Sequence record: NC_005833.1
DNA length: 48,836 nucleotides
Direction: 5' to 3' (one strand)
DNA from: Escherichia phage T1
In this document: positions 1-48,836 of the stretch, piece by piece
How positions within the stretch are numbered: position 1 is the first letter of the stretch
How the letters are laid out: every line of letters starts with the position of its first letter
The notes under the pieces: model-generated
The model's input: the letters and a program-made list of their open reading frames with translations, nothing else
Told to the model about the DNA's origin: nothing
The model's database searches: none
Position numbers and translations under genes: made by a program

Positions 1-104
1 GTTGCATGGTGTGCAACTGTTGATGTGATTGTTGCTTAGAATGCAATGATTGTGAGAGGGGGGATCTAGTGTTACCAGGTTCGCCTGGTAGTCATCTCCA
101 TTTT

Positions 105-120
105 TAGCAAAAAGTGCTAT
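105..120 (-). promoter_or_regulatory. box copy near left end, reverse orientation, lacking a -10-like hexamer
   Basis: Plus strand TAGCAAAAAGTGCTAT; adjacent hairpin CCAGG ttcg CCTGG at 75-88. Confidence 0.35.
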
Positions 121-207
121 CGATTACGATTACGCTTGATTGCGTGTTAATCATTGTATATGATTTGCCTAAATCGCAATCGTATACAAAATTACGCCAA
201 ATTACGC

Positions 208-290
208 CTTATAATATACATATAGATATATGTATATATATAATATATAAGTGTTTTTTTTATTTATATATATAGATACTATTATTTGTA
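208..290. repeat. alternating AT-rich (TATATA-type) tract
   Basis: ataatatacatatagatatatgtatatatataatatataagtgttttttttatttatatatatagatac; a similar tract recurs at 30001-30070. Confidence 0.6.
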
Positions 291-396
291 ATATGGTTGT
301 ATAGCGTGTCTTTTATGTTAATCGTTGGATGCTCTGATTATGATGCTCATGTTTATATATACAGTAGTTTTATCGGCGCATATTTATTTAGGGAAA

Positions 397-423
397 TCGA
401 TTAACACGATTAACACGATTAAC
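397..423. repeat. tandem 9-bp iteron (CGATTAACA x3)
   Basis: cgattaacacgattaacacgattaacc read directly in the left intergenic region. Confidence 0.7.
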
Positions 424-538
424 CACACTTAAAATCGCCCCGCAGACCTTGACACATGCGGGTCGTCGTGTAACACTACGATTAGAGACACGGTGTTACA
501 TGTTAATCATGGTGTATATTGAAACTAAGGAGAAAGCT

Positions 539-1114
539 ATGAGTTCTTACCAGTCAGACGCAGTACAGGCAGCAATCAAGGCAGCTTACGAGAAGGCCGG
601 AGTAACGGTTGAGCAGCGACCGGAGGCAAAAGTGACCGATGTTATCCGGGCCGCCTGCGATCAGCTTTATGGTGATGGCGAGAATACCGAGTTCACATTC
701 GACGCGAATAAGATGGCTGAGGCCGCAGCAAGAAAGTCGATGCCAGACGCTGACGAACATGATGTTGCCAAAGGCGCCGAGTCCTGGTTGCTCGGGAAGA
801 CGGATGAGATTAACGAGAAGTTTAAATCCTCATTCATCACCCCGATCGTTTCTCGACACTTCTCCAAGATCGGCAAGTCGGTCAAGGTGAGCGTGACCAT
901 GAACGATGAGAAGTTGCGAGTCGTTACTATCTCAGTGAGTGACGAAGAAGTTCCGGTGAAGAAGCGCCGCAGCCGGAAAAAAGTCAGCCTGGCTGATTGT
1001 CTGGATTCGTTTGTTCCTGATGTTGATGATCTTGAGAAAGGCGACGTTACTGTAAGCACCGTGCGCGACCTGGTTCGCCAGATGAAAGCGCATATCGAAA
1101 AATGTGGACTGTAA
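539..1114 (+). CDS. hypothetical early protein, first gene of rightward early operon
   Basis: Track ORF 449..1114; start refined to ATG 539 preceded by AAGGAG; basic KKRRSRKK patch; no recognisable domain. Confidence 0.5.
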   Translation: MSSYQSDAVQAAIKAAYEKAGVTVEQRPEAKVTDVIRAACDQLYGDGENTEFTFDANKMAEAAARKSMPDADEHDVAKGAESWLLGKTDEINEKFKSSFITPIVSRHFSKIGKSVKVSVTMNDEKLRVVTISVSDEEVPVKKRRSRKKVSLADCLDSFVPDVDDLEKGDVTVSTVRDLVRQMKAHIEKCGL

Positions 1115-1126
1115 GGAGAAGTAATT

Positions 1127-1453
1127 ATGTTTAATATCAAACCATTAACAGAAGCAGAGAAACAGGCTCAGGCCAAGCAAACCGAAAACATCCAAGTGAT
1201 CGCTGATGCGCTGATTGGTAAGAGGTCAATCAAAATAAACCTCGACACTGTTGGTCAGTCATTTTTTACTAAAGGTTTGGATAAGTACGTTATAAATGTG
1301 AAGGCGAGAGACCTGGTGGCGAGAATTCAAAAGCTAAACAATCAAAAGCTAAAGCTCATCAAGGTCGAAGGCAACATGTGCGAAATTGAGAACCTCAGCG
1401 CACCAGACCCGAATAAGTGGGAAATCACCGATGTCGAGTTTATCGTAGAATAG
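1127..1453 (+). CDS. hypothetical protein (108 aa)
   Basis: Track ORF with GGAG RBS; stop TAG lies inside conserved box at 1450. Confidence 0.5.
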   Translation: MFNIKPLTEAEKQAQAKQTENIQVIADALIGKRSIKINLDTVGQSFFTKGLDKYVINVKARDLVARIQKLNNQKLKLIKVEGNMCEIENLSAPDPNKWEITDVEFIVE

Positions 1454-1499
1454 CACTTTTTGTTAAAACCGGATCGGGGTATCTTGCTATAGTTACCCC
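1450..1499 (+). promoter_or_regulatory. conserved box-hairpin element (ATAGCACTTTTTGTTAAAAC, 22 nt, TATAGT)
   Basis: Box 1450-1469; TTGTTA 1460-1465; 22-nt spacer; TATAGT 1488-1493; inverted repeat GGGGTA 1476-1481 / TACCCC 1494-1499. Confidence 0.6.
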
Positions 1500-1531
1500 A
1501 TCAAAACGAGATACCAATCAGAGGAATCACC

Positions 1532-1762
1532 ATGTCAATCGTCAAGAACCAGCAAGCCATCGATTCAACCAATAACAACCGCTTTGCTATTTTCATCACT
1601 CGCGACAACAAGCGCTTTGCAGTAAAGGCCGTACCAGGTGGATACAAAACCTACATGGAAGATAACGGAAAGTGGGTGCGGTGCGACAACCTCGCAAACT
1701 TCTTGGTCTGGAACGCAGACCTGCAGGGATTCGATGACATCAGCACTTTAATTGAGGAGTAA
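1532..1762 (+). CDS. hypothetical protein (76 aa)
   Basis: Track ORF downstream of box-hairpin element 1450-1499; RBS GAGG. Confidence 0.5.
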   Translation: MSIVKNQQAIDSTNNNRFAIFITRDNKRFAVKAVPGGYKTYMEDNGKWVRCDNLANFLVWNADLQGFDDISTLIEE

Positions 1763-1767
1763 TAATC

Positions 1768-1995
1768 ATGCCACGTTACAGCAACCTAACTCAACTAACC
1801 CGCGTCAACGGGCACATGATCCCGGCAAAATCCACTCACTACGCAATGGGAGCAAAGCACGGATTGTATTTCAAATGGCGCGGTCAATGGAACTTCACGG
1901 TTATTCGTAATTTCTACATTAGAGTTACAGGTGATGACCCGCAATCGGTCGTAGAGAACTCAATCGGCGACAACAAGATCGAGGTGCTGAAATGA
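1768..1995 (+). CDS. hypothetical protein (75 aa)
   Basis: Track ORF, tightly packed after preceding gene. Confidence 0.5.
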   Translation: MPRYSNLTQLTRVNGHMIPAKSTHYAMGAKHGLYFKWRGQWNFTVIRNFYIRVTGDDPQSVVENSIGDNKIEVLK

Positions 1996-2102
1996 ACTTC
2001 AACATAATTGCTTTCTGGTCTGCCGTATGGTTCTTTTGCGTAGGTCATGTTGTGGTTGGAATCGTAATCATGTTGCTACTGTGTGCGGGAGCGTTCGAAT
2101 GA
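1992..2102 (+). CDS. small hydrophobic protein (36 aa, single predicted TM helix)
   Basis: Manual translation MNFNIIAFWSAVWFFCVGHVVVGIVIMLLLCAGAFE; ATG overlaps upstream stop (ATGA); below 60 aa so absent from track. Confidence 0.3.
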   Translation: MNFNIIAFWSAVWFFCVGHVVVGIVIMLLLCAGAFE

Positions 2103-2272
2103 TGCGGATTCTGATTTGCATGATGGCGGCGGTCGCCATGGCTATCCTGGTAGTGTCCGGCTGCGGCGAGGCCAGGGATAGCTGTCATGAAACCGGGAGC
2201 CAGGTTACTACTTTCGTGATGGTTGGCAACGTATTGCTACCAATAACATCAAATGAAATCACTTGCGAATAG
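2099..2272 (+). CDS. small putative lipoprotein (about 57 aa)
   Basis: Inside track ORF 2027..2272; start refined to ATG 2099 overlapping preceding stop; signal-like MMRILICMMAAVAMAILVVSGC with lipobox-like VVSGC. Confidence 0.4.
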   Translation: MMRILICMMAAVAMAILVVSGCGEARDSCHETGSQVTTFVMVGNVLLPITSNEITCE

Positions 2273-2319
2273 CACTTTTTGTTAAAACTCAACTCCGGGG
2301 TTGCGATATAGTAACCCCA
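2269..2319 (+). promoter_or_regulatory. conserved box-hairpin element
   Basis: ATAGCAC 2269-2275; TTGTTA 2279-2284; 22-nt spacer; TATAGT 2307-2312; GGGGTT / AACCCC arms. Confidence 0.6.
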
Positions 2320-2343
2320 TCGACAACGAACGAGGACGCAAAC

Positions 2344-2832
2344 ATGAAAATTAAATTACTTAGCAATGGCGGTTACAAGGGATTCACCCGCGACCTGGAA
2401 GCTGACCCTATCGTGGTTGACGCGGTTAAGTGCGACTCAAGTACTGGAGGCTACCGCGTTAAGGTTGATGACCTTGTAAAAGCTGGCGTGTACGATCTTG
2501 ATTATGGCCTGTCGGTTAGCCCGGTATTTGGCCCAGCTGACTTCAACGAGAAAGACGGAACGATGTTCTTTTTTGATTGGGAAGTGAAGGCAAACATCAA
2601 GCCGCGCAAGGTTCGTCTTCTCAGCAATGGCGGCTACCCGATGCGACCAGGTTATGAGAATCGCACGTTCCCGGTTATCGTTGACTTCATTGGGACAACT
2701 GACAACTTGGTATACGTTAGCCATGAGCAACTTAAGGCAGTTGGATTCGTTGGCGGTATGAATAAAGAAGCGCTTTGCTTCTTCCATCGATGTCCAGAGC
2801 CGATCGGTATTGAGTGCGAGTTAGTATACTAA
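2344..2832 (+). CDS. hypothetical protein with internal duplication (two LLSNGGY-containing halves)
   Basis: Track ORF 2263..2832; start refined to ATG 2344; repeated KIKLLSNGGYKGF / KVRLLSNGGYPMR segments. Confidence 0.5.
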   Translation: MKIKLLSNGGYKGFTRDLEADPIVVDAVKCDSSTGGYRVKVDDLVKAGVYDLDYGLSVSPVFGPADFNEKDGTMFFFDWEVKANIKPRKVRLLSNGGYPMRPGYENRTFPVIVDFIGTTDNLVYVSHEQLKAVGFVGGMNKEALCFFHRCPEPIGIECELVY

Positions 2833-2879
2833 GCACGAATTGTTAAAAGGGGATTTGGCCTGACTGGTATAATCCCCAC
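2829..2879 (+). promoter_or_regulatory. conserved box-hairpin element
   Basis: cTAAGCACGAATTGTTAAAAG; TTGTTA 2840-2845; 22-nt spacer; TATAAT 2868-2873 (TGG-TATAAT); GGGGATT / AATCCCC arms. Confidence 0.6.
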
Positions 2880-2903
2880 ATCAACCACTAATAGGAAAGC
2901 ATC

Positions 2904-3389
2904 ATGTTAAAATTAAAAGATATTCAGTTCCCTGTAGTATTTAACACTATTAGCTGCGGTAAAATAACCTGCCACAGCAAAGATCGCGCAACAGATTCAT
3001 CATTCAATGAGTGCCACCCGTCTATTGTTGGTAATCTTATTGAGCTTCATAACAATCACAATCCTGATAACATCCCATCTCTTCCATATTATGTTGAGGG
3101 AGTCGGGCCTGGTTGGAAGGTTGGTCGCTCCATCTTCCATGCAGCAAAGCCAGAAATCAAGCCAGCGCTACAATGCACTCAGATCGAGAACATGCCATTG
3201 AGCGCGACACTAAAAGGTGTCCAACTTGATAGCGAATCCTGGATCGAGATTACCGCCACGCCTAAAACTATTGAGGTACATGATGATGTGGTGATTCTCC
3301 TGTTGCATTACGGCAGCTTTAAGCACAAGACGGTATCAGGTGAAATCAGCATTAAGCGCGGAACTCTTGTCCGCTACGAGGTGAAATAA
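2904..3389 (+). CDS. hypothetical protein (161 aa)
   Basis: Track ORF after box-hairpin element 2829-2879. Confidence 0.5.
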   Translation: MLKLKDIQFPVVFNTISCGKITCHSKDRATDSSFNECHPSIVGNLIELHNNHNPDNIPSLPYYVEGVGPGWKVGRSIFHAAKPEIKPALQCTQIENMPLSATLKGVQLDSESWIEITATPKTIEVHDDVVILLLHYGSFKHKTVSGEISIKRGTLVRYEVK

Positions 3390-3538
3390 TGACTGCATGG
3401 GTCTTGATTATCTTGATGAGCAAAGGTCCGGATCACGTATACATGGAAAGTCAACAATCATGCAACAAGGCACGGGAAGTTATCGCAGAGAACAAGCCGT
3501 TCGGATATGAAGTAAAAACTATGTGCGTTAAACGATAG
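3389..3538 (+). CDS. small hypothetical protein (49 aa)
   Basis: Manual translation; ATG overlaps upstream TAA (TAATG); stop TAG inside box at 3535. Confidence 0.3.
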   Translation: MTAWVLIILMSKGPDHVYMESQQSCNKAREVIAENKPFGYEVKTMCVKR

Positions 3539-3586
3539 CACGAATTGCTAAACCTTCCGCAAGGCCATTTGATATAGTGGCCTTAT
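3535..3586 (+). promoter_or_regulatory. conserved box-hairpin element
   Basis: ATAGCACGAATTGCTAAAC; TTGCTA 3545-3550; 22-nt spacer; TATAGT 3573-3578; AAGGCCA / TGGCCTT arms. Confidence 0.6.
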
Positions 3587-3618
3587 TGAAGCACGACAAC
3601 CAACTGGAGGTAAAATTT

Positions 3619-3993
3619 ATGAAATTCGAATGTATCAGCGATAACACCAAAAAATTTACTGTTGGCAAAATTTACGATGTTCCGACTGAGCACGCAGAGC
3701 AAACCGTAGCTCTGACCGACGACACGGGCCGCAACCGAATTGCAACCGTAACTCACAACGGTGAAGGTCTTCGCTGGAATAGCGGCGGCACTAAGTTCGC
3801 AACGTTCGGCAAGAAGCGCAAGCGCACCTTCCGCGTCAACGGCAATGTTGCAGCTAACAAGATCCATAACGTCAAGCCGTCGGAAGTTGACCGCAAGCCA
3901 GCGCTGAAGTTTAAAGAGAAGGTGGATTTATTCAATCTTGCCGCCTCGCTTGTTCTCCTGGTCGCTGCTATTTCGCTGCTTTCCATCATGTAA
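3619..3993 (+). CDS. hypothetical protein with C-terminal transmembrane anchor
   Basis: Track ORF 3577..3993; start refined to ATG 3619 after GGAGG; C-terminal LFNLAASLVLLVAAISLLSIM hydrophobic helix. Confidence 0.45.
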   Translation: MKFECISDNTKKFTVGKIYDVPTEHAEQTVALTDDTGRNRIATVTHNGEGLRWNSGGTKFATFGKKRKRTFRVNGNVAANKIHNVKPSEVDRKPALKFKEKVDLFNLAASLVLLVAAISLLSIM

Positions 3994-4000
3994 TGCTAAT

Positions 4001-4035
4001 GGGGAATCGACTCTGAACGGTTCCCCTTTCTTTTG
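4001..4035 (+). terminator. rho-independent terminator
   Basis: GGGGAA(t)CG .. CG(g)TTCCCC stem followed by TTTCTTTTGG. Confidence 0.5.
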
Positions 4036-4141
4036 GAGAAAACACTATGCCAGACTTTTCTAACTGGAATAACGAGCCGCCATCATTTCAGGAGTTGCTA
4101 TTCTGCCTCCTGGTCCTGACATTATCTCTTAAGGGTGTTTT

Positions 4142-4360
4142 ATGGCTACTATCATGACAGTAGAAGATGCAGCACGCGATGCAGTGGAAGGAATGCGCCC
4201 AAATACCTCCAGAATAGCACACTACTACAAATCTGAGGTGTCGGCAGTGCAATTGGTCCACGAAATTTTAAGGCTCCCACAAGTCGATTCAGCGCGCGTT
4301 GTGACGTGCTTAAAAAATTATTTTTGCATCACTATTAAAACGAATAGCACGAATTGCTAA
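4142..4360 (+). CDS. hypothetical protein (72 aa); a competing 36-aa ORF at 4047..4157 has the better RBS
   Basis: Track ORF; weak RBS; overlaps small ORF 4047..4157. Confidence 0.25.
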   Translation: MATIMTVEDAARDAVEGMRPNTSRIAHYYKSEVSAVQLVHEILRLPQVDSARVVTCLKNYFCITIKTNSTNC

Positions 4361-4395
4361 AACCTATCAAGGGGAATACGCTATGATTCCCCTAC
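4344..4395 (+). promoter_or_regulatory. conserved box-hairpin element
   Basis: ATAGCACGAATTGCTAAAAC; TTGCTA 4354-4359; 22-nt spacer; TATGAT 4382-4387; AGGGGAAT / ATTCCCCT arms. Confidence 0.6.
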
Positions 4396-4417
4396 ACCAA
4401 CAAACGAGGAAGCGATC

Positions 4418-4864
4418 ATGAAACACTTAATCTGCATTGAAGCGCCTAACGATCAATACACCCTGCATGGACTTGGTGTGTTCAAAGGTCACTACATTAC
4501 CGCAGGAACTTACGATGCTCGTCGCGGCGATGGCGACCTAATGATTACGTCAAAAGAAGTAAATCCGTACATCATGCAGAATCTTGGCAATAACGAATAT
4601 ATGGCCTATGGCTGCAACGCGGTGTACAAGCACGTTAAGATCCGCAAGCGTGTTGTGCGTGCATTCAAGAAGATTGCAATTAAATACTGGAAAATGAGCA
4701 AGAAAGATGCCGGACGTTGGGCGCGCAACGTTGCAGATTCATACTTCTATCGTAACGGCGAATCCTGCTACTTCCTGATCGATGAACTTATGGAAAACTA
4801 CGGTGGCGACTTCAGCCAGGGTAGCTTTGATGACTGGGCCAACTATGAGATCAGTTGCTGGTAA
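4418..4864 (+). CDS. hypothetical protein (148 aa)
   Basis: Track ORF after box-hairpin element 4344-4395; RBS GAGGAAG; double stop TAATAG. Confidence 0.5.
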   Translation: MKHLICIEAPNDQYTLHGLGVFKGHYITAGTYDARRGDGDLMITSKEVNPYIMQNLGNNEYMAYGCNAVYKHVKIRKRVVRAFKKIAIKYWKMSKKDAGRWARNVADSYFYRNGESCYFLIDELMENYGGDFSQGSFDDWANYEISCW

Positions 4865-4917
4865 TAGCACGAATTGCTAAAACTTGCTCAAGGGCATTTG
4901 TTAGAATGCCCTTCGTT
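4864..4917 (+). promoter_or_regulatory. conserved box-hairpin element
   Basis: ATAGCACGAATTGCTAAAAC; TTGCTA 4874-4879; 22-nt spacer; TAGAAT 4902-4907; AAGGGCAT / ATGCCCTT arms. Confidence 0.6.
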
Positions 4918-4947
4918 GAGTTAAGCAACCAATCAGAGGAATAAATC

Positions 4948-5478
4948 ATGGATAAAATCACAATTTGGGGCCAGACAATCAACCTGTTTCTCGGCACGCG
5001 CCGAGTGGCAATCTTTGACTTTGACGGGACACTTAGCGATGGATCTGGTCGACTTCACCTGCTGCCAACAAAGGATTTGCACTTGACTGAAAGCTGGTCT
5101 GAGTTTAACCGAGCGGCAATATTTGATAACCCAATCCAGAGCACGATCGATGTGATGAACTCTATGTTTGCCGCTGGGTATCATGTGATCATTTTAACCG
5201 GGCGAAGTGATGAGGTGCGTTACGCATCTGAGTTATGGCTTAAGCATCACGGCGCTCGATATGATTACTTAGTCATGCGACCGCATACCGACAACCGCAA
5301 AGACACGGTAATGAAAGAAGAGGCAGTGCGCGCTATCGGCATTGATAACATTCTTGCGGCTTGGGATGACTCAGTGAATATAATAAAAAAATTCAGAGAT
5401 CTAGGGATAACCACATATCAGGTTTGTGAATATGCCTGTGATAGTCGAGAGGATTTAAATAGTCATGGTGTCGATTGA
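4948..5478 (+). CDS. HAD-superfamily phosphatase (nucleotidase or polynucleotide 3'-phosphatase-like)
   Basis: HAD motif I FDFDGTL, motif II ILTGR, downstream K and WDDS; RBS GAGGAA. Confidence 0.6.
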   Translation: MDKITIWGQTINLFLGTRRVAIFDFDGTLSDGSGRLHLLPTKDLHLTESWSEFNRAAIFDNPIQSTIDVMNSMFAAGYHVIILTGRSDEVRYASELWLKHHGARYDYLVMRPHTDNRKDTVMKEEAVRAIGIDNILAAWDDSVNIIKKFRDLGITTYQVCEYACDSREDLNSHGVD

Positions 5479-5959
5479 TAACAAATCAATGGTAAGAGAG
5501 TTATTTACTTATTCTGACGGCGTTCTGTATTGGAAGGCCAAATCATCTAAATACAGTAGAGCTAAAATAGGAGGCGCGGCAGGAAGCAAGGATAAAGACG
5601 GATACATAATAATCAGAGTAAGAAACGAAACTAGAGGCGCTCACAGGCTTGTATGGATATACCATAATGGCAAGATACCTGATGGAATGGAGGTAGACCA
5701 TATGGATGGAGACATAACAAACAATAGAATAGAAAACCTAAGATTGGTAACGAGAACCATAAATAACAGGAATCAAAAAAAGAGATCTGATAACACAACC
5801 GGAGTATCCGGTGTAACTTTCATGAAAGATAGAGGAAAGTATAGGGCGCAAGTTAGAAACAAGAGACTCGGGCAGTTCGACACAATAGAAGAGGCCGCCA
5901 AAGCAGTAAAGGATGAGCGGGATAGATTAGGTTTATTCACAAAAAGACACGGGGTGTAA
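5465..5959 (+). CDS. HNH homing endonuclease with AP2-like DNA-binding domain
   Basis: YHNGKIPDGMEVDHMDGDITNNRIENL HNH core plus TGVSGV..KYRAQV AP2-like segment; AGA/ATA-rich codon usage unlike neighbours. Confidence 0.75.
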   Translation: MVSIDNKSMVRELFTYSDGVLYWKAKSSKYSRAKIGGAAGSKDKDGYIIIRVRNETRGAHRLVWIYHNGKIPDGMEVDHMDGDITNNRIENLRLVTRTINNRNQKKRSDNTTGVSGVTFMKDRGKYRAQVRNKRLGQFDTIEEAAKAVKDERDRLGLFTKRHGV

Positions 5960-5961
5960 AC

Positions 5962-6534
5962 ATGAAAACAGCTATCATTTTAAACGGCGCACCTGGTGCG
6001 GGAAAGGACACTATCGGATGCATCCTGGCTGACACTTACGATCATGTAGCGCTACGCAGCTTCAAAGCGCCAATGTTTGAGATTGCCCGAGCAATCCTGG
6101 GTGAGACTAATTTCGAGTATTTCATGTTCTTGTATGAGGACCGTCGCTATAAAGAAGAGCCAGCGTCAATCCTGAACGGTAAAAGCCCGCGCCAGTTTAT
6201 GATCTGGATTAGCGAGGAGGTCATCAAGCCGCAGTTCGGAAATCGCTTCTTCGGTATGCGAGCGGAAAGTAAGGTGAAAGAGTCGCATTCACTTTCGGTA
6301 TTTACTGACGGTGGATTCAAAGACGAGATCTTGCAGATGATTGAAGGTGACATCCAGGTCAAGCTGTGTCGAATCCATCGCAACGGTTGCAACTTTGACA
6401 ACGACAGTCGCGACTATATCTATCTTGACGATATGATCGGGGTCAACGGTTATCAGGAGTGTGACTTCTTTTCTGTCGAAGGCCATCCAGAAATTACCGC
6501 TCAGCACATAGCCGCCACGTTCATCAATAAATAG
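5962..6534 (+). CDS. P-loop nucleotide/polynucleotide kinase
   Basis: Walker A GAPGAGKDT near N-terminus (GKDT as in dNMP kinases); about 190 aa. Confidence 0.6.
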   Translation: MKTAIILNGAPGAGKDTIGCILADTYDHVALRSFKAPMFEIARAILGETNFEYFMFLYEDRRYKEEPASILNGKSPRQFMIWISEEVIKPQFGNRFFGMRAESKVKESHSLSVFTDGGFKDEILQMIEGDIQVKLCRIHRNGCNFDNDSRDYIYLDDMIGVNGYQECDFFSVEGHPEITAQHIAATFINK

Positions 6535-6582
6535 CACGAATTGCTAAAACGTCGGTGTGGTGATTTGATATAGTTACCTCAT
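6531..6582 (+). promoter_or_regulatory. conserved box-hairpin element
   Basis: ATAGCACGAATTGCTAAAAC 6531-6550; 22-nt spacer; TATAGT 6569-6574. Confidence 0.6.
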
Positions 6583-6606
6583 CGACAACGAAGAGAGAAA
6601 ATCGAA

Positions 6607-6816
6607 ATGATGGTATCAACTGATAAGTTTTTCACTTGCACCAAAACTTCTGAGGTATTCGAGCTGGTTCATACTGACAACGGTGATTTCATGCATGACG
6701 GTTGCGACGCTTTCATTGAAGTGAAAGAAAGCGACTATGACGACGGAGTTTATTACAACCCTGCGGTTAACACGCAGTTTTTTACCCCGATCGAAGAGGA
6801 AGGAGAAGAGGCATGA
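6607..6816 (+). CDS. hypothetical protein (69 aa), acidic C-terminus
   Basis: Track ORF after box-hairpin element 6531-6582. Confidence 0.45.
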   Translation: MMVSTDKFFTCTKTSEVFELVHTDNGDFMHDGCDAFIEVKESDYDDGVYYNPAVNTQFFTPIEEEGEEA

Positions 6817-7157
6817 TCACGATTAACCTGTCAGATAAACAAGCGCGTGAAATACTAGACACTATCGGAGAACAGCTTCACGTAAAAGGCGATACCGCTG
6901 AGATTCTTAACCAGATCGAAAGACAGCTAACCCCTGTGTCGACGAATCAAGCTGAGTTCGCAGCATGGAAAAGCGAACGCATCCTGCCAAATATCATCAA
7001 GGCATGGAAGCGCAAGCATAAAAAAGAAATCAACGTTGAGGATTTATTTACCGATGAATTAAGTCCTTCAAATGTTGCTCAATACCAGTTGCGATACATG
7101 GAGTCGGTTTGCAATCAGGTTTTAGGTGTAAGTTTTTCATTCAAAGGTGATAAATAA
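6813..7157 (+). CDS. hypothetical protein (114 aa)
   Basis: Track ORF; ATGA overlap with upstream gene. Confidence 0.45.
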   Translation: MITINLSDKQAREILDTIGEQLHVKGDTAEILNQIERQLTPVSTNQAEFAAWKSERILPNIIKAWKRKHKKEINVEDLFTDELSPSNVAQYQLRYMESVCNQVLGVSFSFKGDK

Positions 7158-7387
7158 TGTTCGGTTTAAGCGAAGCGGAGTGGAATGTTGTAAAGCGTGC
7201 CGCGAAAGAATTAAACAAATTCGTCAGCGGAATGAAGAAAGAAGATCGGAAAAACGACAAGATTATGATTGACGTAATTTCGACTCACCATAAAAAGGTC
7301 GAACTACTCATTGACCGCTACAAATTTGTCTGGACTGCCGGGTATATTGCAGGGCGCGTAGGTAACAAAGAGGGGGATTATGAATAA
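7157..7387 (+). CDS. hypothetical protein (76 aa)
   Basis: Track ORF; start overlaps upstream stop. Confidence 0.45.
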   Translation: MFGLSEAEWNVVKRAAKELNKFVSGMKKEDRKNDKIMIDVISTHHKKVELLIDRYKFVWTAGYIAGRVGNKEGDYE

Positions 7388-7590
7388 TGGCCAATTTACC
7401 AAAGAAAGGCGATCAGGTTCGATGTGTCACTTCACGCAATGGTAATGCTTTATCGGCGGGGTGCTTGTACGACGTAGAAAAAGTCAGTAAGTCAAAGAGG
7501 CTTGTATTCGTGTACGGCGACGATGGAAATCTGCATGAGATTGATTACCCGCAGGATGTAACTAATGGTCAATTCGAAATTAATGATTGA
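7387..7590 (+). CDS. hypothetical protein (67 aa)
   Basis: Track ORF; start overlaps upstream stop. Confidence 0.45.
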   Translation: MANLPKKGDQVRCVTSRNGNALSAGCLYDVEKVSKSKRLVFVYGDDGNLHEIDYPQDVTNGQFEIND

Positions 7591-7754
7591 CCTAAATCCC
7601 TGAGCGGTGATAGTATTAATCCCGTAGACAGACGAGGCGCAACTAAGCGCAACGCGTGAGACGATTCTCACACTTCCAGCTAACAAGCTCGGTTGCATAG
7701 TGGTTAAGCAACGCCGCAGACCCGTAAGCGGCAACAATTCAAGAGGATTGCATA

Positions 7755-7916
7755 ATGCAAAAAACTAAAGACGAATCAGTCAAAATTGAAATTAAAGTAA
7801 CTCGCAACGGTGAAACCACTCGTTATAAAAAACGATTAAATCCTGGCGAGGCTGTTATTGGTCGCATTGCTGGCGTTATGATTAAGGCGCAGGAAGATGA
7901 AGCGATTCAAAGTTAA
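7755..7916 (+). CDS. small hypothetical protein (53 aa)
   Basis: Manual translation; AAGAGGA RBS 7 nt upstream of ATG; absent from track (below 60 aa). Confidence 0.3.
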   Translation: MQKTKDESVKIEIKVTRNGETTRYKKRLNPGEAVIGRIAGVMIKAQEDEAIQS

Positions 7917-8082
7917 ATTAATTATTCGAAAGATGGGAATGTTTTGCCAGTCGTGCAAGCAATCTTTCGAAGCTGAATTATCAGCAACCAGTCAGGATGA
8001 AGCCATCACGAAAGCAAAAAAACTTTCCGGCGCTAACCTTGACACTCACAAAATAAATATTGAATTAATCAAGGAGATTTAA
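7897..8082 (+). CDS. small hypothetical protein with CxxC pair
   Basis: Track ORF; true start may be an internal Met (MGMFCQSC). Confidence 0.3.
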   Translation: MKRFKVKLIIRKMGMFCQSCKQSFEAELSATSQDEAITKAKKLSGANLDTHKINIELIKEI

Positions 8083-8083
8083 C

Positions 8084-8311
8084 ATGACAATTTTTTTATT
8101 AATTATCGCTGGTGTCATTATTTTTGGTGCTGGTTTGTTTGCTGGCTTCGCACTTGTGGCGGCAGCAATTGCGATGGACGCGAAGGATAAAACTGGTGTA
8201 TGGCTGACCTACTCACCTAAGAAGGACCAATGGGAAATGACTGGCGACCTTGCTCACTGCTATTCTAAAGCTAAGACCCACCCTAAAGGCATTAAACGAC
8301 GATTGTCGTGA
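8084..8311 (+). CDS. small membrane protein (N-terminal TM helix)
   Basis: Track ORF; IFLLIIAGVIIFGAGLFAGFALVAAAIA hydrophobic stretch; followed by terminator 8322-8342. Confidence 0.45.
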   Translation: MTIFLLIIAGVIIFGAGLFAGFALVAAAIAMDAKDKTGVWLTYSPKKDQWEMTGDLAHCYSKAKTHPKGIKRRLS

Positions 8312-8321
8312 TGAACACTAA

Positions 8322-8342
8322 CCCGCTCCGGCGGGTTTTTTT
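8322..8342 (+). terminator. rho-independent terminator ending early region
   Basis: CCCGC tccg GCGGG followed by T7. Confidence 0.65.
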
Positions 8343-8395
8343 ATGCCTGCAATATGGTAAAATAGCACTAAATGTTAAACAAAGAGGATGTATTT

Positions 8396-8920
8396 ATGAG
8401 TGAACCTAAGAACGCTCCCGTAGTCCAGGGTGGTAATTTCAAAGAGCTATACAAGAAAAAGTTTGGCACTGTACTCGCGAAAAACCGGGCTATGACGCCA
8501 GAGCAACTATTCGATCTGTCAGTGAAGTATTTCGAATGGGCCGAGGACAATGCGATCAAGGCGTCAGAATCAGCCAGCTTTCAGGGTGGCGTTTATGAGT
8601 CGCTTGTCCATAAGCCGCGCGTCTTCACCTGGACCGGATACCGACTATTCATCGGTGCAAGCGAGGCTGCAATCATTAAGTGGAAGCGAGAGGAAGAATA
8701 CAGCGAGGTTATGGAGTTTGTGGAATCGGTAATCAACGAGCAAAAATTCCAGCTTGCCGCCAACGGTGTTATTAATGCCTCCTTTATCGGTAAGGATCTC
8801 GGAATCGATAAGCCAGCCTCAATCAATATCGAAAACTCGTCAGCTTCCGCATCGACAGTAGTCGCCACTACTGAGGATGCGATGAAAGAGGCGGTAAACA
8901 GCATTCTTGATATGCTTTAA
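8396..8920 (+). CDS. terminase small subunit (positional inference)
   Basis: Track ORF 8372..8920; start refined to ATG 8396 after AAGAGGA; immediately upstream of terminase large subunit. Confidence 0.5.
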   Translation: MSEPKNAPVVQGGNFKELYKKKFGTVLAKNRAMTPEQLFDLSVKYFEWAEDNAIKASESASFQGGVYESLVHKPRVFTWTGYRLFIGASEAAIIKWKREEEYSEVMEFVESVINEQKFQLAANGVINASFIGKDLGIDKPASINIENSSASASTVVATTEDAMKEAVNSILDML

Positions 8921-8959
8921 CTTTAGGGGCGCGAGAGCGCCCACATGGGAGACTTAATC

Positions 8960-10528
8960 ATGATTCAATGGGAAGACCTTAACGCAACGCAGAAGTTAGC
9001 GATCAAGAAAATGAGCGAGGCCAATTTCGAAAAAATGATTCGGATCTGGTTCCAACTTATGCAGGCGCAGCAGTTCCAGCCTAACTGGCATCACCTTTAC
9101 CTATGTCACGAAGTGGAGGAAATTATTGCAGGGCGGCGAGGGAATACAATCTTTAACGTCACACCAGGTTCCGGTAAAACTGAAGTGTTCTCAATTCACC
9201 TTCCGGTGTACGCAATGCTTAAGTGTAAGAAGGTGCGAAACCTTAACGTGTCGTTTGCTGACAGCCTGGTTAAGCGTAACAGTAAGCGCGTCCGTGAGAT
9301 TATCAGCAGCAACGAATTTCAAGAGCTATGGCCTTGCAAGTTCGGTACATCGAAAGATGAGGAGATGCAGGTTCTTAACGAAGATGGAAAGGTTTGGTTT
9401 GAGTTGATATCCGCAGCGGCTGGCGGTCGTATTACTGGTTCGCGTGGTGGCTACATGACGCCGGGATTCTCGGGGATGGTAATGCTAGACGATATCGACA
9501 AGCCTGATGATATGTTCTCAAAGGTTAAGCGTGAGCGTACGCACATGCTATTGAAAAACACCATCCGTTCCCGTCGTATGCATAACGAGACGCCTATTAT
9601 TGCAATTCAGCAGCGACTACATGCTCAGGATTCAACCTGGTTCATGATGAATGGCGGTATGGGTATTGAGTTTGACCAAATCTCAATACCGGCGCTGGTG
9701 ACGGAAGAATACGGAAAGACACTTCCTGATTGGTTGCAGCCTTACTTTGAGCGTGATGTTTTATCGTCTGAGTATGTAGAATTGGATGGCGTTAAGCATT
9801 ACTCTTTTTGGCCAAGCAAGGAAAGCGTTCACGACCTGTTGGCGTTACGAGAAGCAGATCAGTATACCTTTGATTCTCAGTATCAGCAGAAACCGATCGC
9901 GCTGGGTGGCTCCGTGTTTAACTCAGAGTGGTGGACTTATTACGGCAGCAGTCTTGACGCTGACGAGCCAGATCCGGGTAAATATGATTACCGATTCATC
10001 ACTGCCGATACCGCTCAGAAGACAGGCGAGCTAAACGACTACACGGTATTTTGTTTGTGGGGCAAGAAGAATGATAAGGTTTACTTTATCGACGGCATTC
10101 GCGGAAAGTGGGAAGCGCCGGATATGGAGAGGCAATTTACAGCTTTCGTCAATCAGGCATGGAGGCACAATAAATCAATGGGGGTACTTCGTAAAATTTA
10201 TGTGGAAGATAAGGCGAGCGGTACGGGCTTAATCCAGAACCTCAGGAAAAAGACCCCGATCTCAATCACTCCATTGCAGCGTAACAAAGACAAAGTTACC
10301 CGAGCTATGGATGCTCAGCCAGTTATTAAAGCCGGGCGCGTGGTTCTGCCAGAAGAGCACCCTATGCTTGCTGAAATTATCGCTGAACACAGTGCCTTCA
10401 CTTACGATGACACCCATCCGCATGATGATATCGTCGATAACTTCATGGATGCGGCGAACATCGAATTGCTGACCATTGATGATCCTATCGAGAGAATGAA
10501 GCGACTCGCCGGGATGGTTAAGCGGTAA
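8960..10528 (+). CDS. terL: terminase large subunit
   Basis: Track ORF 8945..10528; about 520 aa; P-loop-like TPGSGKTE; N-terminal ATPase plus C-terminal nuclease-sized protein upstream of portal. Confidence 0.85.
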   Translation: MIQWEDLNATQKLAIKKMSEANFEKMIRIWFQLMQAQQFQPNWHHLYLCHEVEEIIAGRRGNTIFNVTPGSGKTEVFSIHLPVYAMLKCKKVRNLNVSFADSLVKRNSKRVREIISSNEFQELWPCKFGTSKDEEMQVLNEDGKVWFELISAAAGGRITGSRGGYMTPGFSGMVMLDDIDKPDDMFSKVKRERTHMLLKNTIRSRRMHNETPIIAIQQRLHAQDSTWFMMNGGMGIEFDQISIPALVTEEYGKTLPDWLQPYFERDVLSSEYVELDGVKHYSFWPSKESVHDLLALREADQYTFDSQYQQKPIALGGSVFNSEWWTYYGSSLDADEPDPGKYDYRFITADTAQKTGELNDYTVFCLWGKKNDKVYFIDGIRGKWEAPDMERQFTAFVNQAWRHNKSMGVLRKIYVEDKASGTGLIQNLRKKTPISITPLQRNKDKVTRAMDAQPVIKAGRVVLPEEHPMLAEIIAEHSAFTYDDTHPHDDIVDNFMDAANIELLTIDDPIERMKRLAGMVKR

Positions 10529-10582
10529 TAAATGAGATATAATTAGGGCTGTCAATTGACGGCCCTTTTTATTGGAGGAAAC

Positions 10583-11866
10583 ATGAAAATTGTTAAGCAT
10601 GATGGATATAACGATATCTTTAACGGCGGCGCGGACGGATCGCCTAAGCCATTCTTTATGTCTGATGCATCATATCACGTCGGTTCTTTCTACAACGACA
10701 ACGCAACCGCGAAGCGAATTGTGGATGTTATCCCGGAAGAGATGGTGACGGCTGGTTTTAAAATGTCAGGCGTTAAGGATGAAAAAGAGTTCAAGTCTTT
10801 ATGGGATAGCTACAAACTTGATTCAAGTCTGGTGGATCTTCTTTGTTGGGCACGACTTTACGGTGGCGCGGCGATGGTGGCAATCATCAAAGACAACCGG
10901 ATGTTAACCAGTCAGGCAAAGCCTGGAGCTAAACTTGAAGGCGTCCGAGTTTATGATCGATTTGCTATCACTGTTGAAAAGCGAGTCACCAATGCAAGAT
11001 CTCCTCGCTATGGTGAGCCTGAAATTTACAAGGTATCCCCTGGCGACAATATGCAGCCGTACCTGATTCATCACTCAAGAGTCTTTATTGCTGATGGTGA
11101 ACGAGTGGCGCAACAGGCAAGAAAGCAGAATCAAGGATGGGGAGCTTCGGTATTGAATAAGTCACTGATTGATGCAATCTGTGACTATGATTACTGTGAA
11201 TCTCTGGCTACTCAGATCTTGCGACGTAAGCAACAGGCTGTATGGAAGGTCAAAGGTCTTGCCGAAATGTGTGATGATGATGATGCTCAGTATGCCGCGC
11301 GCCTGCGACTTGCTCAGGTAGATGATAACTCCGGCGTAGGCCGTGCGATCGGTATCGATGCTGAGACTGAGGAATATGACGTTCTCAACTCTGATATCAG
11401 CGGAGTCCCTGAGTTCTTATCAAGCAAGATGGACCGCATCGTCTCCCTATCCGGGATTCATGAGATTATCATCAAGAATAAGAACGTAGGCGGCGTATCA
11501 GCGAGCCAAAACACAGCGCTTGAGACTTTCTATAAGCTAGTCGATCGCAAGCGCGAGGAAGATTACAGGCCGCTTCTTGAGTTCTTGTTGCCGTTCATTG
11601 TTGATGAGGAAGAGTGGTCGATCGAGTTTGAGCCTTTGTCTGTTCCGAGTAAGAAAGAGGAATCAGAGATCACGAAGAATAACGTTGAGTCAGTCACGAA
11701 GGCTATCACTGAGCAAATCATCGATCTGGAAGAAGCTCGCGACACGTTGCGATCCATTGCCCCTGAGTTCAAACTCAAGGATGGTAATAACATCAACATT
11801 CGCGAACCGGAAGAAACAACCGAACCGGAGCCGGGATTAGGGGAGAAGTTAGAAGATGAAAATTAA
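10583..11866 (+). CDS. portal protein
   Basis: Track ORF 10556..11866; start refined to ATG 10583 after GGAGGA; about 427 aa directly after terL; acidic C-terminus. Confidence 0.7.
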   Translation: MKIVKHDGYNDIFNGGADGSPKPFFMSDASYHVGSFYNDNATAKRIVDVIPEEMVTAGFKMSGVKDEKEFKSLWDSYKLDSSLVDLLCWARLYGGAAMVAIIKDNRMLTSQAKPGAKLEGVRVYDRFAITVEKRVTNARSPRYGEPEIYKVSPGDNMQPYLIHHSRVFIADGERVAQQARKQNQGWGASVLNKSLIDAICDYDYCESLATQILRRKQQAVWKVKGLAEMCDDDDAQYAARLRLAQVDDNSGVGRAIGIDAETEEYDVLNSDISGVPEFLSSKMDRIVSLSGIHEIIIKNKNVGGVSASQNTALETFYKLVDRKREEDYRPLLEFLLPFIVDEEEWSIEFEPLSVPSKKEESEITKNNVESVTKAITEQIIDLEEARDTLRSIAPEFKLKDGNNINIREPEETTEPEPGLGEKLEDEN

Positions 11867-12617
11867 TGGCGTTGCAACACAGTGGCGCTATCCTGAAATG
11901 AGCGAGCGCGCAATGTCGCGCTCCCTACAGGATGTTGCAGCCAAACTAACTGAAAAAATGCGTGACGAATTAAAGCCGATGAAATTTGACGCTACCGACG
12001 AAGAGATAGATCAGACAGAGAGGTCATTGCTTGATTACGTCGAATCACTCATCGCTCCGATTATTGGTTCTCTATCATCCGTTGCGCTCACGATCTATAA
12101 ATTCAACTCTAAGCAGTGGCTGCGCATCGCTCGCAATGCTGGAGGTAAGAAGAATCAAGCCGTGATGCTACTTGCCCTGATTGGTCCTACCGCTGCCGAA
12201 AGCTGGTACTCAGGACAATATAATCTGTGGCGATCGCAGGTTGCTACTTCTATCAGGAAATTTGCCGCCAACATGGTTACTGATTTCACTGATAAACTTC
12301 GTGCGGCATCCGGTCAGGGTAAAAGCAAGGATTTTGTTGTTGAACTTGCTAAGGAGCGATTTGGTATTTACCGGAACTGGGCCAAAAATAGAGCGTCGGG
12401 AATTGTCGGAACCTGGAACAGTAGACTGATGCGTCAGCGCATAAAAGACGCTGGTGTCTCTTACTATTTCTGGCGCGGGGTGATGGATTTACGCGAACGT
12501 GAAAAACATGTAAGATGGGAAGGTAAGCGCATAGCGGTAGATTCCGATCATGTATTCCCTGGTGAGGAATACAACTGCCGCTGTTGGGCTGTTCCAGACT
12601 TTTCTACAGGAGATTAA
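11856..12617 (+). CDS. head morphogenesis protein (Mu F-like, positional)
   Basis: 253-aa ORF immediately after portal, overlapping its stop; canonical position. Confidence 0.5.
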   Translation: MKINGVATQWRYPEMSERAMSRSLQDVAAKLTEKMRDELKPMKFDATDEEIDQTERSLLDYVESLIAPIIGSLSSVALTIYKFNSKQWLRIARNAGGKKNQAVMLLALIGPTAAESWYSGQYNLWRSQVATSIRKFAANMVTDFTDKLRAASGQGKSKDFVVELAKERFGIYRNWAKNRASGIVGTWNSRLMRQRIKDAGVSYYFWRGVMDLREREKHVRWEGKRIAVDSDHVFPGEEYNCRCWAVPDFSTGD

Positions 12618-12619
12618 AA

Positions 12620-13732
12620 ATGAAGGCAAAGCAAAGATTCGATTCAGTAAAAATCAAGGCGCACTTTGATGATAACGGTTTTTTAGTTGACCGCCCAATC
12701 GTGGCGCGAATCGGCGCTCAGGTTTACAAAACGCCGCACGGCGATCGAGTTGAGTTCCGTCCGGCGTCCGAAGTTTTCAAGCAAGACTCCTTGCAAAGTT
12801 TTGCGGGTAAGCCAATTACTGTCGGTCACGTAACGGTAACTCCGCAGAATGCTAAGGACGTTGTTGTCGGATCGTGTGCTGGCGCTGGTATTGCTTCAGG
12901 GGTTGGCGTTGAAGTTCCTTTGAGTATTTACAGCGACTACGCGATCAGCAAGGCTAAAGCAAAAGAAGCAGGTGAATTATCTGTTGGTTATACTTCGGTT
13001 GATATTGATAAGCCTGGTTGGGGTTCAAATGAGACTGGAGAATATATCTTCGAAGAGGATATGAAACAGGACGAAGCGCCGCCTGAAGGTTGGGTGAGAT
13101 TCGACGCGGTACAAACTAATATCAAGGTCAACCATATTGCCCTAGTTTTTAAAGGTCGTGCGGGAATTGCTAAATTAAATCTTGATGCCGAACAGGAGTT
13201 CCCGTATGATAATAACGTTCAATTAACTAACGAGGACAAGCAAATGAAAAAAATTAAGATCGACTCAGTTGATGTGGAAGTAACCGAAGACGTTGCGAAC
13301 CATATCGAAAAATTAACCGCGCAGATTGCCACCATTCAGGGGAAAGCTGATGGCTTCGAAGCTGAGCGCGATGCGCTGAAGGTTAAGGTTGACTCTCTGC
13401 CGGAACTTGTGAAGGCCGAGGTAGAGAAGCAAAAAGCCGATGCCGCCGCACGCGCAGAAGTTACCGCAGTAGCAGAAACCGCAGGCGTCAAACATGATGG
13501 TCTTGATATCAAAGACGTCAAGATTGCCGTAGTTAAAGCCATGCTTGATAAAGATGTTAGTGAAAAATCAGACGCATATATCGACGCTATGTTTGATGTT
13601 GCTAAAGATTCTGATATCATGGCTATTCAGCGTAAAGCAGTAAAAGGCGACTCTATCGAAGGCGGTAAGCCGGAAGAGAAAAACGACGCCGCGCCTGTTA
13701 CGCCAAATTCACGTTTAAGCAAAGTAATGTAA
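12620..13732 (+). CDS. capsid scaffolding protein (coiled-coil C-terminal half)
   Basis: Track ORF 12584..13732; start refined to ATG 12620 after AGGAG; Ala/Glu/Lys-rich helical C-terminal region; position between portal module and capsid. Confidence 0.5.
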   Translation: MKAKQRFDSVKIKAHFDDNGFLVDRPIVARIGAQVYKTPHGDRVEFRPASEVFKQDSLQSFAGKPITVGHVTVTPQNAKDVVVGSCAGAGIASGVGVEVPLSIYSDYAISKAKAKEAGELSVGYTSVDIDKPGWGSNETGEYIFEEDMKQDEAPPEGWVRFDAVQTNIKVNHIALVFKGRAGIAKLNLDAEQEFPYDNNVQLTNEDKQMKKIKIDSVDVEVTEDVANHIEKLTAQIATIQGKADGFEAERDALKVKVDSLPELVKAEVEKQKADAAARAEVTAVAETAGVKHDGLDIKDVKIAVVKAMLDKDVSEKSDAYIDAMFDVAKDSDIMAIQRKAVKGDSIEGGKPEEKNDAAPVTPNSRLSKVM

Positions 13733-13743
13733 GGGGAAATATC

Positions 13744-14220
13744 ATGGCACAAATTAATGCATCTTATCAGCGAGATATGGCGATTGCGCTTCCGGGTATG
13801 GTTGCGGATACTTCAAAGTACAATATTGACGGCGCTTGTGTCGTTAATGAAGGTGATGTTCTTGTTGGCGCTGCCGTACAAGTTGTTCAAGCTCAGGCGG
13901 TTGATGGTCATAAGTTGGTTAAGGCTCTTACTACCGGAACCACTCCTTACGGCGTGGCAATCCGATCTCACTGGCAGACTGTTAACGCTCAAAATCAGAT
14001 GATTTACGAAGATGGCGGCGCTATCAACGTGATGACTTCAGGCCGAGTATGGATGCTTTCCAAATCCACCGAAGCGCCAACTTTCGGCTCTGCCGTTAAA
14101 CTTGATGTTGATGGTCAGGAAAAATCTGATGGCACGATCGAAACAACCTGGACCTACGCTGGCGGTTGGACTAAATACAAAGATATTCAGCTTGTTGAGG
14201 TTCAGTTGCATCAACTGTAA
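13744..14220 (+). CDS. head-associated protein, paralog of next gene (decoration-like)
   Basis: N-terminal region similar to ORF 14282..15049 (..TSxYNIDGACV..); followed by strong terminator. Confidence 0.45.
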   Translation: MAQINASYQRDMAIALPGMVADTSKYNIDGACVVNEGDVLVGAAVQVVQAQAVDGHKLVKALTTGTTPYGVAIRSHWQTVNAQNQMIYEDGGAINVMTSGRVWMLSKSTEAPTFGSAVKLDVDGQEKSDGTIETTWTYAGGWTKYKDIQLVEVQLHQL

Positions 14221-14236
14221 TTAGCGTTTAATATGG

Positions 14237-14267
14237 GGACTATCCTTTTTTGGATAGTCCTTTTTTT
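14237..14267 (+). terminator. rho-independent terminator
   Basis: GGACTATCC ttttttg GATAGTCC followed by T7. Confidence 0.7.
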
Positions 14268-14281
14268 ATGGAGAAATCATT

Positions 14282-15049
14282 ATGGCTTACGAAAATTTAA
14301 TGTTGCGCCCGGCGTGTCCGGGAAATCTTTCTGATACTTCAACCTACAATATTGATGGCGCTTGCGTGGCTCAAGGTGACATTGAGTTCGGCTCAGCGGT
14401 TCAGGTTGTCGGCATCGTTGATGGTGTAAAAGTTGTTACGGCGCTTTCTGATGGTGGAACTCCTTACGGTATCGCTTTCCGTTCCCAATATGAACACCTG
14501 AGCGGTAAAATCCTCGACGGTGAAGTGTGCAACGTCGTTTCTCACGGTCGCGTGTGGGCGCTTACTTCTCTTGATGAGGCTCCCAGCTTGTTCTCAAAGT
14601 TGCAGTTTGGATCTGGTGGGGTTGTTACTGGTGGATCTGGTTACGCAGGATGGACCTTTGCTGGCGGCTTTGTTAAGCACGAAGATGGCTACATTATTGA
14701 GGTTCGGGTGAAACAAAATGCTTTCATCGTTCCACCGCCGCCGCCCCCTGTCGTTCTTGTTGAATCCGCTACAATCACCACTGACAAGGAAAGCCCTCAG
14801 CCAAACAACGTTACGATCCAGTGTGTAGCTAATGCTCTTCCGGCTAATGCAACTGATAAGACTGGCAAATGGTCAATCGACGCTACCAATATCGCCACTG
14901 TCAATCCGGACTCAGGTCTTGTAACTCCTGTTGGTGGAGAGGTAGTCGGTGATTTCAATATTACCTGGACGGCTAACGATGCCAGCAAGACGACGGCAAC
15001 CATTGCTTATCGCGTAGAAGCAGTGCCAACGCCAGAGGTTGATGTATAA
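14282..15049 (+). CDS. virion surface protein with polyproline linker and C-terminal Ig-like domain
   Basis: Paralogous N-terminal domain, PPPPPPVVL linker, then beta-rich segment typical of bacterial Ig-like domains. Confidence 0.55.
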   Translation: MAYENLMLRPACPGNLSDTSTYNIDGACVAQGDIEFGSAVQVVGIVDGVKVVTALSDGGTPYGIAFRSQYEHLSGKILDGEVCNVVSHGRVWALTSLDEAPSLFSKLQFGSGGVVTGGSGYAGWTFAGGFVKHEDGYIIEVRVKQNAFIVPPPPPPVVLVESATITTDKESPQPNNVTIQCVANALPANATDKTGKWSIDATNIATVNPDSGLVTPVGGEVVGDFNITWTANDASKTTATIAYRVEAVPTPEVDV

Positions 15050-15070
15050 CATAAAAACACTTTGACGCTT

Positions 15071-15086
15071 TAACAAAAAGTGCTAT
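15071..15086 (-). promoter_or_regulatory. box copy in antisense orientation between Ig-like protein gene and capsid gene
   Basis: Plus strand TAACAAAAAGTGCTAT (reverse complement ATAGCACTTTTTGTTA); plus strand also reads TTGACG-16-TATTAT. Confidence 0.4.
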
Positions 15087-15093
15087 TATTGAA

Positions 15094-15117
15094 GCCGTGA
15101 ACATAATCACGGTTTTT
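15094..15117 (+). terminator. rho-independent terminator / attenuator upstream of capsid gene
   Basis: CCGTGA acataa TCACGG followed by T6. Confidence 0.55.
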
Positions 15118-15139
15118 TATTAACTATGGAGAAGTAATC

Positions 15140-16099
15140 ATGACTACTAAAAAATTTGATGAAGCAGATAAAAGCAATGTTGAAATGTATCTGATCCAGG
15201 CTGGCGTAAAACAGGATGCGGCCGCAACGATGGGTATCTGGACCGCTCAGGAACTACACCGCATCAAAAGCCAGTCCTATGAAGAAGACTACCCGGTCGG
15301 CTCAGCTTTACGCGTATTCCCGGTTACAACCGAGCTTTCTCCGACCGACAAGACGTTTGAGTATATGACCTTTGATAAGGTTGGTACGGCTCAGATTATC
15401 GCAGACTACACCGACGATCTTCCGCTGGTTGATGCCCTGGGTACTTCTGAATTTGGCAAGGTGTTCCGTCTTGGTAACGCGTACCTGATCTCAATCGACG
15501 AAATCAAAGCGGGTCAGGCAACTGGTCGCCCACTGTCAACCCGTAAGGCGAGTGCGTGCCAGTTGGCGCATGATCAGCTTGTTAACCGCCTGGTGTTCAA
15601 AGGTTCCGCGCCGCACAAGATTGTGTCCGTGTTCAACCATCCGAATATCACCAAAATTACCTCTGGTAAGTGGATTGATGTATCTACTATGAAGCCGGAA
15701 ACTGCGGAAGCTGAGCTAACTCAAGCGATCGAAACCATCGAGACGATTACTCGTGGTCAGCACCGCGCAACCAACATCCTGATCCCGCCTTCCATGCGTA
15801 AGGTTTTGGCGATTCGTATGCCTGAGACAACCATGTCTTACCTGGACTATTTTAAGTCTCAGAACTCCGGTATCGAAATCGACTCTATCGCAGAGCTTGA
15901 GGATATTGACGGCGCAGGCACCAAAGGCGTACTGGTGTACGAAAAGAATCCGATGAACATGTCCATCGAGATCCCGGAAGCATTTAACATGCTGCCAGCA
16001 CAACCGAAAGACTTGCACTTTAAAGTGCCTTGCACCTCTAAGTGTACTGGTCTTACAATTTATCGCCCGATGACTATTGTCTTAATCACTGGCGTGTAA
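15140..16099 (+). CDS. major capsid protein
   Basis: 319-aa ORF with AT-rich strong RBS, flanked by rho-independent terminators; position within head module. Confidence 0.65.
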   Translation: MTTKKFDEADKSNVEMYLIQAGVKQDAAATMGIWTAQELHRIKSQSYEEDYPVGSALRVFPVTTELSPTDKTFEYMTFDKVGTAQIIADYTDDLPLVDALGTSEFGKVFRLGNAYLISIDEIKAGQATGRPLSTRKASACQLAHDQLVNRLVFKGSAPHKIVSVFNHPNITKITSGKWIDVSTMKPETAEAELTQAIETIETITRGQHRATNILIPPSMRKVLAIRMPETTMSYLDYFKSQNSGIEIDSIAELEDIDGAGTKGVLVYEKNPMNMSIEIPEAFNMLPAQPKDLHFKVPCTSKCTGLTIYRPMTIVLITGV

Positions 16100-16106
16100 T
16101 ATTATA

Positions 16107-16135
16107 GGGGCTAACTTAGTTAGTCCCTTTTTTTA
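16107..16135 (+). terminator. rho-independent terminator after capsid gene
   Basis: GGGGCTAAC .. GTTAGTCCC (one mismatch) followed by T8. Confidence 0.6.
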
Positions 16136-16149
16136 TTGGAGAAATCAAA

Positions 16150-16437
16150 ATGGCTAAAGAAAAAACTGTTGTTATCGTAAACGTTGGTGTAGCTCTTCAG
16201 ATGTTCCGTCTTGAAGATGGTTCCTTTGCTAAAGTTCTTCCAGATGAAGAGGTCACGCTTCCGGCGTCCGTTCTTGATTTACCTGGTCTGCGTTGCTTAA
16301 TTGCTCGCGAAGAAATCGAAGTTAAAGACGACAGTGCAACCAACCGCAAAATCCGCGCTGAAATGGCAAAGATCACGAAGCCAGATCCGTGGGATAAAAT
16401 GAGCGTAAAAGAGCTTGAAGACGGCGGCGAATATTAA
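16150..16437 (+). CDS. hypothetical head-module protein (95 aa)
   Basis: Track ORF between two intrinsic terminators downstream of capsid gene. Confidence 0.4.
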   Translation: MAKEKTVVIVNVGVALQMFRLEDGSFAKVLPDEEVTLPASVLDLPGLRCLIAREEIEVKDDSATNRKIRAEMAKITKPDPWDKMSVKELEDGGEY

Positions 16438-16443
16438 TCATCA

Positions 16444-16469
16444 AGGCGCTCATGTAGCGCCTTTTTTTA
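16444..16469 (+). terminator. rho-independent terminator
   Basis: AGGCGCT catgt AGCGCCT followed by T7. Confidence 0.7.
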
Positions 16470-16481
16470 TGGTGGTAAATT

Positions 16482-16892
16482 ATGAATCAAGAAACTTTAA
16501 TTGCAGTTGTTGAGCAAATGCGAAAGCTGGTTCCGGCACTTCGTAAGGTTCCAGACGAAACGCTTTATGCGTGGGTAGAAATGGCTGAGCTTTTTGTATG
16601 CCAGAAGACCTTTAAAGACGCATACGTCAAAGCGCTCGCTCTTTATGCATTGCACCTTGCTTTCCTTGACGGGGCGCTAAAAGGTGAAGATGAGGATCTG
16701 GAATCGTACTCACGACGAGTTACGTCATTCTCCCTGAGCGGTGAATTTAGCCAGACTTTCGGAGAGGTTACAAAGAACCAGTCAGGAGACATGATGCTTT
16801 CGACGCCGTGGGGTAAGATGTTCGAACAGCTTAAAGCGCGACGCCGTGGTCGATTCGCATTAATGACAGGACTCCGTGGAGGATGCCACTAA
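16482..16892 (+). CDS. head-tail connector / head completion protein (positional)
   Basis: Track ORF; position between capsid and tail genes. Confidence 0.4.
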   Translation: MNQETLIAVVEQMRKLVPALRKVPDETLYAWVEMAELFVCQKTFKDAYVKALALYALHLAFLDGALKGEDEDLESYSRRVTSFSLSGEFSQTFGEVTKNQSGDMMLSTPWGKMFEQLKARRRGRFALMTGLRGGCH

Positions 16893-17263
16893 TGAACTAC
16901 TCACAGATTGAAAGGATGGCTCGCAAAGGTGTGGCTTTCTTCACCGATCCGTCAAGACCTATGAACCTGATAAAGCAAGGTGAATACGGATATGATGAAA
17001 ACGGATTCGAGATCCCACCGATGGAACAGGTTATTCCAATATCCGGCGCGACGCGAAGACCGAACGCGCGTGAGATTGACGGGGAAACCATCCGCGCCTC
17101 AGATATTTTGGGGATCTTCAATAATGATCATGAAATAAACGAAGGTGACTATATAGAGATTGATGGCATTCGTCATGTTGTCGTTGATGCTCGCCCGGTT
17201 CAGGCGTCACTGGAACCAGTTGCCTATCGTCCAGTATTGCGGAGGGTATCAGTCGGTGGCTAA
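16883..17263 (+). CDS. head-tail joining protein (positional)
   Basis: Track ORF overlapping neighbours by a few codons. Confidence 0.4.
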   Translation: MPLMNYSQIERMARKGVAFFTDPSRPMNLIKQGEYGYDENGFEIPPMEQVIPISGATRRPNAREIDGETIRASDILGIFNNDHEINEGDYIEIDGIRHVVVDARPVQASLEPVAYRPVLRRVSVGG

Positions 17264-17699
17264 TTATCAGATTCGTAGATTTCAAGGCGAGATTGATGCG
17301 TGGATTAATGCCGCTGAAAGCACGTTAGAACATGCTATTGAGATATTCGTAAGGGATGTTCACGACGCTCTTGTTAGCCGCTCCCCTGTTGATACAGGTC
17401 GATTCAAGGGTAACTGGCAGATAACTTTTAACGAAATCCCTAACCACGCATTAAACCGATACGATAAAACTGGCGGTGTCGTCAGGGGTGAGGAACAGGC
17501 AAAAACTTATGGCATGTTCAGCCGTGGCGGCGCGATAACATCCGTTCACTTTTCAAACATGTTGATTTATGCAAACGCTCTTGAGTACGGTCATTCACAG
17601 CAAGCACCGAGCGGCGTTGTCGGTCTTGTGGCGTTAAGGCTTAGATCATATATGGCTGACGCAATCAAGCAGGCAAGGAGACAGCAAAATGCACTATGA
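17256..17699 (+). CDS. tail completion / neck protein (positional)
   Basis: Track ORF 17160..17699 overlaps upstream gene; likely GTG start at 17256 overlapping upstream stop, after GAGGG. Confidence 0.35.
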   Translation: MANYQIRRFQGEIDAWINAAESTLEHAIEIFVRDVHDALVSRSPVDTGRFKGNWQITFNEIPNHALNRYDKTGGVVRGEEQAKTYGMFSRGGAITSVHFSNMLIYANALEYGHSQQAPSGVVGLVALRLRSYMADAIKQARRQQNAL

Positions 17700-18087
17700 G
17701 TTATCAGCGGCGGCGCGAGCCGCTTTTCTATCAAAGTACAGAGACTTTCCTCACTACATGGAAAACAGAAATTTCACACCGCCGAAGGATGGCGGGATGT
17801 GGCTGAGGTTCAACTACATTGAAGGGGATACGCTTTATCTATCCATTGACAGAAAGTGTAAATCTTACATCGCAATCGTTCAGATCGGCGTAGTGTTCCC
17901 TCCAGGCTCCGGCGTTGACGAAGCAAGATTGAAAGCAAAAGAGATTGCTGATTTTTTCAAAGATGGTAAAATGCTTAACGTTGGTTATATTTTCGAGGGT
18001 GCAATCGTGCATCAAATTGTTAAACATGAAAGCGGGTGGATGATTCCGGTTCGCTTTACAGTACGAGTAGACACAAAGGAGACTTAA
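17689..18087 (+). CDS. tail component protein (positional)
   Basis: Track ORF; overlaps neighbours. Confidence 0.4.
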   Translation: MHYELSAAARAAFLSKYRDFPHYMENRNFTPPKDGGMWLRFNYIEGDTLYLSIDRKCKSYIAIVQIGVVFPPGSGVDEARLKAKEIADFFKDGKMLNVGYIFEGAIVHQIVKHESGWMIPVRFTVRVDTKET

Positions 18088-18089
18088 TT

Positions 18090-18758
18090 ATGCACTTACC
18101 AAATGGCGCACAAATTTTCGTGGAAACCTCTCGCGGGGTAGAGGTTGAGGCAACCGCTATCACTAACGCAGAAAATCCTGTTGCTACAGTTGCATCTAAG
18201 GGTGACTTGGCAAAAGGTGATTACGTTATTGTAACTCAGTCAACTTGGGCAAAGATGGTTAGTCGAGTGCTAATTGTTACTGACGCTCAGGAAACAAGTA
18301 TCACTCTTGCTGGAATTGACACCTCCGATACTCTTGTTTTCCCGGCTGGCGGCACGATGAGCTTTGCAAAAATTACTGGCTGGACTGAGATCCCTTGCGT
18401 ACAGGAGATTGGTCAGGACGGCGGCGAGCAGCAGTATTACACTTATCAGTGTTTGTCCGACGATAAAGAGCAGCAGATCCCAACGTTTAAATCTGCGGTC
18501 TCGCTAACTTACACCTTCGCGCACGAATTTGATAACCCGATCTACCCGATTCTGCGCAAGCTGGATTCGTCTGGTCAGGTAACAGCGGTTCGAATGTACG
18601 TTCCGAAAGCGAGCGAAATGCGCATGTGGGCTGGCATCTTGTCGTTTAACGATATCCCATCCACGCAGGTTAACGAAATGGAAACGGTGGAACTCGCCGT
18701 ATCCCTGAAAGGTGACTTTACTTTCATCTCATCCACTCTGGCATCGCCTGGTGCTTAA
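18090..18758 (+). CDS. major tail (tube) protein
   Basis: Track ORF 18036..18758; start refined to ATG 18090 after AGGAGA; precedes chaperone and tape measure genes. Confidence 0.5.
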   Translation: MHLPNGAQIFVETSRGVEVEATAITNAENPVATVASKGDLAKGDYVIVTQSTWAKMVSRVLIVTDAQETSITLAGIDTSDTLVFPAGGTMSFAKITGWTEIPCVQEIGQDGGEQQYYTYQCLSDDKEQQIPTFKSAVSLTYTFAHEFDNPIYPILRKLDSSGQVTAVRMYVPKASEMRMWAGILSFNDIPSTQVNEMETVELAVSLKGDFTFISSTLASPGA

Positions 18759-18794
18759 ATACCATCCACAGGGGGCTTGCACCCCCTTATTCAT

Positions 18795-18850
18795 TTCTGT
18801 AAAATCATCTTATCAACTTTATTCGATTAACTTTTAACAAAAAGTGCTAT
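18795..18850 (-). promoter_or_regulatory. box copy in antisense orientation between major tail and chaperone genes
   Basis: Plus strand TTAACAAAAAGTGCTAT 18834-18850; reverse-strand reading has TAAGAT hexamer 22 nt downstream. Confidence 0.4.
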
Positions 18851-18871
18851 CAACCAATCAGGAGAAACATC

Positions 18872-19189
18872 ATGGCTAAATTCAATTTCGTGTTGGGCCA
18901 GCTTCCAGACTTCAAACTTCCGGTGACGTTCACCATGCCAAACGGCGAGGATGCGACTATTATTTTTACAGTACGCCACCTTTCCAGTAAAGAAGTGCAA
19001 GATATGTATGCGAAGCAGGGCGAAATGAATGATAGCGATTTCATCACTAAGATAGCATCAGGATGGAATCTGGAAGAAGAATTTAACGAAGAGAATACGC
19101 GTAAGCTGGTACAGTATTATCCTTCCGCAGCGTACAATCTGACGGCAACTTACATCAAGGCGCTCGCCGGACACCGCGCAAAAAACTAA
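18872..19189 (+). CDS. tail assembly chaperone (lambda G-like)
   Basis: 105-aa ORF directly upstream of tape measure gene; ends in slippery heptamer. Confidence 0.55.
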   Translation: MAKFNFVLGQLPDFKLPVTFTMPNGEDATIIFTVRHLSSKEVQDMYAKQGEMNDSDFITKIASGWNLEEEFNEENTRKLVQYYPSAAYNLTATYIKALAGHRAKN

Positions 19190-19506
19190 AAAGGGCGGTT
19201 TATCTGTTATATCAGAAACCGCCAACAGAAGAGCAATTAAGATCGGTTGGCCTCAGTCTTTCTGACTATGAAGACGAGGAACCGGAAACGATAATCGGCG
19301 ATGCTGAAATGGTGAAGGCGTGGAATGTTTTTACGTCAATGCTCACTCAGTGGAGAAGTTCAGGCGCTGGAGCTTATGGTCTTGACTATAATGTTTTGCC
19401 TATGTTGTTCAAAATCTATAAAATAGAAGATGAAGAACTGGCATTGCAGGACGTTAGGATCATGGAAGCGAAAGCGCTTGAAATGATTGCTAAGCAAAAC
19501 AACTAA
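18872..19506 (+). CDS. tail assembly chaperone, -1 frameshift extended form (lambda G-T-like)
   Basis: The -1 frame is open from 19186 through ORF 19309..19506; slippery A_AAA_AAC at 19180-19186; stem-loop 19194-19223. Confidence 0.45.
19180..19223 (+). other. programmed -1 ribosomal frameshift site (slippery heptamer plus stem-loop)
   Basis: A_AAA_AAC at 19180-19186 as last codons of chaperone ORF; 7-nt spacer; stem GGCGGTTT 19194-19201 / AAACCGCC 19216-19223. Confidence 0.5.
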
Positions 19507-19546
19507 GCCGCCGTTTGGCGGTTTTTTCGTATATAGGGGGGGTTAT

Positions 19547-22420
19547 ATGGTTGATAAGGTAGCAGGTCTATCTCTTGACGTTGACGTGTCAACAGTTCAG
19601 CGCGCTGTCAAGTCACTGAAAGAGTTTTCAAAGGCCAACGATCAGGCCGCTGATTCTATGGGTTCTTTAATCAATGAGTCAGAGGTTGCAAAACAGAAGG
19701 CCAAAGAACACGCCGAACAACTCAGGCGCCAGAGAAAAGAGTATGAGGCCGTGGAGAAGGCAATCGATCCTACAGTATCAAAAATGGAAAGGTTGAAGAT
19801 TGCATCTCAGCAGCTTGATAAACTCTGGCAGCAGGGAGTCGTTCCAGATGAGACTTTTTTCCGTTTGGGTGAAATGCTGGATCTGCAAAACGCAAAACTT
19901 GCTCGCAGCCGGGCCATGCTGACAGAAGAAGGGCAGGCAGCATTGCAAGAGGCGAAAGCAAAAGAGCAGGCGGCAGTGCGTAGCAAGGCGTTCATGGATG
20001 CCCTGAATGGTCAAGTTAACGCGATCGGTAAGACTCATGCTGAATTGATGGAACTGAAAGCGGCTGAGCTTGGTTTATCGAAAGAAGCAGCACCACTAAT
20101 CGCAAAACTTAAAGATCAAGGCCGGGCTATGAATGCAGCAGGTATTAGCGCCGGGGAATACAGACAGGCAATGCGAATGCTTCCTGCGCAGATCACAGAT
20201 GTCGTAACATCTCTTGCATCCGGTATGCCAGTATGGATGGTTGCTATCCAACAGGGCGGTCAGATTAAGGATTCGTTCGGCGGGATCGGTAACACGTTTA
20301 AAGTGTTGCTGAGTTATATTAATCCGGTCACGGCAGGTGTTGGCGTTCTTGTTGGTTCGTTAGGTATTCTAGCGAAAGCTGGTTATGACTCTTACAAATC
20401 AATAACTGATATTCAGAATGCGCTTATTGAGACTGGAGGTTATGCAGGTGTTACGGCTGAAGAGCTTGATTCAGTGTCTAAAAAGATCGCGCAGACAAGC
20501 AACTCAACCATTGGGAGTATTCGCGAGATTGTAACGGAGTTGGCGAGTTCTGGTAAGTACACCCGCGAGCAGATCCAGAACATCACTAAGGCTACCGCAG
20601 AGTGGTCAGCGTCAACAGGAAAATCAGCAAGTCAAATTATTTCTGAGTTCGAAAAAATAGCAAGCGATCCGGTAAAAGGACTGAAGAAGTTAAACGAGCA
20701 ATATAATTTCCTTGAAAAAGGGCAGCTTACCTATATCGATACATTAAGCCGGACGAAAGGAGAAACTGAGGCTGTATCAGAGGCTACAAAACTATTCGCA
20801 GACGTAATGGAAAAGCGAATGAAGTCGATCGCGGATAACGCTACTCCTCTGGAAAAGATGTGGAGCGATATTAAACAATGGGCTTCGGACGCGTGGGGAT
20901 GGGTTGGTGATCATACACTCGGGGCACTAAACCTGATTATCGACGTTGTTCAGGGTACAGTGATTCAGGTTAAAATGATTCTTGCGAAGGGTGATGAATA
21001 CATCTCAAACTTTATCGCCTCAGCCATAAAGGCAACTCAGTCACTGCCTGGAATGAGTGACTTCGGCGCTGATGTACTGAAGGAGCAGGAGAATATTGTA
21101 AAAAGTTCTCGCGACAACTACGATCAGTTAGCTTCAGATCTTGACGCTATTAACGCTCGTGTAGAAAAAGGCGAGATGGGATACATTGAAGCAATGAGGC
21201 AGCGCCGCACCCTTGAAAAGCAGTACAGTGAGGAAACTAAGGAGGCAATAAGGAAAGAAGCAGAAGAGATCGAGAAGCGAAACCGAGAACGAAATAAGCA
21301 GTCGAAAATTGTACGATCACCGACAGAGCAATTCGACAAGGAGTTAATTTCACTCAGGGCTCAACTTAAGGTATTGCAGGAGCATAAGGAGATCGGTCAA
21401 AAACTATCAGCACAGAGAAAGGCGCTGTTTACAACTGAGGCTACGATCGCTGTTCTTCGCGAAGCTAGTTCTAAGCGCCAGTTGTCTGCGGAAGAAAAAG
21501 CGTTGCTGGCAAGTCAGGAGAGAGTTATTGAGCTTGCGAAACAGAAGGCCGAGATTGGCGATCAGATTGTTAAGCAACAGCAGTTGAATGATCTTACCGA
21601 TAAATCTCTGAAGTTTGTCAATGAGATGACGGCGGCGACGGAACAGCTTAACGCGTCACGCGGTCTTAGTACTCGCGACATGGAACGACAAGCTGAACTA
21701 GCTAAAATCACCACTGATTACATCAACTCCGGCGGCAGCGAAGGAGACGAGAAACTTCAGAACATGATTAAGGCGCAAAATGATTACTACGCTGCGGAAG
21801 ATGCCAAGCGAGCTGACTGGTTGGCAGGTGCTGAAAGTGCTTTTGCTGATTACGGTGATGCAGCAATGGATATGTACGGCAATGTTAACGAGATCGCGTC
21901 AAGTGCCCTTAACGGAATGTCAGATATGATGGTTCAATTTCTGACCACAGGAAAAGCGAACTTTGAGGACTTTGCGAAAAATATCATCGGCATGATTATA
22001 AAGATGATTGCTCAGATGGTAATCTTCAATACGATCTCAGGCATGATGGGCGGTAAGACGTGGAGCTTTGCTGGAGGGGCGTCGTCTGGTGCTTCTGCGG
22101 CATCACAGGCAACCCCTACACCTGCTGCTTCTGTTTTTAGATCTGTATCTTCCGGCGGGGCCGCTGTATCACTTGCTGCCGCAGCGGGTAGCGTGGCAAC
22201 CTCTGGATTCAACGCATCAAACTCGGCGCCAAAGGTGGTAAACCATTCAGGAGGTGGAACGGTCGTTGACGTTAGCGGAATGGAGGTGAAAGTTGACAAC
22301 GGTTCAGATCCGAGGGGGATTTCTCAGGGCGTGGAAATGATGTTCAAAAAAATGATTCGTGAGTCTTGTTCGCAGGGCGGCGAGGTTTATAATTACATTC
22401 AGGAAAAAACAGGAGGCTAA
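19547..22420 (+). CDS. tail tape measure protein
   Basis: Track ORF 19487..22420; start refined to ATG 19547 after G-rich RBS; long helical Ala/Glu/Lys/Gln-rich protein with Gly/Ala/Ser-rich C-terminus. Confidence 0.85.
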
Positions 22421-22422
22421 TA

Positions 22423-22776
22423 ATGGCGACACTTGACACTTTTGGTTGGTGTACGCAGGTTCAAGGGGGCGGTGGCTCCCTTACCACTACCAACAGCGAC
22501 CGCTCTATTCAGTTCGGTAACGGGTACATGCAACTTGCATCATCTGGATTTAACACCACGCGGCGTGAATATTCAGTCGTCTATGCCGGGGAAGATTTCA
22601 TGGCTGTTTACGACTTCTGCAACTCTCACCGCATTAAGCCGTTCGCATGGACGCCGCCGGACGGTAAGATCGGGATATGGGTAGTAAAGCCTAACAGTTT
22701 GGGAGCGAAGCCAGTATCGCGCGACGTGATGGAGATTAACGTCACGTTTATGGAGCAATTTACATCTATGGAGTAA
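22423..22776 (+). CDS. minor tail protein (lambda M-like)
   Basis: 117-aa ORF directly after tape measure gene. Confidence 0.55.
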   Translation: MATLDTFGWCTQVQGGGGSLTTTNSDRSIQFGNGYMQLASSGFNTTRREYSVVYAGEDFMAVYDFCNSHRIKPFAWTPPDGKIGIWVVKPNSLGAKPVSRDVMEINVTFMEQFTSME

Positions 22777-22792
22777 CGCCATATAACAAAAG

Positions 22793-22827
22793 CCCGCCTT
22801 GCGCGGGTTTTTTTGTAGCTGTAGAAT
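22793..22827 (+). promoter_or_regulatory. terminator-promoter composite between M-like and L-like genes
   Basis: Hairpin CCCGC cttg GCGGG plus T7 run; overlapping TTGCGC 22799-22804, 17 nt, TAGAAT 22822-22827. Confidence 0.55.
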
Positions 22828-22855
22828 GGTTGCAGGTAAACAAGAGGAAAAATCA

Positions 22856-23638
22856 ATGAGCGAAAACAAAAAACTTTATGATGAAGAAAGCGGAAAGAGC
22901 CTGTTTCACAACTGCCTTCAATCACTATATCCGGGAGAGATAATCACTCTCATCGAAGTTGATGGTAGTAAGTTCGGCGCTCAGGTGTACCGATTCCACG
23001 GTGAGAATATCCAGTACACTCCAGAAGAAATCATGCAGGCCCAGCAAACTGGAACGCTACCGCCGAAGGAAATTACATTCCGTGGCGAGAAATACGGGGC
23101 GCGACCGTTCGGTATATCCGGGATCTCGTTTGACAGTTCCGGGAAGGCAACAAAACCACAATTAACGGTGGCAAACATTGATAGTCGCGTATCTGCGATG
23201 ATTCGTGCATATAACGGACTAATGCAAGCTAAGGTGACTATCTGGATAACTCAGCGTGAGCTTATTAACTCCGATGGCTCAATCGCTGATGGAGCTTACC
23301 GTAAACTGGTATACTATATCGAGCGTCCGAACTATGTTGATAAAAGCGTTGCGCGGTTCGATCTCACATCACCTTACGATATGGACGGCATAATGATCCC
23401 GTCTCGACTCACGCAAAGCGTATGCTATTTTGCACAACGAGGGTGGTATAAAACAGGGAAAGGCTGCGGATACAACGGGCAAAATGGTTACTTCGATAAA
23501 GACAATAATCCTGTAGACGATCCGTCGCTGGATTTTTGCCCGGGAACGGTAACGGCCTGCCGCCTGAGATTCGGCGCAAACAATGAATTGGATTTTGGCG
23601 GTTGCGCTGTCGCTTCATTACAGAGGAAAAATCAATGA
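22856..23638 (+). CDS. minor tail protein (lambda L-like)
   Basis: Track ORF 22799..23638; start refined to ATG 22856 after AAGAGGA; C-terminal cysteine cluster. Confidence 0.6.
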   Translation: MSENKKLYDEESGKSLFHNCLQSLYPGEIITLIEVDGSKFGAQVYRFHGENIQYTPEEIMQAQQTGTLPPKEITFRGEKYGARPFGISGISFDSSGKATKPQLTVANIDSRVSAMIRAYNGLMQAKVTIWITQRELINSDGSIADGAYRKLVYYIERPNYVDKSVARFDLTSPYDMDGIMIPSRLTQSVCYFAQRGWYKTGKGCGYNGQNGYFDKDNNPVDDPSLDFCPGTVTACRLRFGANNELDFGGCAVASLQRKNQ

Positions 23639-24369
23639 TTAGTGCAAAAATTAAACTTGAAATTATGACTCACGCTCAGGAAGAATACCCCCGCGAATGC
23701 TGCGGGGTAGTCACCCAAAAGGGCCGCGTGCAAAAATACCATCGCATTGATAATGTGCATCGTGATCCCGAGAATCATTTCATGATGGATGCTGTACAAT
23801 ACGCTTGCATTGAGGACGATGCGGAATCAACAACAATAGCAATTGTTCACAGCCACACAGGAGACGGGGCTACAACTCTACCAAGCGCTCACGATACGTG
23901 CATGTGCAACGAGATGGAAGTTACCTGGATTATTGTTAGCGTGCCGGAAGGGGATATGCGATTTGTGAAGCCGGAGAAATTGCCTCTGATTGGTCGTCCG
24001 TGGTCATTAGGATCATTCGACTGTTACGGTCTTGTTATGGCGTGGCACAAAGAGCACGGCGTAGAATTGCGCGATCGCCGATTGAATTTTGAATGGTGGA
24101 AACCTGAGTACGGAATTAATCTCTATCAGGATTATTACAAGCAGGATGGCTTCGTTGAGATTCCAGATCAGAATAATCCGTCATTCGGTGATATGGTAAT
24201 CATGCAGATAGGGCAAAACGTTCCGGTATGGAACCATGCAGGGATTTACCTGGGAGATAATCAGATCTTGCATCATGCCTTCGGCAAGCTATCTCGTCGT
24301 GATATTTATTCCGGATGGTATCAGGATCATACTGTTTTAATCGTTCGCCATAAGGATCTTAAATTATGA
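23635..24369 (+). CDS. tail assembly protein (lambda K-like; MPN/JAB plus NlpC/P60-type)
   Basis: Track ORF 23602..24369; start refined to ATG 23635 (ATGA overlap); HSHTG..D metal-site-like motif, Cys/His pairs. Confidence 0.6.
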   Translation: MISAKIKLEIMTHAQEEYPRECCGVVTQKGRVQKYHRIDNVHRDPENHFMMDAVQYACIEDDAESTTIAIVHSHTGDGATTLPSAHDTCMCNEMEVTWIIVSVPEGDMRFVKPEKLPLIGRPWSLGSFDCYGLVMAWHKEHGVELRDRRLNFEWWKPEYGINLYQDYYKQDGFVEIPDQNNPSFGDMVIMQIGQNVPVWNHAGIYLGDNQILHHAFGKLSRRDIYSGWYQDHTVLIVRHKDLKL

Positions 24370-24965
24370 ATGATGTAAAAGTAATTAAATTGTCAGGTTC
24401 ACTTGGGAGACGCTTCGGCGTCTTTCACCGTTACGCTGTTGACTCTTACCCGGAAGCCATACGGGCGCTATCCAGTCAGGTTGACGGATTTAAAGAATAC
24501 ATGCAAAGCGAGGTAGGATCTCGTAGCAAGTTTGCAATATTTGTGGATGGCGTTAACGTGGGACACCATGAAGAGGAAAAATTCAAGTGCGCGAAAGAGA
24601 TAAGAATCGTACCGATCCCTACTGGCTCTAAGACAGGAGGTCTATTTCAGGTTGTATTGGGCGCGGCAATAATGGTTGCAGCATTCTATACTGGCGGCGC
24701 GTCTCTGGCTTTAATGGGCACAATGTCCTCGTCTCTGTTTATGATGGGCGGCGCTATGGTGCTGGGCGGCGTGATGCAGATGATTTCACCGCAGCCGGGT
24801 GGCGCAAACTTTGAAGTTCAATCAAGCAAGAATAAACCTTCGTACGCGTTCGGCGGTGCTGTCAATACGACGGCGGCGGGATACCCTCTCCCGGTCCCGT
24901 ATGGATATCGCGCCGGAGGTGGGGCAACTTTCTCAGCAGGTTCTTATGCCGAGGATATGAGTTAA
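24366..24965 (+). CDS. tail assembly protein (lambda I-like)
   Basis: 199-aa ORF with Gly/Ala-rich hydrophobic C-terminal half; ATGA overlap with upstream gene. Confidence 0.6.
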   Translation: MNDVKVIKLSGSLGRRFGVFHRYAVDSYPEAIRALSSQVDGFKEYMQSEVGSRSKFAIFVDGVNVGHHEEEKFKCAKEIRIVPIPTGSKTGGLFQVVLGAAIMVAAFYTGGASLALMGTMSSSLFMMGGAMVLGGVMQMISPQPGGANFEVQSSKNKPSYAFGGAVNTTAAGYPLPVPYGYRAGGGATFSAGSYAEDMS

Positions 24966-24971
24966 AATTAA

Positions 24972-25006
24972 CCCGCCTTGCGCGGGTTTTTTTTCGCCTG
25001 TATAAT
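24972..25006 (+). promoter_or_regulatory. terminator-promoter composite between I-like and J-like genes (near-identical second copy)
   Basis: Same CCCGCCTTGCGCGGG + T-run; TTGCGC 24978-24983, 17 nt, TATAAT 25001-25006. Confidence 0.55.
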
Positions 25007-25042
25007 GAGTCCACCGATAAATAGCACAAAAAGGTAAACATC

Positions 25043-28000
25043 ATGATTCAAAAAGTGATAAGCGGATCTAAAGGTGGGTCACAGAAGCCTCATAACCCAG
25101 TTGAGATGGAGGACAATCTAATCTCAATCAACAAAATCAAGATCCTGTTAGCTGTATCTGATGGTGAAATTGACGAAACATTCAGCCTGAAGCAGTTGAT
25201 GTTTAACTCAGTCCCGGTGCAAAACGAGGATGGCTCATTTAACTTCGAGGGAGTAAAGGCAGAGTTCAGACCGGGGACGCAGACTCAGGAATATATCAAG
25301 GGAATGGAAGATAGCTCTAGTGAGGTAACTGTAAATCGTGAGGTTACTACCGATAACCCATACACAATCTCAGTAACCAACAAAACGCTGTCGGCAATCC
25401 GTATCAAAATGTTCATGCCTCGCGGCGTACGAATTGAAAGTAACGGTGATAAAAATGGCGTAAGAGTTGAGTATGAGGTGCAACAAGCTGTTGATGGCGG
25501 CTCGTTTGAGACGGTGCTCACCGATGTAATCGAAGGCAAAACAATGTCAGGTTACGATCGAAGCAGACGTGTAAACCTACCTAACTTCAACAATCAGGTG
25601 ATATTCAGAGTGGTTCGGAAAACTCCAGACTCTAACGACTCGAACGTTGTTGACGCGATTCAGGTAAAGAGCTATGCCGAGGTGATTGATGCCAAATTCC
25701 GTTATCCGCTGACTGGTCTTCTTTTTGTCGAGTTTGATTCGAAGATGTTCCCAAACCAGTTACCTACGATCTCAATTCGTAAGCGCTGGAAGATTGTAAA
25801 CGTTCCGTCAAACTATGATCCAGAATCACGAACTTATAACGGAAATTGGGATGGAACTTTTAAGAAGGCATGGACGAATAATCCGGCCTGGGTGCTTTAT
25901 GACCTGATGATTAATCAGCGTTATGGCTTGGATCAGAAAGAGCTTGGTATCGCTGTAGATAAATGGGCGCTCTACGAGGCTGCGCAATATTGCGATCAGA
26001 TGGTTCCTGATGGGAAGGGCGGGACGGAACCTCGATACCTTTGCGACGTGATAATCCAGTCTCAGACTGACGCTTACAAGGTTATCCGAGATATTTGCTC
26101 AATCTTTCGTGGTATGAGCTTTTGGAATGGTGAGAGCATTTCGGTAATCATCGACAGGCCGCGTGAACCTGCGTACATCTTCACTAACGACAACGTTGTT
26201 AATGGTGACTTCTCCTACACGTTCGCAAGCGAAAAGAGCATGTACACGACGTGTAATGTGATGTTTGATGATGAACAAAACATGTATCAGCAGGACGTTG
26301 AGCCAGTATTCGATCGTGAGGCTACTCTACGGTTTGGGAACAACGTTACGAGCATTACAGCGATCGGTTGCACACGTCGAAGCGAGGCCAACCGACGCGG
26401 GAGATGGATTCTGAAAACTAACCTCCGCAGCACTACGGTAAACTTCGCTACCGGGCTTGAGGGCATGATCCCGACAATCGGAGATGTTGTGGCAATAGCT
26501 GATAACTTCTGGTCAAGTAACTTGACAATGAACCTGTCAGGGCGTTTGCTCGAAGTGTCTGGAAGTCAGATTTTCTTGCCGTTCCGGGTGGATGCACGCG
26601 CTGGTGACTTTATTATCGTAAATAAGCCAGATGGCAAGCCTGTGAAGCGCACAATCTCAAGTGTTAGTGCGGATGGTAAGACTATAGAGGTTAACATTGG
26701 CTTTGGCTTTCCTGTGAAGCCTAACACGGTATTCGCTATCGACCGCACCGACATTGCGTTACAGCAGTACGTCGTGACAAAAATCGATAAGGGCGATGAT
26801 GATGAGGAATTTACCTACAAAATAACGGCGGTGGAGTACGATCCTAACAAGTATGATGAGATTGATTACGGAGTTAACATCGACGACCGACCGACGAGCA
26901 TCGTTGAACCAGATCAGATCCCTAGACCGAAAAATGTGCAAGTATCCTCAGAGTCGAGAATCGTCCAGGGGATGAGCGTAGAAACGATGATTGTTAGCTG
27001 GGATAAAGTTCCGTACGCTGTTTTCTATGACGTCCAGTGGCGAAAGGATAACGGCAACTGGCAAAATGTACCGCAGACAGCAAACAAAGAGGTATACGTT
27101 GAAGGTATTTACGCTGGCAACTATCAGGTTCGCGTTCGCTCAGTCGCTGGTTCGGGCACGACTTCAGGCTGGTCAAATATCGTCGCGGCAACGTTGACGG
27201 GTAAACAGGGTGAACCGGGCCGACCGATTAACCTCACAGCTACGGATGATGTTGTTTTTGGTATCCGTACAAAATGGGGGTTCTCTGATGGTTCTGGAGA
27301 TACAGCCTATACAGAGTTGCAACAGTCACCGGATGGAACAGTGGATAACGCAAGTTTGCTTTCTTTGATTCCGTATCCGCAGCATGAGTATTATCACTCA
27401 CCAATGCCTGGAGGGAATATTGTTTGGTATCGGGTAAGGACGGTTGACAGGATCGGTAACGTGTCTCAGTGGACTGATTTTGTCAGAGGTATGGCATCAA
27501 CAAACGTTGACGATATCATTGGGGAGATTTCTGTTGATATCGAAAACTCACCTGGTTACGAGTGGCTTGTTGATAACGCAACAGACAACGCGGCGCAGAA
27601 CTCAGCTAACGCAGAGGCAGCAATAGAAAACGCGCTCGCCAATGACAAAGACGCGATCTACATGAAGAAGGAGAACGGAAAACGAAAAGCTGAGTACACG
27701 AAATCACTGAAACTTATTGCTGATGAGACGCAGGCACGAGTGACGGCGATCGAGCAATTGAAGGCAAGTTTTGGCGATCAGATTAGCGCTAGCAACAGCG
27801 AGCTGCGTGAGGTTATCGCAACCGAGACTGAAGCACTATCGCGTGAGATTGACCAGCTTAAGGCTCAGATTGGTGACGATATTCAGGCAAGTCTGACTGA
27901 TATTCGGGAGGTTATCGCAACCGAGACTGAAGCACTATCGCGTGAGATTGACCAGCTTAAGGCTCAGATTGGTGACGATATTCAGGCAAGTCTGACTGAT

Positions 28001-28561
28001 ATTCGGGAGGCTATCGCGAACGAGACTGAGGCTAGAACGCAAGCTGACTTAACACTTAGCGCGCGGCTTGGAAATAACGAGGCGGCACTTGCTCAAAAAC
28101 TAGACTCGTGGAGTAACGCGGATTCTACTGGTGCAATGTACGGTGTCAAGTTGGGTCTGAAATACAACGGCCAGGAATACAGTGCAGGCATGGCTATGTC
28201 TCTAGTTGGTTCCGGAGCTGCGGTTAAGGCGCAGATTTTGTTTGAGGCGTCACGATTTGCCATCATGACTGGAATGAATGGTCAGACTCAGTACCCCTTC
28301 GTTGTTGAGAATGGTCAGGTTATTTTAAGTAGCGCGATTATCAAGAACGGATTCATCACCAACGCAATGATTGGAAACTTCATCCAGTCGAATAACTATG
28401 TATTTAACCAGTCCGGATGGAGGCTTGACAAGGGTGGAACATTCGAAAATTACGGAAGTGACGGTGAGGGTGCAATGAAGCAAACTAATACCACAATATC
28501 TGTTAGGGATGCGAGTGGTCGCCTGAGGGTTCAGATTGGCAGGTTGACTGGCTCATGGTAA
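25043..28561 (+). CDS. tail tip / host specificity protein (lambda J-like central fibre)
   Basis: 1172-aa ORF following M/L/K/I-like genes; contains a 2 x 99 bp perfect in-frame tandem repeat. Confidence 0.8.
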   Translation: MIQKVISGSKGGSQKPHNPVEMEDNLISINKIKILLAVSDGEIDETFSLKQLMFNSVPVQNEDGSFNFEGVKAEFRPGTQTQEYIKGMEDSSSEVTVNREVTTDNPYTISVTNKTLSAIRIKMFMPRGVRIESNGDKNGVRVEYEVQQAVDGGSFETVLTDVIEGKTMSGYDRSRRVNLPNFNNQVIFRVVRKTPDSNDSNVVDAIQVKSYAEVIDAKFRYPLTGLLFVEFDSKMFPNQLPTISIRKRWKIVNVPSNYDPESRTYNGNWDGTFKKAWTNNPAWVLYDLMINQRYGLDQKELGIAVDKWALYEAAQYCDQMVPDGKGGTEPRYLCDVIIQSQTDAYKVIRDICSIFRGMSFWNGESISVIIDRPREPAYIFTNDNVVNGDFSYTFASEKSMYTTCNVMFDDEQNMYQQDVEPVFDREATLRFGNNVTSITAIGCTRRSEANRRGRWILKTNLRSTTVNFATGLEGMIPTIGDVVAIADNFWSSNLTMNLSGRLLEVSGSQIFLPFRVDARAGDFIIVNKPDGKPVKRTISSVSADGKTIEVNIGFGFPVKPNTVFAIDRTDIALQQYVVTKIDKGDDDEEFTYKITAVEYDPNKYDEIDYGVNIDDRPTSIVEPDQIPRPKNVQVSSESRIVQGMSVETMIVSWDKVPYAVFYDVQWRKDNGNWQNVPQTANKEVYVEGIYAGNYQVRVRSVAGSGTTSGWSNIVAATLTGKQGEPGRPINLTATDDVVFGIRTKWGFSDGSGDTAYTELQQSPDGTVDNASLLSLIPYPQHEYYHSPMPGGNIVWYRVRTVDRIGNVSQWTDFVRGMASTNVDDIIGEISVDIENSPGYEWLVDNATDNAAQNSANAEAAIENALANDKDAIYMKKENGKRKAEYTKSLKLIADETQARVTAIEQLKASFGDQISASNSELREVIATETEALSREIDQLKAQIGDDIQASLTDIREVIATETEALSREIDQLKAQIGDDIQASLTDIREAIANETEARTQADLTLSARLGNNEAALAQKLDSWSNADSTGAMYGVKLGLKYNGQEYSAGMAMSLVGSGAAVKAQILFEASRFAIMTGMNGQTQYPFVVENGQVILSSAIIKNGFITNAMIGNFIQSNNYVFNQSGWRLDKGGTFENYGSDGEGAMKQTNTTISVRDASGRLRVQIGRLTGSW
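27811..28008 (+). repeat. perfect in-frame tandem duplication, 2 x 99 bp, inside J-like gene
   Basis: 27811-27909 and 27910-28008 read identically; encodes a 33-aa unit twice, followed by a diverged third unit. Confidence 0.8.
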
Positions 28562-28566
28562 TATCA

Positions 28567-28595
28567 AGGGCATCGAGAGATGCCCTTTTCTTTTG
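28567..28595 (+). terminator. rho-independent terminator after J-like gene
   Basis: AGGGCATC gaga GATGCCCT followed by TTTCTTTT. Confidence 0.6.
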
Positions 28596-28606
28596 GAGGA
28601 TTTATT

Positions 28607-28912
28607 ATGGCGTACGGTATATCAACTTGGGACGCAAATGGCGTTTATAATAACTATGGAATTAAGCCTATTACGGTTGTTGGTTGGAACTTTTTGTCAG
28701 CAGGCCAGAATTCAGCATCGTTCAGCTATCAAGTGCCTCCTGGTATGCATGTGAACTACGTTATAAGCCTTGACGATGGCGCCATTAGTGGGCCTGGCAG
28801 GAAAATTATTGCTAGCGGTAATACGATAACAGTAACGCCAACAAACTCACCTGGGCCAAACGTGTACCCATCATCAAACTGTTACTTAATAGCATATCTG
28901 GAGAATGATTAA
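28607..28912 (+). CDS. hypothetical protein, paralog of next gene
   Basis: Track ORF 28580..28912; start refined to ATG 28607 after GGAGGA; MAYGISTWDANG resembles MSYGAFIDVNGN of next ORF. Confidence 0.4.
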   Translation: MAYGISTWDANGVYNNYGIKPITVVGWNFLSAGQNSASFSYQVPPGMHVNYVISLDDGAISGPGRKIIASGNTITVTPTNSPGPNVYPSSNCYLIAYLEND

Positions 28913-29601
28913 TGTCATACGGTGCTTTTATAGATGTAAACGGAAACCCATTCATAACCCCGTTATCCACGCCATTCGCTTTATATGCGAGAGGGGAAAT
29001 TCAATCAGTAAATGTTAGTGGTTCACAGGTTGCGGAGAGATACGTTCGGATACCTACAGGTGTTCCGGTTATAGCTTTTTGCAAAACAACAAACACGCAG
29101 CAGGGGACCGCGCTTTCAGCCTTTACTTTCAGAAGCGGACCCAATGTTGGAACTGTTTATATAAGGGGGACAAATCCAGCAAACCAATCATACACGCTAA
29201 CATACTACATATTTGCCATATTTGAGCAGTCACTACCGAGATGGGGTATGGCAATATGGGATGCGTCAGGAAAGCTAGTGCTGACAAATGAGACAAAAGT
29301 CCTTAGTGATTTGGTTACAATCGGCACTCCTGGATACGCTGGCGGTGGATTAAACATAGACACAACACTCAGCGGAAGCTACGCGGTTGTTCCAACTATA
29401 CTTGGCAACTATCAAGTTGTTATTGGAAGGTTGCCAACTGGGCAACCAATAATAGGAAACTCAACAGCAGGCAGTTCATGCAGGTACAACGGGAGCACAA
29501 CGAGAATAAATGCAGCAGCAACCACTGCGGCAGGTCAGATAATGAACACAACGAATAATGGAAATATTATAACAGCAATCAAAACGGCAGCATACGACTA
29601 A
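28912..29601 (+). CDS. hypothetical protein, possible tail accessory
   Basis: 229-aa ORF, ATGA overlap; ATA/AGA-rich codon usage; followed by bidirectional terminator. Confidence 0.4.
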   Translation: MSYGAFIDVNGNPFITPLSTPFALYARGEIQSVNVSGSQVAERYVRIPTGVPVIAFCKTTNTQQGTALSAFTFRSGPNVGTVYIRGTNPANQSYTLTYYIFAIFEQSLPRWGMAIWDASGKLVLTNETKVLSDLVTIGTPGYAGGGLNIDTTLSGSYAVVPTILGNYQVVIGRLPTGQPIIGNSTAGSSCRYNGSTTRINAAATTAAGQIMNTTNNGNIITAIKTAAYD

Positions 29602-29624
29602 GCCCCTTGCGGGGCTTTTATTTT
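29601..29624. terminator. bidirectional terminator between convergent genes
   Basis: AGCCCC ttgc GGGGCT flanked by T-run (plus) and A-run (minus). Confidence 0.6.
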
Positions 29625-29850
29625 ATATCGAGCAATCGTGAGATTTGAAGTTTTTCTCTGATACATAGTTGAAGGAGAATGGGTATCCAGCACGCAATAC
29701 CATCTCCTTTCCGCGCATCTTAGATCCAAAAACGTAAACCGAGTACTCCGCGCCGCCTGATTCATAAATTGCCGTGCAAGTGCGCTCAGGCATCGATGAG
29801 CAACCAGTCAGGATGAATGCCGCAGCGATAATGGTGATTAACTTTTTCAT
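29623..29850 (-). CDS. small outer-membrane-type lipoprotein (Cor/Llp-like superinfection exclusion candidate)
   Basis: 75 aa; signal peptide with lipobox LTGC (MKKLITIIAAAFILTGCSS); lone reverse-strand gene after tail module. Confidence 0.5.
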   Translation of the reverse strand: MKKLITIIAAAFILTGCSSMPERTCTAIYESGGAEYSVYVFGSKMRGKEMVLRAGYPFSFNYVSEKNFKSHDCSI

Positions 29851-30000
29851 TTGTATGTCCTCGTCGTTAGTGTGATTGCATTGTATGTCGCATTTACTTT
29901 TATTGCAATAGAGCGATTACAATTTTTTTCGTGTAACAGGCGTATATTTTTGTAACCGGAATGGGTGTTACAAAATCGCCTCCATCCGACCGCAGGGAGA

Positions 30001-30070
30001 TATGATAAAAACTCTATATAATATATATAGATAGATAATATTTAATTTTAGCTTTATATATATAATTATT
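30001..30070. repeat. second alternating AT-rich tract with flanking GTGTAACA-type repeats
   Basis: ctctatataatatatatagatagataatatttaattttagctttatatatataattattg; CGTGTAACAGG at 29929 and 30099. Confidence 0.6.
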
Positions 30071-30318
30071 GTTGTGTAACAGTTGTATATCGTGTAACAG
30101 GTGATTTGATTGATTCGTCAAATTTCTATCATGTATGTTCAAAATTTAATCAATCTGGATTCTATTTGTAGGTATCTCTGTATTTCTAATAAAAAGCGGT
30201 TACAAGTGTTACGCAATAGACAGCGCATAAAAATCTACTTAAGCCATTGATTCTGTTGATGCTGGTTGTAACTTGAGCAATATAGACACGCAATTACACA
30301 CTGATTACATGTATTCGA

Positions 30319-30346
30319 TTGACTAAACGCTGTTAATGGCTATAAT
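30319..30346 (+). promoter_or_regulatory. sigma70-like promoter for recombination operon
   Basis: TTGACT 30319-30324, 16-nt spacer, TATAAT 30341-30346, about 30 nt upstream of exonuclease start. Confidence 0.6.
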
Positions 30347-30377
30347 GGATTCATCGTAAACGAAGGAGATAAACGCA

Positions 30378-31442
30378 ATGTTCCAGGTATTCACATCAAG
30401 CCAGCTTTCTAACGACGAGTATCATAGAAACGAAGGTTGGGCGTCAGAGTATGTAAGCGGATCGAGTCTTGCAGAAATTTATCAGACCTGCCCTGCTAAC
30501 TGGAGATTCAAGAAGAACGAGACAACGAAAGCTCTGGAGTTCGGTACTCAGTCGCACACCAACTTTGAGAGTCGAGATCTGTTTACTGCAACGTATGCTA
30601 GATGCCCTGCTCCGTCAGAGTTTAAGGATCTGATTACTTCGCAGGCGGCGCTGGCAGCAAAATTAAAATCATTCGGCCTGAAAGGTACATCCGGTAAGCA
30701 GTACCCGGACCTCATCAAAATGATGGTTGATTGTGGTGAAGAACTCAACGTTCAATACCTGATTGAACTGATCGCAGAAGCTGAGGCCCGTGCTGAAGGA
30801 AAACAACTTGTTGACGCGGACAAATACGACGCTTGCATGAAGATGAGAGCCATCCTTGAGCAGAATCCCGATCATGAAGCGTGCATCAACAGTGAAACGG
30901 CGCAGCGTGAGATTTCAATCTTCGGTGAGATATCCGGCGTAAAAGTTAAGGTTCGACTTGACCATCTGGACTACAAAGAGAATGTTCCAGGTCGTGTCCT
31001 GACTGGTTATGATGAGAATGGCGATCCGGTATTTGAAGACGTAATTTTCCCGGAAGCACTGATTATCACAGATTTCAAAACTACGATGAGCGCCAACCCG
31101 TTAGAGTTCCCGAGACTGGCATACAATCACGGCTATTACCTGAAGATGGCATTGCAGCATGACCTGCTACGACGCGCAATCCAGGCTGGAGCTTTTGAAG
31201 GTAACTTCCCGGAAGACATTCCGATCGTGGTTCGATTGCTTGCGCAGGAGAAAAAAGAGCCTTATATCGCACTGGCTTACCGTATGACTATGGAGCAAAT
31301 CAGGATAGGTCGTAACCAGTACATTAGCGTAGTCCACACTTACAAGGCTTGCTCTGAAATGGATGTTTGGCCTGGGTACGCTGGCGACGCAAGCGAGATC
31401 GAACTTGAAACGCCATCATGGGTGCGTTACCAAAATAAGTAA
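30378..31442 (+). CDS. PD-(D/E)XK-type exonuclease (recombination exonuclease)
   Basis: 354-aa ORF; IITDFKTT motif consistent with a D..(D/E)xK nuclease core; sigma70-like promoter 30319-30346; first gene of exo-annealase-SSB set. Confidence 0.55.
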   Translation: MFQVFTSSQLSNDEYHRNEGWASEYVSGSSLAEIYQTCPANWRFKKNETTKALEFGTQSHTNFESRDLFTATYARCPAPSEFKDLITSQAALAAKLKSFGLKGTSGKQYPDLIKMMVDCGEELNVQYLIELIAEAEARAEGKQLVDADKYDACMKMRAILEQNPDHEACINSETAQREISIFGEISGVKVKVRLDHLDYKENVPGRVLTGYDENGDPVFEDVIFPEALIITDFKTTMSANPLEFPRLAYNHGYYLKMALQHDLLRRAIQAGAFEGNFPEDIPIVVRLLAQEKKEPYIALAYRMTMEQIRIGRNQYISVVHTYKACSEMDVWPGYAGDASEIELETPSWVRYQNK

Positions 31443-31513
31443 ACGGCATAAATAGCTAAACAAATAATTAATGAGGTGTTATAATGCACCTCATACACCA
31501 ATCAGGAGAAGTT

Positions 31514-32164
31514 AAGATGCAATTATCACCAGAAACAAACGAAATCCTTCCCGCACTGTTCAATGCTCGCAATAAATTTGCTAAAGCAAAGAAGGACGCA
31601 AAAAACAATCACCTGAAAAATTCATACGCAACTCTTGATGCAATGATGGCTGCGGTTAGTCCGGCGCTAACCGACAACGATATTATGATCCTGCAATCAA
31701 TGCTGGACACCAGCACTGAAACAACCTTCCATCTTGAAACGATGCTGATTCACAAATCCGGGCAGTGGGCCAAATTCTTCATGATGATGCCGATTGCAAA
31801 GCGCGATCCGCAAGGCGTAGGTTCTGCAATGACGTATGCTCGACGTTACTCATTAGCCGCAGCGCTGGGGATTAGCCAGAGTGATGACGATGCTCAGCTT
31901 GCAGTGAAATCCGTCAAGGACTGGAAAAAAGAACTTGATGCGTGTGAAGACATCGAGTCACTGAAAGATGTATGGGCCAACGCTTACCGCCAGACTGACA
32001 CGGCGAGCAAGTCAATCATTCAGGATCACTACAACGCATTGAAGGCTAAATTTGAGATCGGTAAAGCTCGCGGCATTCGCCCGGCGCAACCGGAACAGAA
32101 AAAACAGGTTGAAGCAACAAGCGCGAAGCCTGTACAATCCCAATCAATCACCAACTTCGAATAA
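31514..32164 (+). CDS. single-strand annealing protein (Erf/RecT-like, positional)
   Basis: Track ORF 31484..32164; start refined to ATG 31514 after AGGAG; between exonuclease and SSB. Confidence 0.45.
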   Translation, partial: KMQLSPETNEILPALFNARNKFAKAKKDAKNNHLKNSYATLDAMMAAVSPALTDNDIMILQSMLDTSTETTFHLETMLIHKSGQWAKFFMMMPIAKRDPQGVGSAMTYARRYSLAAALGISQSDDDAQLAVKSVKDWKKELDACEDIESLKDVWANAYRQTDTASKSIIQDHYNALKAKFEIGKARGIRPAQPEQKKQVEATSAKPVQSQSITNFE

Positions 32165-32210
32165 TCATCAGGGCGGCTTAGGTCGCCCATAAAATTTAGG
32201 AGAGAAAAAC

Positions 32211-32633
32211 ATGCATATTATCACTGGCGAGATCCGCAAAGAACCAAAGATTCTTGAACGTAACGGCGGCAATACTTATATTATCGAACTGGCAGAAAGC
32301 TATAAGCCTCGTGATGGCGATCGCGAATACACCAACTACACGTTCTTTTTTAGCGACGGTGGGAAGCCAGGCCTTGCTGACTGGTATCGTGAAGCGTTCC
32401 AAGTTGGTCGAGTTATCTCAGTATCGTGCGAGACGTTGAAGATCTCATCACGCGAACACAACGGAATGATTTACAATTCATTGCAGGCGGCTGACTTCCC
32501 TAAACTAGTATTTAGTCAACGAGGTCAAAGCAACCAGCAACAACGAGCGCCTCAGCAACAACAGCGTTCTCAGCAGCAATCACAACCACAACCAAATCAA
32601 CAATCAACATTTGACGACGATATTCCATTCTAA
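32211..32633 (+). CDS. ssb: single-stranded DNA-binding protein
   Basis: 140 aa; Gln-rich linker and C-terminal acidic tip ..FDDDIPF characteristic of bacterial-type SSB. Confidence 0.8.
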   Translation: MHIITGEIRKEPKILERNGGNTYIIELAESYKPRDGDREYTNYTFFFSDGGKPGLADWYREAFQVGRVISVSCETLKISSREHNGMIYNSLQAADFPKLVFSQRGQSNQQQRAPQQQQRSQQQSQPQPNQQSTFDDDIPF

Positions 32634-32638
32634 AGAGA

Positions 32639-32664
32639 AGCCCCGCATTGCGGGGCTTTTTATT
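32639..32664. terminator. bidirectional terminator between ssb and convergent tail fibre gene
   Basis: AGCCCCG cattg CGGGGCT followed by T5. Confidence 0.65.
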
Positions 32665-32694
32665 ACTTCATCTCAATTGCCTTCGGAAATGAGT

Positions 32695-34881
32695 CTACGT
32701 ATTTTTTAAGCTTTCAACAAACTCTCCAGATACCATTCTTTCATGATTTCTTTTGCACTCTTCAACCTTCTTGTTGTAAATCGAGTCATTAGGCATCTCA
32801 ACTCGAACGCTAACAAAAACATCACTCGGAATGTCAATAGGATCTCCGTCGCTATACCCATCCTTATGATTTCTTGCGAATGAAGGCGCGTTATCATGAG
32901 TTCTATGATAAGTCTTGATAACCAAAGACCCATCAGGGTTAACATCATAATCTACCCACAATATAGGCTGTCCGTTAATGTCTTTTGGTATCTCTATACC
33001 ACCATTAACACCACCCCACGCTAGATCAGAATTTAGTGATAAACACCCCCTTATCAAATACTCGCCAGTAGAAATCCTCTCAACTGTACAACCTTCGCTC
33101 TCGTCGTTTGTTCTATGGCTCCCGTTGCCAAAAATATCAACGATGGGCGAGGCTCTTTTTATAAATCCGTTAGAGTCAACGGTTGTATTGCCTGTATTCC
33201 ATATAACCTGGGTAGATTGCCATTGCCCCGCTCCTGTCTGTTTTCTGAGCCTCACATCCTTATAGTGTGGAGAGGTCATTGATGCGTCTTCAATAACAAA
33301 ACCGAAAGCACTACCATCTCCTTGACCGTTTCTATGACGAACAGATATAGCTGTGACCCATCCAACAGAATTAACATTGTAACTTGCAAGGCTGCTAGGC
33401 TGAGATGATAAGGCGTTAACATAATCTACCCAGCTTGATTTCTCGTTAGATGCCGGACTTGATACAACGTTACCGGAAGAACTTGCCTGAAACGGTATCC
33501 ACGGAGAAAACTTTGCATTATTGCCGTTTTTCATCCTTATGTAAAAAGTGCCGCGACCCGCTCTTGCGTATTCGTTTTGAGAATTTCCAGATTCTGGGGC
33601 AGTACCCAAATAAGTAAAAGGCGTAAATCTCTGAATGCAAGCGCTTGCACCGTTAGCTCCATTAGGAAGAACCTCAAGCATACCTGCCGTAGCCTCAGGA
33701 TAGCCCCTACTAGCGGTAGCTAAAGCACTTGATGATTGCATATATATTCCAGGGCCATCACCTTCACCAGTTATTGAATCAAGATGTTTTTCCCCTAAGT
33801 TAGTTCTATCAAGTTTGTAAACCTTTAGGCTTGTCCTTGCCTGCTCCTCGGTAGTTCCACCAGTGCCACCAAAATTAACCCCTAGAGCCTTGTTTTCACT
33901 TCCATCATGAGTCATGGCGCCCCAGTCGCCGCTATCCTTGACGATCAGCTTAAATCCGGTCCTATCGTCATTTGAATAGATTTCCGTTAAATCTCCGCGA
34001 GGTTGATTTAATCTATTTACTGCTAGATTTTTCTTTGATTGCTCCTTGTCAGCAAGGCCAGAAAGATTTCCGTCCTTAGTTAAAAGATTGTCAGCATTAA
34101 CGCTATTTGCTGCGTCCTGAGCTTCCTGAGCACTTACCGCTGCCGCGTCTTTAGCGCTAACCGCCGCATCGCGTGCTGCCTGGGCATCGTTTTTTGCTGA
34201 GGTTGCAGTTTGCGCCGCAGTCTGAGCATCATTAACATAGCCAGATAGATCGCCTTTAGCGTCATTGATTGCCTGAATGGCCGCCGCCTCTTCAGAGTTA
34301 ATATGCGTAACGGCTGAATTTTCTTTTTGCTGCACATTAGTGATAGCCTTGTCTTTTGCTGCATTAATGCTACCAATAGCGCTATCTGAGATTTGCTGCG
34401 TCTGGTTTTTTATTGAGATAGACTCGTCACGCGCTGAATTAGCTGAGTCGCGAGCAAGCTCCGCTTGATTCTGCGCAGCTTCTGCGGCTGATTTGTTTGA
34501 CTTAATTTCTTGAACGATATTGTTCAGGTTGTCCATATCAAGATCGGCAATAATATCCAATGCCGATGCGATCTCAGTCTCTTTGCTCTGGTAGTACCGA
34601 AGCGTCTCAGCGACGTTTTGCGCAAGACCGTTAACGGTCAATGAATCGTTAAGCAAGATCACATACTTACCGTCAGCGGCAGTCTGACCATCCGTAGAGA
34701 TAGCCTTTAGCTCTGTGTCGCTCACAATGTCGCTGATTACCGCCAGTTTAATTGGTTGCTCCAGGAATACGATAGTTGCACCGACTCGAATCAGAGCAAG
34801 CTGATCTTTCCATTTTGTATCGGTTCCGTGAACCGTACCGTCTGCATCCATTGATGCAGTACCGCGTCTATATAAAGCCAT
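32695..34881 (-). CDS. tail fibre protein
   Basis: 728-aa reverse-strand ORF; long Ala/Gln/Asp/Ser-rich helical N-terminal region, Gly/Ser/Asn-rich beta-like C-terminal region. Confidence 0.6.
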   Translation of the reverse strand: MALYRRGTASMDADGTVHGTDTKWKDQLALIRVGATIVFLEQPIKLAVISDIVSDTELKAISTDGQTAADGKYVILLNDSLTVNGLAQNVAETLRYYQSKETEIASALDIIADLDMDNLNNIVQEIKSNKSAAEAAQNQAELARDSANSARDESISIKNQTQQISDSAIGSINAAKDKAITNVQQKENSAVTHINSEEAAAIQAINDAKGDLSGYVNDAQTAAQTATSAKNDAQAARDAAVSAKDAAAVSAQEAQDAANSVNADNLLTKDGNLSGLADKEQSKKNLAVNRLNQPRGDLTEIYSNDDRTGFKLIVKDSGDWGAMTHDGSENKALGVNFGGTGGTTEEQARTSLKVYKLDRTNLGEKHLDSITGEGDGPGIYMQSSSALATASRGYPEATAGMLEVLPNGANGASACIQRFTPFTYLGTAPESGNSQNEYARAGRGTFYIRMKNGNNAKFSPWIPFQASSSGNVVSSPASNEKSSWVDYVNALSSQPSSLASYNVNSVGWVTAISVRHRNGQGDGSAFGFVIEDASMTSPHYKDVRLRKQTGAGQWQSTQVIWNTGNTTVDSNGFIKRASPIVDIFGNGSHRTNDESEGCTVERISTGEYLIRGCLSLNSDLAWGGVNGGIEIPKDINGQPILWVDYDVNPDGSLVIKTYHRTHDNAPSFARNHKDGYSDGDPIDIPSDVFVSVRVEMPNDSIYNKKVEECKRNHERMVSGEFVESLKNT

Positions 34882-34901
34882 AGTATAAACTCCTTAAGTA
34901 A

Positions 34902-34945
34902 ATAGCACGAATTGCTAAGCAATGATTTTATCATTGTGATACCTG
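34902..34945 (+). promoter_or_regulatory. box copy between two reverse-strand genes (tail fibre and primase)
   Basis: ATAGCACGAATTGCTAAGC 34902-34920; hexamer position poor (TACCTG). Confidence 0.35.
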
Positions 34946-34960
34946 CCTTGCAATGGGCAA

Positions 34961-34983
34961 TAAAAAACCGCCCGAAGGCGGTT
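34961..34983 (-). terminator. rho-independent terminator of primase gene (reverse strand)
   Basis: AACCGCC cgaa GGCGGTT preceded on plus strand by A6 (T-run on reverse strand). Confidence 0.6.
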
Positions 34984-35917
34984 AGAGTAGGTCACTTGCT
35001 GAGAATAATTTGGCTTGCATTCCTGAGCGGTATCCTCCGGGATTCGGTATGATTATTTTTAATTGTCTGTCGTCTGCCATGTACAAGGTATCCTTGTCTG
35101 AAGGTTCACACGCCACCCTTACCTCTCGATCACCTTTATACCTGTATGCAACCATTTCGAGGTTTTCAGGGGTGAAGCAGGCCCATACCTCTTGCTTTGT
35201 GTGAAATGCAATATGCTGAGCATCAATCCAGTTAAGGCATAAGTAGATCGCCTTTTCAGTTTTACCAGTCACGGCAACCGAGCAACTCGTGTATTTCTTC
35301 GCATAAAATGACTCTCTTCCTTCTTCATCAATAATCAAAATATTGCAAAACTCATCATCAAGCCCATCCTCGTGCACAAGTTGACACGGTATAGTGTGAA
35401 ATACGCTCTCTCTTCCATCCTCGCTACGCTTTATACCGACATCGAATGATTCGGTGGGTAGTGACTCAAACACGCTCAACGGCGTATTTACACGTTTCTC
35501 TGTGCGCTCCATAACCTTCATCACCGCCTCATGTTCAGCCATCATGACATTGACACCTGACACCGGAGTCCGGCGCGCTTTCTTGTTTGCCTTGACGATG
35601 TATTCCTGCGGAACCTTTCCGAGAAATCTTCCCAGGATGTTTACGCATTCGCTGTACGGCATACCAGTCAACTTCATCAGCCAGCCAATACCAGAGTCGT
35701 TACCGCATGAGTTGCAGATCGCACCGCCGTCGCCCGGGGTGTTCAGGTTATCAGTCCAGCGAAATCGGTCTTTACCGCCGCAGTTGGGGCAGGGTTGGTG
35801 CTTCTTATTAAAAACATTATTCGGCAATCCGCAGATTGATTGGAAAGCCTCGCGCCATAACCCCTTCATGTACGGTAAAACGTCCTCTTTCTGAAACATC
35901 ATAAATTCTTCGTTCAC
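34982..35917 (-). CDS. DNA primase (zinc-ribbon type)
   Basis: CPNCGGKDRFRWTD..CNSCG zinc-binding motif as in phage primase-helicase zinc domains; own terminator 34961-34983. Confidence 0.55.
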   Translation of the reverse strand: MNEEFMMFQKEDVLPYMKGLWREAFQSICGLPNNVFNKKHQPCPNCGGKDRFRWTDNLNTPGDGGAICNSCGNDSGIGWLMKLTGMPYSECVNILGRFLGKVPQEYIVKANKKARRTPVSGVNVMMAEHEAVMKVMERTEKRVNTPLSVFESLPTESFDVGIKRSEDGRESVFHTIPCQLVHEDGLDDEFCNILIIDEEGRESFYAKKYTSCSVAVTGKTEKAIYLCLNWIDAQHIAFHTKQEVWACFTPENLEMVAYRYKGDREVRVACEPSDKDTLYMADDRQLKIIIPNPGGYRSGMQAKLFSASDLL

Positions 35918-35929
35918 TTCCAGATCTCC

Positions 35930-35969
35930 AAAATAAAAAACGCGTAGAAGGATGTTAACCCGCTACGCG
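35930..35969 (-). terminator. rho-independent terminator after HTH gene (reverse strand)
   Basis: CGCGTAG .. CTACGCG inverted repeat; plus-strand A-run 35930-35940 is the reverse-strand T-run. Confidence 0.5.
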
Positions 35970-35978
35970 TCGTTTGTT

Positions 35979-36431
35979 TTAACTAAAAATGCTATTGGTC
36001 GTTCCGATATCTTCCCTCTTCACGACGCGCATAAATTTCTTGTTCTTGCATCGCTTCTCAAGGCACTTGCCGTTACCGTCAAACTTCAGGTCGAATCGCA
36101 ACCATGCGGCCCTAAACCCTTTGCACCCCTGTCGGCGGTAAGCACGATGCGCAGCTTCAGCGCCTTGCCATGAAATCATATTGCGTTCTTTCCAGCCTTG
36201 CACCGTCTGATTGCTAACCTTCAGAGCCTTTGCGCAGGCCGCCGGGCCGCCGTAATATTCGATAAGGGCATCAAGTCGCGCTCGCAGTCCGGCGCGCGTT
36301 TCTTCTTTATGAATATAGAACCCGCAACGCTGGCGAGGCTTTTTATCTTTACCGCGCCGTGTTCCGTTGTTACCATTGATGTGACGTTTATCGATTTCAC
36401 CAGTTGACTCTGCGATACGTTGAATACTCAT
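35979..36431 (-). CDS. HTH DNA-binding protein (possible transcriptional regulator)
   Basis: 150 aa; basic; helix-turn-helix-like AACAKALKVSNQTVQGW segment. Confidence 0.4.
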   Translation of the reverse strand: MSIQRIAESTGEIDKRHINGNNGTRRGKDKKPRQRCGFYIHKEETRAGLRARLDALIEYYGGPAACAKALKVSNQTVQGWKERNMISWQGAEAAHRAYRRQGCKGFRAAWLRFDLKFDGNGKCLEKRCKNKKFMRVVKREDIGTTNSIFS

Positions 36432-36443
36432 CTTGATTCCCCT

Positions 36444-36500
36444 ATAGCACTTTTTGCTAAAAACGTTTACTTTATGCCGTGTATTATAGCGTAAACGTTA
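36444..36500 (+). promoter_or_regulatory. conserved box-hairpin element upstream of helicase
   Basis: ATAGCACTTTTTGCTAAAAAC; TTGCTA 36454-36459; 22-nt spacer; TATTAT 36482-36487; AACGTTTAC / GTAAACGTT arms. Confidence 0.55.
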
Positions 36501-36524
36501 CAACGATTCAAAGGATTAATAGCC

Positions 36525-38543
36525 GTGACAATGAACATTAAAAAACAGATTGCATTACTTGGCGATGACTATATAAAGAGAACTCAGGAGCGATTTACTG
36601 TTGGTGAGGTTGTTCCTTATCCGTACCAGGTTGTTGCTTATGCCGAGATCGCGAAACGCCTATCAAATTACGAGCATCCATTCTTCGTTAAAGCGTCTGT
36701 ATCCGCAGGTAAGACAATCATCTTCGCTATGGTGGCAAAGCAGTGTCAGAAAATGGGCTTAAAAATGCTTGTCCTGGCTCGTCAGGGTGAGATTGTCGAT
36801 CAGGATAGCGAAGAGATCGACAACTTCGGGGTAACGAACTCCATCTTCTCAGCGTCACTTGGAATCAAGTCCTGCTACTTCCCGATCGTGGTTGGCTCAG
36901 AGGGTACTGTTGCAAATGGCCTCGACAATGAGTTAGCTGATTTCGTCCCGCATGTAATTGGGATCGACGAATGTCACCAGGTGGATTGGGAAGACCTTGC
37001 GCAAGCCATCGAGGGTAAGGAAACAATGGAACAAATGAGGGGCGAGAAAGGGAAAATTATCATGGACGGAGATATTCCCCTGATTGGTAATGATGGAAAG
37101 CCTTTGCTTGGAACTAAGCGCAGTCAGTACACGATCGTAATCATGGAAATGATGCGGCGCTGTAAAAAGGTTCACGGTCACGATCTCAGAATATTTGGTA
37201 TGACTGGATCTGAATTTCGTGGCGTAGTTCCTATTCTGGTAGAGAATCCGAAAGCATTGGGATTCTGGCGTGAGCGAGTAACTGATATCGACACAAACTA
37301 TCTGATTGAGTTCGGCTCTGTCGTTCCGACTATATTCGGATCAACAGACGGAGTTCATTACGATCTTGATAAGTTCAAGGCGTCTAGCGAGGACGGAGTG
37401 CAGGACTTTACAGAGAAAGACATGAAGGCTATGGAAGATGAGATCCTTCATGATAAATCTCTGACTCAGCGAATCATGCAAATGGTCGCCAAAAAGGCAG
37501 AAGAACGCAATGCGGTCCTGATTACATGTGCTGGTGTGCGCCACTGCAAAGAGGCAGCGGCAGCACTTCCTCCGGGAAGCACCTATGCAATTATTACTGG
37601 CGACACAGACAACAAAGCGCGCAAGAAGATTCTTGACGATGTAAGGGCCGGAAAAATTAAATACACCTTTCAGGTAATGGCGCTCACTACTGGCGTTAAC
37701 GTTCCAAATTGGGATTTCAGTGTCATACTCCGCAAGATAGGATCGCTCACTCTGTTGATTCAACTTTTGGGTAGGGGTATGCGACTGCTTAAATCCTGGC
37801 AGGTTGCTGAAGGAATGGTTAAGCAGGACCATCTGGTATGGGATTTTGCAGGTACGATGGATGAGCTGGGTCAGCTTTATTTCGATCCGATACTTGAGCA
37901 GGCGCAATTCCAGAAGCGTTTTGAAAACGGCAAAGATCCGAAAACATGTCCGAAATGCGGTTGCGTAAATAGCTTCTATGCTCGACGATGCGTTAATGTC
38001 ATTGATGGTGAGCGTTGCGATCATTTCTGGACTTCTCAGATTTGTGAGGACCAGGTTGACGAGCGAACCGGGAAAATCCTTGTTAAAGGATGCGGTGCAG
38101 AGAATGACGTTGTTGCGCGAGTCTGTCGTTGTTGTGATGCTTCTCTTGTCGATCCTAACCTGAAGTTATCCGGTAAGGCGTACACCAAGAATGACTGGTA
38201 TGAAGTAAAGAATTTTGAGGTTACGCTAACCAAAAACCAGAAAGGCATAATATACAAATACACTCTGATTAACGACGATGGTGATGAGTTCAAGGCGTAT
38301 GAAAAATTCTTCCCCGAGTCTGACTCTAAGATTTGCGGTACGCTATGGAAAACTAAAGGTGTACTTCCTCATGTGTCAGATCCTAAAATGCGCCGCTACT
38401 TTATCGGAATGAAGAACGCCATCAAGATTTTGCAATACTCACATCATATTGCTCACCCGGTGCGCGTAACTCATCGTCGCAACCAGAAGAAAGAAGATAT
38501 CATCTCACGCAAAGACTTCGGTATGGAGGATATCCCGGAATGA
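36525..38543 (+). CDS. SF2 DNA helicase (DEAH-type) with C-terminal zinc-ribbon
   Basis: Walker A SVSAGKT, motif II IGIDECH; C-terminal CPKCGC..CRCCD cysteine clusters. Confidence 0.8.
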   Translation: MTMNIKKQIALLGDDYIKRTQERFTVGEVVPYPYQVVAYAEIAKRLSNYEHPFFVKASVSAGKTIIFAMVAKQCQKMGLKMLVLARQGEIVDQDSEEIDNFGVTNSIFSASLGIKSCYFPIVVGSEGTVANGLDNELADFVPHVIGIDECHQVDWEDLAQAIEGKETMEQMRGEKGKIIMDGDIPLIGNDGKPLLGTKRSQYTIVIMEMMRRCKKVHGHDLRIFGMTGSEFRGVVPILVENPKALGFWRERVTDIDTNYLIEFGSVVPTIFGSTDGVHYDLDKFKASSEDGVQDFTEKDMKAMEDEILHDKSLTQRIMQMVAKKAEERNAVLITCAGVRHCKEAAAALPPGSTYAIITGDTDNKARKKILDDVRAGKIKYTFQVMALTTGVNVPNWDFSVILRKIGSLTLLIQLLGRGMRLLKSWQVAEGMVKQDHLVWDFAGTMDELGQLYFDPILEQAQFQKRFENGKDPKTCPKCGCVNSFYARRCVNVIDGERCDHFWTSQICEDQVDERTGKILVKGCGAENDVVARVCRCCDASLVDPNLKLSGKAYTKNDWYEVKNFEVTLTKNQKGIIYKYTLINDDGDEFKAYEKFFPESDSKICGTLWKTKGVLPHVSDPKMRRYFIGMKNAIKILQYSHHIAHPVRVTHRRNQKKEDIISRKDFGMEDIPE

Positions 38544-38956
38544 TTACAGACAAAGGTGATTATTTAGAATTTTACGAGAGAGACACAAGCGACACTCGAA
38601 AGGAGGATGCTCATCAGGTGGATTGTGTATCTTGGCTGAAATACAATTTTCCTCACCTTCTATTTTGGCACACTGTCAATGAAGGTGAAAAAACAATCAC
38701 ATCGGCGCTCAGGGATGAGCAGGCAGGATTACTTAAAGGCGTGTCAGACTTCGTTATCCTGATTGGTGTTAACTCACGATACCCGTTTGCAGCAATCGAA
38801 CTTAAGCGGGTTAATAAGTCAGGCAAAGGAAAGGCGTCACCAGTCAGCGACAAGCAAAGGGAATTTCTCCAAAAGGTCCGGGAGCGTGGCGGCTTCTCTG
38901 CCGTCGCATACGGATTCGGGCAATTCAAGATCGCAATTTACGAAATGATGAAATAG
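38540..38956 (+). CDS. VRR-NUC domain nuclease
   Basis: SWL, GVSDFVIL, AAIELKR, SDKQREFL, GGFSAVA motif order typical of VRR-NUC PD-(D/E)XK nucleases; ATGA overlap with helicase. Confidence 0.65.
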   Translation: MITDKGDYLEFYERDTSDTRKEDAHQVDCVSWLKYNFPHLLFWHTVNEGEKTITSALRDEQAGLLKGVSDFVILIGVNSRYPFAAIELKRVNKSGKGKASPVSDKQREFLQKVRERGGFSAVAYGFGQFKIAIYEMMK

Positions 38957-39000
38957 CACTTTTTGTTAAAACTGCCGGGATGGAATCTGGCATTATTATC
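38953..39000 (+). promoter_or_regulatory. conserved box-hairpin element upstream of dam
   Basis: ATAGCACTTTTTGTTAAAAC; TTGTTA 38963-38968; 22-nt spacer; CATTAT 38991-38996. Confidence 0.55.
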
Positions 39001-39023
39001 TCACCAAAACGAGAGGAATAAAA

Positions 39024-39737
39024 ATGAAAGACTTTAATGATATCGAAACTATCGACTTTGCAGAAACTGGTTGCTCATTCACTCGCGAAGCAATAGCATC
39101 AGGCGGTTATTATCAGGCATTGAAAACGCCAACCTGTAAAGAGATTTCAGGGCGTCGATACAAGGGGACAAATACCCCTGACGCTGTTCGTGATTTATGG
39201 TCAACTCCGCGAGAGGTTATTGCATACCTTGAGGGTCGTTATGGGAAATATGATCTCGACGCTGCGGCAAGCGAAGAAAATAAAGTTTGCGAGAAGTTTT
39301 ACTCTCAGGAAACAAACTGCTTAAAACGTTGGTGGGGAAAGAATAAGCACGTTTGGTTAAATCCTCCTTATAGCCGACCTGATATATTTGTCAAGAAGGC
39401 CATTGAGCAAATGGAGCACAACAATCAGATCGATATGCTTTTACCTGCAGATAACTCTACTGCGTGGTTTACTGAAGCGCGGCAGAACGCAGCTGAAATA
39501 ATCTGGATTGAAGCGGACTTGACTGAGGATATTGACGGCAATGAATACGCACGATCCGGTCGCCTGGCTTTCATATCCGGTGAAACTGGAAAGGCCGTAG
39601 ACGGTAATAACAAAGGTTCGGTAATTTTTATTATGCGCGAACTTAAAGAAGGTGAGGTGCAACAGACTCACTACATCCCAATCACAAGCATTTGCCCTTC
39701 GGTGAAAAACAAACGAGCAAAGGTGAGGAAAGTATGA
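39024..39737 (+). CDS. dam: DNA N6-adenine methyltransferase (Dam-type)
   Basis: NPPY catalytic motif (WLNPPYS); size and context typical of phage Dam. Confidence 0.75.
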   Translation: MKDFNDIETIDFAETGCSFTREAIASGGYYQALKTPTCKEISGRRYKGTNTPDAVRDLWSTPREVIAYLEGRYGKYDLDAAASEENKVCEKFYSQETNCLKRWWGKNKHVWLNPPYSRPDIFVKKAIEQMEHNNQIDMLLPADNSTAWFTEARQNAAEIIWIEADLTEDIDGNEYARSGRLAFISGETGKAVDGNNKGSVIFIMRELKEGEVQQTHYIPITSICPSVKNKRAKVRKV

Positions 39738-39985
39738 TGAGCGAAAAAATGGTTCCTGTTAAATTAACTGAGCAAGGTTTATGGCTACTTTATCGAGCTA
39801 CGTGCTGCGAAATTATGGAGCGAAACGGATTGACTCAGGATGTTATTGGTTGCGATCTGTGGGAGTTCACTAGTTCTCTTGATATGTCTTTCGATGAGAT
39901 AAAAAATGAATACATAGAGAACTGGCCTTCAATCATACAGAAAGACGTGGAAGAACTTAAAGCTGATACAATCGTACAGCACTAA
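39734..39985 (+). CDS. hypothetical protein (83 aa)
   Basis: Track ORF 39692..39985; start refined to ATG 39734 (ATGA overlap with dam). Confidence 0.4.
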   Translation: MMSEKMVPVKLTEQGLWLLYRATCCEIMERNGLTQDVIGCDLWEFTSSLDMSFDEIKNEYIENWPSIIQKDVEELKADTIVQH

Positions 39986-40030
39986 TTGCTAAAACTACCC
40001 GGCGAAAGTCGGGTATAGTTATTTCATAGA
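39975..40030 (+). promoter_or_regulatory. conserved box-hairpin element (variant ACAGCAC)
   Basis: TTGCTA 39986-39991; 22-nt spacer; TATAGT 40014-40019; CCCGGCGAAAGTCGGG inverted repeat. Confidence 0.55.
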
Positions 40031-40051
40031 AACGAAATGAGGAATCAGAAG

Positions 40052-40261
40052 ATGGCACGCATTAACGCAAACTTTTTCAATATCGCTCAGCAGTCCGCAA
40101 AAATGGCTGTTCATATTACGAACAAGCAAGGCGGCAACTTCGATTGGGATATTGCTATGAACTTCCTTAAAATGTCTTATTACCGTTGCTCAGTTGAAGA
40201 AGTCGAAGGCTTCATCTCTGACGTGGAGAAATTAACTAATGCTGATAAAAAAGCAAGGTAA
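40052..40261 (+). CDS. hypothetical protein (about 69 aa)
   Basis: Track ORF 40037..40261; start refined to ATG 40052 after GAGGAA; preceded by box-hairpin element. Confidence 0.4.
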   Translation: MARINANFFNIAQQSAKMAVHITNKQGGNFDWDIAMNFLKMSYYRCSVEEVEGFISDVEKLTNADKKAR

Positions 40262-40511
40262 GCGCGAAGTGTGGGAGCACGCAAAGGAATGCGGCATCTC
40301 AGACGATATAGCATTAATTGCTAAATACTTTGATATAAAGGATGTTAGCATTATATCAAACGGCAAGATTTCATTTATGGAAGGTATGCCGAGAAAAATG
40401 CAAAGAGTTCCAGCCACTCCATCACTTGAGTTTTACCGCGAAGAGGGAAAGAGAATTGAGCGAGAAAGAAAATCCACAAAAAACGGCAAGTCTTCCCGGC
40501 TTAAATATTAA
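40239..40511 (+). CDS. hypothetical protein (90 aa)
   Basis: Track ORF; overlaps next ORF in another frame. Confidence 0.3.
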   Translation: MLIKKQGKREVWEHAKECGISDDIALIAKYFDIKDVSIISNGKISFMEGMPRKMQRVPATPSLEFYREEGKRIERERKSTKNGKSSRLKY

Positions 40512-40743
40512 TGCGGACGAATACCAGGCAATATGGATCGGGAAAAAGCAGGTTAAGCAAATCCCTTTCTCTGACTGGTTGCCACCTGACTTTGTTAATG
40601 TGCTTTGCACTATCGGTATTGAGCAGGAGTTGCATATAGGTTACTACTCACCTGGCCGAAACAGTATGATGCTTGAGGTTGACGGAAAGCTCGTTGAGTT
40701 TAAATCTTCAGATCTAGGATTCTGGTTAAAGGCTGTGGCATGA
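40342..40743 (+). CDS. hypothetical protein; start uncertain (possible TTG at 40456 after AAGAGGGA)
   Basis: Track ORF overlapping 40239..40511 by about 170 nt; no in-frame ATG near end of upstream ORF. Confidence 0.3.
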   Translation: MLALYQTARFHLWKVCREKCKEFQPLHHLSFTAKRERELSEKENPQKTASLPGLNINADEYQAIWIGKKQVKQIPFSDWLPPDFVNVLCTIGIEQELHIGYYSPGRNSMMLEVDGKLVEFKSSDLGFWLKAVA

Positions 40744-40821
40744 AACTTTATTTTGCTGTAGTATTAACACCGCTAATTTCATTTTCAGTAATGTATTTCA
40801 TTATCATGTAAGGATTAAAAT

Positions 40822-41955
40822 ATGTCACAAGCTAAAATCACTACCGAGCAACTTATCGAAGAGCGCATGAGCGGCCTGACACTTCGCGAGATCGCGGAAA
40901 AGTACGGTATGCACATTCGCACTGTCGAGGCGCGTCACGCAAAACTTGCAAAAGAAGGCCACTTCCACGGCAACGAGCATGTTGCTAAGATGGTTCCGGA
41001 AGGCTTCATGGTAAAAGGCACGTCAACCATGATTGACGCGGAAGGTAACGAGAAGATTCGTTGGGTTAAGACATCAGTTGATAATGAGCGCCTTGAGGTT
41101 CTAATGGAAAAAGCGCGTGAAGCATTCTGTTCAGAGTTGCCTAAGGCTATTCCATCTGAATCACCTGACGTTAGTTTTGATGAAGACACGCTTGCGATGT
41201 ATCCAGTTTTTGATTTGCACATTGGTGCTCTTGCTCACAAACATGAGTGCGGCGAAAACTACGACACAGCGACAGCAGAGAAGGTTATGAATGGGTTCTT
41301 TGACTACGCTGTAGATAAGGCGCCAAACTCAAAGAATGCCGTATTGGTATTGGGTGGCGATTTCCTACATTACGACTCTTTGGAGTCTAAGACTCCAGCG
41401 TCAGGCCATTACTTAGATTCTGACAGTCGTTACGCTAAGCTTGTTTATGTCGCAATCCGATCAGTACGACGCGCAGTCTCTCGAATGCTGGAGAAGCACC
41501 AAGTTATTGATATTAAAGCAATAAGTGGGAATCACGACGAATCAGGGATGGTTTGGTTGCGCGCTGCGCTTGCTGCATTTTATGAAGATGAGCCGCGCGT
41601 AAATGTTGATGTTAGCCCTGCCGCAATGATGATGACCAGCTTTGGTAAGACCCTTATTGGATACACTCACGGGCATCAAATGCGAAAAGCAGATACTCGA
41701 CTAAGTGTTATGGCAACTGATTTTCGTAAGTTGTTTGGTCAAAGTGATTACGTTTACACGCATAGCGGTCACTGGCACAGTCAAAAGATTACAGAAACAA
41801 ACTTGGGTATTGATGAGGTTCATGGTCAGCTTGGAAGTCCTGACGCATACTCTGCCAATGGCGGTTGGAGGTCTCAGCGTCAAGCTGCTGTGATTGTCTA
41901 TCACAAGGAATTTGGTGAGGTTGGACGATTCATTTGTCGACCTGAAATGTTCTAA
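40822..41955 (+). CDS. HTH domain fused to calcineurin-like metallophosphoesterase
   Basis: N-terminal HTH-like LTLREIAEKYGMHIRTV; C-terminal GGDFLHYD and ISGNHDE metallophosphatase motifs. Confidence 0.6.
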   Translation: MSQAKITTEQLIEERMSGLTLREIAEKYGMHIRTVEARHAKLAKEGHFHGNEHVAKMVPEGFMVKGTSTMIDAEGNEKIRWVKTSVDNERLEVLMEKAREAFCSELPKAIPSESPDVSFDEDTLAMYPVFDLHIGALAHKHECGENYDTATAEKVMNGFFDYAVDKAPNSKNAVLVLGGDFLHYDSLESKTPASGHYLDSDSRYAKLVYVAIRSVRRAVSRMLEKHQVIDIKAISGNHDESGMVWLRAALAAFYEDEPRVNVDVSPAAMMMTSFGKTLIGYTHGHQMRKADTRLSVMATDFRKLFGQSDYVYTHSGHWHSQKITETNLGIDEVHGQLGSPDAYSANGGWRSQRQAAVIVYHKEFGEVGRFICRPEMF

Positions 41956-42010
41956 ATAGCACCTTTTGTTAAAACAGTACCCGCGAAAGCGGGTATTATT
42001 GTTTTATAGA
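41956..42010 (+). promoter_or_regulatory. conserved box-hairpin element upstream of HNH gene
   Basis: ATAGCACCTTTTGTTAAAAC; TTGTTA 41966-41971; 22-nt spacer; TATTAT 41994-41999; CCCGCGAAAGCGGG inverted repeat. Confidence 0.55.
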
Positions 42011-42027
42011 AACAAGAGGAGATTGCA

Positions 42028-42510
42028 ATGAACTGGCACGAGCATTACGAATATAGGGATGGTGTTCTATATCACAAGGTAAAGCCATGCAGAAGGCATG
42101 ATGTAAATATTGGGGATGTTGCTGGAAGGGTTGCCAAAAACGGCTATCACTATGTTGTTCACAAGAACAGGCCGTATAAGAGATCTCGAGTTATATGGGA
42201 GATGTTTAATGGTGAGATACCAGATGGTTTTGTTATAGATCATCTGAATCACAATGCCACCGATGATAGGATCGATAACCTTGAGTGTAAGCCAAGAAGA
42301 GAGAATATGGTTAATGTTAAGTTAAGGATTGATAGCACGACCGGAGTAACTGGCGTATCAAGAAAGAGGGATAACAAGTGGAGGGCGTACATAACAATTA
42401 TGGGTAAGCAGAAGTGCAAGAGCTTTGACACGTTTGAGGAAGCTTGCGCGCAGAGGATTGAATGGTCAGTAACTCATGATTTTCACCCAAATCACGGTGG
42501 AACATACTAA
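42028..42510 (+). CDS. HNH homing endonuclease with AP2-like domain
   Basis: GEIPDGFVIDHLNHNATDDRIDNL HNH core, TGVTGVS..KWRAYI AP2-like segment; AGA/AGG/ATA-rich codons. Confidence 0.75.
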   Translation: MNWHEHYEYRDGVLYHKVKPCRRHDVNIGDVAGRVAKNGYHYVVHKNRPYKRSRVIWEMFNGEIPDGFVIDHLNHNATDDRIDNLECKPRRENMVNVKLRIDSTTGVTGVSRKRDNKWRAYITIMGKQKCKSFDTFEEACAQRIEWSVTHDFHPNHGGTY

Positions 42511-42560
42511 TAGCACCTTTTACCTAACCCGCGCCACAGAAGTGCGGCATAGTAACCACA
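42510..42560 (+). promoter_or_regulatory. diverged box-hairpin element
   Basis: ATAGCACCTTTTACCTAA; 22-nt spacer; CATAGT 42548-42553; CGCGCCACAGAAGTGCGGC region. Confidence 0.45.
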
Positions 42561-42582
42561 TCGAAAACAGAGATGCTATATC

Positions 42583-42759
42583 ATGAAGATAGTCAAGTGC
42601 ATCCGAAATGACTCCAAAACACTTCCATTCCGTGTAAATCAGATCTATAGTGTTGGTTATGATTTCGGTGGGGGATTATTTGAGATTTACGACGGGCGAG
42701 GTTCAGCAATCCAGACTCCTCTGAACGGTCACTACCTGGAATTTATTGAGATAGATTAA
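42583..42759 (+). CDS. small hypothetical protein (58 aa)
   Basis: Manual translation downstream of box element 42510-42560; weak RBS. Confidence 0.3.
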   Translation: MKIVKCIRNDSKTLPFRVNQIYSVGYDFGGGLFEIYDGRGSAIQTPLNGHYLEFIEID

Positions 42760-42877
42760 CAATAGCATTCATCACCTTACAGGCTGGCATGATTTACATG
42801 CTGGCCTTTTTGCGTTGTGTCAAATAAATTTGAAGGTTAAAATCGACTCACTTGTTCAAAAAATATATGGTGAGATT

Positions 42878-43093
42878 ATGAAAGAGTTTTTAACGGCTGC
42901 TACGTCAAGCACTGGCGGTGCTTCGTTGGTAGGGGCGGCGACAGGGCAACTTTATATTGCTGGCGCTACATTCATTTGCTTTCTGCTTTTTGGTGCCTGG
43001 GGAGCGTACTGGAAGTATCGTGATAGCAAGGCAATTCAGGAAGCGTTAAACGATGGCGATCTAAATAAGGCGCTTAAGATCAGGGGGAGATAA
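42878..43093 (+). CDS. holin (pinholin-like, two TMDs)
   Basis: Track ORF 42815..43093; start refined to ATG 42878; Gly/Ala/Ser/Thr-rich TMD1 then TMD2 [21 protein letters not shown]; immediately upstream of endolysin. Confidence 0.6.
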
Positions 43094-43581
43094 TGAGTTT
43101 AAAAAATAACGTTATAGGCGCATCAATCGGGGCCGCTTTGACGTTGACACCTACCCTACTGGAACGGATCGAAGGTATAGAATACGAGGTTTATTACGAT
43201 ATCGCCGGAGTCCCTACCGTATGCAGCGGAATAACCGGGCCTGACGTCATACCTGGTAAGAAATACACTAAGCGAGAATGCGATGCATTGCTGATAAAAC
43301 ATATCGGCGTCGCTCAGCGATACGTTGACAAGAAGGTTAAGGTTGACATTCCGGTAACTATGCGCGCATCACTGTATAGCTTCACTTTCAACGTTGGGAC
43401 TGGCGCTTTCGGATCGTCTACAATGCTTAAGCTAATCAATCAGCGCAAGCACAAAGAAGCGTGTAATCAGTTATGGCGATGGGTATACTACTACAACCCA
43501 AAAACCAAAAAGCGCGAAGTGTCGAGAGGGATCAAGAATCGGCGCGCTGAAGAATACGCATATTGCGTTAAGGAACTATAA
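43093..43581 (+). CDS. endolysin, GH24-type lysozyme with N-terminal SAR-like signal-anchor
   Basis: E-D-T catalytic pattern ..[26 protein letters not shown]..; N-terminal weakly hydrophobic [19 protein letters not shown]. Confidence 0.8.
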
Positions 43582-43982
43582 TGAAACTTAAGAAAACGTG
43601 CATTGCAATTACGGTTGCTGTTGGTGTGATTTCTCTATCCGGTTGTTCGACGGCATCTGCTCTGAGTGGTTTACTTTCTGACTCCCCGGATGTTACGGCG
43701 CAGGTTGGCGCTGAGAACACAAAACAACTAGCAGGAGTAACAGCAAAGGCGGATGATAAGCGAGAAGTGAAGGTGAGTGATTCAAATATTGGCAAGATTG
43801 ACTCATCCGTCAAGAAGTCCGTGGAGGTGTCAACCATTCAGGCCAACACGGTTAACGCTGAAAGCATCACAGTAACCAAATCTGGAAGCTGGTACGATCC
43901 TGTGGTTTGCTGGATTCTCGTTTTTATTGTCCTGTTGCTGTTTTATTTTTTAATTCGTAAGCACGAAAAAAAGGAGGCGTAA
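43581..43982 (+). CDS. unimolecular spanin (u-spanin)
   Basis: N-terminal lipoprotein signal with lipobox LSGC plus C-terminal TM helix CWILVFIVLLLFYFLI; last gene of lysis cassette. Confidence 0.7.
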   Translation: MKLKKTCIAITVAVGVISLSGCSTASALSGLLSDSPDVTAQVGAENTKQLAGVTAKADDKREVKVSDSNIGKIDSSVKKSVEVSTIQANTVNAESITVTKSGSWYDPVVCWILVFIVLLLFYFLIRKHEKKEA

Positions 43983-43998
43983 GCCTCCTTTCTTATTT
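43965..43998. terminator. bidirectional terminator between lysis cassette and convergent leftward operon
   Basis: A7 then AGGAGGC gtaa GCCTCCT then T-rich. Confidence 0.65.
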
Positions 43999-44104
43999 GT
44001 ACCTTTTGACGTGAAGTAGCAACTCCCCATCCTGATCGCAAAGATTGTGCTCACCGTCGTTATTGGCCCTCATCGAAGTGAGCAGTAGGCTAAGTAATCC
44101 TTGC

Positions 44105-44512
44105 TCAAATTCTTCTTTCGTAAGCTGGAGCCTTGCGCACAATTCGACGTTCCGATCTATCAATGTTTCTACGTTCGCCAAACAAGTCTTCATCACTCAT
44201 TTCTCCAATGTGCATCATTTCCCACGTATATCGATTGTTGTAGCCATCAATACACATCAGCTTCATCATTACCGGGCGCTTGATCTTTCCCTTGCACCAG
44301 TAAAATCCACCCTTGCAATCAAGATAACCCTCAGTCACGCAGCGTGCGCAAAACTCCTTAGACAGCGCGCTTGTAAATTCACGGCGAGTCATTCCGGCGG
44401 CCTTAGCAAATCGCTCACTTTCCTTGTGGGCGTATATAAATTTCGCTATGTGCTGTCGAGTGTATTTGTCGTAACCTTCGCAGAACCTGAACAGATCTAA
44501 AAGAAGAAGCAT
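44105..44512 (-). CDS. hypothetical protein (135 aa)
   Basis: Track reverse ORF downstream of P-loop NTPase gene; Cys-rich. Confidence 0.4.
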   Translation of the reverse strand: MLLLLDLFRFCEGYDKYTRQHIAKFIYAHKESERFAKAAGMTRREFTSALSKEFCARCVTEGYLDCKGGFYWCKGKIKRPVMMKLMCIDGYNNRYTWEMMHIGEMSDEDLFGERRNIDRSERRIVRKAPAYERRI

Positions 44513-44516
44513 ATTA

Positions 44517-46085
44517 TTAACCCATCAGTCGAGGATTGATGAAAACAATATCATCAATCCGGCAAGTGTAGTTCATCTCTTCGAGCGTGATCAGCAGGCT
44601 GTCGATTCGCTCAGCTACTTTTTGTTGACCGTTGAACGGCGTAACGTTACGGCACTTTGCAACAATGCTATGAATAGGTGCGCGACCTTTGTTCTTCTTT
44701 GCGATCTCAGTGATAACATCAATCAGCTTACGAGATTCAGCCTCATCACCAGCATACCCGGCGGCGCTGGCAGACGACAGATAGGTTCTGGAAAGCTCAT
44801 TGAAAATCATGATCGCTTCCTGCATTGTTTCAAGGTCAATCTCACGGTTGGAACGGTTCGGTGATTCACCCTCCCAGTTCTTGATTGTGTGAAGAACTGA
44901 AGCAATGCGCAAAGCGTGCTTATCGAACTTGCCGAGATGACCGCGTAGCATTGAGTGAGAGTATTTGCCCCCGGCTGCGAAATCCGGCTCCATAGCCTGG
45001 CGAGCAAGGTTTAATTCACGCATAGCATTACGGCTTACAGAGAGAACAACGTTGTCCTCCTTCATAATGTTGTGCACAAGTCGATAATATTTACTCACCA
45101 ATCCTCGATCGACTTCCTTATACAGTGCATCACCATTTTCATCGCAAAGAATACGAGTGCCTAAAAGAGGTTCCTCGCGAACCAATAGGAAACGCTCAGA
45201 TACACCGATACCGCGCTGGCCTGCGTCCATGATACCCTTGATTGTTTCATCCTGCGCAATGACGCAGATCGAACCGACCGGGCAAAGAGATAAGTTATTG
45301 TCCTGATTTGAACGCGCAACCTCCATATGGTTTTTATCCCACGCCTTGAGGATAAGCTCGCTGTTTGATTTCTTATCAGAACCGCCATAAGTCAGGCCAA
45401 GCAATGTATTTATTGCCGTTGCCTCATCAGAGATTACGGAAAAGTGGCCTTGAACAGCAGCTACTTTCGCAAGACCTTCCGGTGTAGGATCTGATACCGC
45501 GAAAACAATATCAGCCATCTTCTTGATCTTCTCTTCCAGTTTTTCCTTGTCCTCGTACAGCGCCGCCGTCGTGTTACCCTTCGGATCGTTTTTGATTTCC
45601 TTCTCGATCTGACGTAGCTGACTGGTTAAACGGATACGTTCCTTTTTGCGCTCTTCATTCAGTCTCTGAATCTCTGCGCGCATAGGTGTAATCGCCGCTG
45701 AGTTAATCGCGGATTTACCTGTTGATGGTGGCTGGCTAATCACCATATAAAGAGCGGTCGGTTGTTCTTCTCCGTGATATTGCACCCAAAACTTCCCTAG
45801 CATCGCGGCTGAGATGCACCCAATGAAATGAGCGTACGCAGACGAAACAGGAAACTGTACAGACTCAGCTTTTGCTTTTGCATATTCGAATACCAGGTTA
45901 TCGCCACCTAACGAAATCAGCGGGAACTTATCGTTTCCACTGTTGATATCGATCGGGTCTTGCCAAAACGAAACTGAATCCCCGTAGCTGTTTTCACGAA
46001 TTGCGATCGCCACCGGATTAACTCCAGTGCTATTTGCGATCTCAATAATCTGTTGGTAATTCAGTTTTGGCTTAATATTAAACAT
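44517..46085 (-). CDS. P-loop NTPase (possible replication-associated ATPase)
   Basis: Track ORF 44517..46148; start refined to Met 46085 (ATG sharing one base with HNH stop); Walker A-like QPPSTGKS. Confidence 0.55.
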   Translation of the reverse strand: MFNIKPKLNYQQIIEIANSTGVNPVAIAIRENSYGDSVSFWQDPIDINSGNDKFPLISLGGDNLVFEYAKAKAESVQFPVSSAYAHFIGCISAAMLGKFWVQYHGEEQPTALYMVISQPPSTGKSAINSAAITPMRAEIQRLNEERKKERIRLTSQLRQIEKEIKNDPKGNTTAALYEDKEKLEEKIKKMADIVFAVSDPTPEGLAKVAAVQGHFSVISDEATAINTLLGLTYGGSDKKSNSELILKAWDKNHMEVARSNQDNNLSLCPVGSICVIAQDETIKGIMDAGQRGIGVSERFLLVREEPLLGTRILCDENGDALYKEVDRGLVSKYYRLVHNIMKEDNVVLSVSRNAMRELNLARQAMEPDFAAGGKYSHSMLRGHLGKFDKHALRIASVLHTIKNWEGESPNRSNREIDLETMQEAIMIFNELSRTYLSSASAAGYAGDEAESRKLIDVITEIAKKNKGRAPIHSIVAKCRNVTPFNGQQKVAERIDSLLITLEEMNYTCRIDDIVFINPRLMG

Positions 46086-46624
46086 CACAATAAACTCCTT
46101 AGTTGACGGCGTGAATGATACACCGTCAATGGTACACGCGTTTTGCAAAAAGTGCTATTCGATCCGTGATTCTCATGAAAACCGTATAGCCTTTCCGCTT
46201 CCTTCCTTGCTTTAGCCGCTGCATCCAGCGTCATGAAGGTCCCTAAGTGTTTTGTCTTTTTATTTATGGTTATGTTTGCCGTGTATCTATTTGTTTTTTT
46301 ATTCCAATACACTCCCATAACTCCTGTGTTTGATGACACTACTCCCTTGTTTCTTAGGTTGTCTTGCCTAGTTACTAGCCTGAGATTCTCAATTCTGTTA
46401 TCGTCTCTTTCATGGTTTATGTGGTCTACATCCATTCCTTCTGGTATGTTTCCGTAGTGTATTTTCCATACTATTCGATGGGCGTATTCAAATACACCTC
46501 CTGGAAAACATATTGACCGATAACCTTTTTTATTAACAGTTCCGGCAAGTAGATTTCGTCTTCTTCCGATTCTCCACTCTTTCCAGTACAGTCTCCCGCT
46601 AACGTATTTCAGTTCATCTTTCAT
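46085..46624 (-). CDS. HNH homing endonuclease with AP2-like domain
   Basis: GNIPEGMDVDHINHERDDNRIENL core; AGA/ATA-rich codons; last 25 codons read through a box-hairpin element. Confidence 0.75.
   Translation of the reverse strand: MKDELKYVSGRLYWKEWRIGRRRNLLAGTVNKKGYRSICFPGGVFEYAHRIVWKIHYGNIPEGMDVDHINHERDDNRIENLRLVTRQDNLRNKGVVSSNTGVMGVYWNKKTNRYTANITINKKTKHLGTFMTLDAAAKARKEAERLYGFHENHGSNSTFCKTRVPLTVYHSRRQLRSLL
46100..46160 (-). promoter_or_regulatory. conserved box-hairpin element, reverse strand, inside 3' end of HNH ORF
   Basis: Reverse complement reads ATAGCACTTTTTGCAAAA, 22 nt, TATCAT, then RBS and ATG of P-loop NTPase gene. Confidence 0.55.
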
Positions 46625-47037
46625 AAGTATTTACTCTCAAAGGTTGTGCCGTCTGCGATACTAAAACCAACCTCTTCGCGGAATAAGGTCCAGCGGCAAC
46701 CGTCCTCATCAAAGATGTAACCAGCTACGCCTCCAAGAGCGCGACCGCTTTCTACCTGGTAACGCTTTCCAACCTTGAATGATTTTTTCATTGGGTTGCG
46801 ATGGTCAAGTCCGGTGCACTTGAGCGTCTTTGTTTTCAACTCGGTGAACTTCGCGAAGAAGATTTCATCAGATCCGTGAATATGTAATTCATCATGCTTT
46901 TCAAGTTTTAAATACTTCCCGCATTTTAACTTTACTTCACGAGTATCATCATAGCGCTCACGACCTTTGTACAGATTGTTTACTTCGAATCCTGTGATTT
47001 TGTCTGCGGAAGTGCATTTAAGTTTGATTGATTTCAT
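46621..47037 (-). CDS. hypothetical protein (138 aa)
   Basis: Track reverse ORF downstream of reverse-oriented box element. Confidence 0.45.
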   Translation of the reverse strand: MKSIKLKCTSADKITGFEVNNLYKGRERYDDTREVKLKCGKYLKLEKHDELHIHGSDEIFFAKFTELKTKTLKCTGLDHRNPMKKSFKVGKRYQVESGRALGGVAGYIFDEDGCRWTLFREEVGFSIADGTTFESKYL

Positions 47038-47059
47038 TGTGTTCGCTCCTGATTGGTTA

Positions 47060-47117
47060 TCTTGAATAAGGCCACTTTATCAAATGACCTTACGGCAATA
47101 TTAACAAATCGTGCTAT
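47060..47117 (-). promoter_or_regulatory. conserved box-hairpin element, reverse strand
   Basis: Reverse complement reads ATAGCACGATTTGTTAA, 22 nt, TAAAGT, with AAGGTCA / TGGCCTT arms. Confidence 0.55.
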
Positions 47118-47327
47118 TTACCAGGGAATATAATCGTCAACGTCCTCATTAATATCATCACCGGGTAACTCAAAGTTAGGATCGTATTCGCTTTCAGCAT
47201 CCATATCCATATCACCAAGAGCCTCGTCAAGTGTGATTTCTTTATATGCTACCTTGATGCACCATTCGGAACTAAGTCCGGCATCAAGCGCTGCAAAATA
47301 ACGAGTCCAGAAATTATCTTGTTCCAT
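47118..47327 (-). CDS. small acidic protein with SSB C-terminal-tail-like tip (..DVDDYIPW)
   Basis: 69 aa, highly acidic C-terminal half; last residues resemble this phage's SSB tail ..FDDDIPF. Confidence 0.5.
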   Translation of the reverse strand: MEQDNFWTRYFAALDAGLSSEWCIKVAYKEITLDEALGDMDMDAESEYDPNFELPGDDINEDVDDYIPW

Positions 47328-47330
47328 TAA

Positions 47331-47555
47331 TTAGCCCCACGAATTAATGTAAATCGAGTTAGCCTCAAGCGTTGCACGAACATCCGCATCTGTTGCATTT
47401 ATCAGTCGAGAGCCTGGCACGCTTCCGATAACACTATTTCCGTTACGCGTCTTAGTTACCGTCATTGAAATAAAGCCTGAAGACTTATCCATCTTGATAA
47501 ATACACGGCCTTTTGCGTTCAGGTGCTTGATGATATTCTCAACTTTAATGCTCAT
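47331..47555 (-). CDS. hypothetical protein (74 aa)
   Basis: Track ORF 47331..47639; start refined to Met 47555 after AAGGAA, so upstream box element stays intergenic. Confidence 0.4.
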   Translation of the reverse strand: MSIKVENIIKHLNAKGRVFIKMDKSSGFISMTVTKTRNGNSVIGSVPGSRLINATDADVRATLEANSIYINSWG

Positions 47556-47574
47556 TTTTGATTCCTTTGTTTTG

Positions 47575-47633
47575 TTTGGTATGGGAGTAATATACCTTAC
47601 TCCCCGATGTGTGTCTTTAGCAATTTGTGCTAT
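47575..47633 (-). promoter_or_regulatory. conserved box-hairpin element, reverse strand
   Basis: Reverse complement reads ATAGCACAAATTGCTAAAG, 22-23 nt, (G)TATAT(T), GGGGAGTA / TACTCCC arms. Confidence 0.55.
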
Positions 47634-47772
47634 CAGCACTCAGAAATTACTTTACACTCTTTGATCGTGCCGCCGAGAACTACCTTTTGCATCATTGCTT
47701 TTTGGCGACTATCGTAAACGCGAACATTTTTTACGCTGTTAAACTTTCCTGTATAGAAAGTGTGAACATAAA

Positions 47773-48093
47773 TCATTTTTTACCGTCCCATGTTTGATAT
47801 GCCGTAACCAGGTTAATGCTATGGTCGAACTCGTCAACGCTAAGCGATCCGATTCTAACAAGCTCTTTGTTGTGCTTAATGTCAACCATCCGGCTATATG
47901 GATGACCTGGCGCGTATTTAAATAGACGCTTGCTGTCGGCAATGTCTGCGTTAATTCCGTAGAATCGGCCTACTGCCGCCTTAACGCGCTCCATGATGTT
48001 TTTTTCGTGGATTGCCGCCGCGTTATTTAGTGCCGCAACCGTACTTCCGTTAATCTTCGGTGACTTCGTTGTGATTTTGTAAGTGTGGTTCAT
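47773..48093 (-). CDS. hypothetical protein (106 aa)
   Basis: Track ORF 47773..48159; start refined to Met 48093 after GGGGGA. Confidence 0.4.
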   Translation of the reverse strand: MNHTYKITTKSPKINGSTVAALNNAAAIHEKNIMERVKAAVGRFYGINADIADSKRLFKYAPGHPYSRMVDIKHNKELVRIGSLSVDEFDHSINLVTAYQTWDGKK

Positions 48094-48109
48094 TATTCCC
48101 CCTAACCAG

Positions 48110-48328
48110 TCAGGATAGCTTTCTAGCTTCATCAATGATAACAGGTTCGAGACGCTCAAGTCGAACGCGGAACGTGTTCATAAATCCCTCGTTATTCTTC
48201 AATAACTCGAAGGCGTCCGTAGCTTCAATGGCGCTACTACCCATGTAAGCGATTACGCGCTTCTGTGTTTTTCGTGAGATCGCCACTACGCGGTAAATAT
48301 TATCACTCATACAATGCCTCCTTAACAC
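48110..48328 (-). CDS. hypothetical protein (72 aa)
   Basis: Track reverse ORF in leftward operon. Confidence 0.4.
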   Translation of the reverse strand: MLRRHCMSDNIYRVVAISRKTQKRVIAYMGSSAIEATDAFELLKNNEGFMNTFRVRLERLEPVIIDEARKLS

Positions 48329-48674
48329 GATCCGCTACGAATGAGTTAACGGTGATTGAATAGTCAGCCACGAAGCAAGGAGCAACACTGCCTGGCTCAG
48401 TGCGCATGAATGGTTTATTGAACTGAGTGATTACCTCGCCAGTATCGTTATCAATTAAGCGAGACGCGCCTAAGCGGTCCACCACGCGCGTTACGCGGTC
48501 CACGCACTCCATTACATCACTTACGTCATAATAGGCGGTTAGAGCGGCTATCATTGCCTTCTCTTGCTTGTTGTGAATCTTACGCGCAATGTTCTCTATC
48601 GCAACGTGCACTTTCTCGTCAGTCTGGATTACCGAGCTGGCTGAGAAGTCCAGATCTGTGAACTGCTTAAACAT
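48303..48674 (-). CDS. hypothetical protein (123 aa), first gene of leftward operon
   Basis: Track reverse ORF; GAGGAAAG RBS; preceded by box element 48690-48751. Confidence 0.45.
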   Translation of the reverse strand: MFKQFTDLDFSASSVIQTDEKVHVAIENIARKIHNKQEKAMIAALTAYYDVSDVMECVDRVTRVVDRLGASRLIDNDTGEVITQFNKPFMRTEPGSVAPCFVADYSITVNSFVADRVKEALYE

Positions 48675-48689
48675 AATACTTTCCTCGTT

Positions 48690-48751
48690 TACTGTTGATG
48701 TGATGAATCATACCCAGTAGACATGGATAAGTCGTTAGCAAAAAATGCTAT
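48690..48751 (-). promoter_or_regulatory. conserved box element, reverse strand, upstream of first leftward gene
   Basis: Reverse complement reads ATAGCATTTTTTGCTAA, 22 nt, GTATGA. Confidence 0.5.
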
Positions 48752-48836
48752 TCCAATAATTGCTCATTATTCCATCAATACTGGAATATCTGGAATAATC
48801 ACGATCATGATTGATCTCTAATGATGAGATGTGATT

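Follow-up and report, generated by a model that had tools for sequence, protein, structure and literature searches.

Repeated modules in the T1 genome

The window analysed here is the entire genome of coliphage T1 (Accession No. NC_005833.1), which is 48,836 nt in length. In its right arm, the genes for the helicase, Dam and an HNH protein, as well as several genes on the minus strand, are preceded by a common unit, hereafter called a module (Table 1). Each module starts with a 20-bp box (ATAGCACnnnTTGYTAAAAC), followed after 18–19 bp by a -10 hexamer (often TGn-extended) and, 7 nt 3' of the hexamer, by a conserved A that is the predicted start point. A CA-rich leader, a Shine-Dalgarno sequence and a start codon located 71–84 nt from the box start complete the unit. 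In total, 17 full promoter modules were identified in the genome.

Table 1. Boxes, modules and associated promoter elements in the T1 genome
Feature	Position	Strand	Remarks
Helicase promoter box ATAGCACTTTTTGCTAAAAA	36444..36463	+	13/14 specified marbox positions; GTG start at 36525
Helicase -10 TATTAT	36482..36487	+	Overlap with the pir -10 on the minus strand
pir promoter TTGAAT-17-TATAAT	36483..36511	-	Canonical sigma-70; no box in activator position
dam module	38953..39023	+	Complete; box 38953–38972, hairpin 38973–38992, ATG 39024
Module for gene 40052..40261	39976..40051	+	Complete; box ACAGCACTAATTGCTAAAAC, -10 TATAGT at 40014–40019
Additional copy	40308..40351	+	Box ATAGCATTAATTGCTAAATA + 18 bp + TG-T-TAGCAT, within gene 40239..40511
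HNH gene module	41956..42027	+	Complete; box 41956–41975, -10 TATTAT 41994–41999, ATG 42028
Degenerate-box module	42510..42582	+	Box ATAGCACCTTTTACCTAACC, -10 CATAGT 42548–42553, ATG 42583
Module for gene 44517..46085	46086..46158	-	Complete; box 46139–46158, -10 TATCAT 46115–46120 in hairpin loop
Module for gene 46621..47037	47038..47117	-	Complete; box 47098–47117, -10 TAAAGT with TGn 47074–47079
Module for gene 47331..47555	47556..47633	-	Complete; box 47614–47633, 19-bp gap, -10 TATATT 47589–47594
Module for gene 48303..48674	48675..48751	-	Complete; 19-bp gap, -10 TATGAT 48707–48712
Primase module	35918..35995	-	Box 35976–35995, -10 TAACAT in hairpin loop; just left of the range of the preliminary description
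Seven left-arm modules, same design	1450..6606	+	Box starts 1450, 2269, 2830, 3535, 4344, 4864, 6531

Individual modules differ in detail. The helicase -10 sits in the loop of a 9-bp inverted repeat (AACGTTTAC/GTAAACGTT), and the helicase box also lies within the leader of the divergent pir transcript, whose promoter belongs to a small number of strong consensus promoters in T1. The dam -10 is CATTAT with TGn (38991–38996; predicted start at ~39003). The box at 39976 is identical to the Escherichia coli micF box at 16 of 20 positions and is followed by a GAAA-loop hairpin (39996–40015); a hairpin with a GAAA loop is also present in the HNH module (41976–41997). The copy at 40308 is possibly an internal promoter. 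Two boxes are poorer, i.e. that at 42510, which retains only the GCAC half and has lost the TTG and AAA parts, and the weaker box at 48732–48751 (ATAGCATTTTTTGCTAACGA). The module at 46086..46158 is embedded in the 3'-terminal part of the HNH gene 46085..46612, and that at 47038..47117, in which a hairpin with a G.U pair spans the -10, is 82% identical to the 3535 module. The primase hairpin is followed by a T-run and contains the -10 in its loop, so that terminator and promoter overlap; the same arrangement is found at 30656 in phage phSE-2.

A preliminary description of positions 36444–48751 had named nine copies of this element, with TTGYTA separated from the -10 hexamer by 22–23 nt, and had proposed a promoter-type function because their orientation tracks transcription. 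On checking both strands, all nine copies were found at the sites given, the distance being 22 nt in seven and 23 nt in two (47633 and 48751). A tenth copy, absent from that account, is the one at 40308, and all 10 copies within this range are oriented as the gene that they precede or lie in. Genome-wide, orientation agrees with gene direction in 17 of 20 unambiguous copies (binomial p = 0.0013). The two directions coincide because the box is asymmetric, not a palindrome, and is sited upstream of the -10. The fixed-distance -10, predicted purine start, leader, Shine-Dalgarno sequence and start codon, together with published active GFP reporters, bear out the proposed function and support the view that the repeated, direction-following element is a compact promoter.

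Anatomy of the box and the -10 region

Relative to the predicted start, the box spans approximately -50 to -31 and overlaps the -35 site, at which a TAAAAC-like hexamer is found and no usable -35 is present. A generic sigma-70 scan of T1 yielded 37 promoters versus 35.5 expected, i.e. no excess; its best matches were the recE and pir promoters, both devoid of a box in activator position, and only one right-arm module passed. In our pattern search, which fixed A-11 and T-7 of the -10 and left neighbouring positions unconstrained, G-14 was found in 26 of 29 modules, T-12 and T-10 in 24 of 29 each, and T-15 in 17 of 29. The frequencies of G-14 and T-15 indicate that many modules have an extended -10, which needs no -35.

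The extended -10 raises the question of whether RNA polymerase alone uses these sequences as strong promoters, with the box serving as an UP-like or polymerase-contacting element. The conserved G-14 and T-15, the activity of reporters without phage proteins (see below) and the UP-element idea raised by the authors of the phage TLS study (PMC11447400) all accord with such an explanation, but we regard it as quite improbable: GCAC and TTG, which do not vary, are base-specific and correspond to the two marbox recognition elements, the box is not simply A/T-rich, TTGYTA at 22 nt from the -10 is too far away for sigma region 4, and TG is missing from about half of the modules. A genuine UP element (an A/T-rich tract at -40 to -60 for the alpha C-terminal domain) was rejected because the information in the box is carried by the invariant G4, C5, C7 and G13.

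Within the box, only TAGCA/TGCTA is symmetric, which is inherent to the marbox. Dyad symmetry is broken by the invariant C7, T11, A1, A17 and A18 (C7/T11 and A1/A17 being mismatched pairs), and at position 14 C and T are of similar frequency, whereas the would-be partner of that position, G4, is invariant. These asymmetric invariant positions fit a monomer with two different helix-turn-helix (HTH) motifs and not a symmetric dimer. Several other known elements were considered and discarded. Reading TAGCA-N5-TGCTA as the operator of a dimeric HTH protein bound at -42, comparable to that of lambda cI at PRM, is at odds with the asymmetry of the conserved flanks. An operator for Pir, a Cro-like protein of this type, disagrees with the variable Pir helix, the invariant box and the Pir independence of the bare module. 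As a sigma-54 promoter, TAGCAC-N4-TTGCT is spaced two bases too short in comparison with TGGCAC-N5-TTGCA and has A for the first G; moreover, the motif lies at approximately -47/-38 and not at -24/-12, and is followed by a sigma-70 -10, which sigma-54 promoters lack. A T4 MotA box was ruled out by spacing, position and the missing proteins.

Resemblance to the host marbox and micF

The marbox pattern GCAnnWWnTGnnAAA was published independently of T1 (PMC12052159). T1 contains 20 perfect matches to this pattern versus 0.83 expected (maximum of 3 in 100 shuffles), and 14 matches to the box plus exactly 20 nt plus YAnnnT versus 0.00 expected. When the classical 20-bp consensus was used, 21 20-mers matched at least 13 of its 14 specified positions, versus 0–3 in shuffles. 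At class II promoters described in the literature, a forward box overlaps the -35, centred near -41.5, and Rob or SoxS occludes sigma region 4 from the -35. Measured directly on the sequence, E. coli micF consists of ACAGCACTGAATGTCAAAAC, 18 bp and TAGAAT, and the T1 modules consist of ATAGCACnnnTTGYTAAAAC, 18 bp and a TATAGT-like -10, the gap being identical. The T1 box, as read from the sequence, thus matches a marbox in sequence, orientation and spacing, which suggests that T1-type lytic phages may borrow a host stress activator for their early and middle genes.

We therefore propose, with a probability that we put at about 60%, that each element is a self-contained, activator-dependent class II sigma-70 promoter carrying a putative marbox for MarA, SoxS or Rob. 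A forward-bound monomer of one of these host AraC-family proteins (or RamA in Klebsiella and Salmonella) would read the box, fill the -35 region, contact sigma region 4 and the alpha C-terminal domain, and recruit RNA polymerase as at micF. Since Rob is made constitutively, it would be the most probable activator where stress is absent; under antibiotic or oxidative stress, MarA and SoxS would boost the modules, and the extended -10 would lend each promoter some activity of its own. Several facts temper this proposal. Unstressed cells contain little MarA and SoxS, which counts against activation there. As far as we know, the mutations of classical T1-resistant strains lie in the receptor genes fhuA and tonB and not in rob, mar or sox, so any dependence on these activators is probably partial. 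Rob has been reported in the published literature to be mostly sequestered, with no activity unless inducers are present, which counts against Rob-driven activation. In addition, T2, A3, T11 and A19 are more conserved in the T1 box than the marbox consensus requires, which could reflect common descent, use of the TAG as the stop codon of the upstream gene, or a reader other than MarA, SoxS or Rob. Our literature search found no report of MarA, SoxS or Rob binding to these boxes.

Reporter evidence and phage-encoded candidates

We mapped published primers on T1 and found that the dam fragment (38824–39041) holds the 38953 copy and that the fragment 4335–4435 (101 bp) represents one bare module (4344). 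In phage-free E. coli, both fragments, in Pdam-gfp and Porf65-gfp, respectively, show promoter activity (PMC6737242), and host factors therefore suffice. Expression from the bare module does not depend on the phage regulator Pir; Orf65 raises it and represses Ppir (PMC6737242). The effects of Orf65 on both promoters indicate that a phage factor acts on or through them, at least in Tunavirus. The Ppir leader contains a box.

The dual behaviour of Orf65 is that expected of a box-binding protein, and box positions 2, 3, 11 and 19 are tighter than the host consensus needs. A phage-encoded activator, either Orf65 in Tunavirus or an early protein conserved in the family, might therefore read the box and stand in for the -35 contact, in the manner of MotA with AsiA at T4 middle promoters, its likeness to a marbox being convergence or coincidence. 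We consider this unlikely in view of the following data. The modules already work in uninfected cells, and it is very improbable that chance would yield a match to 13–14 marbox positions and, at the same time, the exact spacing and orientation of micF. Protein domain and homolog searches of T1 revealed no encoded AraC-type protein and no MotA or AsiA homolog or sigma-like domain. Pir, the one conserved HTH protein, has no effect on the bare module, and its recognition helix varies among phages sharing the invariant box. Orf65 is confined to Tunavirus, its homologs being restricted to 66 phage records, with no representative among 446 Klebsiella phage records, and yet Webervirus carries 14 modules; Orf65 was rejected as the box reader for this narrow distribution and for its lack of a family or PDB match. 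A single-sequence AlphaFold model of Orf65 had a pLDDT of 50.

Boxes outside the activator position and the hairpin

Five T1 boxes lie outside the activator position, four of them over or just downstream of late-type promoters, and phSE-2 retains three of the five at the same position and in the same orientation. Reversed copies at 15086 (-), 18850 (-) and 34902 (+) are located in late-gene regions, beyond the range of the preliminary description.

A short GC-rich hairpin is found in the spacer or bracketing the -10; its sequence varies and its pairing is kept, with compensatory changes in five of nine hairpin pairs. Over 34 modules, those of Webervirus and Guelphvirus having been left out of the scoring, the mean z of hairpin stability was -3.4, and the sense RNA was more stable than the antisense in 27 of 34, a bias that composition did not produce in shuffles. 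This asymmetry argues against a cruciform. The hairpin would be transcribed only by read-through from the gene upstream, and in such RNA it might, with less confidence, be a 3' stabilizer or a weak terminator insulating neighbouring units. The idea that TTGYTA is a -35 whose 22-nt spacer is shortened by hairpin extrusion was rejected because hairpin positions differ between modules.

These features bear on the notion that the boxes are not promoter parts, but repressor roadblocks or operators (cf. the mycobacteriophage L5 stoperators) or RNA signals such as a nut or processing site. Stoperators were suggested in the TLS paper (PMC11447400), the five boxes near late promoters occupy blocking positions, with the conservation noted above, and the hairpins behave like sense-strand RNA structures. 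However, 17 copies have a -10 at a fixed 18–19 bp and a start codon 71–84 nt away, the bare module drives GFP, and neither a repressor or integrase in T1 nor any Rfam match in its genome was detected. The box also lies upstream of the predicted start and is therefore absent from the module's own transcript, which counts against an RNA signal. Stoperators proper are asymmetric sites at which the repressor of a temperate phage blocks elongation; T1 yielded no homolog of a repressor, and the majority of its copies occupy activator positions, but five near late promoters are in blocking positions. We judge roadblocks or RNA signals to be very improbable, and retain the reading of the modules as putative class II marbox promoters.

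Related phages, implications and comparison with known systems

The full module was also found in three further genera, Tlsvirus, Webervirus and Guelphvirus, represented by phages of Salmonella, Klebsiella and E. coli (15, 14 and 8 copies, respectively, versus 0.08 or fewer expected), Webervirus and Guelphvirus being analysed by pattern search only. Box and -10 are fixed in these phages and spacers vary freely. A search for the module in an Aeromonas relative gave zero copies.

Taken jointly, these observations might be explained by a broader scheme, which we put forward as speculative and rather doubtful as a whole, combining family-wide marbox wiring, a hold on late genes, a titration switch and stress-boosted infection. 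Enterobacterial Drexlerviridae would tie nearly all early and middle promoters to the MarA/SoxS/Rob(/RamA) regulon via near-consensus micF-type class II marboxes and would set such boxes on late promoters or shortly downstream of them as well, and an abundant host protein such as Rob would, on the boxes, start the programme and restrain late genes. Replication, by multiplying the ~24 boxes per genome, would titrate the factor and shift the balance to late expression, and, by inducing MarA and SoxS, antibiotic or oxidative stress would directly speed or strengthen T1-type infection.

T1 belongs to the founding set of model phages. Should the boxes prove to be true marboxes, an entire family of widespread lytic phages that infect E. 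coli, Shigella, Salmonella and Klebsiella would depend on, or be tuned by, multidrug-resistance regulators, providing a direct molecular link from antibiotic or oxidative stress to phage gene expression. Such a link would bear on phage–antibiotic synergy, on phage therapy with Webervirus and Tunavirus and on the vigour of T1 as a laboratory contaminant, and the modules would represent very compact (~75 bp), naturally insulated, activator-responsive promoter parts.

The repeat itself has already been published for TLS, of a sister genus, as a 21-nt direct repeat (aaATAGCACnnnTTGnTAAAA), with similar repeats noted in T1, Rtp and Rogue1; its function was left open, a stoperator, enhancer site or UP element being suggested (PMC11447400). 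At 2–3 mismatches or fewer, T1 contains 24 copies of this repeat, 17 of which have a start codon 71–84 nt away. The T1 copies correspond to the TLS repeat in consensus, in the subclasses with an A, T or G central triplet, in orientation with transcription, in location ~76 nt upstream of start codons and in number (about 20 per genome). The TLS paper does not mention that a -10 follows at a fixed distance, that the repeat matches the marbox, that a hairpin is present or that copies in late regions are reversed (PMC11447400). What appears to be new here is the perfect marbox match and the exact micF class II geometry.

Like micF and other class II MarA/SoxS/Rob (RamA) promoters, the T1 modules have an asymmetric, forward 20-bp box with GCAC and YAAA elements; as at micF, the box terminates in AAAAC, is separated from the -10 by 18 bp, and takes the place of the -35, which it overlaps. 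Unlike host class II promoters, they are set in a lytic phage and predominate among its promoters (17 modules in 49 kb), their box is near-invariant and not degenerate, an extended -10 is frequent, and a covarying hairpin without host counterpart is present within the spacer or -10 region. T4 middle promoters have a MotA box near -30, which is read by phage MotA together with AsiA. In both systems, a conserved upstream box replaces the -35 and the host sigma-70 -10 is retained, the activator in T1 being a proposed one; the T1 box, however, is centred near -41 and resembles the site of a host factor, and no MotA or AsiA homolog is present. The Bacillus phages phi29 and Nf carry Spo0A boxes in promoter regions (PMC2731898). 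They resemble T1 as lytic phages with sites, putative in T1, for a host global regulator that couples development to host physiology, but Spo0A suppresses the lytic cycle at few sites, whereas activation at most early and middle promoters is predicted for T1.

Copies of the box and their orientation

The window (48,836 bp) comprises the whole coliphage T1 genome. The 20-bp box ATAGCACnnnTTGYTAAAAC occurs about 24 times in it, and in 17 copies a start codon is reached 71–84 nt from its first base. Bases 36000–44000 of the window share 99.9% identity with Tunavirus T1, and gene coordinates were carried over from the matching record. The preliminary description had listed nine direction-following copies in the right arm, all of which are present where it placed them (Table), with 22 nt between TTGYTA and the -10-like hexamer (23 nt at 47633 and 48751). 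One additional, intragenic copy in the same range, at 40308, was absent from that list. The proposal that the element is oriented with the genes holds for 17 of 20 unambiguous copies genome-wide (p = 0.0013); the other three are reversed.

A re-annotation of phage TLS published in 2024 reported aaATAGCACnnnTTGnTAAAA, a direct repeat of 21 nt, at 21 places, oriented with transcription and ~76 nt upstream of start codons, together with only three conventional sigma-70 promoters; similar repeats were noted in T1, Rtp, and Rogue1, and the proposed roles were stoperators, enhancer-binding sites, or UP-like elements (PMC11447400). Both the repeat and the rule for its orientation are already published and are not new here.

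Complete modules, the box with a -10 hexamer at its fixed distance, number 14 in T1 (Tunavirus, E. coli), 15 in phSE-2 (Tlsvirus, Salmonella), 14 in ABTNL-2 (Webervirus, Klebsiella), and 8 in EC3a (Guelphvirus, E. coli), with ≤0.08 expected in each. The single outgroup, an Aeromonas phage whose TerL is 46% identical and whose replication module is T1-like, contains 3 core matches versus 1.0 expected and no multi-copy box.

Table. Coordinates of boxes, promoters, and repeats (T1 positions unless stated otherwise)
Feature	Position	Strand	Context
Helicase box	start 36444	+	upstream of helicase gene
dam box	start 38953	+	upstream of dam
Box of gene at 40052	start 39976	+	upstream of the gene
HNH-gene box	start 41956	+	upstream of HNH gene
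Box of ORF at 42583	start 42510	+	first half alone kept
Box	46139-46158	-	upstream of minus-strand gene
Box	47098-47117	-	upstream of minus-strand gene
Box	47614-47633	-	upstream of minus-strand gene; 23-nt spacing
Box	48732-48751	-	upstream of minus-strand gene; 23-nt spacing
TAG stop codons in boxes	1451-1453, 2270-2272, 3536-3538, 6532-6534, 38954-38956, others		
Late-region box	8362-8381		after terminator and CTGTAnAAT-type late promoter; overlaps small terminase leader or ribosome-binding site
Late-region box	25021-25040		after terminator and CTGTAnAAT-type late promoter; overlaps central tail-fibre leader or ribosome-binding site
Late-region box	34902-34921		reversed; covers predicted start of minus-strand tail-fibre promoter
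Late-region box	18831-18850	-	reversed; complete antisense module with its own TG-extended -10
Late-region box	15067-15086		reversed; ahead of terminator preceding major capsid gene
Late-type promoters	8320-8363, 18771-18804, 22791-22827, 24970-25006		
Late-type promoter	34983-34925	-	
Late-type design in phSE-2	4014, 14020, 20162		phSE-2 coordinates
recE promoter	30319-30346		TTGACT-16-TATAAT; among best generic sigma-70 matches
pir promoter	36511-36483	-	TTGAAT-17-TATAAT; among best generic sigma-70 matches
Repeat arms	143-174 and 386-417		in 101-450 stretch
TTTTTTATGGAGAAATCAnnATG contexts	4020-4049, 14255-14295, 15119-15153, 16123-16163, 28580-28620		ahead of late genes

Structure of the modules

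Twenty-nine modules of T1 and Salmonella phage phSE-2 were aligned in a fixed register. Box positions left free by the search pattern are near-invariant (A1 and T2, 27/29 each; A3, 29/29; C7, 28/29; T11, 29/29; T15, 28/29; A19, 26/29), and the 18 bp after the box are nearly information-free. Ahead of the TAnnnT hexamer, whose free positions lean to TATAAT or TATAGT, G is found at -14 in 26 of the 29 modules; 7 nt 3' of the hexamer, an A preceded by a pyrimidine is present in 25. This A has the look expected of a start site and is the predicted start, which falls near 36494, 39003, and 40026 in the helicase, dam, and 40052-gene modules; with +1 set at this A, the box covers -50 to -31, and a CA-rich leader and then a Shine-Dalgarno sequence follow.

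Of 18 modules, 10 have the upstream gene's stop codon ending at box positions 0–4, often as the TAG of ATAGCAC or as a TAA just ahead of the box, and these modules are thus packed directly against the upstream gene. Such stop-codon use may account for the conservation of box positions 2–3 beyond what a marbox, the E. coli binding site of MarA, SoxS, and Rob, requires.

Hairpins in the spacer and -10 region

Folding the segment between the box and a point just beyond the predicted start gives a mean MFE of -12.1 kcal/mol versus -4.8 for shuffles (mean z -3.4), with z below -1.5 in 29 of 34 modules. Some hairpins are confined to the spacer, with GAAA loops in several (39996–40015 and 41976–41997), and these score as terminator-like in a generic scan, as the T-rich -10 region comes next; others bracket the -10 and leave it in the loop. 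Of the 34 modules, 27 have a sense RNA that folds more stably than the antisense (Wilcoxon p = 0.0002), a bias not seen in shuffled module sequences. In eleven modules sharing one register, 97% of cells pair, versus 78% in shuffles and 43–52% in slid controls; as these modules were picked for folding in that register, the informative part is the compensatory changes, found in 5 of 9 pairs. Because its 5' arm precedes the predicted start, the hairpin would form only in read-through RNA from the upstream gene, which would fit a 3' stabiliser or a weak terminator.

In the primase module (35930–35975, minus strand), the -10 lies in the loop of a hairpin that a T-run follows, making the intrinsic terminator of pir and the primase promoter one sequence. 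This overlap is kept in phSE-2 (~30600–30640 of that genome).

Late-region boxes and other promoters

Five boxes lie in late-gene regions, outside the activator position. The minus-strand antisense module at 18775–18850 (box, 18 bp, and TG-A-TAAGAT) faces the late promoter and tail operon and runs into a bidirectional terminator (18771–18790); its sequence predicts an antisense RNA of ~40 nt or promoter interference with the late -10 that it overlaps (TAAAAT, 18799–18804). Three of the late-region arrangements also occur in phSE-2 (20196, 29506, and 10330), with position and orientation conserved, and are therefore maintained by selection. These placements suggest that a box-binding factor may also restrain some late genes. 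The late-region boxes of EC3a are ordinary forward modules; the pattern thus varies within the family.

Genes for the small terminase, tail chaperone, minor tail, and tail fibre have a second, late-type promoter design upstream. It has no -35 and consists of an intrinsic terminator hairpin and T-run with CTGTAnAAT or TGnTAAAAT coming a few bases after it. The ribosome-binding context TTTTTTATGGAGAAATCAnnATG recurs ahead of several late genes with high expression and resembles a common region for translation initiation. The large tail-fibre gene (25043..28561) contains a perfect 30-nt direct repeat (27844–27873 and 27943–27972, 99 nt apart), which probably encodes a repeated coiled-coil segment. 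The minus-strand tail-fibre ORF at 32695–34881 is single (728 aa) in the window, and the near-identical MN153797, which differs by 14 bp in length, annotates two genes there (32696–34312 and 34412–34867), probably reflecting a frameshift or indel in one of the genomes.

The minus-strand box at 101–120 lacks a -10 at the right spacing and adjoins an AT-rich stretch (within 101–450) with short tandem and inverted repeats (CGATTACGATTACGC and TTAACACGATTAACACG), which may be an origin or packaging region. Rob itself was originally identified through its binding to the right arm of oriC.

Generic sigma-70 promoters show no enrichment in the right arm (37 versus 35.5 expected); the best of them, at recE and pir, both lack a box in activator position. 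The -10 of pir overlaps the opposite-strand helicase -10 and the helicase box sits within the pir leader; a protein on this box would be expected to help the helicase promoter and impede pir. Two copies (AAAACGTTTAC and GTAAACGTTAC) of the palindrome AAACGTTT, 31 bp apart (36463–36503), bracket these overlapping -10s and are candidate operators for Pir autoregulation.

Promoter activity and candidate regulators

Primer mapping places the start of the Porf65 forward primer 9 nt ahead of the 4344 box, so that the published reporter fragment (4335–4435) is a single bare module, and the dam fragment (38824–39041) includes the 38953 module. Both drive GFP in phage-free E. coli (PMC6737242), indicating that host factors suffice. 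The lysogeny claim of that study is disputed (PMC8262962); its reporter assays are independent of the claim. The promoter function proposed in the preliminary description is thus supported by both module anatomy and reporters, and the T1 modules are very probably promoters.

A Pfam scan of 54 non-structural T1 proteins, repeated with permissive settings on ten mid-sized ones of unknown function, identified no recognisable AraC/MarA-type protein. Pir, a Cro-like HTH protein (35979..36431, minus strand), is the one conserved DNA-binding regulator; it was rejected as the box reader, as the conserved box positions lack dyad symmetry, its orthologs from four genera are 52–56% identical with a variable recognition helix and an unchanged box, and the orf65 promoter is Pir-independent (Laganenka et al., PMC6737242). 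Orf65 (gene 4418..4864) raises its own bare-module promoter and represses Ppir (PMC6737242). Searches gave no family or structural match for it, and its homologs occur in 66 phage records only, essentially Tunavirus, and in 0 of 446 Klebsiella phage records, a distribution too narrow for a general box reader. The most economical reader would be a factor that E. coli, Salmonella, and Klebsiella all conserve, which is exactly what MarA, SoxS, Rob, and RamA are.

Resemblance to class II marbox promoters

The marbox is defined by the Grainger laboratory as GCAnnWWnTGnnAAA or GCAHWWWWTGYYAAA, and class II promoters carry it in forward orientation overlapping the -35 (PMC12052159). GCAnnWWnTGnnAAA has 20 perfect matches in T1 versus 0.83 expected, and with 20 nt and YAnnnT added, 14 versus 0 in 100 shuffles. 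Class II marbox promoters allow hardly any variation in the distance between box and -10. Box scoring used the 20-bp consensus AYnGCACnnWnnRYYAAAYn, which Martin et al. reportedly derived in 1999; the two shorter consensus strings were taken from papers.

We put the probability that MarA, SoxS, or Rob reads the T1 box at roughly 0.6. What would be new here is the reading of the repeat as the upstream half of a class II marbox promoter of the micF type in which a covarying hairpin is embedded; our literature search, with the original T1 genome paper outside it, returned no paper tying the repeat to the marbox, nor any map of start sites in a T1-like phage.

In cryo-EM studies, the micF robbox/soxbox is 20 bp long and centred at -41.5, its A site being GCAC and its B site, CAAA, overlapping the -35; Rob or SoxS keeps sigma region 4 off the -35 and contacts sigma and an alpha C-terminal domain. 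The 39976 box shares 16 of 20 positions with the micF box, and the backward-oriented mar marbox, ATGCCACGTTTTGCTAAATC, shares 15 of 20 with the common T1 form. The micF promoter of E. coli K-12 reads ACAGCACTGAATGTCAAAAC, 18 bp, and TAGAAT, and the T1 modules likewise have an 18-bp gap, between ATAGCACnnnTTGYTAAAAC and a TATAGT-like hexamer.

Follow-up and report, generated by a model that had tools for sequence, protein, structure and literature searches.

The genome of coliphage T1 carries three related genes (5465–5959, 42028–42510 and 46085–46624, here HNH-1, HNH-2 and HNH-3) that, judged from comparative sequence analysis, are most likely three free-standing HNH(HNN)-AP2 homing endonuclease genes. 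Their mobility had been proposed in a sequence-only reading of the same DNA, and comparison with other phages supports the proposal; the D-H...N...N residues are kept, dN/dS of HNH-2 is 0.09, the genes are patchily distributed with sharp junctions, one lineage recurs at the same site, and recombinant tracts adjoin two of the three insertions. The unusual codon usage and patchy distribution of these genes are real, but they are ordinary for genes of this class.

The window analyzed here, a stretch of 48,836 bp, is the T1 genome, with 99.9% identity to Tunavirus T1 isolate 22 (MN153797, Drexlerviridae); the region around 42028–42510 is 100% identical to Escherichia phage JMPW2. When the 76 genes of MN153797 are mapped onto the window, two of the three loci carry the label 'homing endonuclease' (5465–5959 and 42014–42496, the latter corresponding to 42028–42510 of the window) and the third the label 'HNH endonuclease' (46071–46598, or 46085–46612 of the window). 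All three open reading frames named in the sequence-only reading are present, and the one at 46085–46624, whose strand had been left unstated, lies on the minus strand, the plus-strand reading being full of stops. Their description as paralogues also holds, with pairwise BLASTP identities of 39%, 42% and 36% over nearly the full length (E 3e-29 to 2e-21). The sequence core that they were said to share is approximately right: GxIP(D/E)G is found in all three, whereas VDH is not (HNH-2 has IDH) and neither is D(N/D)RI (HNH-1 has NNRIENL).

The three genes are indeed free-standing. The further claim that they sit between unrelated genes at module boundaries fares less well, as an obvious boundary exists only for HNH-2, which lies between DNA metabolism genes and the lysis cassette; HNH-1 is flanked by genes for a polynucleotide kinase-phosphatase (PNKP)-type phosphatase and a P-loop kinase, so its neighbors are not clearly unrelated. 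HNH-3 shares an ATGA overlap with the stop codon of its upstream gene and a TGATG overlap with the start codon of a DUF3987 helicase gene. HNH-1 and HNH-3 are probably translated within the operons of the upstream genes that they overlap. The ribosome-binding site of HNH-2 is strong and the gene has its own upstream copy of an intergenic motif, and a promoter scan around it returned no plus-strand sigma-70-like site above chance. Downstream of HNH-2, the small gene at 42583–42759 (plus strand) matches Pfam DUF7244 (E 9e-29), and it has been described as a solitary SH3 domain belonging to the lysis module (PMC13164509, 2026). The features discussed below are collected in Table 1.

Table 1. Features of the three HNH loci of phage T1, in window coordinates
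Feature	Position	Strand	Remarks
HNH-1	5465..5959	+	164 aa; HNH-AP2 paralogue; ATG overlaps final 14 nt of phosphatase gene
HNH-2 (focal gene)	42028..42510	+	160 aa; probable free-standing HNH(HNN)-AP2 endonuclease gene; own AGGAG ribosome-binding site
HNH-3	46085..46624	-	179 aa; HNH-AP2 paralogue
HNH_3 / His-Me finger core of HNH-2	42178..42312	+	aa 51-95 by Pfam; D71, H72, N84, N93
AP2-like DNA-binding domain of HNH-2	42343..42474	+	about aa 106-149; three strands, one helix
3' ~950 nt of 'DNA repair exonuclease' gene	41000..41955	+	foreign when compared with other Tunavirus; possible co-converted flank
Upstream copy of intergenic motif ATAGCACCTTTT	41956..41967	+	directly after exonuclease stop codon
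Downstream copy of ATAGCACCTTTT	42510..42521	+	begins at last base of HNH-2 stop codon
Diverged 3' end of PNKP-phosphatase gene	5373..5478	+	replaced together with HNH-1
Segment inserted relative to HNH-less SH6 at site 3	46161..46621	-	~461 bp; alignment gap, flanks 97-99% identical
Pre-existing intergenic DNA read as HNH-3 tail	46085..46160	-	97% identity to SH6 intergenic region

At the protein level, HNH-1, HNH-2 and HNH-3 all fall in phrog_99 ('HNH endonuclease') and match Pfam HNH_3 (PF13392) at 68.7, 78.9 and 77.5 bits (E 3e-19 to 2e-22), far above the gathering score of 24.8 bits. The AP2-like segment that had been noticed by eye scores 18.6, 21.3 and 28.4 bits against Pfam AP2 (PF00847), in each case below the gathering score of 33.3 bits; a precomputed PF00847 call is present in some database homologues. 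This sub-threshold assignment is confirmed by structure prediction: an AlphaFold model of HNH-2 (35 homologues as input, mean pLDDT 86) has a C-terminal sheet of three strands packed against a single helix, which superposes on solved AP2/ERF domains, and a beta-beta-alpha fold like that of a solved His-Me finger protein. A search of the PDB with the single HNH-2 protein sequence gave no match, and a family profile was needed; with it, the homing endonuclease I-HmuI (PDB 1U3E) was matched at E 1e-10, and the profile alignment places D74, H75, N87 and N96 of I-HmuI in register with the four residues listed for HNH-2 in Table 1. The HNH-1 counterparts are D78, H79, N91 and N100, and the D-H...N...N residues are likewise found in HNH-3. 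Each protein is thus composed of an I-HmuI-like N-terminal beta-sheet DNA-binding region and His-Me finger, followed by a C-terminal AP2-type domain, and this combination makes the label 'HNH-AP2' correct.

Among the 35 homologues, H72 and N84 (HNH-2 numbering) are invariant and D71 and N93 nearly so. In the clade of the focal gene, two otherwise conserved blocks are replaced, AHR by KRSR and LRLVT by LECKxRR, and the KRSR and LECKxRR blocks are kept among homologues of 62–81% identity. The dN/dS of 0.09, obtained for HNH-2 between T1 and Escherichia phage AugustePiccard, indicates purifying selection on the protein.

How are these genes distributed? Counting a locus as kept when at least 80% of it is retained in a record, we find HNH-2 (site 2) kept in 3 of 86 matched records, HNH-1 (site 1) in 6 of 112, and HNH-3 (site 3) in 3 of 64; in most of the remaining records the HNH gene is missing and the flanks are about 92–97% identical. 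Presence or absence at one site in close relatives with intact flanking genes of 92–99% identity, as expected of a homing gene, is seen at all three sites. A published survey likewise found the T1 HNH gene that precedes the small SH3-domain gene to be sporadic, in 25 of 522 Drexlerviridae genomes, and absent from KanT1 (PMC13164509).

The lineage of HNH-2 is moreover found directly 3' of a 'DNA repair exonuclease' gene in four phage lineages: T1, AugustePiccard (Braunvirinae; gene bas01_0051), TH27 (Nouzillyvirus) and Salmonella phage wksl3 (Jerseyvirus; gp48). Relative to T1, the HNH protein has 78% amino-acid identity in AugustePiccard, 74% in TH27 and 62% in wksl3, and in all three pairs divergence is lower for the HNH gene than for the adjoining exonuclease gene, with dN values of 0.12 versus 0.31, 0.19 versus 0.32, and 0.32 versus 0.70, respectively. 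Recurrence at the same site together with lower divergence is the pattern that would be expected of an element spreading horizontally into one cognate site; this comparison covers the HNH-2 lineage only, HNH-1 and HNH-3 having too few close relatives. The sites are also hot spots that hold different genes of the kind in other phages; site 2 of ACG-M12 is occupied by a different paralogue with 42–45% identity.

The junctions at site 2 are best seen against SH6, a relative in which the HNH-2 gene is absent. Up to position 41000 the two genomes are 95–99% identical; over the final ~950 nt of the exonuclease gene identity falls to 55–70%, HNH-2 itself has no counterpart, and identity returns to 94–99% from about 42549–42550, downstream of HNH-2. 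The diverged tract, 41000–41955, is 82–93% identical to Guelphvirus ACG-M12, as opposed to only 54–65% upstream of 41000. With an SH6-like 5' part and an ACG-M12-like 3' part, the T1 exonuclease gene is therefore chimeric, and its foreign part abuts HNH-2. A chimeric gene in this position is as expected from flank co-conversion, and it could also be ordinary mosaicism that happens to end at HNH-2.

At site 1, the alignment of T1 with SH6 breaks at ~5373 and resumes exactly at 5960, at the ribosome-binding site and start of the kinase gene. From the position of this break, it follows that HNH-1 arrived together with a replacement for the final ~105 nt of the phosphatase gene. We considered whether HNH-1 had split a once-fused polynucleotide kinase-phosphatase gene; this idea was rejected, as phosphatase and P-loop kinase are already separate in SH6, with a 108-bp spacer, and the gene upstream of HNH-1 gives only a phosphatase domain in Pfam. 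The phosphatase and kinase genes of vB_SsoS_008 (MK335533.1) are separated by what is left of HNH-1, a shortened and unannotated remnant (locus ~1174–1461; 40% identity by tblastn, with large gaps). This remnant may be a decaying homing endonuclease gene, in a record that looks noisy, with many split genes, and may simply be error-rich. In ACG-M12 (NC_019404.1, locus 3195–4796), a phosphatase and kinase gene pair directly follows an HNH gene downstream of the exonuclease gene, at a genome location different from that in T1. These two ACG-M12 genes are rich in AGR and ATA codons and low in GC, and for this reason an HNH 'island' may have carried them along as cargo.

Site 3 is a clean insertion into a 76-bp spacer. 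The cassette came without a stop codon of its own, and HNH-3 consequently reads through 25 codons of intergenic DNA to the TGA that overlaps the helicase ATG; the resulting 25-aa C-terminal tail does not align with the paralogues. Loss of the stop codon and acquisition of the tail could represent early decay. Neither flank is diverged when compared with SH6, so this site bears no signature of co-conversion. In Eco_BIFF (NC_047996.1), site 3 is instead occupied by a different HNH-AP2 paralogue (946–1431 of the locus; 39.5% amino-acid identity to HNH-3), with a 3' junction identical to that of T1 (GAGAATCACGGATCG|AATAGCA) and ~75 nt of the upstream gene diverged. This arrangement suggests cassette replacement, with recombination taking place inside the codons for the conserved C-terminal ENHG.

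A short intergenic motif recurs around these genes. Its conserved form, ATAGCACYTTTT, usually continuing G[TC]TAAAAC, occurs at 11 places in the window: 109 (minus), 1450 (plus), 2269 (plus), 15075 (minus), 18839 (minus), 36444 (plus), 38953 (plus), 41956 (plus), 42510 (plus), 46147 (minus) and 48740 (minus). When up to two mismatches are allowed, there are 19 matches versus 9.7 expected. The motif typically begins where a stop codon ends; a hairpin comes next and, ~22 nt on, a TATAGT/TATTAT-like hexamer; downstream of the copy preceding HNH-2, the hairpin is at 41976–41997. One copy adjoins an XRE-like regulator gene (35979–36431), and the hairpin after one copy carries a terminator label in a different record. 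The unit could be a promoter, an operator or a terminator. Since it brackets HNH-2 and abuts HNH-3, where ATAGCACTTTTT lies at 46147–46158 inside the intergenic DNA that encodes the HNH-3 tail, we also considered it as a landing or target site; that role is unlikely for a general T1 motif found at 11 places, and in wksl3 the site occupied by the same HNH-2 lineage lacks the motif.

The three genes had been described as visibly richer in AGA, AGG and ATA codons than their neighbors, and per-gene codon statistics on 75 gene models (the three HNH genes and 72 others) bear this out, usage being formally non-uniform. AGA and AGG make up 44 of 52 arginine codons (85%) in the HNH genes versus 145 of 696 (21%) elsewhere (Fisher p=1e-20), and ATA makes up 20 of 29 isoleucine codons (69%) versus 123 of 973 (13%; Fisher p=1e-11). 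Expressed per 1000 codons, AGA, AGG and ATA together place the HNH genes at ranks 1–3 of the 75 (160, 115 and 113), against 5–35 in their immediate neighbors; the three genes contribute 3.4% of the codons, yet 23% of all AGR codons and 14% of all ATA codons. When a G statistic for synonymous codons is set against a null resampled at fixed amino-acid composition and length, they rank 2nd, 3rd and 6th (z 7.4, 7.2 and 5.4). The bias extends to other A-ending codons, namely GGA, GTA, CCA and CTA. It is also seen in homologues in other phages relative to their own neighbors, with AGR accounting for 10 of 11 arginine codons in AugustePiccard, 16 of 17 in ACG-M12 and 17 of 17 in Eco_BIFF, which makes it a property of the HNH gene family.

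Most simply, the AGA/AGG/ATA-rich, A-ending usage is the mark of a pool of genes passed between phages and not adapting to the T1 backbone. The bias may also keep nuclease expression low in E. coli. A search for phage tRNAs able to decode AGR or ATA found none, T1 having no tRNA genes at all. A more elaborate proposal, which we regard as unlikely, is that the enrichment goes beyond a mark of foreign origin and is a selected cassette trait that throttles or times translation of a potentially toxic nuclease through the host's supply of rare tRNAs; AGR usage of 85–100% is found in the T1, AugustePiccard, ACG-M12 and Eco_BIFF copies, proteins that are only 35–45% identical.

Codon usage also singles out several other T1 genes. 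The top codon deviation in the genome belongs to a function-unassigned non-HNH gene at 28912–29601 (plus strand; z 8.2, AGR 8 of 9, ATA 15 of 20), whose product has no Pfam match, and small ORFs at 28607–28912 and 40239–40511 lean the same way. All three were probably also recently acquired. Fifth in codon deviation is the tail-fiber gene at 32695–34881 (minus strand; AGR 20 of 30), which is a single 728-aa ORF here and two CDS in MN153797.

Are there other ways to account for these observations? It is unlikely, in our assessment, that one or more of the HNH genes are relics that no longer home and, once fixed, are drifting to loss or are kept only as DNA-binding proteins. Decay does happen, as the shortened HNH-1 remnant in vB_SsoS_008 indicates and as the degeneration of HNN-AP2 genes described in Xanthomonas phages illustrates (PMC2248197), and both the missing stop codon of HNH-3, with its 25 codons read into intergenic DNA, and the altered conserved blocks of the focal clade could be taken as its signs. 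Against this, all three ORFs are full length with D-H...N...N kept, the dN/dS of the focal lineage is low, and the altered blocks are themselves kept across homologues of 62–81% identity, which argues that they were selected and did not arise by random decay. Also deserving of mention is retention of the genes mainly as phage weapons or utilities that cut competing phages, satellites or host DNA, given that homing-endonuclease domains have been co-opted in phage–satellite conflicts (PMC10448857) and that, in biochemical terms, attack on a co-infecting relative does not differ from homing. We hold this to be very unlikely, however, as each gene is absent from nearly all close relatives and all four phage lineages have the focal lineage at a single insertion site next to the same gene, a pattern of homing and not of a general nuclease.

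The codon deviation might instead reflect weak expression or amino-acid composition only, and neither foreign origin nor mobility; the existence of other AGR/ATA-rich T1 genes (those at 28912–29601 and 40239–40511 and the tail-fiber gene) and a capsid gene that deviates in the opposite direction would fit. That explanation is highly improbable, because a test controlled for composition and length still gives z values of 5.4–7.4, homologues in other phages show the same bias versus their own neighbors, and the limits of the deviation match the insertion boundaries exactly. Finally, membership in the HNH superfamily and the location of HNH-1 2.4 kb upstream of the small terminase gene might bring to mind the terminase-associated HNH proteins that serve DNA packaging in HK97-like cos phages. 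The terminase genes lie at 8396–10528, though, and the nearest HNH gene ends at 5959, so that none is adjacent as HK97 gp74 would lead one to expect; the T1 proteins are HNH_3 plus AP2, and nearly all Tunavirus relatives do without the genes, a dispensability that effectively refutes a packaging role.

Mobile homing endonuclease genes thus remain our preferred reading, and we infer cleavage, target position, immunity and homing itself from established knowledge of free-standing homing endonucleases. Homing would begin with co-infection of a cell by a relative that does not carry the HNH gene. The enzyme would recognize an extended site near the insertion point of the empty allele, probably inside the conserved neighboring gene or else next to it, and then nick or cut it, and recombination would mend the break using the HNH-carrying genome as template; T1 has annotated genes for an exonuclease, an Erf-like annealing protein and an SSB at 30378–32633. 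Repair would copy the HNH gene and co-convert flanking DNA, and T1's own allele would presumably be shielded because its flank, which moves along with the cassette, has diverged. Next to site 2 and site 1 lie foreign tracts, at 41000–41955 and 5373–5478, and T1 site 3 is without one relative to SH6; ordinary mosaicism could also produce such tracts.

The GenBank annotation and published work on the HNN-AP2 genes of T1 mean that the finding is correct but already known, and because the T1 HNH genes have been recognized for two decades, its significance beyond good annotation is small. What is added here are the exact junctions, the chimeric exonuclease gene, the association of one lineage with its site in four phage lineages, and formal codon statistics. 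In practical terms, the three loci and their chimeric flanks (41000–41955 and 5373–5478) are best masked when Tunavirus phages are typed or their phylogenies built. The strict tie of the focal lineage to the 3' side of the exonuclease gene offers a concrete place to seek an HNH-AP2 target site; a search of the literature found no published activity, target or homing test for any T1 HNH protein. As T1-like phages are easy to cross, they are well suited to measurement of homing and marker co-conversion, or to phage engineering with HNH elements.

Among known systems, I-HmuI of Bacillus phage SPO1 is a strand-specific nickase. The T1 proteins are like it in the N-terminal region and His-Me finger, at 17% sequence identity; they differ in that I-HmuI comes from a group I intron and has a helical C-terminal DNA-binding part, whereas the T1 genes are free-standing and their C-terminal domain is of AP2 type. 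In their presumed lifestyle, the T1 genes resemble the Seg and Mob genes of phage T4, free-standing intergenic genes whose products cut a neighboring gene of a related phage, with flank co-conversion and 'marker exclusion'. The Seg proteins, however, are GIY-YIG enzymes, and the Mob proteins are HNH proteins without AP2. To our knowledge, few enzymes of the HNH-AP2 class have been characterized, and most members are without biochemical characterization. The nearest counterparts are the orthologues in AugustePiccard, TH27 and wksl3, which occupy the same position as T1 HNH-2 in genomes of other subfamilies or genera. Further afield are the HNN-AP2 or 'IPA-HNH' genes of Xanthomonas phages Xp10, OP1 and Xop411 and of Vibrio phage ICP1, which, like those of T1, join an N-terminal HNH(HNN) to a C-terminal AP2 domain (PMC2248197; PMC10448857) and occur as several free-standing copies per genome at variable locations; they belong to other phage lineages and hosts than T1 and are likened to its genes by description. 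T1 has itself been listed among the phages with multiple HNN-AP2 genes, in work that describes both gain and decay of such genes (PMC2248197). The HNH-AP2 'IPA-HNH' genes, of which T4 has none, have been defined as homing endonuclease genes, and nuclease genes have been found to mark the boundaries of genetic exchange between phages (PMC10448857).

Follow-up and report, generated by a model that had tools for sequence, protein, structure and literature searches.

Which kind of host lysis is encoded at positions 42,878–43,982 of the coliphage T1 genome, and how far can the answer be read from the DNA itself? [quoted passage not shown] We followed up this description in the whole stretch of DNA from Escherichia phage T1 (48,836 nucleotides; NC_005833.1), which we refer to as the window. 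The coordinates proved exact: the interval holds three open reading frames (ORFs), arranged head to tail on the plus strand, and an exact-sequence look-up shows that their products are residue for residue those of T1 genes 13, 12 and 11 in UniProt and GenBank. This identifies the interval as the T1 lysis cassette (Table 1). The region 42,700–44,100 is 99.8–99.9% identical to Tunavirus T1 (MN153797) and phage JMPW2, and bases 1–25,000 of the window run collinear with Tunavirus T1, beginning at base 1 of that genome, with 99.9% identity; in the second T1 isolate, MN153797, gp11 differs by P36Q. PHROGs labels the three products as holin, endolysin (E 1.3e-49) and Rz-like spanin. Pfam assigns gp12 to PF00959 (Phage_lysozyme, E 6.9e-33) and gives nothing significant for gp13 or gp11, and in NCBIfam none of the three proteins has a family-level match that passes the curated cut-off.

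The reading of this cassette as pinholin, SAR endolysin and unimolecular spanin (u-spanin) is already known, published and curated; it is given in PMC4559738 and PMC11447400. Because the u-spanin concept was itself defined on the T1 cassette, the finding adds little to what is on record. What it means is that a correct three-part functional annotation can be recovered from raw sequence alone. The three parts differ in their standing: the u-spanin role of gp11 is experimentally established in the literature, and the assignments of gp13 as a pinholin and of gp12 as a SAR endolysin appear, in the literature that we searched, to rest on prediction and homology.

Table 1. Positions of the genes, protein segments and regulatory elements of the T1 lysis cassette
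Feature	Position in window	Strand	Remarks
Terminator-like hairpin, 11-bp stem, 5-nt loop, T5 tail	42781..42812 (hairpin 42781–42807)	+	65 nt upstream of the holin start
Shine–Dalgarno GGTGAG for the holin ATG at 42878	42869..42874	+	Read from the sequence; kept in relatives
Holin gp13	42878..43093	+	71 aa; HOLIN_BPT1, AAP49986.1; phrog_2877 holin, E 1.9e-38
Holin TMD1, residues 4–23	42887..42946	+	80% G/A/S/T, mean KD 0.84; weakly hydrophobic, SAR-like
Holin TMD2, residues 25–45	42950..43012	+	Predicted stable membrane helix; mean KD 1.53; cheapest gp13 19-mer to insert on the Hessa scale
Endolysin gp12	43093..43581	+	162 aa; ENLYS_BPT1 "SAR-endolysin", AAP49987.1; GH24/T4-type muramidase, R21 family
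Predicted SAR domain, residues 5–23	43105..43161	+	After Lys4; 19 uncharged residues, no Cys
Catalytic motif E27-x8-D36-x5-T42	43171..43218	+	Triad invariant in 54 aligned sequences including R21
Unimolecular spanin gp11	43581..43982	+	133 aa; SPANU_BPT1 "U-spanin", AAP49988.1/YP_003934.1; phrog_1804, E 9.7e-45
Lipoprotein signal peptide, lipobox L19-S-G-C22	43581..43646	+	Position +2 is Ser23, not the Asp that retains lipoproteins in the inner membrane
In-frame GTG codons Val63 (43767) and Val65 (43773)	43767..43775	+	Begin the shorter UniProt forms gp11a (71 aa) and gp11a' (69 aa)
C-terminal inner-membrane TMD, residues 107–126	43899..43958	+	Mean KD 2.6; Hessa costs sum to -1.1; then basic KHEKKEA tail
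Bidirectional terminator-like hairpin	43970..43991	both	Overlaps the gp11 stop codon; common to the convergent minus-strand genes

The layout of the cassette is compact. Both gene junctions read TAATG, with a one-base overlap, and a Shine–Dalgarno sequence can be read at every start (GGTGAG, GGGGGAG and AAGGA). The junctions are kept in four Tunavirus relatives, in which the endolysin/spanin junction is TGATG rather than TAATG. The hairpin upstream of the holin gene has a folding energy of -16.9 kcal/mol (z -3.2; none of 200 shuffled sequences folded equally well), is kept in the four relatives and has a homologous site in SA32RD that is annotated as a rho-independent terminator; this intrinsic-terminator-like element probably closes the upstream transcription unit. 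At the far end, the second hairpin stands out on both strands (z -5.5 on the plus and -5.7 on the minus strand, where it is followed by a U7 tail), is likewise kept in relatives and corresponds to an SA32RD element annotated as a terminator on both strands. A scan for sigma-70-like promoters in the DNA from the upstream hairpin to the start of the holin gene gave no candidate that passed. As judged from the sequence, genes 13, 12 and 11 are translationally coupled through their TAATG overlaps and bracketed by two putative terminator hairpins.

The last gene is where prediction and published experiment meet most closely. The initial annotation had seen in it an LSGC lipobox and a C-terminal transmembrane helix within one polypeptide, and both were located, with the lipobox cysteine at residue 22. 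Among 65 homologues of gp11, the lipobox is found in 64 and the C-terminal transmembrane domain (TMD) in 61, the exceptions being truncated or frameshifted entries, and a periplasmic cysteine occurs in only one. An alignment of 27 homologues shows that G21 and C22 are invariant and that a P-x-V-T-A-Q-V-G-A-E-N motif is conserved. In the AF2 model made from this alignment (pLDDT 54), the only helices are the signal peptide and the C-terminal TMD (residues 107–129); the periplasmic domain of the monomer has no confident fold and no strands (pLDDT 40–50), and the published prediction of a beta-rich domain is therefore not reproduced, which neither confirms nor refutes it. The choice of a u-spanin over separate inner- and outer-membrane spanins, also made in the initial annotation, agrees with the literature, in which gp11 is the prototype unimolecular spanin (PMC6139136), and with the absence of a second lipobox ORF from the cassette. 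The cassette was also searched for a two-component spanin that might lie hidden in it and for embedded lipoprotein ORFs, and contains neither. With two exceptions, the members of the T1gp11 family are encoded in cassettes with a pinholin and a SAR endolysin (PMC6139136).

A further comparison is with the two-component Rz/Rz1 spanin of phage lambda. The two systems are functionally interchangeable (PMC6139136), and both bridge the periplasm, with a lipoprotein anchor in the outer membrane at one end and a TMD in the inner membrane at the other. Rz and Rz1 do so as two chains, with the TMD at the N terminus, whereas gp11 is one chain with its TMD at the C terminus. Furthermore, gp11 differs in having neither predicted coiled coils nor periplasmic cysteines and, lacking the latter, would form no disulfide-linked dimers.

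The middle gene encodes a lysozyme whose close relative is the SAR endolysin R21 of phage 21. The weakly hydrophobic N-terminal segment that the initial annotation had placed ahead of an E-D-T catalytic pattern is indeed there: residues 5–23 have a mean KD of 1.13 and a G/A/S/T content of 47%, and the triad follows. The same arrangement recurs in 88 of 91 gp12 homologues, in which the triad stands behind an uncharged N-terminal stretch of 15–21 residues (median 18) that consists of about 50% G/A/S/T and is nearly always preceded by a basic residue. Such conservation, here as in gp11, shows that the features did not arise by chance. Aligned over 156 amino acids, gp12 and R21 share 45% identity (E 8e-42), and the best sequence matches of gp12 in the PDB are R21 (3HDE, E 2.5e-34; 3HDF) and RrrD of DLP12 (4ZPU); the alignment with 3HDE begins at gp12 residue 11, inside the anchor region. 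An AF2 model of gp12 reached a pLDDT of 87, and a Foldseek search with this model returned 4ZPU (RrrD) and 3HDE (full-length R21) as the top matches. The SAR reading thus agrees with the "SAR-endolysin" entry in UniProt and with the description of T1 Gp12 as "a predicted SAR endolysin" (PMC11447400, the TLS paper). Overall, we infer from the strong homology to R21 that gp12 behaves as a SAR endolysin.

The anchor also suggests how the enzyme may be kept inactive. A gap of three residues separates the last hydrophobic anchor residue, Leu23, from the catalytic Glu27, which would hold the active site at the membrane and leave gp12 inactive while tethered. The corresponding gap in R21 is longer, about 8 residues. 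The two enzymes are homologous and have in common the E-x8-D-x5-T pattern, four conserved cysteine positions and an N-terminal Gly/Ala-rich anchor. P1 Lyz offers a second comparison: it shares with gp12 an N-terminal SAR anchor and a T4-type lysozyme fold, and its structure (1XJT) was a weaker Foldseek match, at rank 21. P1 Lyz is disulfide-caged, whereas cysteine is absent from residues 1–26 of gp12, including the SAR segment; a thiol–disulfide isomerisation switch of the P1 type is therefore not expected, and gp12 would belong to the R21-type refolding class.

The first gene of the cassette encodes the holin. Some GenBank records start the gene further upstream, giving products of 87 or 92 amino acids; we rejected these starts because in relatives the A-run upstream carries a 1-nt indel that takes the extension out of frame and because distant homologues are 70–71 amino acids long, which leaves the 71-residue form as the conserved one. 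On hydropathy scales the protein has two segments, residues 4–23 and 25–45, joined by about 1–3 residues within an invariant TGQ, and a charged tail (residues 46–71) that follows TMD2 and is assigned to the cytoplasm. The Gly/Ala/Ser/Thr-rich character noted earlier for the first TMD holds and is uncommon in the window: among the 13,012 20-mers scanned in 57 ORFs of at least 100 amino acids plus the holin, 21 overlapping ones are uncharged with at least 75% G/A/S/T, and they come from three proteins, the holin and the large ORFs at 14282–15049 and 19547–22420. In eight homologues of gp13 (65–79% identity) both hydrophobic segments are kept, and G13, G14 and A21-T22-G23-Q24 are invariant.

We compared gp13 with S21, the pinholin of phage 21, using an S21 sequence that occurs unchanged (100% identity) in the genome of phage 21, where the cassette is annotated as antiholin/pinholin, SAR endolysin, i-spanin and o-spanin. 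The gene order of holin, endolysin and spanin is that of T1, whereas the spanin of phage 21 is an embedded two-component Rz/Rz1 pair and that of T1 a single polypeptide. S21 and gp13 are both 71 amino acids long, with a weak, small-residue-rich TMD1 and a stronger TMD2. They differ in degree, in that TMD1 of S21 has 47–63% G/A/S/T and a mean KD of 0.22–0.28, depending on the window used, against the higher values of gp13; in the link between the helices, which is about 9 residues in S21 and about 3 in gp13; and in the dual-start antiholin of phage 21, which gp13, having a single Met, lacks. BLASTP found no match between the two proteins at E ≤ 100, hhalign gave a probability of 0.2%, and gp13 has no match to PF04971 (Phage_holin_2_1) at E ≤ 1, although S21 itself matches this family at 8.6e-36; the precomputed family on gp13 homologues is PF27028. 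Membership of gp13 in the S21 family was accordingly rejected, and, in the absence of detectable homology to S21, 'pinholin' is for gp13 a label of functional class only.

Within these terms, the topology and composition of gp13 and its pairing with a SAR endolysin predict a class II pinholin. The pinholin of the initial annotation thereby agrees with a published proposal, in which the T1 holin is "proposed" as class II (PMC11447400), and stands as a prediction for a protein that has no homology to S21.

A pathway of pinholin, SAR endolysin and u-spanin is very probably the best explanation for the T1 cassette. In this pathway, Sec would export gp12, whose SAR helix would keep the inactive enzyme tethered to the periplasmic side of the inner membrane, and gp13 would build up in the inner membrane as a predicted two-helix hairpin with both ends inside (N-in, C-in). 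At a set time, TMD1 of gp13 is predicted to exit the bilayer and TMD2 to oligomerise into small holes, with collapse of the proton-motive force. Depolarisation would free the SAR helix of gp12, and the enzyme would refold and degrade the peptidoglycan. The lipid on Cys22 would hold gp11 in the outer membrane and the C-terminal TMD would hold it in the inner one; loss of the peptidoglycan would leave gp11 unhindered in disrupting the outer membrane, with fusion of the two membranes as the probable route. The pinhole step in this series is a prediction, drawn only from composition, topology and context.

For each of the three proteins another reading can be set against this pathway. The protein gp11 could be an ordinary lipoprotein, such as a superinfection-exclusion protein, with the outer membrane disrupted by something else; such a role would fit a protein that resembles neither Rz nor Rz1 in sequence and has no Pfam family and no confident predicted fold. 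This is scarcely credible, given that gene 11 complements the lysis defect of lambda RzRz1 (PMC6139136, citing Summer et al. 2007) and that the lipobox has been mutated and assayed, with the change from LSGC to AWAC keeping gp11 function and an AWAS variant assayed too (PMC6139136); the ordinary-lipoprotein reading is already refuted in the literature. The position of the gene also speaks against it, last in the cassette and translationally coupled to the endolysin gene, as does the conservation of both membrane signals across the gp11 family; moreover, lipobox ORFs elsewhere in the genome are confined to 2099–2272 and 29623–29850, more than 13 kb away. For gp12, the N terminus might be something other than a releasable anchor, either a cleaved Sec signal peptide, which would make the enzyme secreted and constitutively active, or a helix with a purely structural role, in which case gp12 would be a cytoplasmic enzyme that depends on a large hole to get out. 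Only 17 residues make up the hydrophobic core of this segment, Pro20 is one of them, and its mean KD lies below that of the R21 core (1.68 versus 2.11); residues 2–26, with the predicted SAR segment among them, form one helix in the AF2 model, and the literature searched contained no direct experiment on gp12, whether on membrane tethering or on release. Against both variants, the N-terminal segment of gp12 aligns with that of R21, whose SAR domain is proven by experiment, the best structural matches of gp12 are full-length R21 and RrrD, UniProt curates it as a SAR endolysin, and a basic residue followed by an uncharged Gly/Ala-rich stretch is maintained in nearly all of its homologues; a purely structural helix of a cytoplasmic enzyme would have no need to remain uncharged. 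We consider an N terminus of either kind very unlikely, and a releasable SAR anchor remains the preferred reading of gp12.

The residual uncertainty about the cassette concerns only whether gp13 truly forms pinholes, given that it has no S21 homology. It could be a holin of another sort, one that makes large non-specific holes as lambda S105 does, or one that crosses the membrane once, through a single TMD, and leaves its N-terminal tail in the periplasm; that it is paired with a SAR endolysin would then be incidental. Besides the missing relationship to the S21 family, the short linker between its two segments leaves some doubt about a stable hairpin. SAR endolysins also function with canonical large-hole holins, as with N4 gp61; according to the N4 preprint, a SAR endolysin is functional with either holin type and the type of holin needs experimental validation, and the pairing in T1 is therefore no proof of pinholes. 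The operational definition used in that preprint, which was applied to N4 gp63, is that a pinholin complements an S21 defect and not a lambda S defect, since holes of nanometre scale would allow lysis by a SAR endolysin and not by a soluble one; the literature searched contained no direct test of the hole size of gp13. In favour of a pinholin, by contrast, TMD1 of gp13 shares the character of TMD1 of S21, being G/A/S/T-rich and weakly hydrophobic, and keeps it in homologues at 65–79% identity, and the laboratory that defined pinholins classes the T1 holin as a class II pinholin (PMC6139136). We regard a holin of another sort as distinctly unlikely. To our knowledge, moreover, the known large-hole holins are bigger than gp13, with its 71 residues and one strong TMD, which counts against large holes. 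A related doubt concerns triggering: because gp13 is unrelated to S21, lacks a dual-start antiholin and has the invariant three-residue TGQ turn, it may trigger differently from S21. That gp13, as a member of the non-S21 family PF27028, uses a different trigger or makes no pinholes, so that the only built-in brake would be the spanin step through gp11a and gp11a', seems to us rather improbable.

These shorter forms of gp11 start at internal GTG codons of gene 11, at codons 63 and 65. A shorter, internally initiated product of the gene is said to regulate gp11 negatively. Both codons are GTG in T1 and EF3-1 and GTT in Shfl1, phiL and SA32RD; the internal starts are therefore lineage-specific and not a conserved feature of the family.

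A start-site question in the T1 lysis cassette concerns the holin gene gp13, for which some GenBank records annotate a product of 87 or 92 amino acids (aa) that begins at an upstream TTG (window 42815-42877). In relatives, a 1-nucleotide (nt) indel in the run of A residues at about position 42858 places this upstream extension out of frame, and we therefore rejected the longer forms. The true holin start is thus the ATG of the 71-aa form. The holin gene is unannotated in the records of the Tunavirus relatives EF3-1, phiL and SA32RD.

Sequence variation also bears on the internal starts in the u-spanin gene gp11. The codons for Val63 and Val65, from which the UniProt isoforms gp11a and gp11a' would arise, read GTG in both T1 and EF3-1, whereas the other relatives compared (Shfl1, phiL and SA32RD) have GTT at these sites, and the internal-start products thus appear to be lineage-specific. 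An AlphaFold2 (AF2) monomer model contains no beta strands in the periplasmic domain of gp11 (residues 23-106) and assigns no structure there with confidence (pLDDT 40-50); a published prediction describes this domain as mainly beta-sheet (PMC6139136). The domain may fold only upon oligomerisation. In the endolysin gp12, four cysteines (C44, C63, C124 and C158) are invariant or nearly so throughout the gp12/R21 family.

In a relative, Shigella phage vB_SsoS_008 (proteins P0178 and P0099), the annotated 'endolysin', of 141 aa, bears both the holin family PF27028 and the Phage_lysozyme domain PF00959, and the spanin is shortened to 126 aa and lacks the C-terminal transmembrane domain. Both oddities probably stem from errors in the database record, either frameshifts or sequencing mistakes.

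Strong terminator-like hairpins flank the lysis cassette on both sides (see table). A scan of the 65 nt from the upstream hairpin to the holin start revealed no sigma-70-like promoter, and the cassette may be transcribed by read-through or from an unrecognised promoter. The two minus-strand ORFs that lie immediately beyond the shared terminator have about 90 nt in common. Two further small ORFs with lipoprotein signals are both distant from the lysis cassette and may encode superinfection-exclusion or receptor-blocking lipoproteins.

Features in and around the lysis cassette, and distant lipoprotein-signal ORFs, in the T1 genome
Feature	Position	Strand	Details
Small ORF	2099-2272	+	57 aa; lipoprotein signal …LVVSGC
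Small ORF	29623-29850	-	75 aa; lipoprotein signal …ILTGC
HNH homing-endonuclease ORF	42028-42510	+	just upstream of lysis region; phrog_99, E 1.3e-53
Conserved ORF	42583-42759		58 aa; between HNH ORF and holin; phrog_4788
Terminator-like hairpin	42781-42812		strong; upstream flank of cassette
GTG codons Val63, Val65	43767-43775	+	in frame within gp11; isoforms gp11a (71 aa), gp11a' (69 aa)
Terminator-like hairpin	43970-43991		strong; downstream flank; predicted to serve both strands
Convergent ORF	43993-44196	-	phrog_9539
Convergent ORF	44105-44512	-	phrog_2794

Follow-up and report, generated by a model that had tools for sequence, protein, structure and literature searches.

A putative HNH-AP2 endonuclease gene of phage T1 probably inserted upstream of, and read through, an existing box-hairpin element

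The T1 HNH-AP2 gene among described systems

Free-standing homing endonuclease genes located between phage genes, exemplified by the seg and mob genes of T4, are known for intronless homing. The locus described here is similar in that a small nuclease gene is wedged between conserved genes, is present or absent among close relatives, and has divergent flanks. I-HmuI, the HNH homing endonuclease of Bacillus phage SPO1, is intron-encoded, and its C-terminal DNA-binding module is of another kind. The T1 protein resembles it in the N-terminal HNH domain but is free-standing and has a C-terminal half that is AP2/ERF-like. Stop and start codons that overlap as UGAUG are associated with coupled translation, the E. 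coli trp operon being an example. The same five bases (TGATG) occur in T1, where the overlap is inherited from DNA that was noncoding upstream of the ATG.

The same domain pair is encoded by other HNH-AP2 genes of the Drexlerviridae, namely, TLS endY and those of Salmonella phage F61, BEK7, Eco_BIFF, and the metagenomic P0002 and P0003. These genes share the neighborhood of the T1 gene (from a homologue of a 138-aa gene to a DUF3987 gene), overlap the upstream gene as ATGA, and are sporadically present. They stop 1 to 13 residues after an HG motif, either at their own stop codon (Tempevirinae) or at a stop within a repeated box, whereas a 25-residue run-on is confined to the T1/JMPW2 copy. Repositioning of HNH genes among T1, KanT1, and phi2013 was noted in a 2026 paper (PMC13164509).

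The window analyzed here is a 48,836-nt stretch of Escherichia phage T1 (NC_005833.1). A 179-aa open reading frame (ORF) on its reverse strand (46085..46624) encodes a free-standing putative endonuclease with HNH_3 and AP2-like regions, based on the ORF translation and Pfam. The HNH_3 domain at residues 47 to 91 scored 77.5 bits against a Pfam cutoff of 24.8, which places the protein in this family, and the AP2 match at residues 100 to 146 was subthreshold (28.4 bits against a cutoff of 33.3). A profile built from 71 family members matched the HNH domain of I-HmuI (PDB 1u3e; E value of 7.6e-11; profile positions 27 to 102) as well as the plant AP2/ERF chains 7wq5 (7.6e-5) and 7et4 (1.7e-4), and the HNH motif residues D67, H68, N80, and N89 are invariant in the alignment of 71 family sequences. 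The AlphaFold2 model, computed from a 71-sequence alignment that left out the Eco_BIFF row, has block-mean pLDDT values above 90 for residues 1 to 150, except for the linker block at residues 91 to 100 (74), and contains three predicted strands followed by a helix at residues 105 to 147.

The start codon of the HNH ORF and the TGA that ends the upstream 138-aa gene (46621..47037, reverse strand) overlap as ATGA, and the 3' end of that gene is the constant left landmark of the HNH insertion. Downstream on the same strand lies the gene for a 522-aa DUF3987 protein (44517..46085), identified with Pfam and annotated as a helicase in relatives. The region from 45400 to 47100 shares 99.9% identity with Tunavirus T1 isolate 22 and 99.6% with phage JMPW2; at 99% identity or above, this HNH gene was found only in T1, T1 isolate 22, and JMPW2. 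T1 contains two paralogues, which are also HNH_3 and AP2 genes, and all three are missing from most Tunavirus genomes.

The 25-residue tail and the DNA that encodes it

The conserved part of the HNH ORF ends ...YGFHENHG at G154 (codon 46165..46163). An earlier note on this DNA had claimed that the ORF runs 25 codons past GFHENHG, and we located this tail, SNSTFCKTRVPLTVYHSRRQLRSLL, at 46162..46088 on the reverse strand (46085..46162 with the stop codon). The note was also correct that the other two HNH genes stop soon after the motif: the ORF at 5465..5959 (forward strand) ends ...KRHGV*, 1 residue past HG, and that at 42028..42510 (forward strand) ends ...HPNHGGTY*, 3 residues past HG. Among 99 homologues with the ..NHG motif, the median extension after HG is 3 residues, with at most 6 residues in 80 homologues and at least 20 in only 4, and the tblastn alignments of closer homologues mostly end at query residue 154 or 155. 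The tail itself is carried only by the three nearly identical genomes. The tblastn matches to two Salmonella phages, Skate and PJN025, seemingly span the tail; the gene map of Skate (Skatevirus), the only one of the two inspected, has a different neighborhood, and its match was taken as a chance extension.

Reading the tail DNA on the reverse strand confirms the claim that it consists of the box, spacer, and ribosome-binding site (RBS) of the downstream gene. The 21-nt box (46139..46159; AATAGCACTTTTTGCAAAACG) is a member of the T1-family repeat, with one mismatch to the search pattern, and is a variant, TTTTTGCAAAAC, without the frame-1 TAA. This family was reported as a 21-nt direct repeat, aaATAGCACnnnTTGnTAAAA, in TLS, T1, and Rtp (PMC11447400); the present copy agrees with it in sequence, is likewise oriented with transcription, and lies 74 nt before the ATG, compared with about 76 nt in TLS in the available text of that source. 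A 9-nt spacer separates the box (46159..46139) from a hairpin (46103..46129) with arms TTGACGGTG (46129..46121) and CGCCGTCAA (46111..46103) and loop TATCATTCA. Between the arms is a -10-like hexamer, TATCAT (46115..46120), 22 nt downstream of the TGNTA in the box, and the AAGGAG RBS of the DUF3987 gene follows at 46095..46100. The HNH stop, TGA (46087..46085), shares A46085 with the DUF3987 start codon (46085..46083), again as had been claimed. An open frame across such a stretch is not rare in itself, as 36% of all 72-nt frames in T1 are free of stops.

How the frame comes to remain open here can be seen from the other copies of the box. A canonical box has built-in stops, TAG at positions 3 to 5 and TAA at positions 16 to 18. 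Our pattern search recovered 23 copies in T1, to which one further degenerate copy at 42509 can be added. The TAA is present in frame 1, the frame of the HNH ORF, in 22 of these 23 boxes, and the frame-3 TAG is present in 21. The sole box without the frame-1 TAA is the copy at 46159, which has TGCAAAAC instead of TGYTAAAAC, and the T1 read-through occurs because this usual stop is missing. Many other T1 ORFs do end in or at a box, examples being two at the TAA (...NSIFS* and ...NSTNC*) and three at the TAG.

Related HNH genes at the same site also end within the box. The metagenomic P0002 (78% identical) comes from a 51-kb T1-like contig (L023); it shares the T1 junction, CACGGATCAAATAGCAC, and uses the box TAA as its stop (HGSNSTYC*). 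For P0003 (metagenomic, 74% identical; L024), the stop is the box TAG and the ending is ...HGTSIPNQ*. At the same site, the HNH gene of Eco_BIFF is a different one (44% identical), and its stop is a TGA that two changes have created within the box, giving the mutated form AATAGCATTTTTTGAAAAAC. The last 24 nt of this HNH gene are identical despite the different body. Upstream of the HNH gene, about 70 nt at the end of the preceding gene are divergent in Eco_BIFF, resembling a co-converted flank. From these sequence comparisons, the HNH genes at T1-type loci are read as having no stop codon of their own and using stops inside the box instead.

The insertion site with and without the HNH gene

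In Shigella phage SH6, which is without the HNH gene, the 138-aa gene ends ...AAATACTTATAA and is followed by CC and then by the same box, hairpin, RBS, and GTGATG. Nine more Tunavirus loci from IMG/VR are arranged as in SH6, with a box-hairpin-RBS segment that is at least 90% identical, intergenic, and positioned right after the upstream stop. In a multiple alignment, the indel is bounded on the left by TTAT(G/A)A and on the right by (TCG/CC)AATAGCAC; between T1 and SH6, this indel is clean and leaves the box-hairpin in place. When 271 nt spanning the HNH-less junction (...TACTTATAACCAATAGCAC...) were used as a query, 53 of 58 phage records matched in one piece with an uninterrupted ...TTATAA CC AATAGCAC and contained an intact intergenic box-hairpin and no HNH gene. 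The earlier note had proposed an insertion just upstream of an existing regulatory element, to be checked in relatives lacking the gene, where absence of the box would have spoken against it; in these relatives, the box is present and intergenic, which bears out the proposal.

The presence or absence of the HNH gene at one site among otherwise near-identical genomes identifies it as a mobile gene, and we infer that it moves by homing. By the same comparisons, the last 24 tail codons and the stop are preexisting intergenic DNA, and the nucleotides underlying the tail are conserved because they form a regulatory element and not because they encode protein. The HNH-less genomes carry a variant box at this locus, either TGCAAAAC or TGTAAAAC, together with GTGATG. 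The box variant was therefore neither shaped by the HNH gene nor an adaptation to it, and the identical GTGATG implies that the overlap of stop and start codons was not created by or for the HNH gene.

These observations weigh against the alternative that the extension has been selected, either because the TGATG couples translation of the HNH gene to that of the DUF3987 gene or because a tail made basic by four R and one K helps the enzyme to bind DNA or RNA. Termination at a stop sharing one base with the downstream ATG would allow coupling, and with it a possible side benefit, and the passage of ribosomes along the tail would open up the hairpin and RBS region. However, genomes without the HNH gene have the identical 75 nt, variant box and GTGATG included, the closest HNH relatives at this site end no more than 6 residues after HG, and the DUF3987 gene retains its own box, -10-like hexamer, and AAGGAG. 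The tail is moreover predicted to be disordered, with pLDDT values below 50 for residues 157 to 171 and no secondary structure in the AlphaFold2 model past the helix at residues 133 to 147. We consider selection for the extension very unlikely. The tail is presumably translated and is probably a neutral, passive appendage that is likely unstructured.

A second alternative holds that the HNH gene is ancestral at the locus and was lost from most Tunavirus genomes, in which case the box would not be a preexisting element on the target side. Loss does happen: one locus (L018) derives from a BIFF-type locus by an imprecise deletion that left the mutated box in place and removed the end of the upstream gene. 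This imprecision contrasts with the one clean junction common to 53 records. In two more distant loci, only 2 nt separate the upstream stop from the box (...TAA CC AATAGCAC in L036, with 57% DUF3987 identity, and ...TAA CA AATAGCAC in L019, with 80%), an arrangement that makes the HNH-less state look ancestral. The site is moreover occupied by two HNH bodies that are unrelated (44% identical), which fits repeated invasion, and ancestral presence followed by loss appears highly improbable.

The order of genes in the Tempevirinae (TLS-like and Hanrivervirus loci) is the 138-aa-gene homologue, an HNH gene or none, a small ORF, the box, and the DUF3987 gene. The small ORF between the HNH gene and the box encodes about 81 aa and ends ...VERIK*. 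In both subfamilies, the HNH start overlaps the stop of the 138-aa gene as ATGA, which makes the 3' end of this gene, and not the box, the landmark that stays constant across insertions. The closest GenBank homologue in the Tempevirinae, from Salmonella phage F61 (57% identical), has an HNH gene with its own TGA, ending ...CACGGAGTTACAGCATGA, followed by the small ORF ending ...GAGCGGATCAAATAGCAC (its end is also given as ...CGGATCAAATAGCAC). A deletion between the two CGGA strings of F61 would yield the exact junction of T1 and L023 and could be the origin of the stop-less gene, which is only suggestive, as the match extends 4 nt beyond the bases forced by the HG codons.

The same comparison could be taken to mean that the T1 gene is decaying, its native 3' end and stop having been deleted and the read-through marking a loss of function. 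The missing stop and the possible derivation of the T1/L023 junction from an F61-like arrangement with its own TGA and small ORF are compatible with decay. On the other hand, the invariant residues D67, H68, N80, and N89 are retained, the fold is predicted with high confidence, and the protein is 99 to 100% identical in three independently sequenced genomes. Furthermore, the T1 junction has been retained in a relative with 78% identity (L023), which implies long persistence under constraint. A gene in decay is in our judgment quite unlikely.

We instead regard it as highly probable that a mobile, stop-less HNH-AP2 gene was inserted before the preexisting box-hairpin of the DUF3987 gene and that the tail is a passive by-product. 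A free-standing gene of the homing type would have become wedged between the stop of the 138-aa gene and the DUF3987 box-hairpin module. As it is a cassette without its own stop, translation would run into the following DNA and end at whichever in-frame stop comes first. A canonical box would provide that stop, whereas the natural variant found here would let ribosomes go on through the spacer, hairpin, and RBS up to the TGA whose overlap with the DUF3987 ATG was already in place. The evidence points to the read-through being an ordinary footprint of a homing-type endonuclease gene and not a new function. For annotation, this would mean that the last 24 codons of the T1 endonuclease are regulatory DNA read as protein and not a family-specific C-terminal domain. 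It would also mean that a mobile nuclease gene can persist without its own stop by using those in a repeated regulatory box of its host.

The box-hairpin module

A by-product of this analysis is a clearer picture of the box module: it carries stops of its own, holds a -10-like hexamer at a constant distance, and includes a hairpin whose pairing looks RNA-like. The hexamer is located exactly 38 nt after the A of ATAGCAC (22 nt after TGNTA) in 14 of the 23 T1 boxes and within 1 to 3 nt of this position in 3 more. Across 18 orthologous regions upstream of DUF3987 genes, which often have TATAAT as the hexamer, its columns T40, A41, and T45 do not vary. A sigma-70 consensus scan of 45800..47300 found no promoter at the element and no -35 hexamer at 16 to 18 bp; TTGCAA lies 22 bp from TATCAT, and the element has the -10-like part alone and not a canonical sigma-70 promoter. 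The box also holds a partial palindrome, TAGCA-N5-TGCTA, whose center would be near -42 if transcription is assumed to start 7 nt after the hexamer. We found no mapped transcription start sites for Drexlerviridae in the literature. The box and TATCAT together are a putative promoter.

Several known types of element were compared with the module. The sigma-54 promoter consensus is TGGCAC-N5-TTGC, with GG and GC dinucleotides 12 nt apart. The box reads TAGCAC-N3-TTGC, with AG and not GG and an offset of 10 nt, and a sigma-54 promoter was rejected. A lambda nut-like boxA/boxB arrangement was likewise rejected, given about 23 copies per genome, a loop that is the -10-like hexamer, and the lack of an RNA-family match: an Rfam scan of 45500..47300 gave no match at an E value of 1 or below, including nut- and put-type antitermination sites. 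A scan of 45800..47300 found no terminator-like site at 46085..46162, where the hairpin is followed by CTAAGGAG and does not qualify as an intrinsic terminator. In its available text, the paper that reported the repeat leaves its function open as a stoperator, enhancer site, or UP-like element (PMC11447400). A term search of that text returned no hairpin or stem-loop, an inverted repeat only for a holin gene, and TATAAT only within a methods consensus, and we found no mention there of a -10-like hexamer at a fixed offset or of built-in stop codons.

The hairpins of orthologous loci covary, with 12 distinct stems among 18 loci that all form 8 or 9 of 9 pairs in register through compensatory changes. 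Internal mismatches in 54 unique box-associated stems comprise 23 G-T, 3 A-C, and 8 others, compared with 83 G-T, 55 A-C, and 288 others in chance stems from T1 coding DNA. Some box-associated copies have GAAA or TTCG tetraloops. Stem covariation, the mismatch pattern, and the tetraloops together point to pairing in the sense-strand RNA. Given the assumed start site, both arms of the hairpin would be contained in read-through transcripts only. On this reading of the sequence, the mRNA of the HNH gene is necessarily a read-through transcript of this kind, and its ribosomes would cross the hairpin. The likely source of the transcript for the 138-aa and HNH genes is the next promoter-like module upstream, whose box is located at 47098..47118 on the reverse strand.

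Tentatively, the box-hairpin may be an undescribed, compact intercistronic unit of the Drexlerviridae, a possibility we hold to be less likely than not. Such a unit would combine stops in two frames to end any gene upstream of it, an RNA hairpin acting on read-through transcripts alone (for example, in 3'-end protection or partial termination), and a promoter that has no -35 hexamer and whose partly palindromic box near -42 would recruit RNA polymerase, possibly via an extra factor. If so, the HNH tail would be the sole place in T1 where ribosomes translate through the hairpin, making it a natural perturbation of the module. The box-hairpin is the less understood object at this locus and is worth a separate study. 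A second natural case of an ORF crossing the element is found in L018, where the truncated upstream gene continues in a different frame across the box and hairpin and ends ...GYIFD-RIAFFEKRVYHWRCIIHAVN*.

HNH genes of T1 and the corresponding site in relatives

In Eco_BIFF (L003:2246-2800), the site of the third T1 HNH gene, which follows the gene for a 138-aa protein (the upstream gene), holds a different HNH gene, 44% identical to that of T1. The two nonetheless have their final 24 nt, ggttttcatgagaatcacggatcg, in common, and the upstream gene of Eco_BIFF diverges over approximately its last 70 nt, as expected for a co-converted flank. A deletion derivative of a BIFF-type locus is found in an IMG/VR genome of 50,414 bp (L018:1560-1680), from which the HNH gene and the final 29 codons of the upstream gene have been removed; the truncated upstream gene continues in frame 2 across both box and hairpin and ends at the TAA in CAACTAAGGAG. 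Members of the Tempevirinae (L007:1162-1904, L006:1162-1888, and L026:687-1432) share the order of 138-aa-gene homologue, HNH gene, and a small ORF that ends ...VERIK-stop and directly adjoins the box. Judging from the sequences, a CGGA-to-CGGA deletion in the Tempevirinae arrangement would recreate the T1 junction, where the 3' end of the HNH gene lies against the box.

Box-hairpin modules flank the second T1 HNH gene (42028..42510) on either side (window 41955-42571); the downstream box, at 42509, is degenerate, and its first two bases are shared with the TAA of the HNH gene. Missing from most Tunavirus genomes, the first HNH gene (5465..5959) sits between a HAD/PNKP-phosphatase ORF, which it overlaps, and a P-loop ORF with a kinase annotation, stopping 2 nt short of the latter (window 4948-6534).

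Stop codons built into the box

In its canonical form, the box carries TAG at positions 3 to 5 and TAA at positions 16 to 18. Pattern search identified 23 boxes in T1; examples are located at 1449, 2268, 4863, 6530, 38952, and 41955 on the forward strand and at 47118, 46159, and 35996 on the reverse strand. Most genes upstream of boxes in the T1 window have their stop codon in or at the box, and two T1 ORFs have acquired box-encoded C termini (...NSIFS-stop and ...NSTNC-stop). The box also contains a partial palindrome, TAGCA-N5-TGCTA.

Hexamer, hairpins, and leader

In a number of box copies in the window, TGNTA is followed at a fixed 22 nt by a -10-like hexamer (TATAGT, TATAAT, or TATGAT), as at 1449-1511, 2268-2330, 3534-3582, 4343-4391, 4863-4911, 6530-6592, and, on the reverse strand, 47118-47060. 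None of these copies has a -35 element 16 to 18 bp from the hexamer, and the available portion of the TLS phage paper (PMC11447400) does not mention the fixed-offset hexamer.

Across the window boxes and the compared loci of relatives (L001-L039), inverted repeats adjoining or surrounding the hexamer show covariation, internal stem mismatches are predominantly G-T (23, versus 3 A-C), and the loop of some hairpins is GAAA or TTCG (window 39976 and 41956; L035 and L038). Together, these features suggest that the box hairpins are structures formed at the RNA level, which would be present solely in read-through transcripts. Between the box hairpin and the ribosome-binding site, the leader contains an A/C-rich motif, CATCGACAACGA or a variant of it (for example, window 1497-1511, 2316-2330, 6578-6592, and 42558-42571).

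Repeats in the late region

Two perfect box copies lie antisense within the late (structural) gene block, at 15069-15087 and 18833-18851 on the reverse strand; the usual hexamer and hairpin are absent at both. The late region also contains repeated terminator-like hairpins, CCCGC...GCGGGTTTTTTT (8312-8356, 22784-22828, and 24963-25007), each with TGTAGAATG, TGTATAATG, or a similar sequence directly 3', and these combinations may represent terminator-promoter pairs.

Follow-up and report, generated by a model that had tools for sequence, protein, structure and literature searches.

Why does a protein of 69 amino acids, encoded near the right end of the genome of Escherichia phage T1, end in much the same way as an SSB? 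An earlier note on this DNA had remarked that the C-terminal half of this protein is acidic and ends in EDVDDYIPW, that the phage SSB ends in FDDDIPF, and that a free-standing protein with such a tip could compete for the partners of the SSB tail (SSB-Ct) or act as a DNA-mimic-like decoy. These proposals are followed up here by computational analysis of the window, i.e., the whole stretch of 48,836 nucleotides (NC_005833.1), and of the relatives of the protein in other phages and in metagenomes.

The gene, its product and its neighborhood

The features considered are listed below.

47118..47327, minus strand: complete CDS of the 69-amino-acid protein, with the ATG at 47327..47325 and the TAA at 47120..47118
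47190..47327, minus strand: head (residues 1-46), predicted three-helix domain ending in the conserved block TLDEALGDMDMDAES
47133..47189, minus strand: predicted disordered linker of acidic and variable sequence (residues 47-65), EYDPNFELPGDDINEDVDD
47121..47132, minus strand: tip (residues 66-69, YIPW), conserved hydrophobic-Pro-aromatic C-terminus
47331..47555, minus strand: upstream neighbor of 74 amino acids (PHROG 4344), function uncharacterised, with its stop codon (TAA) 3 nt before the ATG of the 69-amino-acid gene
44517..46148, minus strand: DUF3987 gene (PHROG 2373, "DNA helicase"), which ends the same leftward block
32211..32633, plus strand: T1 SSB, the comparison protein, with the C-terminus QQSTFDDDIPF

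The earlier note had given the coordinates 47118-47327 without a strand. The open reading frame stands and lies on the minus strand; the plus-strand frame at 47118..47327 is interrupted by stops. The locus is a genuine gene, annotated in GenBank as a CDS for a "hypothetical protein" (QEG04393.1), with a Shine-Dalgarno-like GGGG run located 7 nt 5' of its ATG and a reading frame that is intact in 14 of 16 IMG/VR loci. Truncated copies can be found in two sequenced relatives, L021 and L032, so that the gene may be dispensable. The product, MEQDNFWTRYFAALDAGLSSEWCIKVAYKEITLDEALGDMDMDAESEYDPNFELPGDDINEDVDDYIPW, contains 20 D/E as compared with 3 K/R. The acidic C-terminal half and the EDVDDYIPW ending were both recovered, residues 34-69 harboring 15 D/E and no K/R; nine D/E are found in the last 24 residues, and positions -4, -5, and -6 are Y, D, and D. 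Scanning of the whole window against Rfam and for tRNAs gave no hits, and a promoter and terminator scan of positions 44000-48836 performed no better than on shuffled sequence.

The gene belongs to a leftward block (48674-44105) of mostly small genes at the right genome end. Orthologs of its PHROG 4344 neighbor are located directly upstream of the family member in ETEP102, F115, K50, LL5, and L013, with one gap in YP10S2; in phage atuna, the ortholog is found two genes upstream. In the metagenomic contig L013, the order is a 72-amino-acid gene, the family member, a 143-amino-acid gene and the DUF3987 gene, and the order in atuna is identical; the synteny with the DUF3987 helicase is thus conserved into distant metagenomic relatives. 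The start of the T1 DUF3987 gene, a TTG at 46148, is that of the ORF list, and the GenBank CDS begins later. A DNA methyltransferase gene lies directly downstream of the family member in most relatives. The fusions annotated in N5822 and P0063 seem to reflect frameshifts or erroneous annotation. A "Rosetta stone" relation of the 74-amino-acid protein to the extra N-terminal domain of related Ackermannviridae proteins was also considered, and was rejected at an hhalign probability of 0.9%.

Regarding the replication genes of T1, its 76 annotated CDSs include a primase (34982-35917), two helicases (36525-38543 and 44517-46148), an ERF annealase (31484-32164), and a PDDEXK exonuclease (30378-31442), and no DNA polymerase is annotated among them. 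The SSB to which the earlier note referred, ending in FDDDIPF, is also confirmed: the product of 32211..32633 is an SSB according to PHROG 44 (E 8.6e-24) and to the note in the GenBank record, with no Pfam match at E<=1e-3. In the six frames of the whole window, 857 ORFs of at least 30 codons were delimited from stop to stop, and only two of them have a P[FWY] C-terminus, namely the SSB and the 69-amino-acid protein. A similar picture emerges from the 895 ORFs of atuna, in which a hydrophobic-P-[FW] end is found only in the SSB (…DFDDDIPF) and in the small protein (…CPRCFPF). The SSB-like ending of the T1 protein is thus confirmed and is not due to chance.

A family with a conserved head, exchangeable tails and a conserved tip

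The T1 protein is a member of an uncharacterised family (PHROG 9085/9323) that is spread across the Drexlerviridae. PHROG 9085 matches its residues 1-69 over the whole profile (1-69 of 69, E 1.1e-45), PHROG 9323 (E 3.2e-23) matches residues 1-47 only, and PHROG 4823 (E 8.8e-07) residues 9-49 only; all three are labeled "unknown function" and carry no functional annotation. No homolog of known function and no fold match was found in Pfam, PHROG, the PDB sequences, or by Foldseek. The best Pfam hit was a sub-threshold one to SbcC_Walker_B (15.7 bits, for a cutoff of 27 bits), a profile search of the PDB sequences gave nothing below E 0.078, Foldseek gave nothing below E 5 against the PDB, and only uncharacterised family members were retrieved from BFVD.

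Several homolog sets were assembled. A first search gave 64 close homologs. By tblastn against 50,697 phage records, 699 were matched, 83 of them with at least 80% query coverage, the other matches covering the N-terminal ~46 residues alone. When 1.84 billion cluster representatives were searched with a profile, 34 proteins were retrieved, among which 23 are small, full-length and <50% identical pairwise, and a second profile search yielded a set of 163 proteins with 151 small members. The family build consists of a conserved three-helix head of ~46 residues ending in ALGDMDMDxES, followed by a variable unstructured tail. Residues A13, G17, V26, L33, A36, L37, G38, and E45 of the head are invariant in 26 diverse members. 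The head can also be found in longer, tip-less proteins of two forms. The first (PHROG 4823 type, e.g., Vi01_187c) is found in Ackermannviridae and differs from the T1 protein in its length of 160-190 amino acids, its extra N-terminal domain and the lack of a tip; the second, of 217-309 amino acids, carries a CPAC…CPAC zinc ribbon at its C-terminus. Where the tip is lacking, the protein is either a truncated or frameshifted fragment or one of these longer architectures.

The conservation of the tip is apparent at every distance. In a clean alignment of 23 Tunavirus-type homologs, Y66, I67, P68, and W69 are invariant and residues 53-64 vary freely. At the codon level, the 16 IMG/VR loci exhibit synonymous variation at Y66 (TAT/TAC), I67 (ATT/ATA), and P68 (CCC/CCT/CCG), and many replacements and in-frame indels in the linker. 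The earlier note had raised the question of whether homologs lose the acidic-IP-aromatic ending. A hydrophobic-P-F/W C-terminus is kept in about 150 of the 163 retrieved relatives, even among representatives that are <50% identical and have unalignable tails; the IP-aromatic part of that ending thus held. The acidic part did not, as about half of the family carries a Cys knuckle and a tail charge of about -4. Among the 151 small members, 146 end in P[FW], four carry one extra residue (PFW, PFL) and one has ISF. Pro is found at -2 in all of these 146; position -1 is F in 78 and W in 68, and position -3 is I in 82, F in 59, L in three, and V and E in one each. By tip, the tally of small members is IPW in 69, FPF in 59, IPF in 14, LPF in three, VPF and EPF in one each, and PFW in three. 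The endings of the 23 diverse small members are as follows.

IPF: 11
IPW: 4
IPFW: 2
LPF: 2
FPF, VPF, and EPF: 1 each
ISF: 1, the sole exception

Examples of the C-termini are given below.

ETEP102 (also P0066): …LKFDDGIPF
CRES7: …CCECMPF
F115, atuna, K50, and LL5: …C(K/P)RCFPF
Klebsiella and Yersinia phages: …CRECIPFW

The invariance of Pro and the retention of an aromatic end on tails that can no longer be aligned indicate that the tip is a selected C-terminal linear motif, under strong purifying selection. That the ending arose by chance on a fast-evolving accessory ORF, the tip having no specific role, is hardly credible: a motif of just three or four residues and the truncated copies in two sequenced relatives would be compatible with it, but Pro -2 and a terminal aromatic are kept without exception in the 146 members while the tails have diverged to ~20% identity, the tip codons vary synonymously, and such an ending is found in only two of the 857 T1 ORFs.

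Upstream of the tip, two types of tail can be distinguished.

Cys-free, strongly acidic tail: 74 members, mean net charge -10 (range -14 to -6)
Tail with a CxC…CxxC knuckle adjoining the tip: 77 members, mean net charge -4 (range -9 to -1)

Members with an acidic tail often have an aromatic residue 6-8 positions before the C-terminus, as in DFDDDIPF. In the Cys-type tails, C is found at -4, R at -5, and K, A, or P at -6 (…CKRCFPF), with K/R frequent at -5/-6. The length of the linker between head and tip ranges from 25 to 57 residues across the family. Acidic-IPW and Cys-knuckle-IPFW tails can both be found on nearly identical heads, which suggests that the tails are interchangeable modules sharing a common tip. 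The head of P0060 is 96% identical to that of Klebsiella phage 066039, while its tail is 91% identical to that of T1 and 22% to that of 066039; likewise, P0054 combines a head 83% identical to that of ETEP102 with a tail 96% identical to that of T1, both proteins coming from short metagenomic contigs in which assembly chimeras are possible. Tail exchange is seen between heads that are 57-65% identical, and the exchange junction is the most conserved block of the family, TL(D/E)xALGDMDMDxES.

Structure prediction, which had been proposed in the earlier note, gave a small folded head followed by an unstructured tail. With either of two alignments, AF2 predicts helices at residues 6-16, 20-27, and 33-38 (pLDDT 75-87), and leaves residues 45-69 without secondary structure (pLDDT 53-60) and without confident docking onto the head. 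The predicted models, i.e., a folded head, a flexible tail and a conserved tip, correspond to the linker-plus-tip layout of SSBs. The likeness does not extend to the head, which has a pI of 4.5: the three short helices of the AF2 models come with no strands, so that an OB fold is absent from the T1 protein, and no match to Pfam SSB or PHROG 44 and no predicted ssDNA binding was obtained.

The SSB tail as a possible model for the tip, and its alternatives

The 69-amino-acid protein can be described as an early, uncharacterised protein whose tip probably plugs into the host or phage DNA-handling machinery. Compared by sequence, the best-matching known motif for the tip is the SSB-Ct. The beta-clamp motif (QL[SD]LF), an ssrA-like degron and the DegS "YxF" ligand were also considered and were set aside for poor sequence fit or for want of a signal peptide. 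The best explanation, to be held tentatively and at somewhat less than an even chance, is that the tip imitates that of SSB, acting as a short linear motif at the C-terminus; that it docks into the SSB-Ct pocket is quite possible, without being probable.

The protein consists of two modules, namely the predicted three-helix head and the flexible, acidic tail, the end of which (D-Y-I-P-W-COOH) would imitate D-I-P-F-COOH. Presented by Pro, the terminal aromatic residue and its free carboxylate would enter the SSB-Ct pocket, hydrophobic and lined by Arg, of one or more SSB-interacting proteins. We infer both this pocket as the receptor of the tip and the identity of the partner: candidates in the host are ExoI, RecJ, RecQ, RecO, PriA, DnaG, and Pol III chi, and the alternatives are T1's own recombination and replication proteins. 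The head would provide a second contact. Two outcomes can be considered, namely a decoy, by which SSB would be competitively excluded from the partner, and an adaptor, by which the partner would be recruited to whatever the head binds. The competition for SSB-tail-binding partners put forward in the earlier note may occur, and an adaptor role fits the data equally well as a decoy role.

The tail of E. coli SSB ends in …MDFDDDIPF. Given that the T1 SSB carries this host-type tip and that T1 has no DNA polymerase of its own, SSB-Ct contacts with host proteins are plausibly important for T1 replication and recombination. Some members of the family come very close to such tails, the …LKFDDGIPF of ETEP102 and P0066 being nearly a copy of SSB tails such as the …STFDDDIPF of T1. 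In E. coli, the SSB-Ct is a docking tag for at least 17 partners (PMC7145534). Phage recombination proteins can also read it, e.g., the C-terminal domain of lambda Red-beta, and lambda Orf binds SSB (PMC6393309).

Scans of SSB-Ct peptides on ExoI and RecO allow the tolerance of the pocket to be compared with that of the family. The wild-type peptide has an IC50 of about 4.5 uM; the replacement of Ile by Leu or norleucine is tolerated or improves binding (0.92 uM for Leu on ExoI), almost all replacements of Pro are detrimental, and 4-CF3-Phe or 3-Cl-Phe at the last position brings the value to 0.36-0.39 uM, a ~10-fold gain in affinity, Trp at that position being outside the substitutions scanned (PMC10143822). 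By analogy, the tolerance of the family, in which the aliphatic position is variable, Pro is invariant and a larger aromatic is allowed, parallels these scans.

Five points count against SSB mimicry. First, the T1 tip has Trp at its last position, and SSBs are not known to end in any residue other than Phe. Second, SSB-Ct sites read DDD by means of a basic ridge, whereas in the FPF/Cys-knuckle half of the family K/R are found at -5/-6 and the net charge is small; this argues against a generic electrostatic SSB-Ct decoy for the Cys-type half. Third, four members have a residue after Phe (IPFW, VPFL), by which the alpha-carboxylate recognised by SSB-Ct pockets would be displaced. Fourth, the SSB tail of the phage itself would also face competition from a free decoy. 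Fifth, tip peptides bind only in the micromolar range, so that a monovalent decoy would need a high concentration or a second contact. In view of these points, a specific bivalent contact of head and tip with one partner, or an adaptor, is favored over a general decoy.

Two further observations concern the tip. Atuna pairs the SSB tip DDDIPF with the small-protein tip FPF, which suggests no simple covariation of the two tips, a comparison that rests on atuna as the contigs with LPF or VPF tips are metagenomic, 1.3-5.8 kb long and without an SSB. In addition, the tip-less form Vi01_187c lies three genes from polA; the association of the long tip-less forms with Ackermannviridae, which encode their own polymerase, vs. 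tip forms in T1-like phages, fits an adaptor, and is a weak correlation that amounts essentially to one lineage contrast, the lack of a polymerase in tip-bearing T1-like phages being taken from the annotation of T1.

The most serious alternative, which is unlikely and still deserves consideration, is that the tip is a genuine docking motif for a receptor outside the SSB interactome, e.g., another host hub, the upstream 74-amino-acid protein or the DUF3987 helicase, its likeness to the SSB-Ct being convergent or coincidental. The non-acidic Zn-knuckle context of half of the family, with K/R beside the tip, the less SSB-Ct-like IPFW and VPFL ends, the Trp of T1, and the conserved synteny with the PHROG 4344 protein and the DUF3987 helicase would all be accommodated by such a receptor. 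In contrast, the location of the motif at the very C-terminus in 146 of the 151 small members is the hallmark of the SSB-Ct, members ending in …KFDDGIPF are near-identical to it, and the substitutions tolerated match those of the SSB-Ct scans. In one variant of this alternative, the tip would mimic the C-terminal peptide of FtsZ, DYLDIPAFL, titrating FtsA or ZipA and blocking cell division. D-Y-L-D-I-P-A-F-L and DDYIPW have D-Y…I-P…aromatic in common, but the FtsZ motif is internal with an IPxF spacing, and no family member has a residue between P and the aromatic.

A structural role of the tip is less probable still. According to this explanation, the tip would fold onto the head or the Zn knuckle, as an auto-inhibitory or core element, or would drive homo-oligomerisation. 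An aromatic residue and a Pro could cap a small helical bundle, the head retains conserved hydrophobic positions, and Cys-type tips directly adjoin the last Cys of the knuckle. Such packing is at odds with the AF2 models, in which the tail is unstructured and does not dock with confidence, with the 25 to 57 residues and the in-frame indels that separate head and tip, with the stable occurrence of heads without a tip in the longer architectures, and with the swapping of tails between heads of only 57-65% identity.

The proposal of the earlier note that the protein could be a DNA-mimic-like decoy did not hold as a general role. An anti-restriction decoy similar to Ocr, ArdA, or Gp5.9, which would block restriction enzymes or RecBCD early in infection, could be suspected from the strong acidity of the T1 protein and from its location in a block of small genes, with a methyltransferase gene directly downstream in most relatives. 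DNA mimicry is unlikely to be a role of the whole family, since the tip is conserved and strong acidity is not, the tails of the Cys-type half being at about -4. Besides, the charge is located in a tail predicted to be disordered, not on a rigid surface, and no similarity to a known family or fold was found in Pfam, the PDB sequences or Foldseek searches of the PDB and BFVD. The chance of this reading being right is accordingly slight.

Relation to known systems and biological meaning

The tail of the T1 protein resembles the SSB-Ct of E. coli and T1 in being an unstructured acidic tail with an aliphatic-Pro-aromatic motif at its extreme C-terminus; across the family, Pro is invariant, the aliphatic position tolerates I or L, and some members end in …FDDGIPF. 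It differs from it by Trp in place of Phe and by Tyr at -4, as well as by the Cys knuckle and basic residues of half of the family; compared with SSB proteins as a whole, the OB fold is replaced by a three-helix head. In phage T7, the SSB gp2.5 and the helicase-primase gp4 both have acidic C-terminal tails ending in Phe, which dock to the phage's own DNA polymerase and compete or hand off. As in T1, one phage thus carries the same kind of tail on two different proteins, but the carriers are large enzymes in T7, whereas the second carrier of T1 has 69 amino acids and no enzymatic domain, and T1 has no polymerase. The small, very acidic proteins Ocr and Gp5.9 from T7, which counter host DNA enzymes early in infection, are rigid, folded mimics of duplex DNA. 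The T1 protein is likewise a small, very acidic, early phage protein; its charge is carried by a tail predicted to be disordered, without being conserved among family members, and it has neither sequence nor fold similarity to them.

Synthetic peptide mimetics of the SSB-Ct and small-molecule inhibitors of SSB-partner interactions have been described (PMC10143822; PMC5872125). Like the proposed action of the T1 protein, the mimetics place a free tip in the IPF pocket, and a bulkier last aromatic raises their affinity, analogous to the change from Phe to Trp; they are man-made, in contrast to a natural phage protein. No natural free-standing SSB-Ct mimic was found in literature searches that included the tip sequences and one preprint on phage accessory genes, and the same searches retrieved no paper on the T1 protein, its family or its motifs.

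It is conceivable, at rather less than an even chance and judging from sequence comparison, that Drexlerviridae encode widespread, previously unrecognised free-standing "SSB-tail" proteins, the swappable tails of which dock into SSB-Ct pockets. The tip on a non-SSB scaffold would then be a new viral way to rewire the SSB hub, and the protein the first natural protein inhibitor or adaptor acting at the interface of SSB with its partners, a target in the search for antibiotics. It would also provide a ready-made probe or inhibitor, and the family offers natural variants by which structure and activity can be compared, differing in tip (IPW, IPF, FPF, and IPFW) and in tail (acidic or Zn-knuckle). 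Should the tip have a receptor other than an SSB-Ct pocket, a C-terminal docking motif under strong selection is in any case defined by the family. With regard to the biology of the Drexlerviridae, which are among the commonest coliphage groups, the proposed mimicry would mean that phages lacking their own DNA polymerase gain control over the SSB interactome of the host: SSB-stimulated ExoI, RecJ, and RecQ would be shut out of phage recombination and replication intermediates or, alternatively, host Pol III (through chi) or DnaG would be tethered to the phage helicase or primase. Such proteins could thus help to explain how T1-like phages make contact with the replisome of the host or how they shield their recombination intermediates.

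Genomic setting of the small gene and the T1 SSB

The 69-aa protein of T1 is encoded on the minus strand, and its gene begins at an ATG located 3 nt past the stop codon of an upstream 74-aa gene, a neighbour kept across Drexlerviridae. Features of the T1 genome compared here:

47331-47555, minus strand, 74-aa protein, PHROG 4344
46085-46624, minus strand, homing-endonuclease gene (HNH_3 + AP2), lying between the gene for the 138-aa PHROG 2684 protein and that for the DUF3987 helicase
32211-32633, plus strand, T1 SSB, matching PHROG 44 (single strand DNA binding protein)

While the ORF listing extends the 74-aa frame to a GTG at 47639 (102 aa), the conserved PHROG 4344 protein begins at the ATG (MSIKVENI…) and not at this GTG. 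Most other Drexlerviridae harbor a DNA methyltransferase gene directly 3' of the small-protein gene, whereas T1 has the homing-endonuclease gene instead; the sole annotated methylase of T1 is Dam (39024-39737). The T1 SSB displays a Q-rich linker and a FDDDIPF tip; no Pfam match was found for it at E<=1e-3, and its OB domain appears highly divergent.

Combinations of heads, tails and tips

The three-helix head, with its ALGDMDMDxE block, can also be found inside longer proteins devoid of the IPF/IPW tip:

L010, 1240-1719, Salmonella phage Vi01_187c
L009, 1225-1800, Klebsiella phage KZag1
Further protein records, P0079, P0087, P0088 and P0095

The long forms from Ackermannviridae combine an additional N-terminal domain of about 80 aa with an acidic C-terminal region, and those of 217-309 aa exhibit a coiled-coil-like N-terminus together with a CPAC…CPAC zinc ribbon; both lack the tip.

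Within the small-protein family, comparison of P0060 (from an 879-bp contig) and P0054 (from a 2960-bp contig) with loci L007 and L002 points to an apparent exchange of whole tails between heads, by recombination at the conserved MDMDxES junction where head meets tail. Since these contigs are short, the two swaps may instead be assembly chimeras. Only one full-length small member, P0083 (89 aa, from a 1.6-kb contig, ending …CKDEISF), has no proline at position -2. The proline-to-serine change in its tip is the same as that of ssb-113, the classical P176S mutation of E. coli SSB.

Broken and fused copies

The record of Enterobacter phage N5822 (L008, MW032452), 78 kb long, labelled 'circular' and carrying 216 features, is matched by the T1 protein at two places, and its annotation also joins the upstream gene and the family member in one 168-aa product; the entry as a whole appears to be misassembled or duplicated. 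Two sequenced relatives, a vB_SsoS_008-like and a DELF2-like phage (IMG/VR loci L021, 977-1183, and L032, 3001-3208), have a small gene that is truncated or frameshifted, leaving 43 and 28 aa. Protein records P0063 and P0064 are grouped with these, the former (98 aa) being a read-through fusion of the upstream gene and the small gene in a single record. Such truncated and fused copies are either sequencing errors or a hint that the small gene can be dispensed with in culture.
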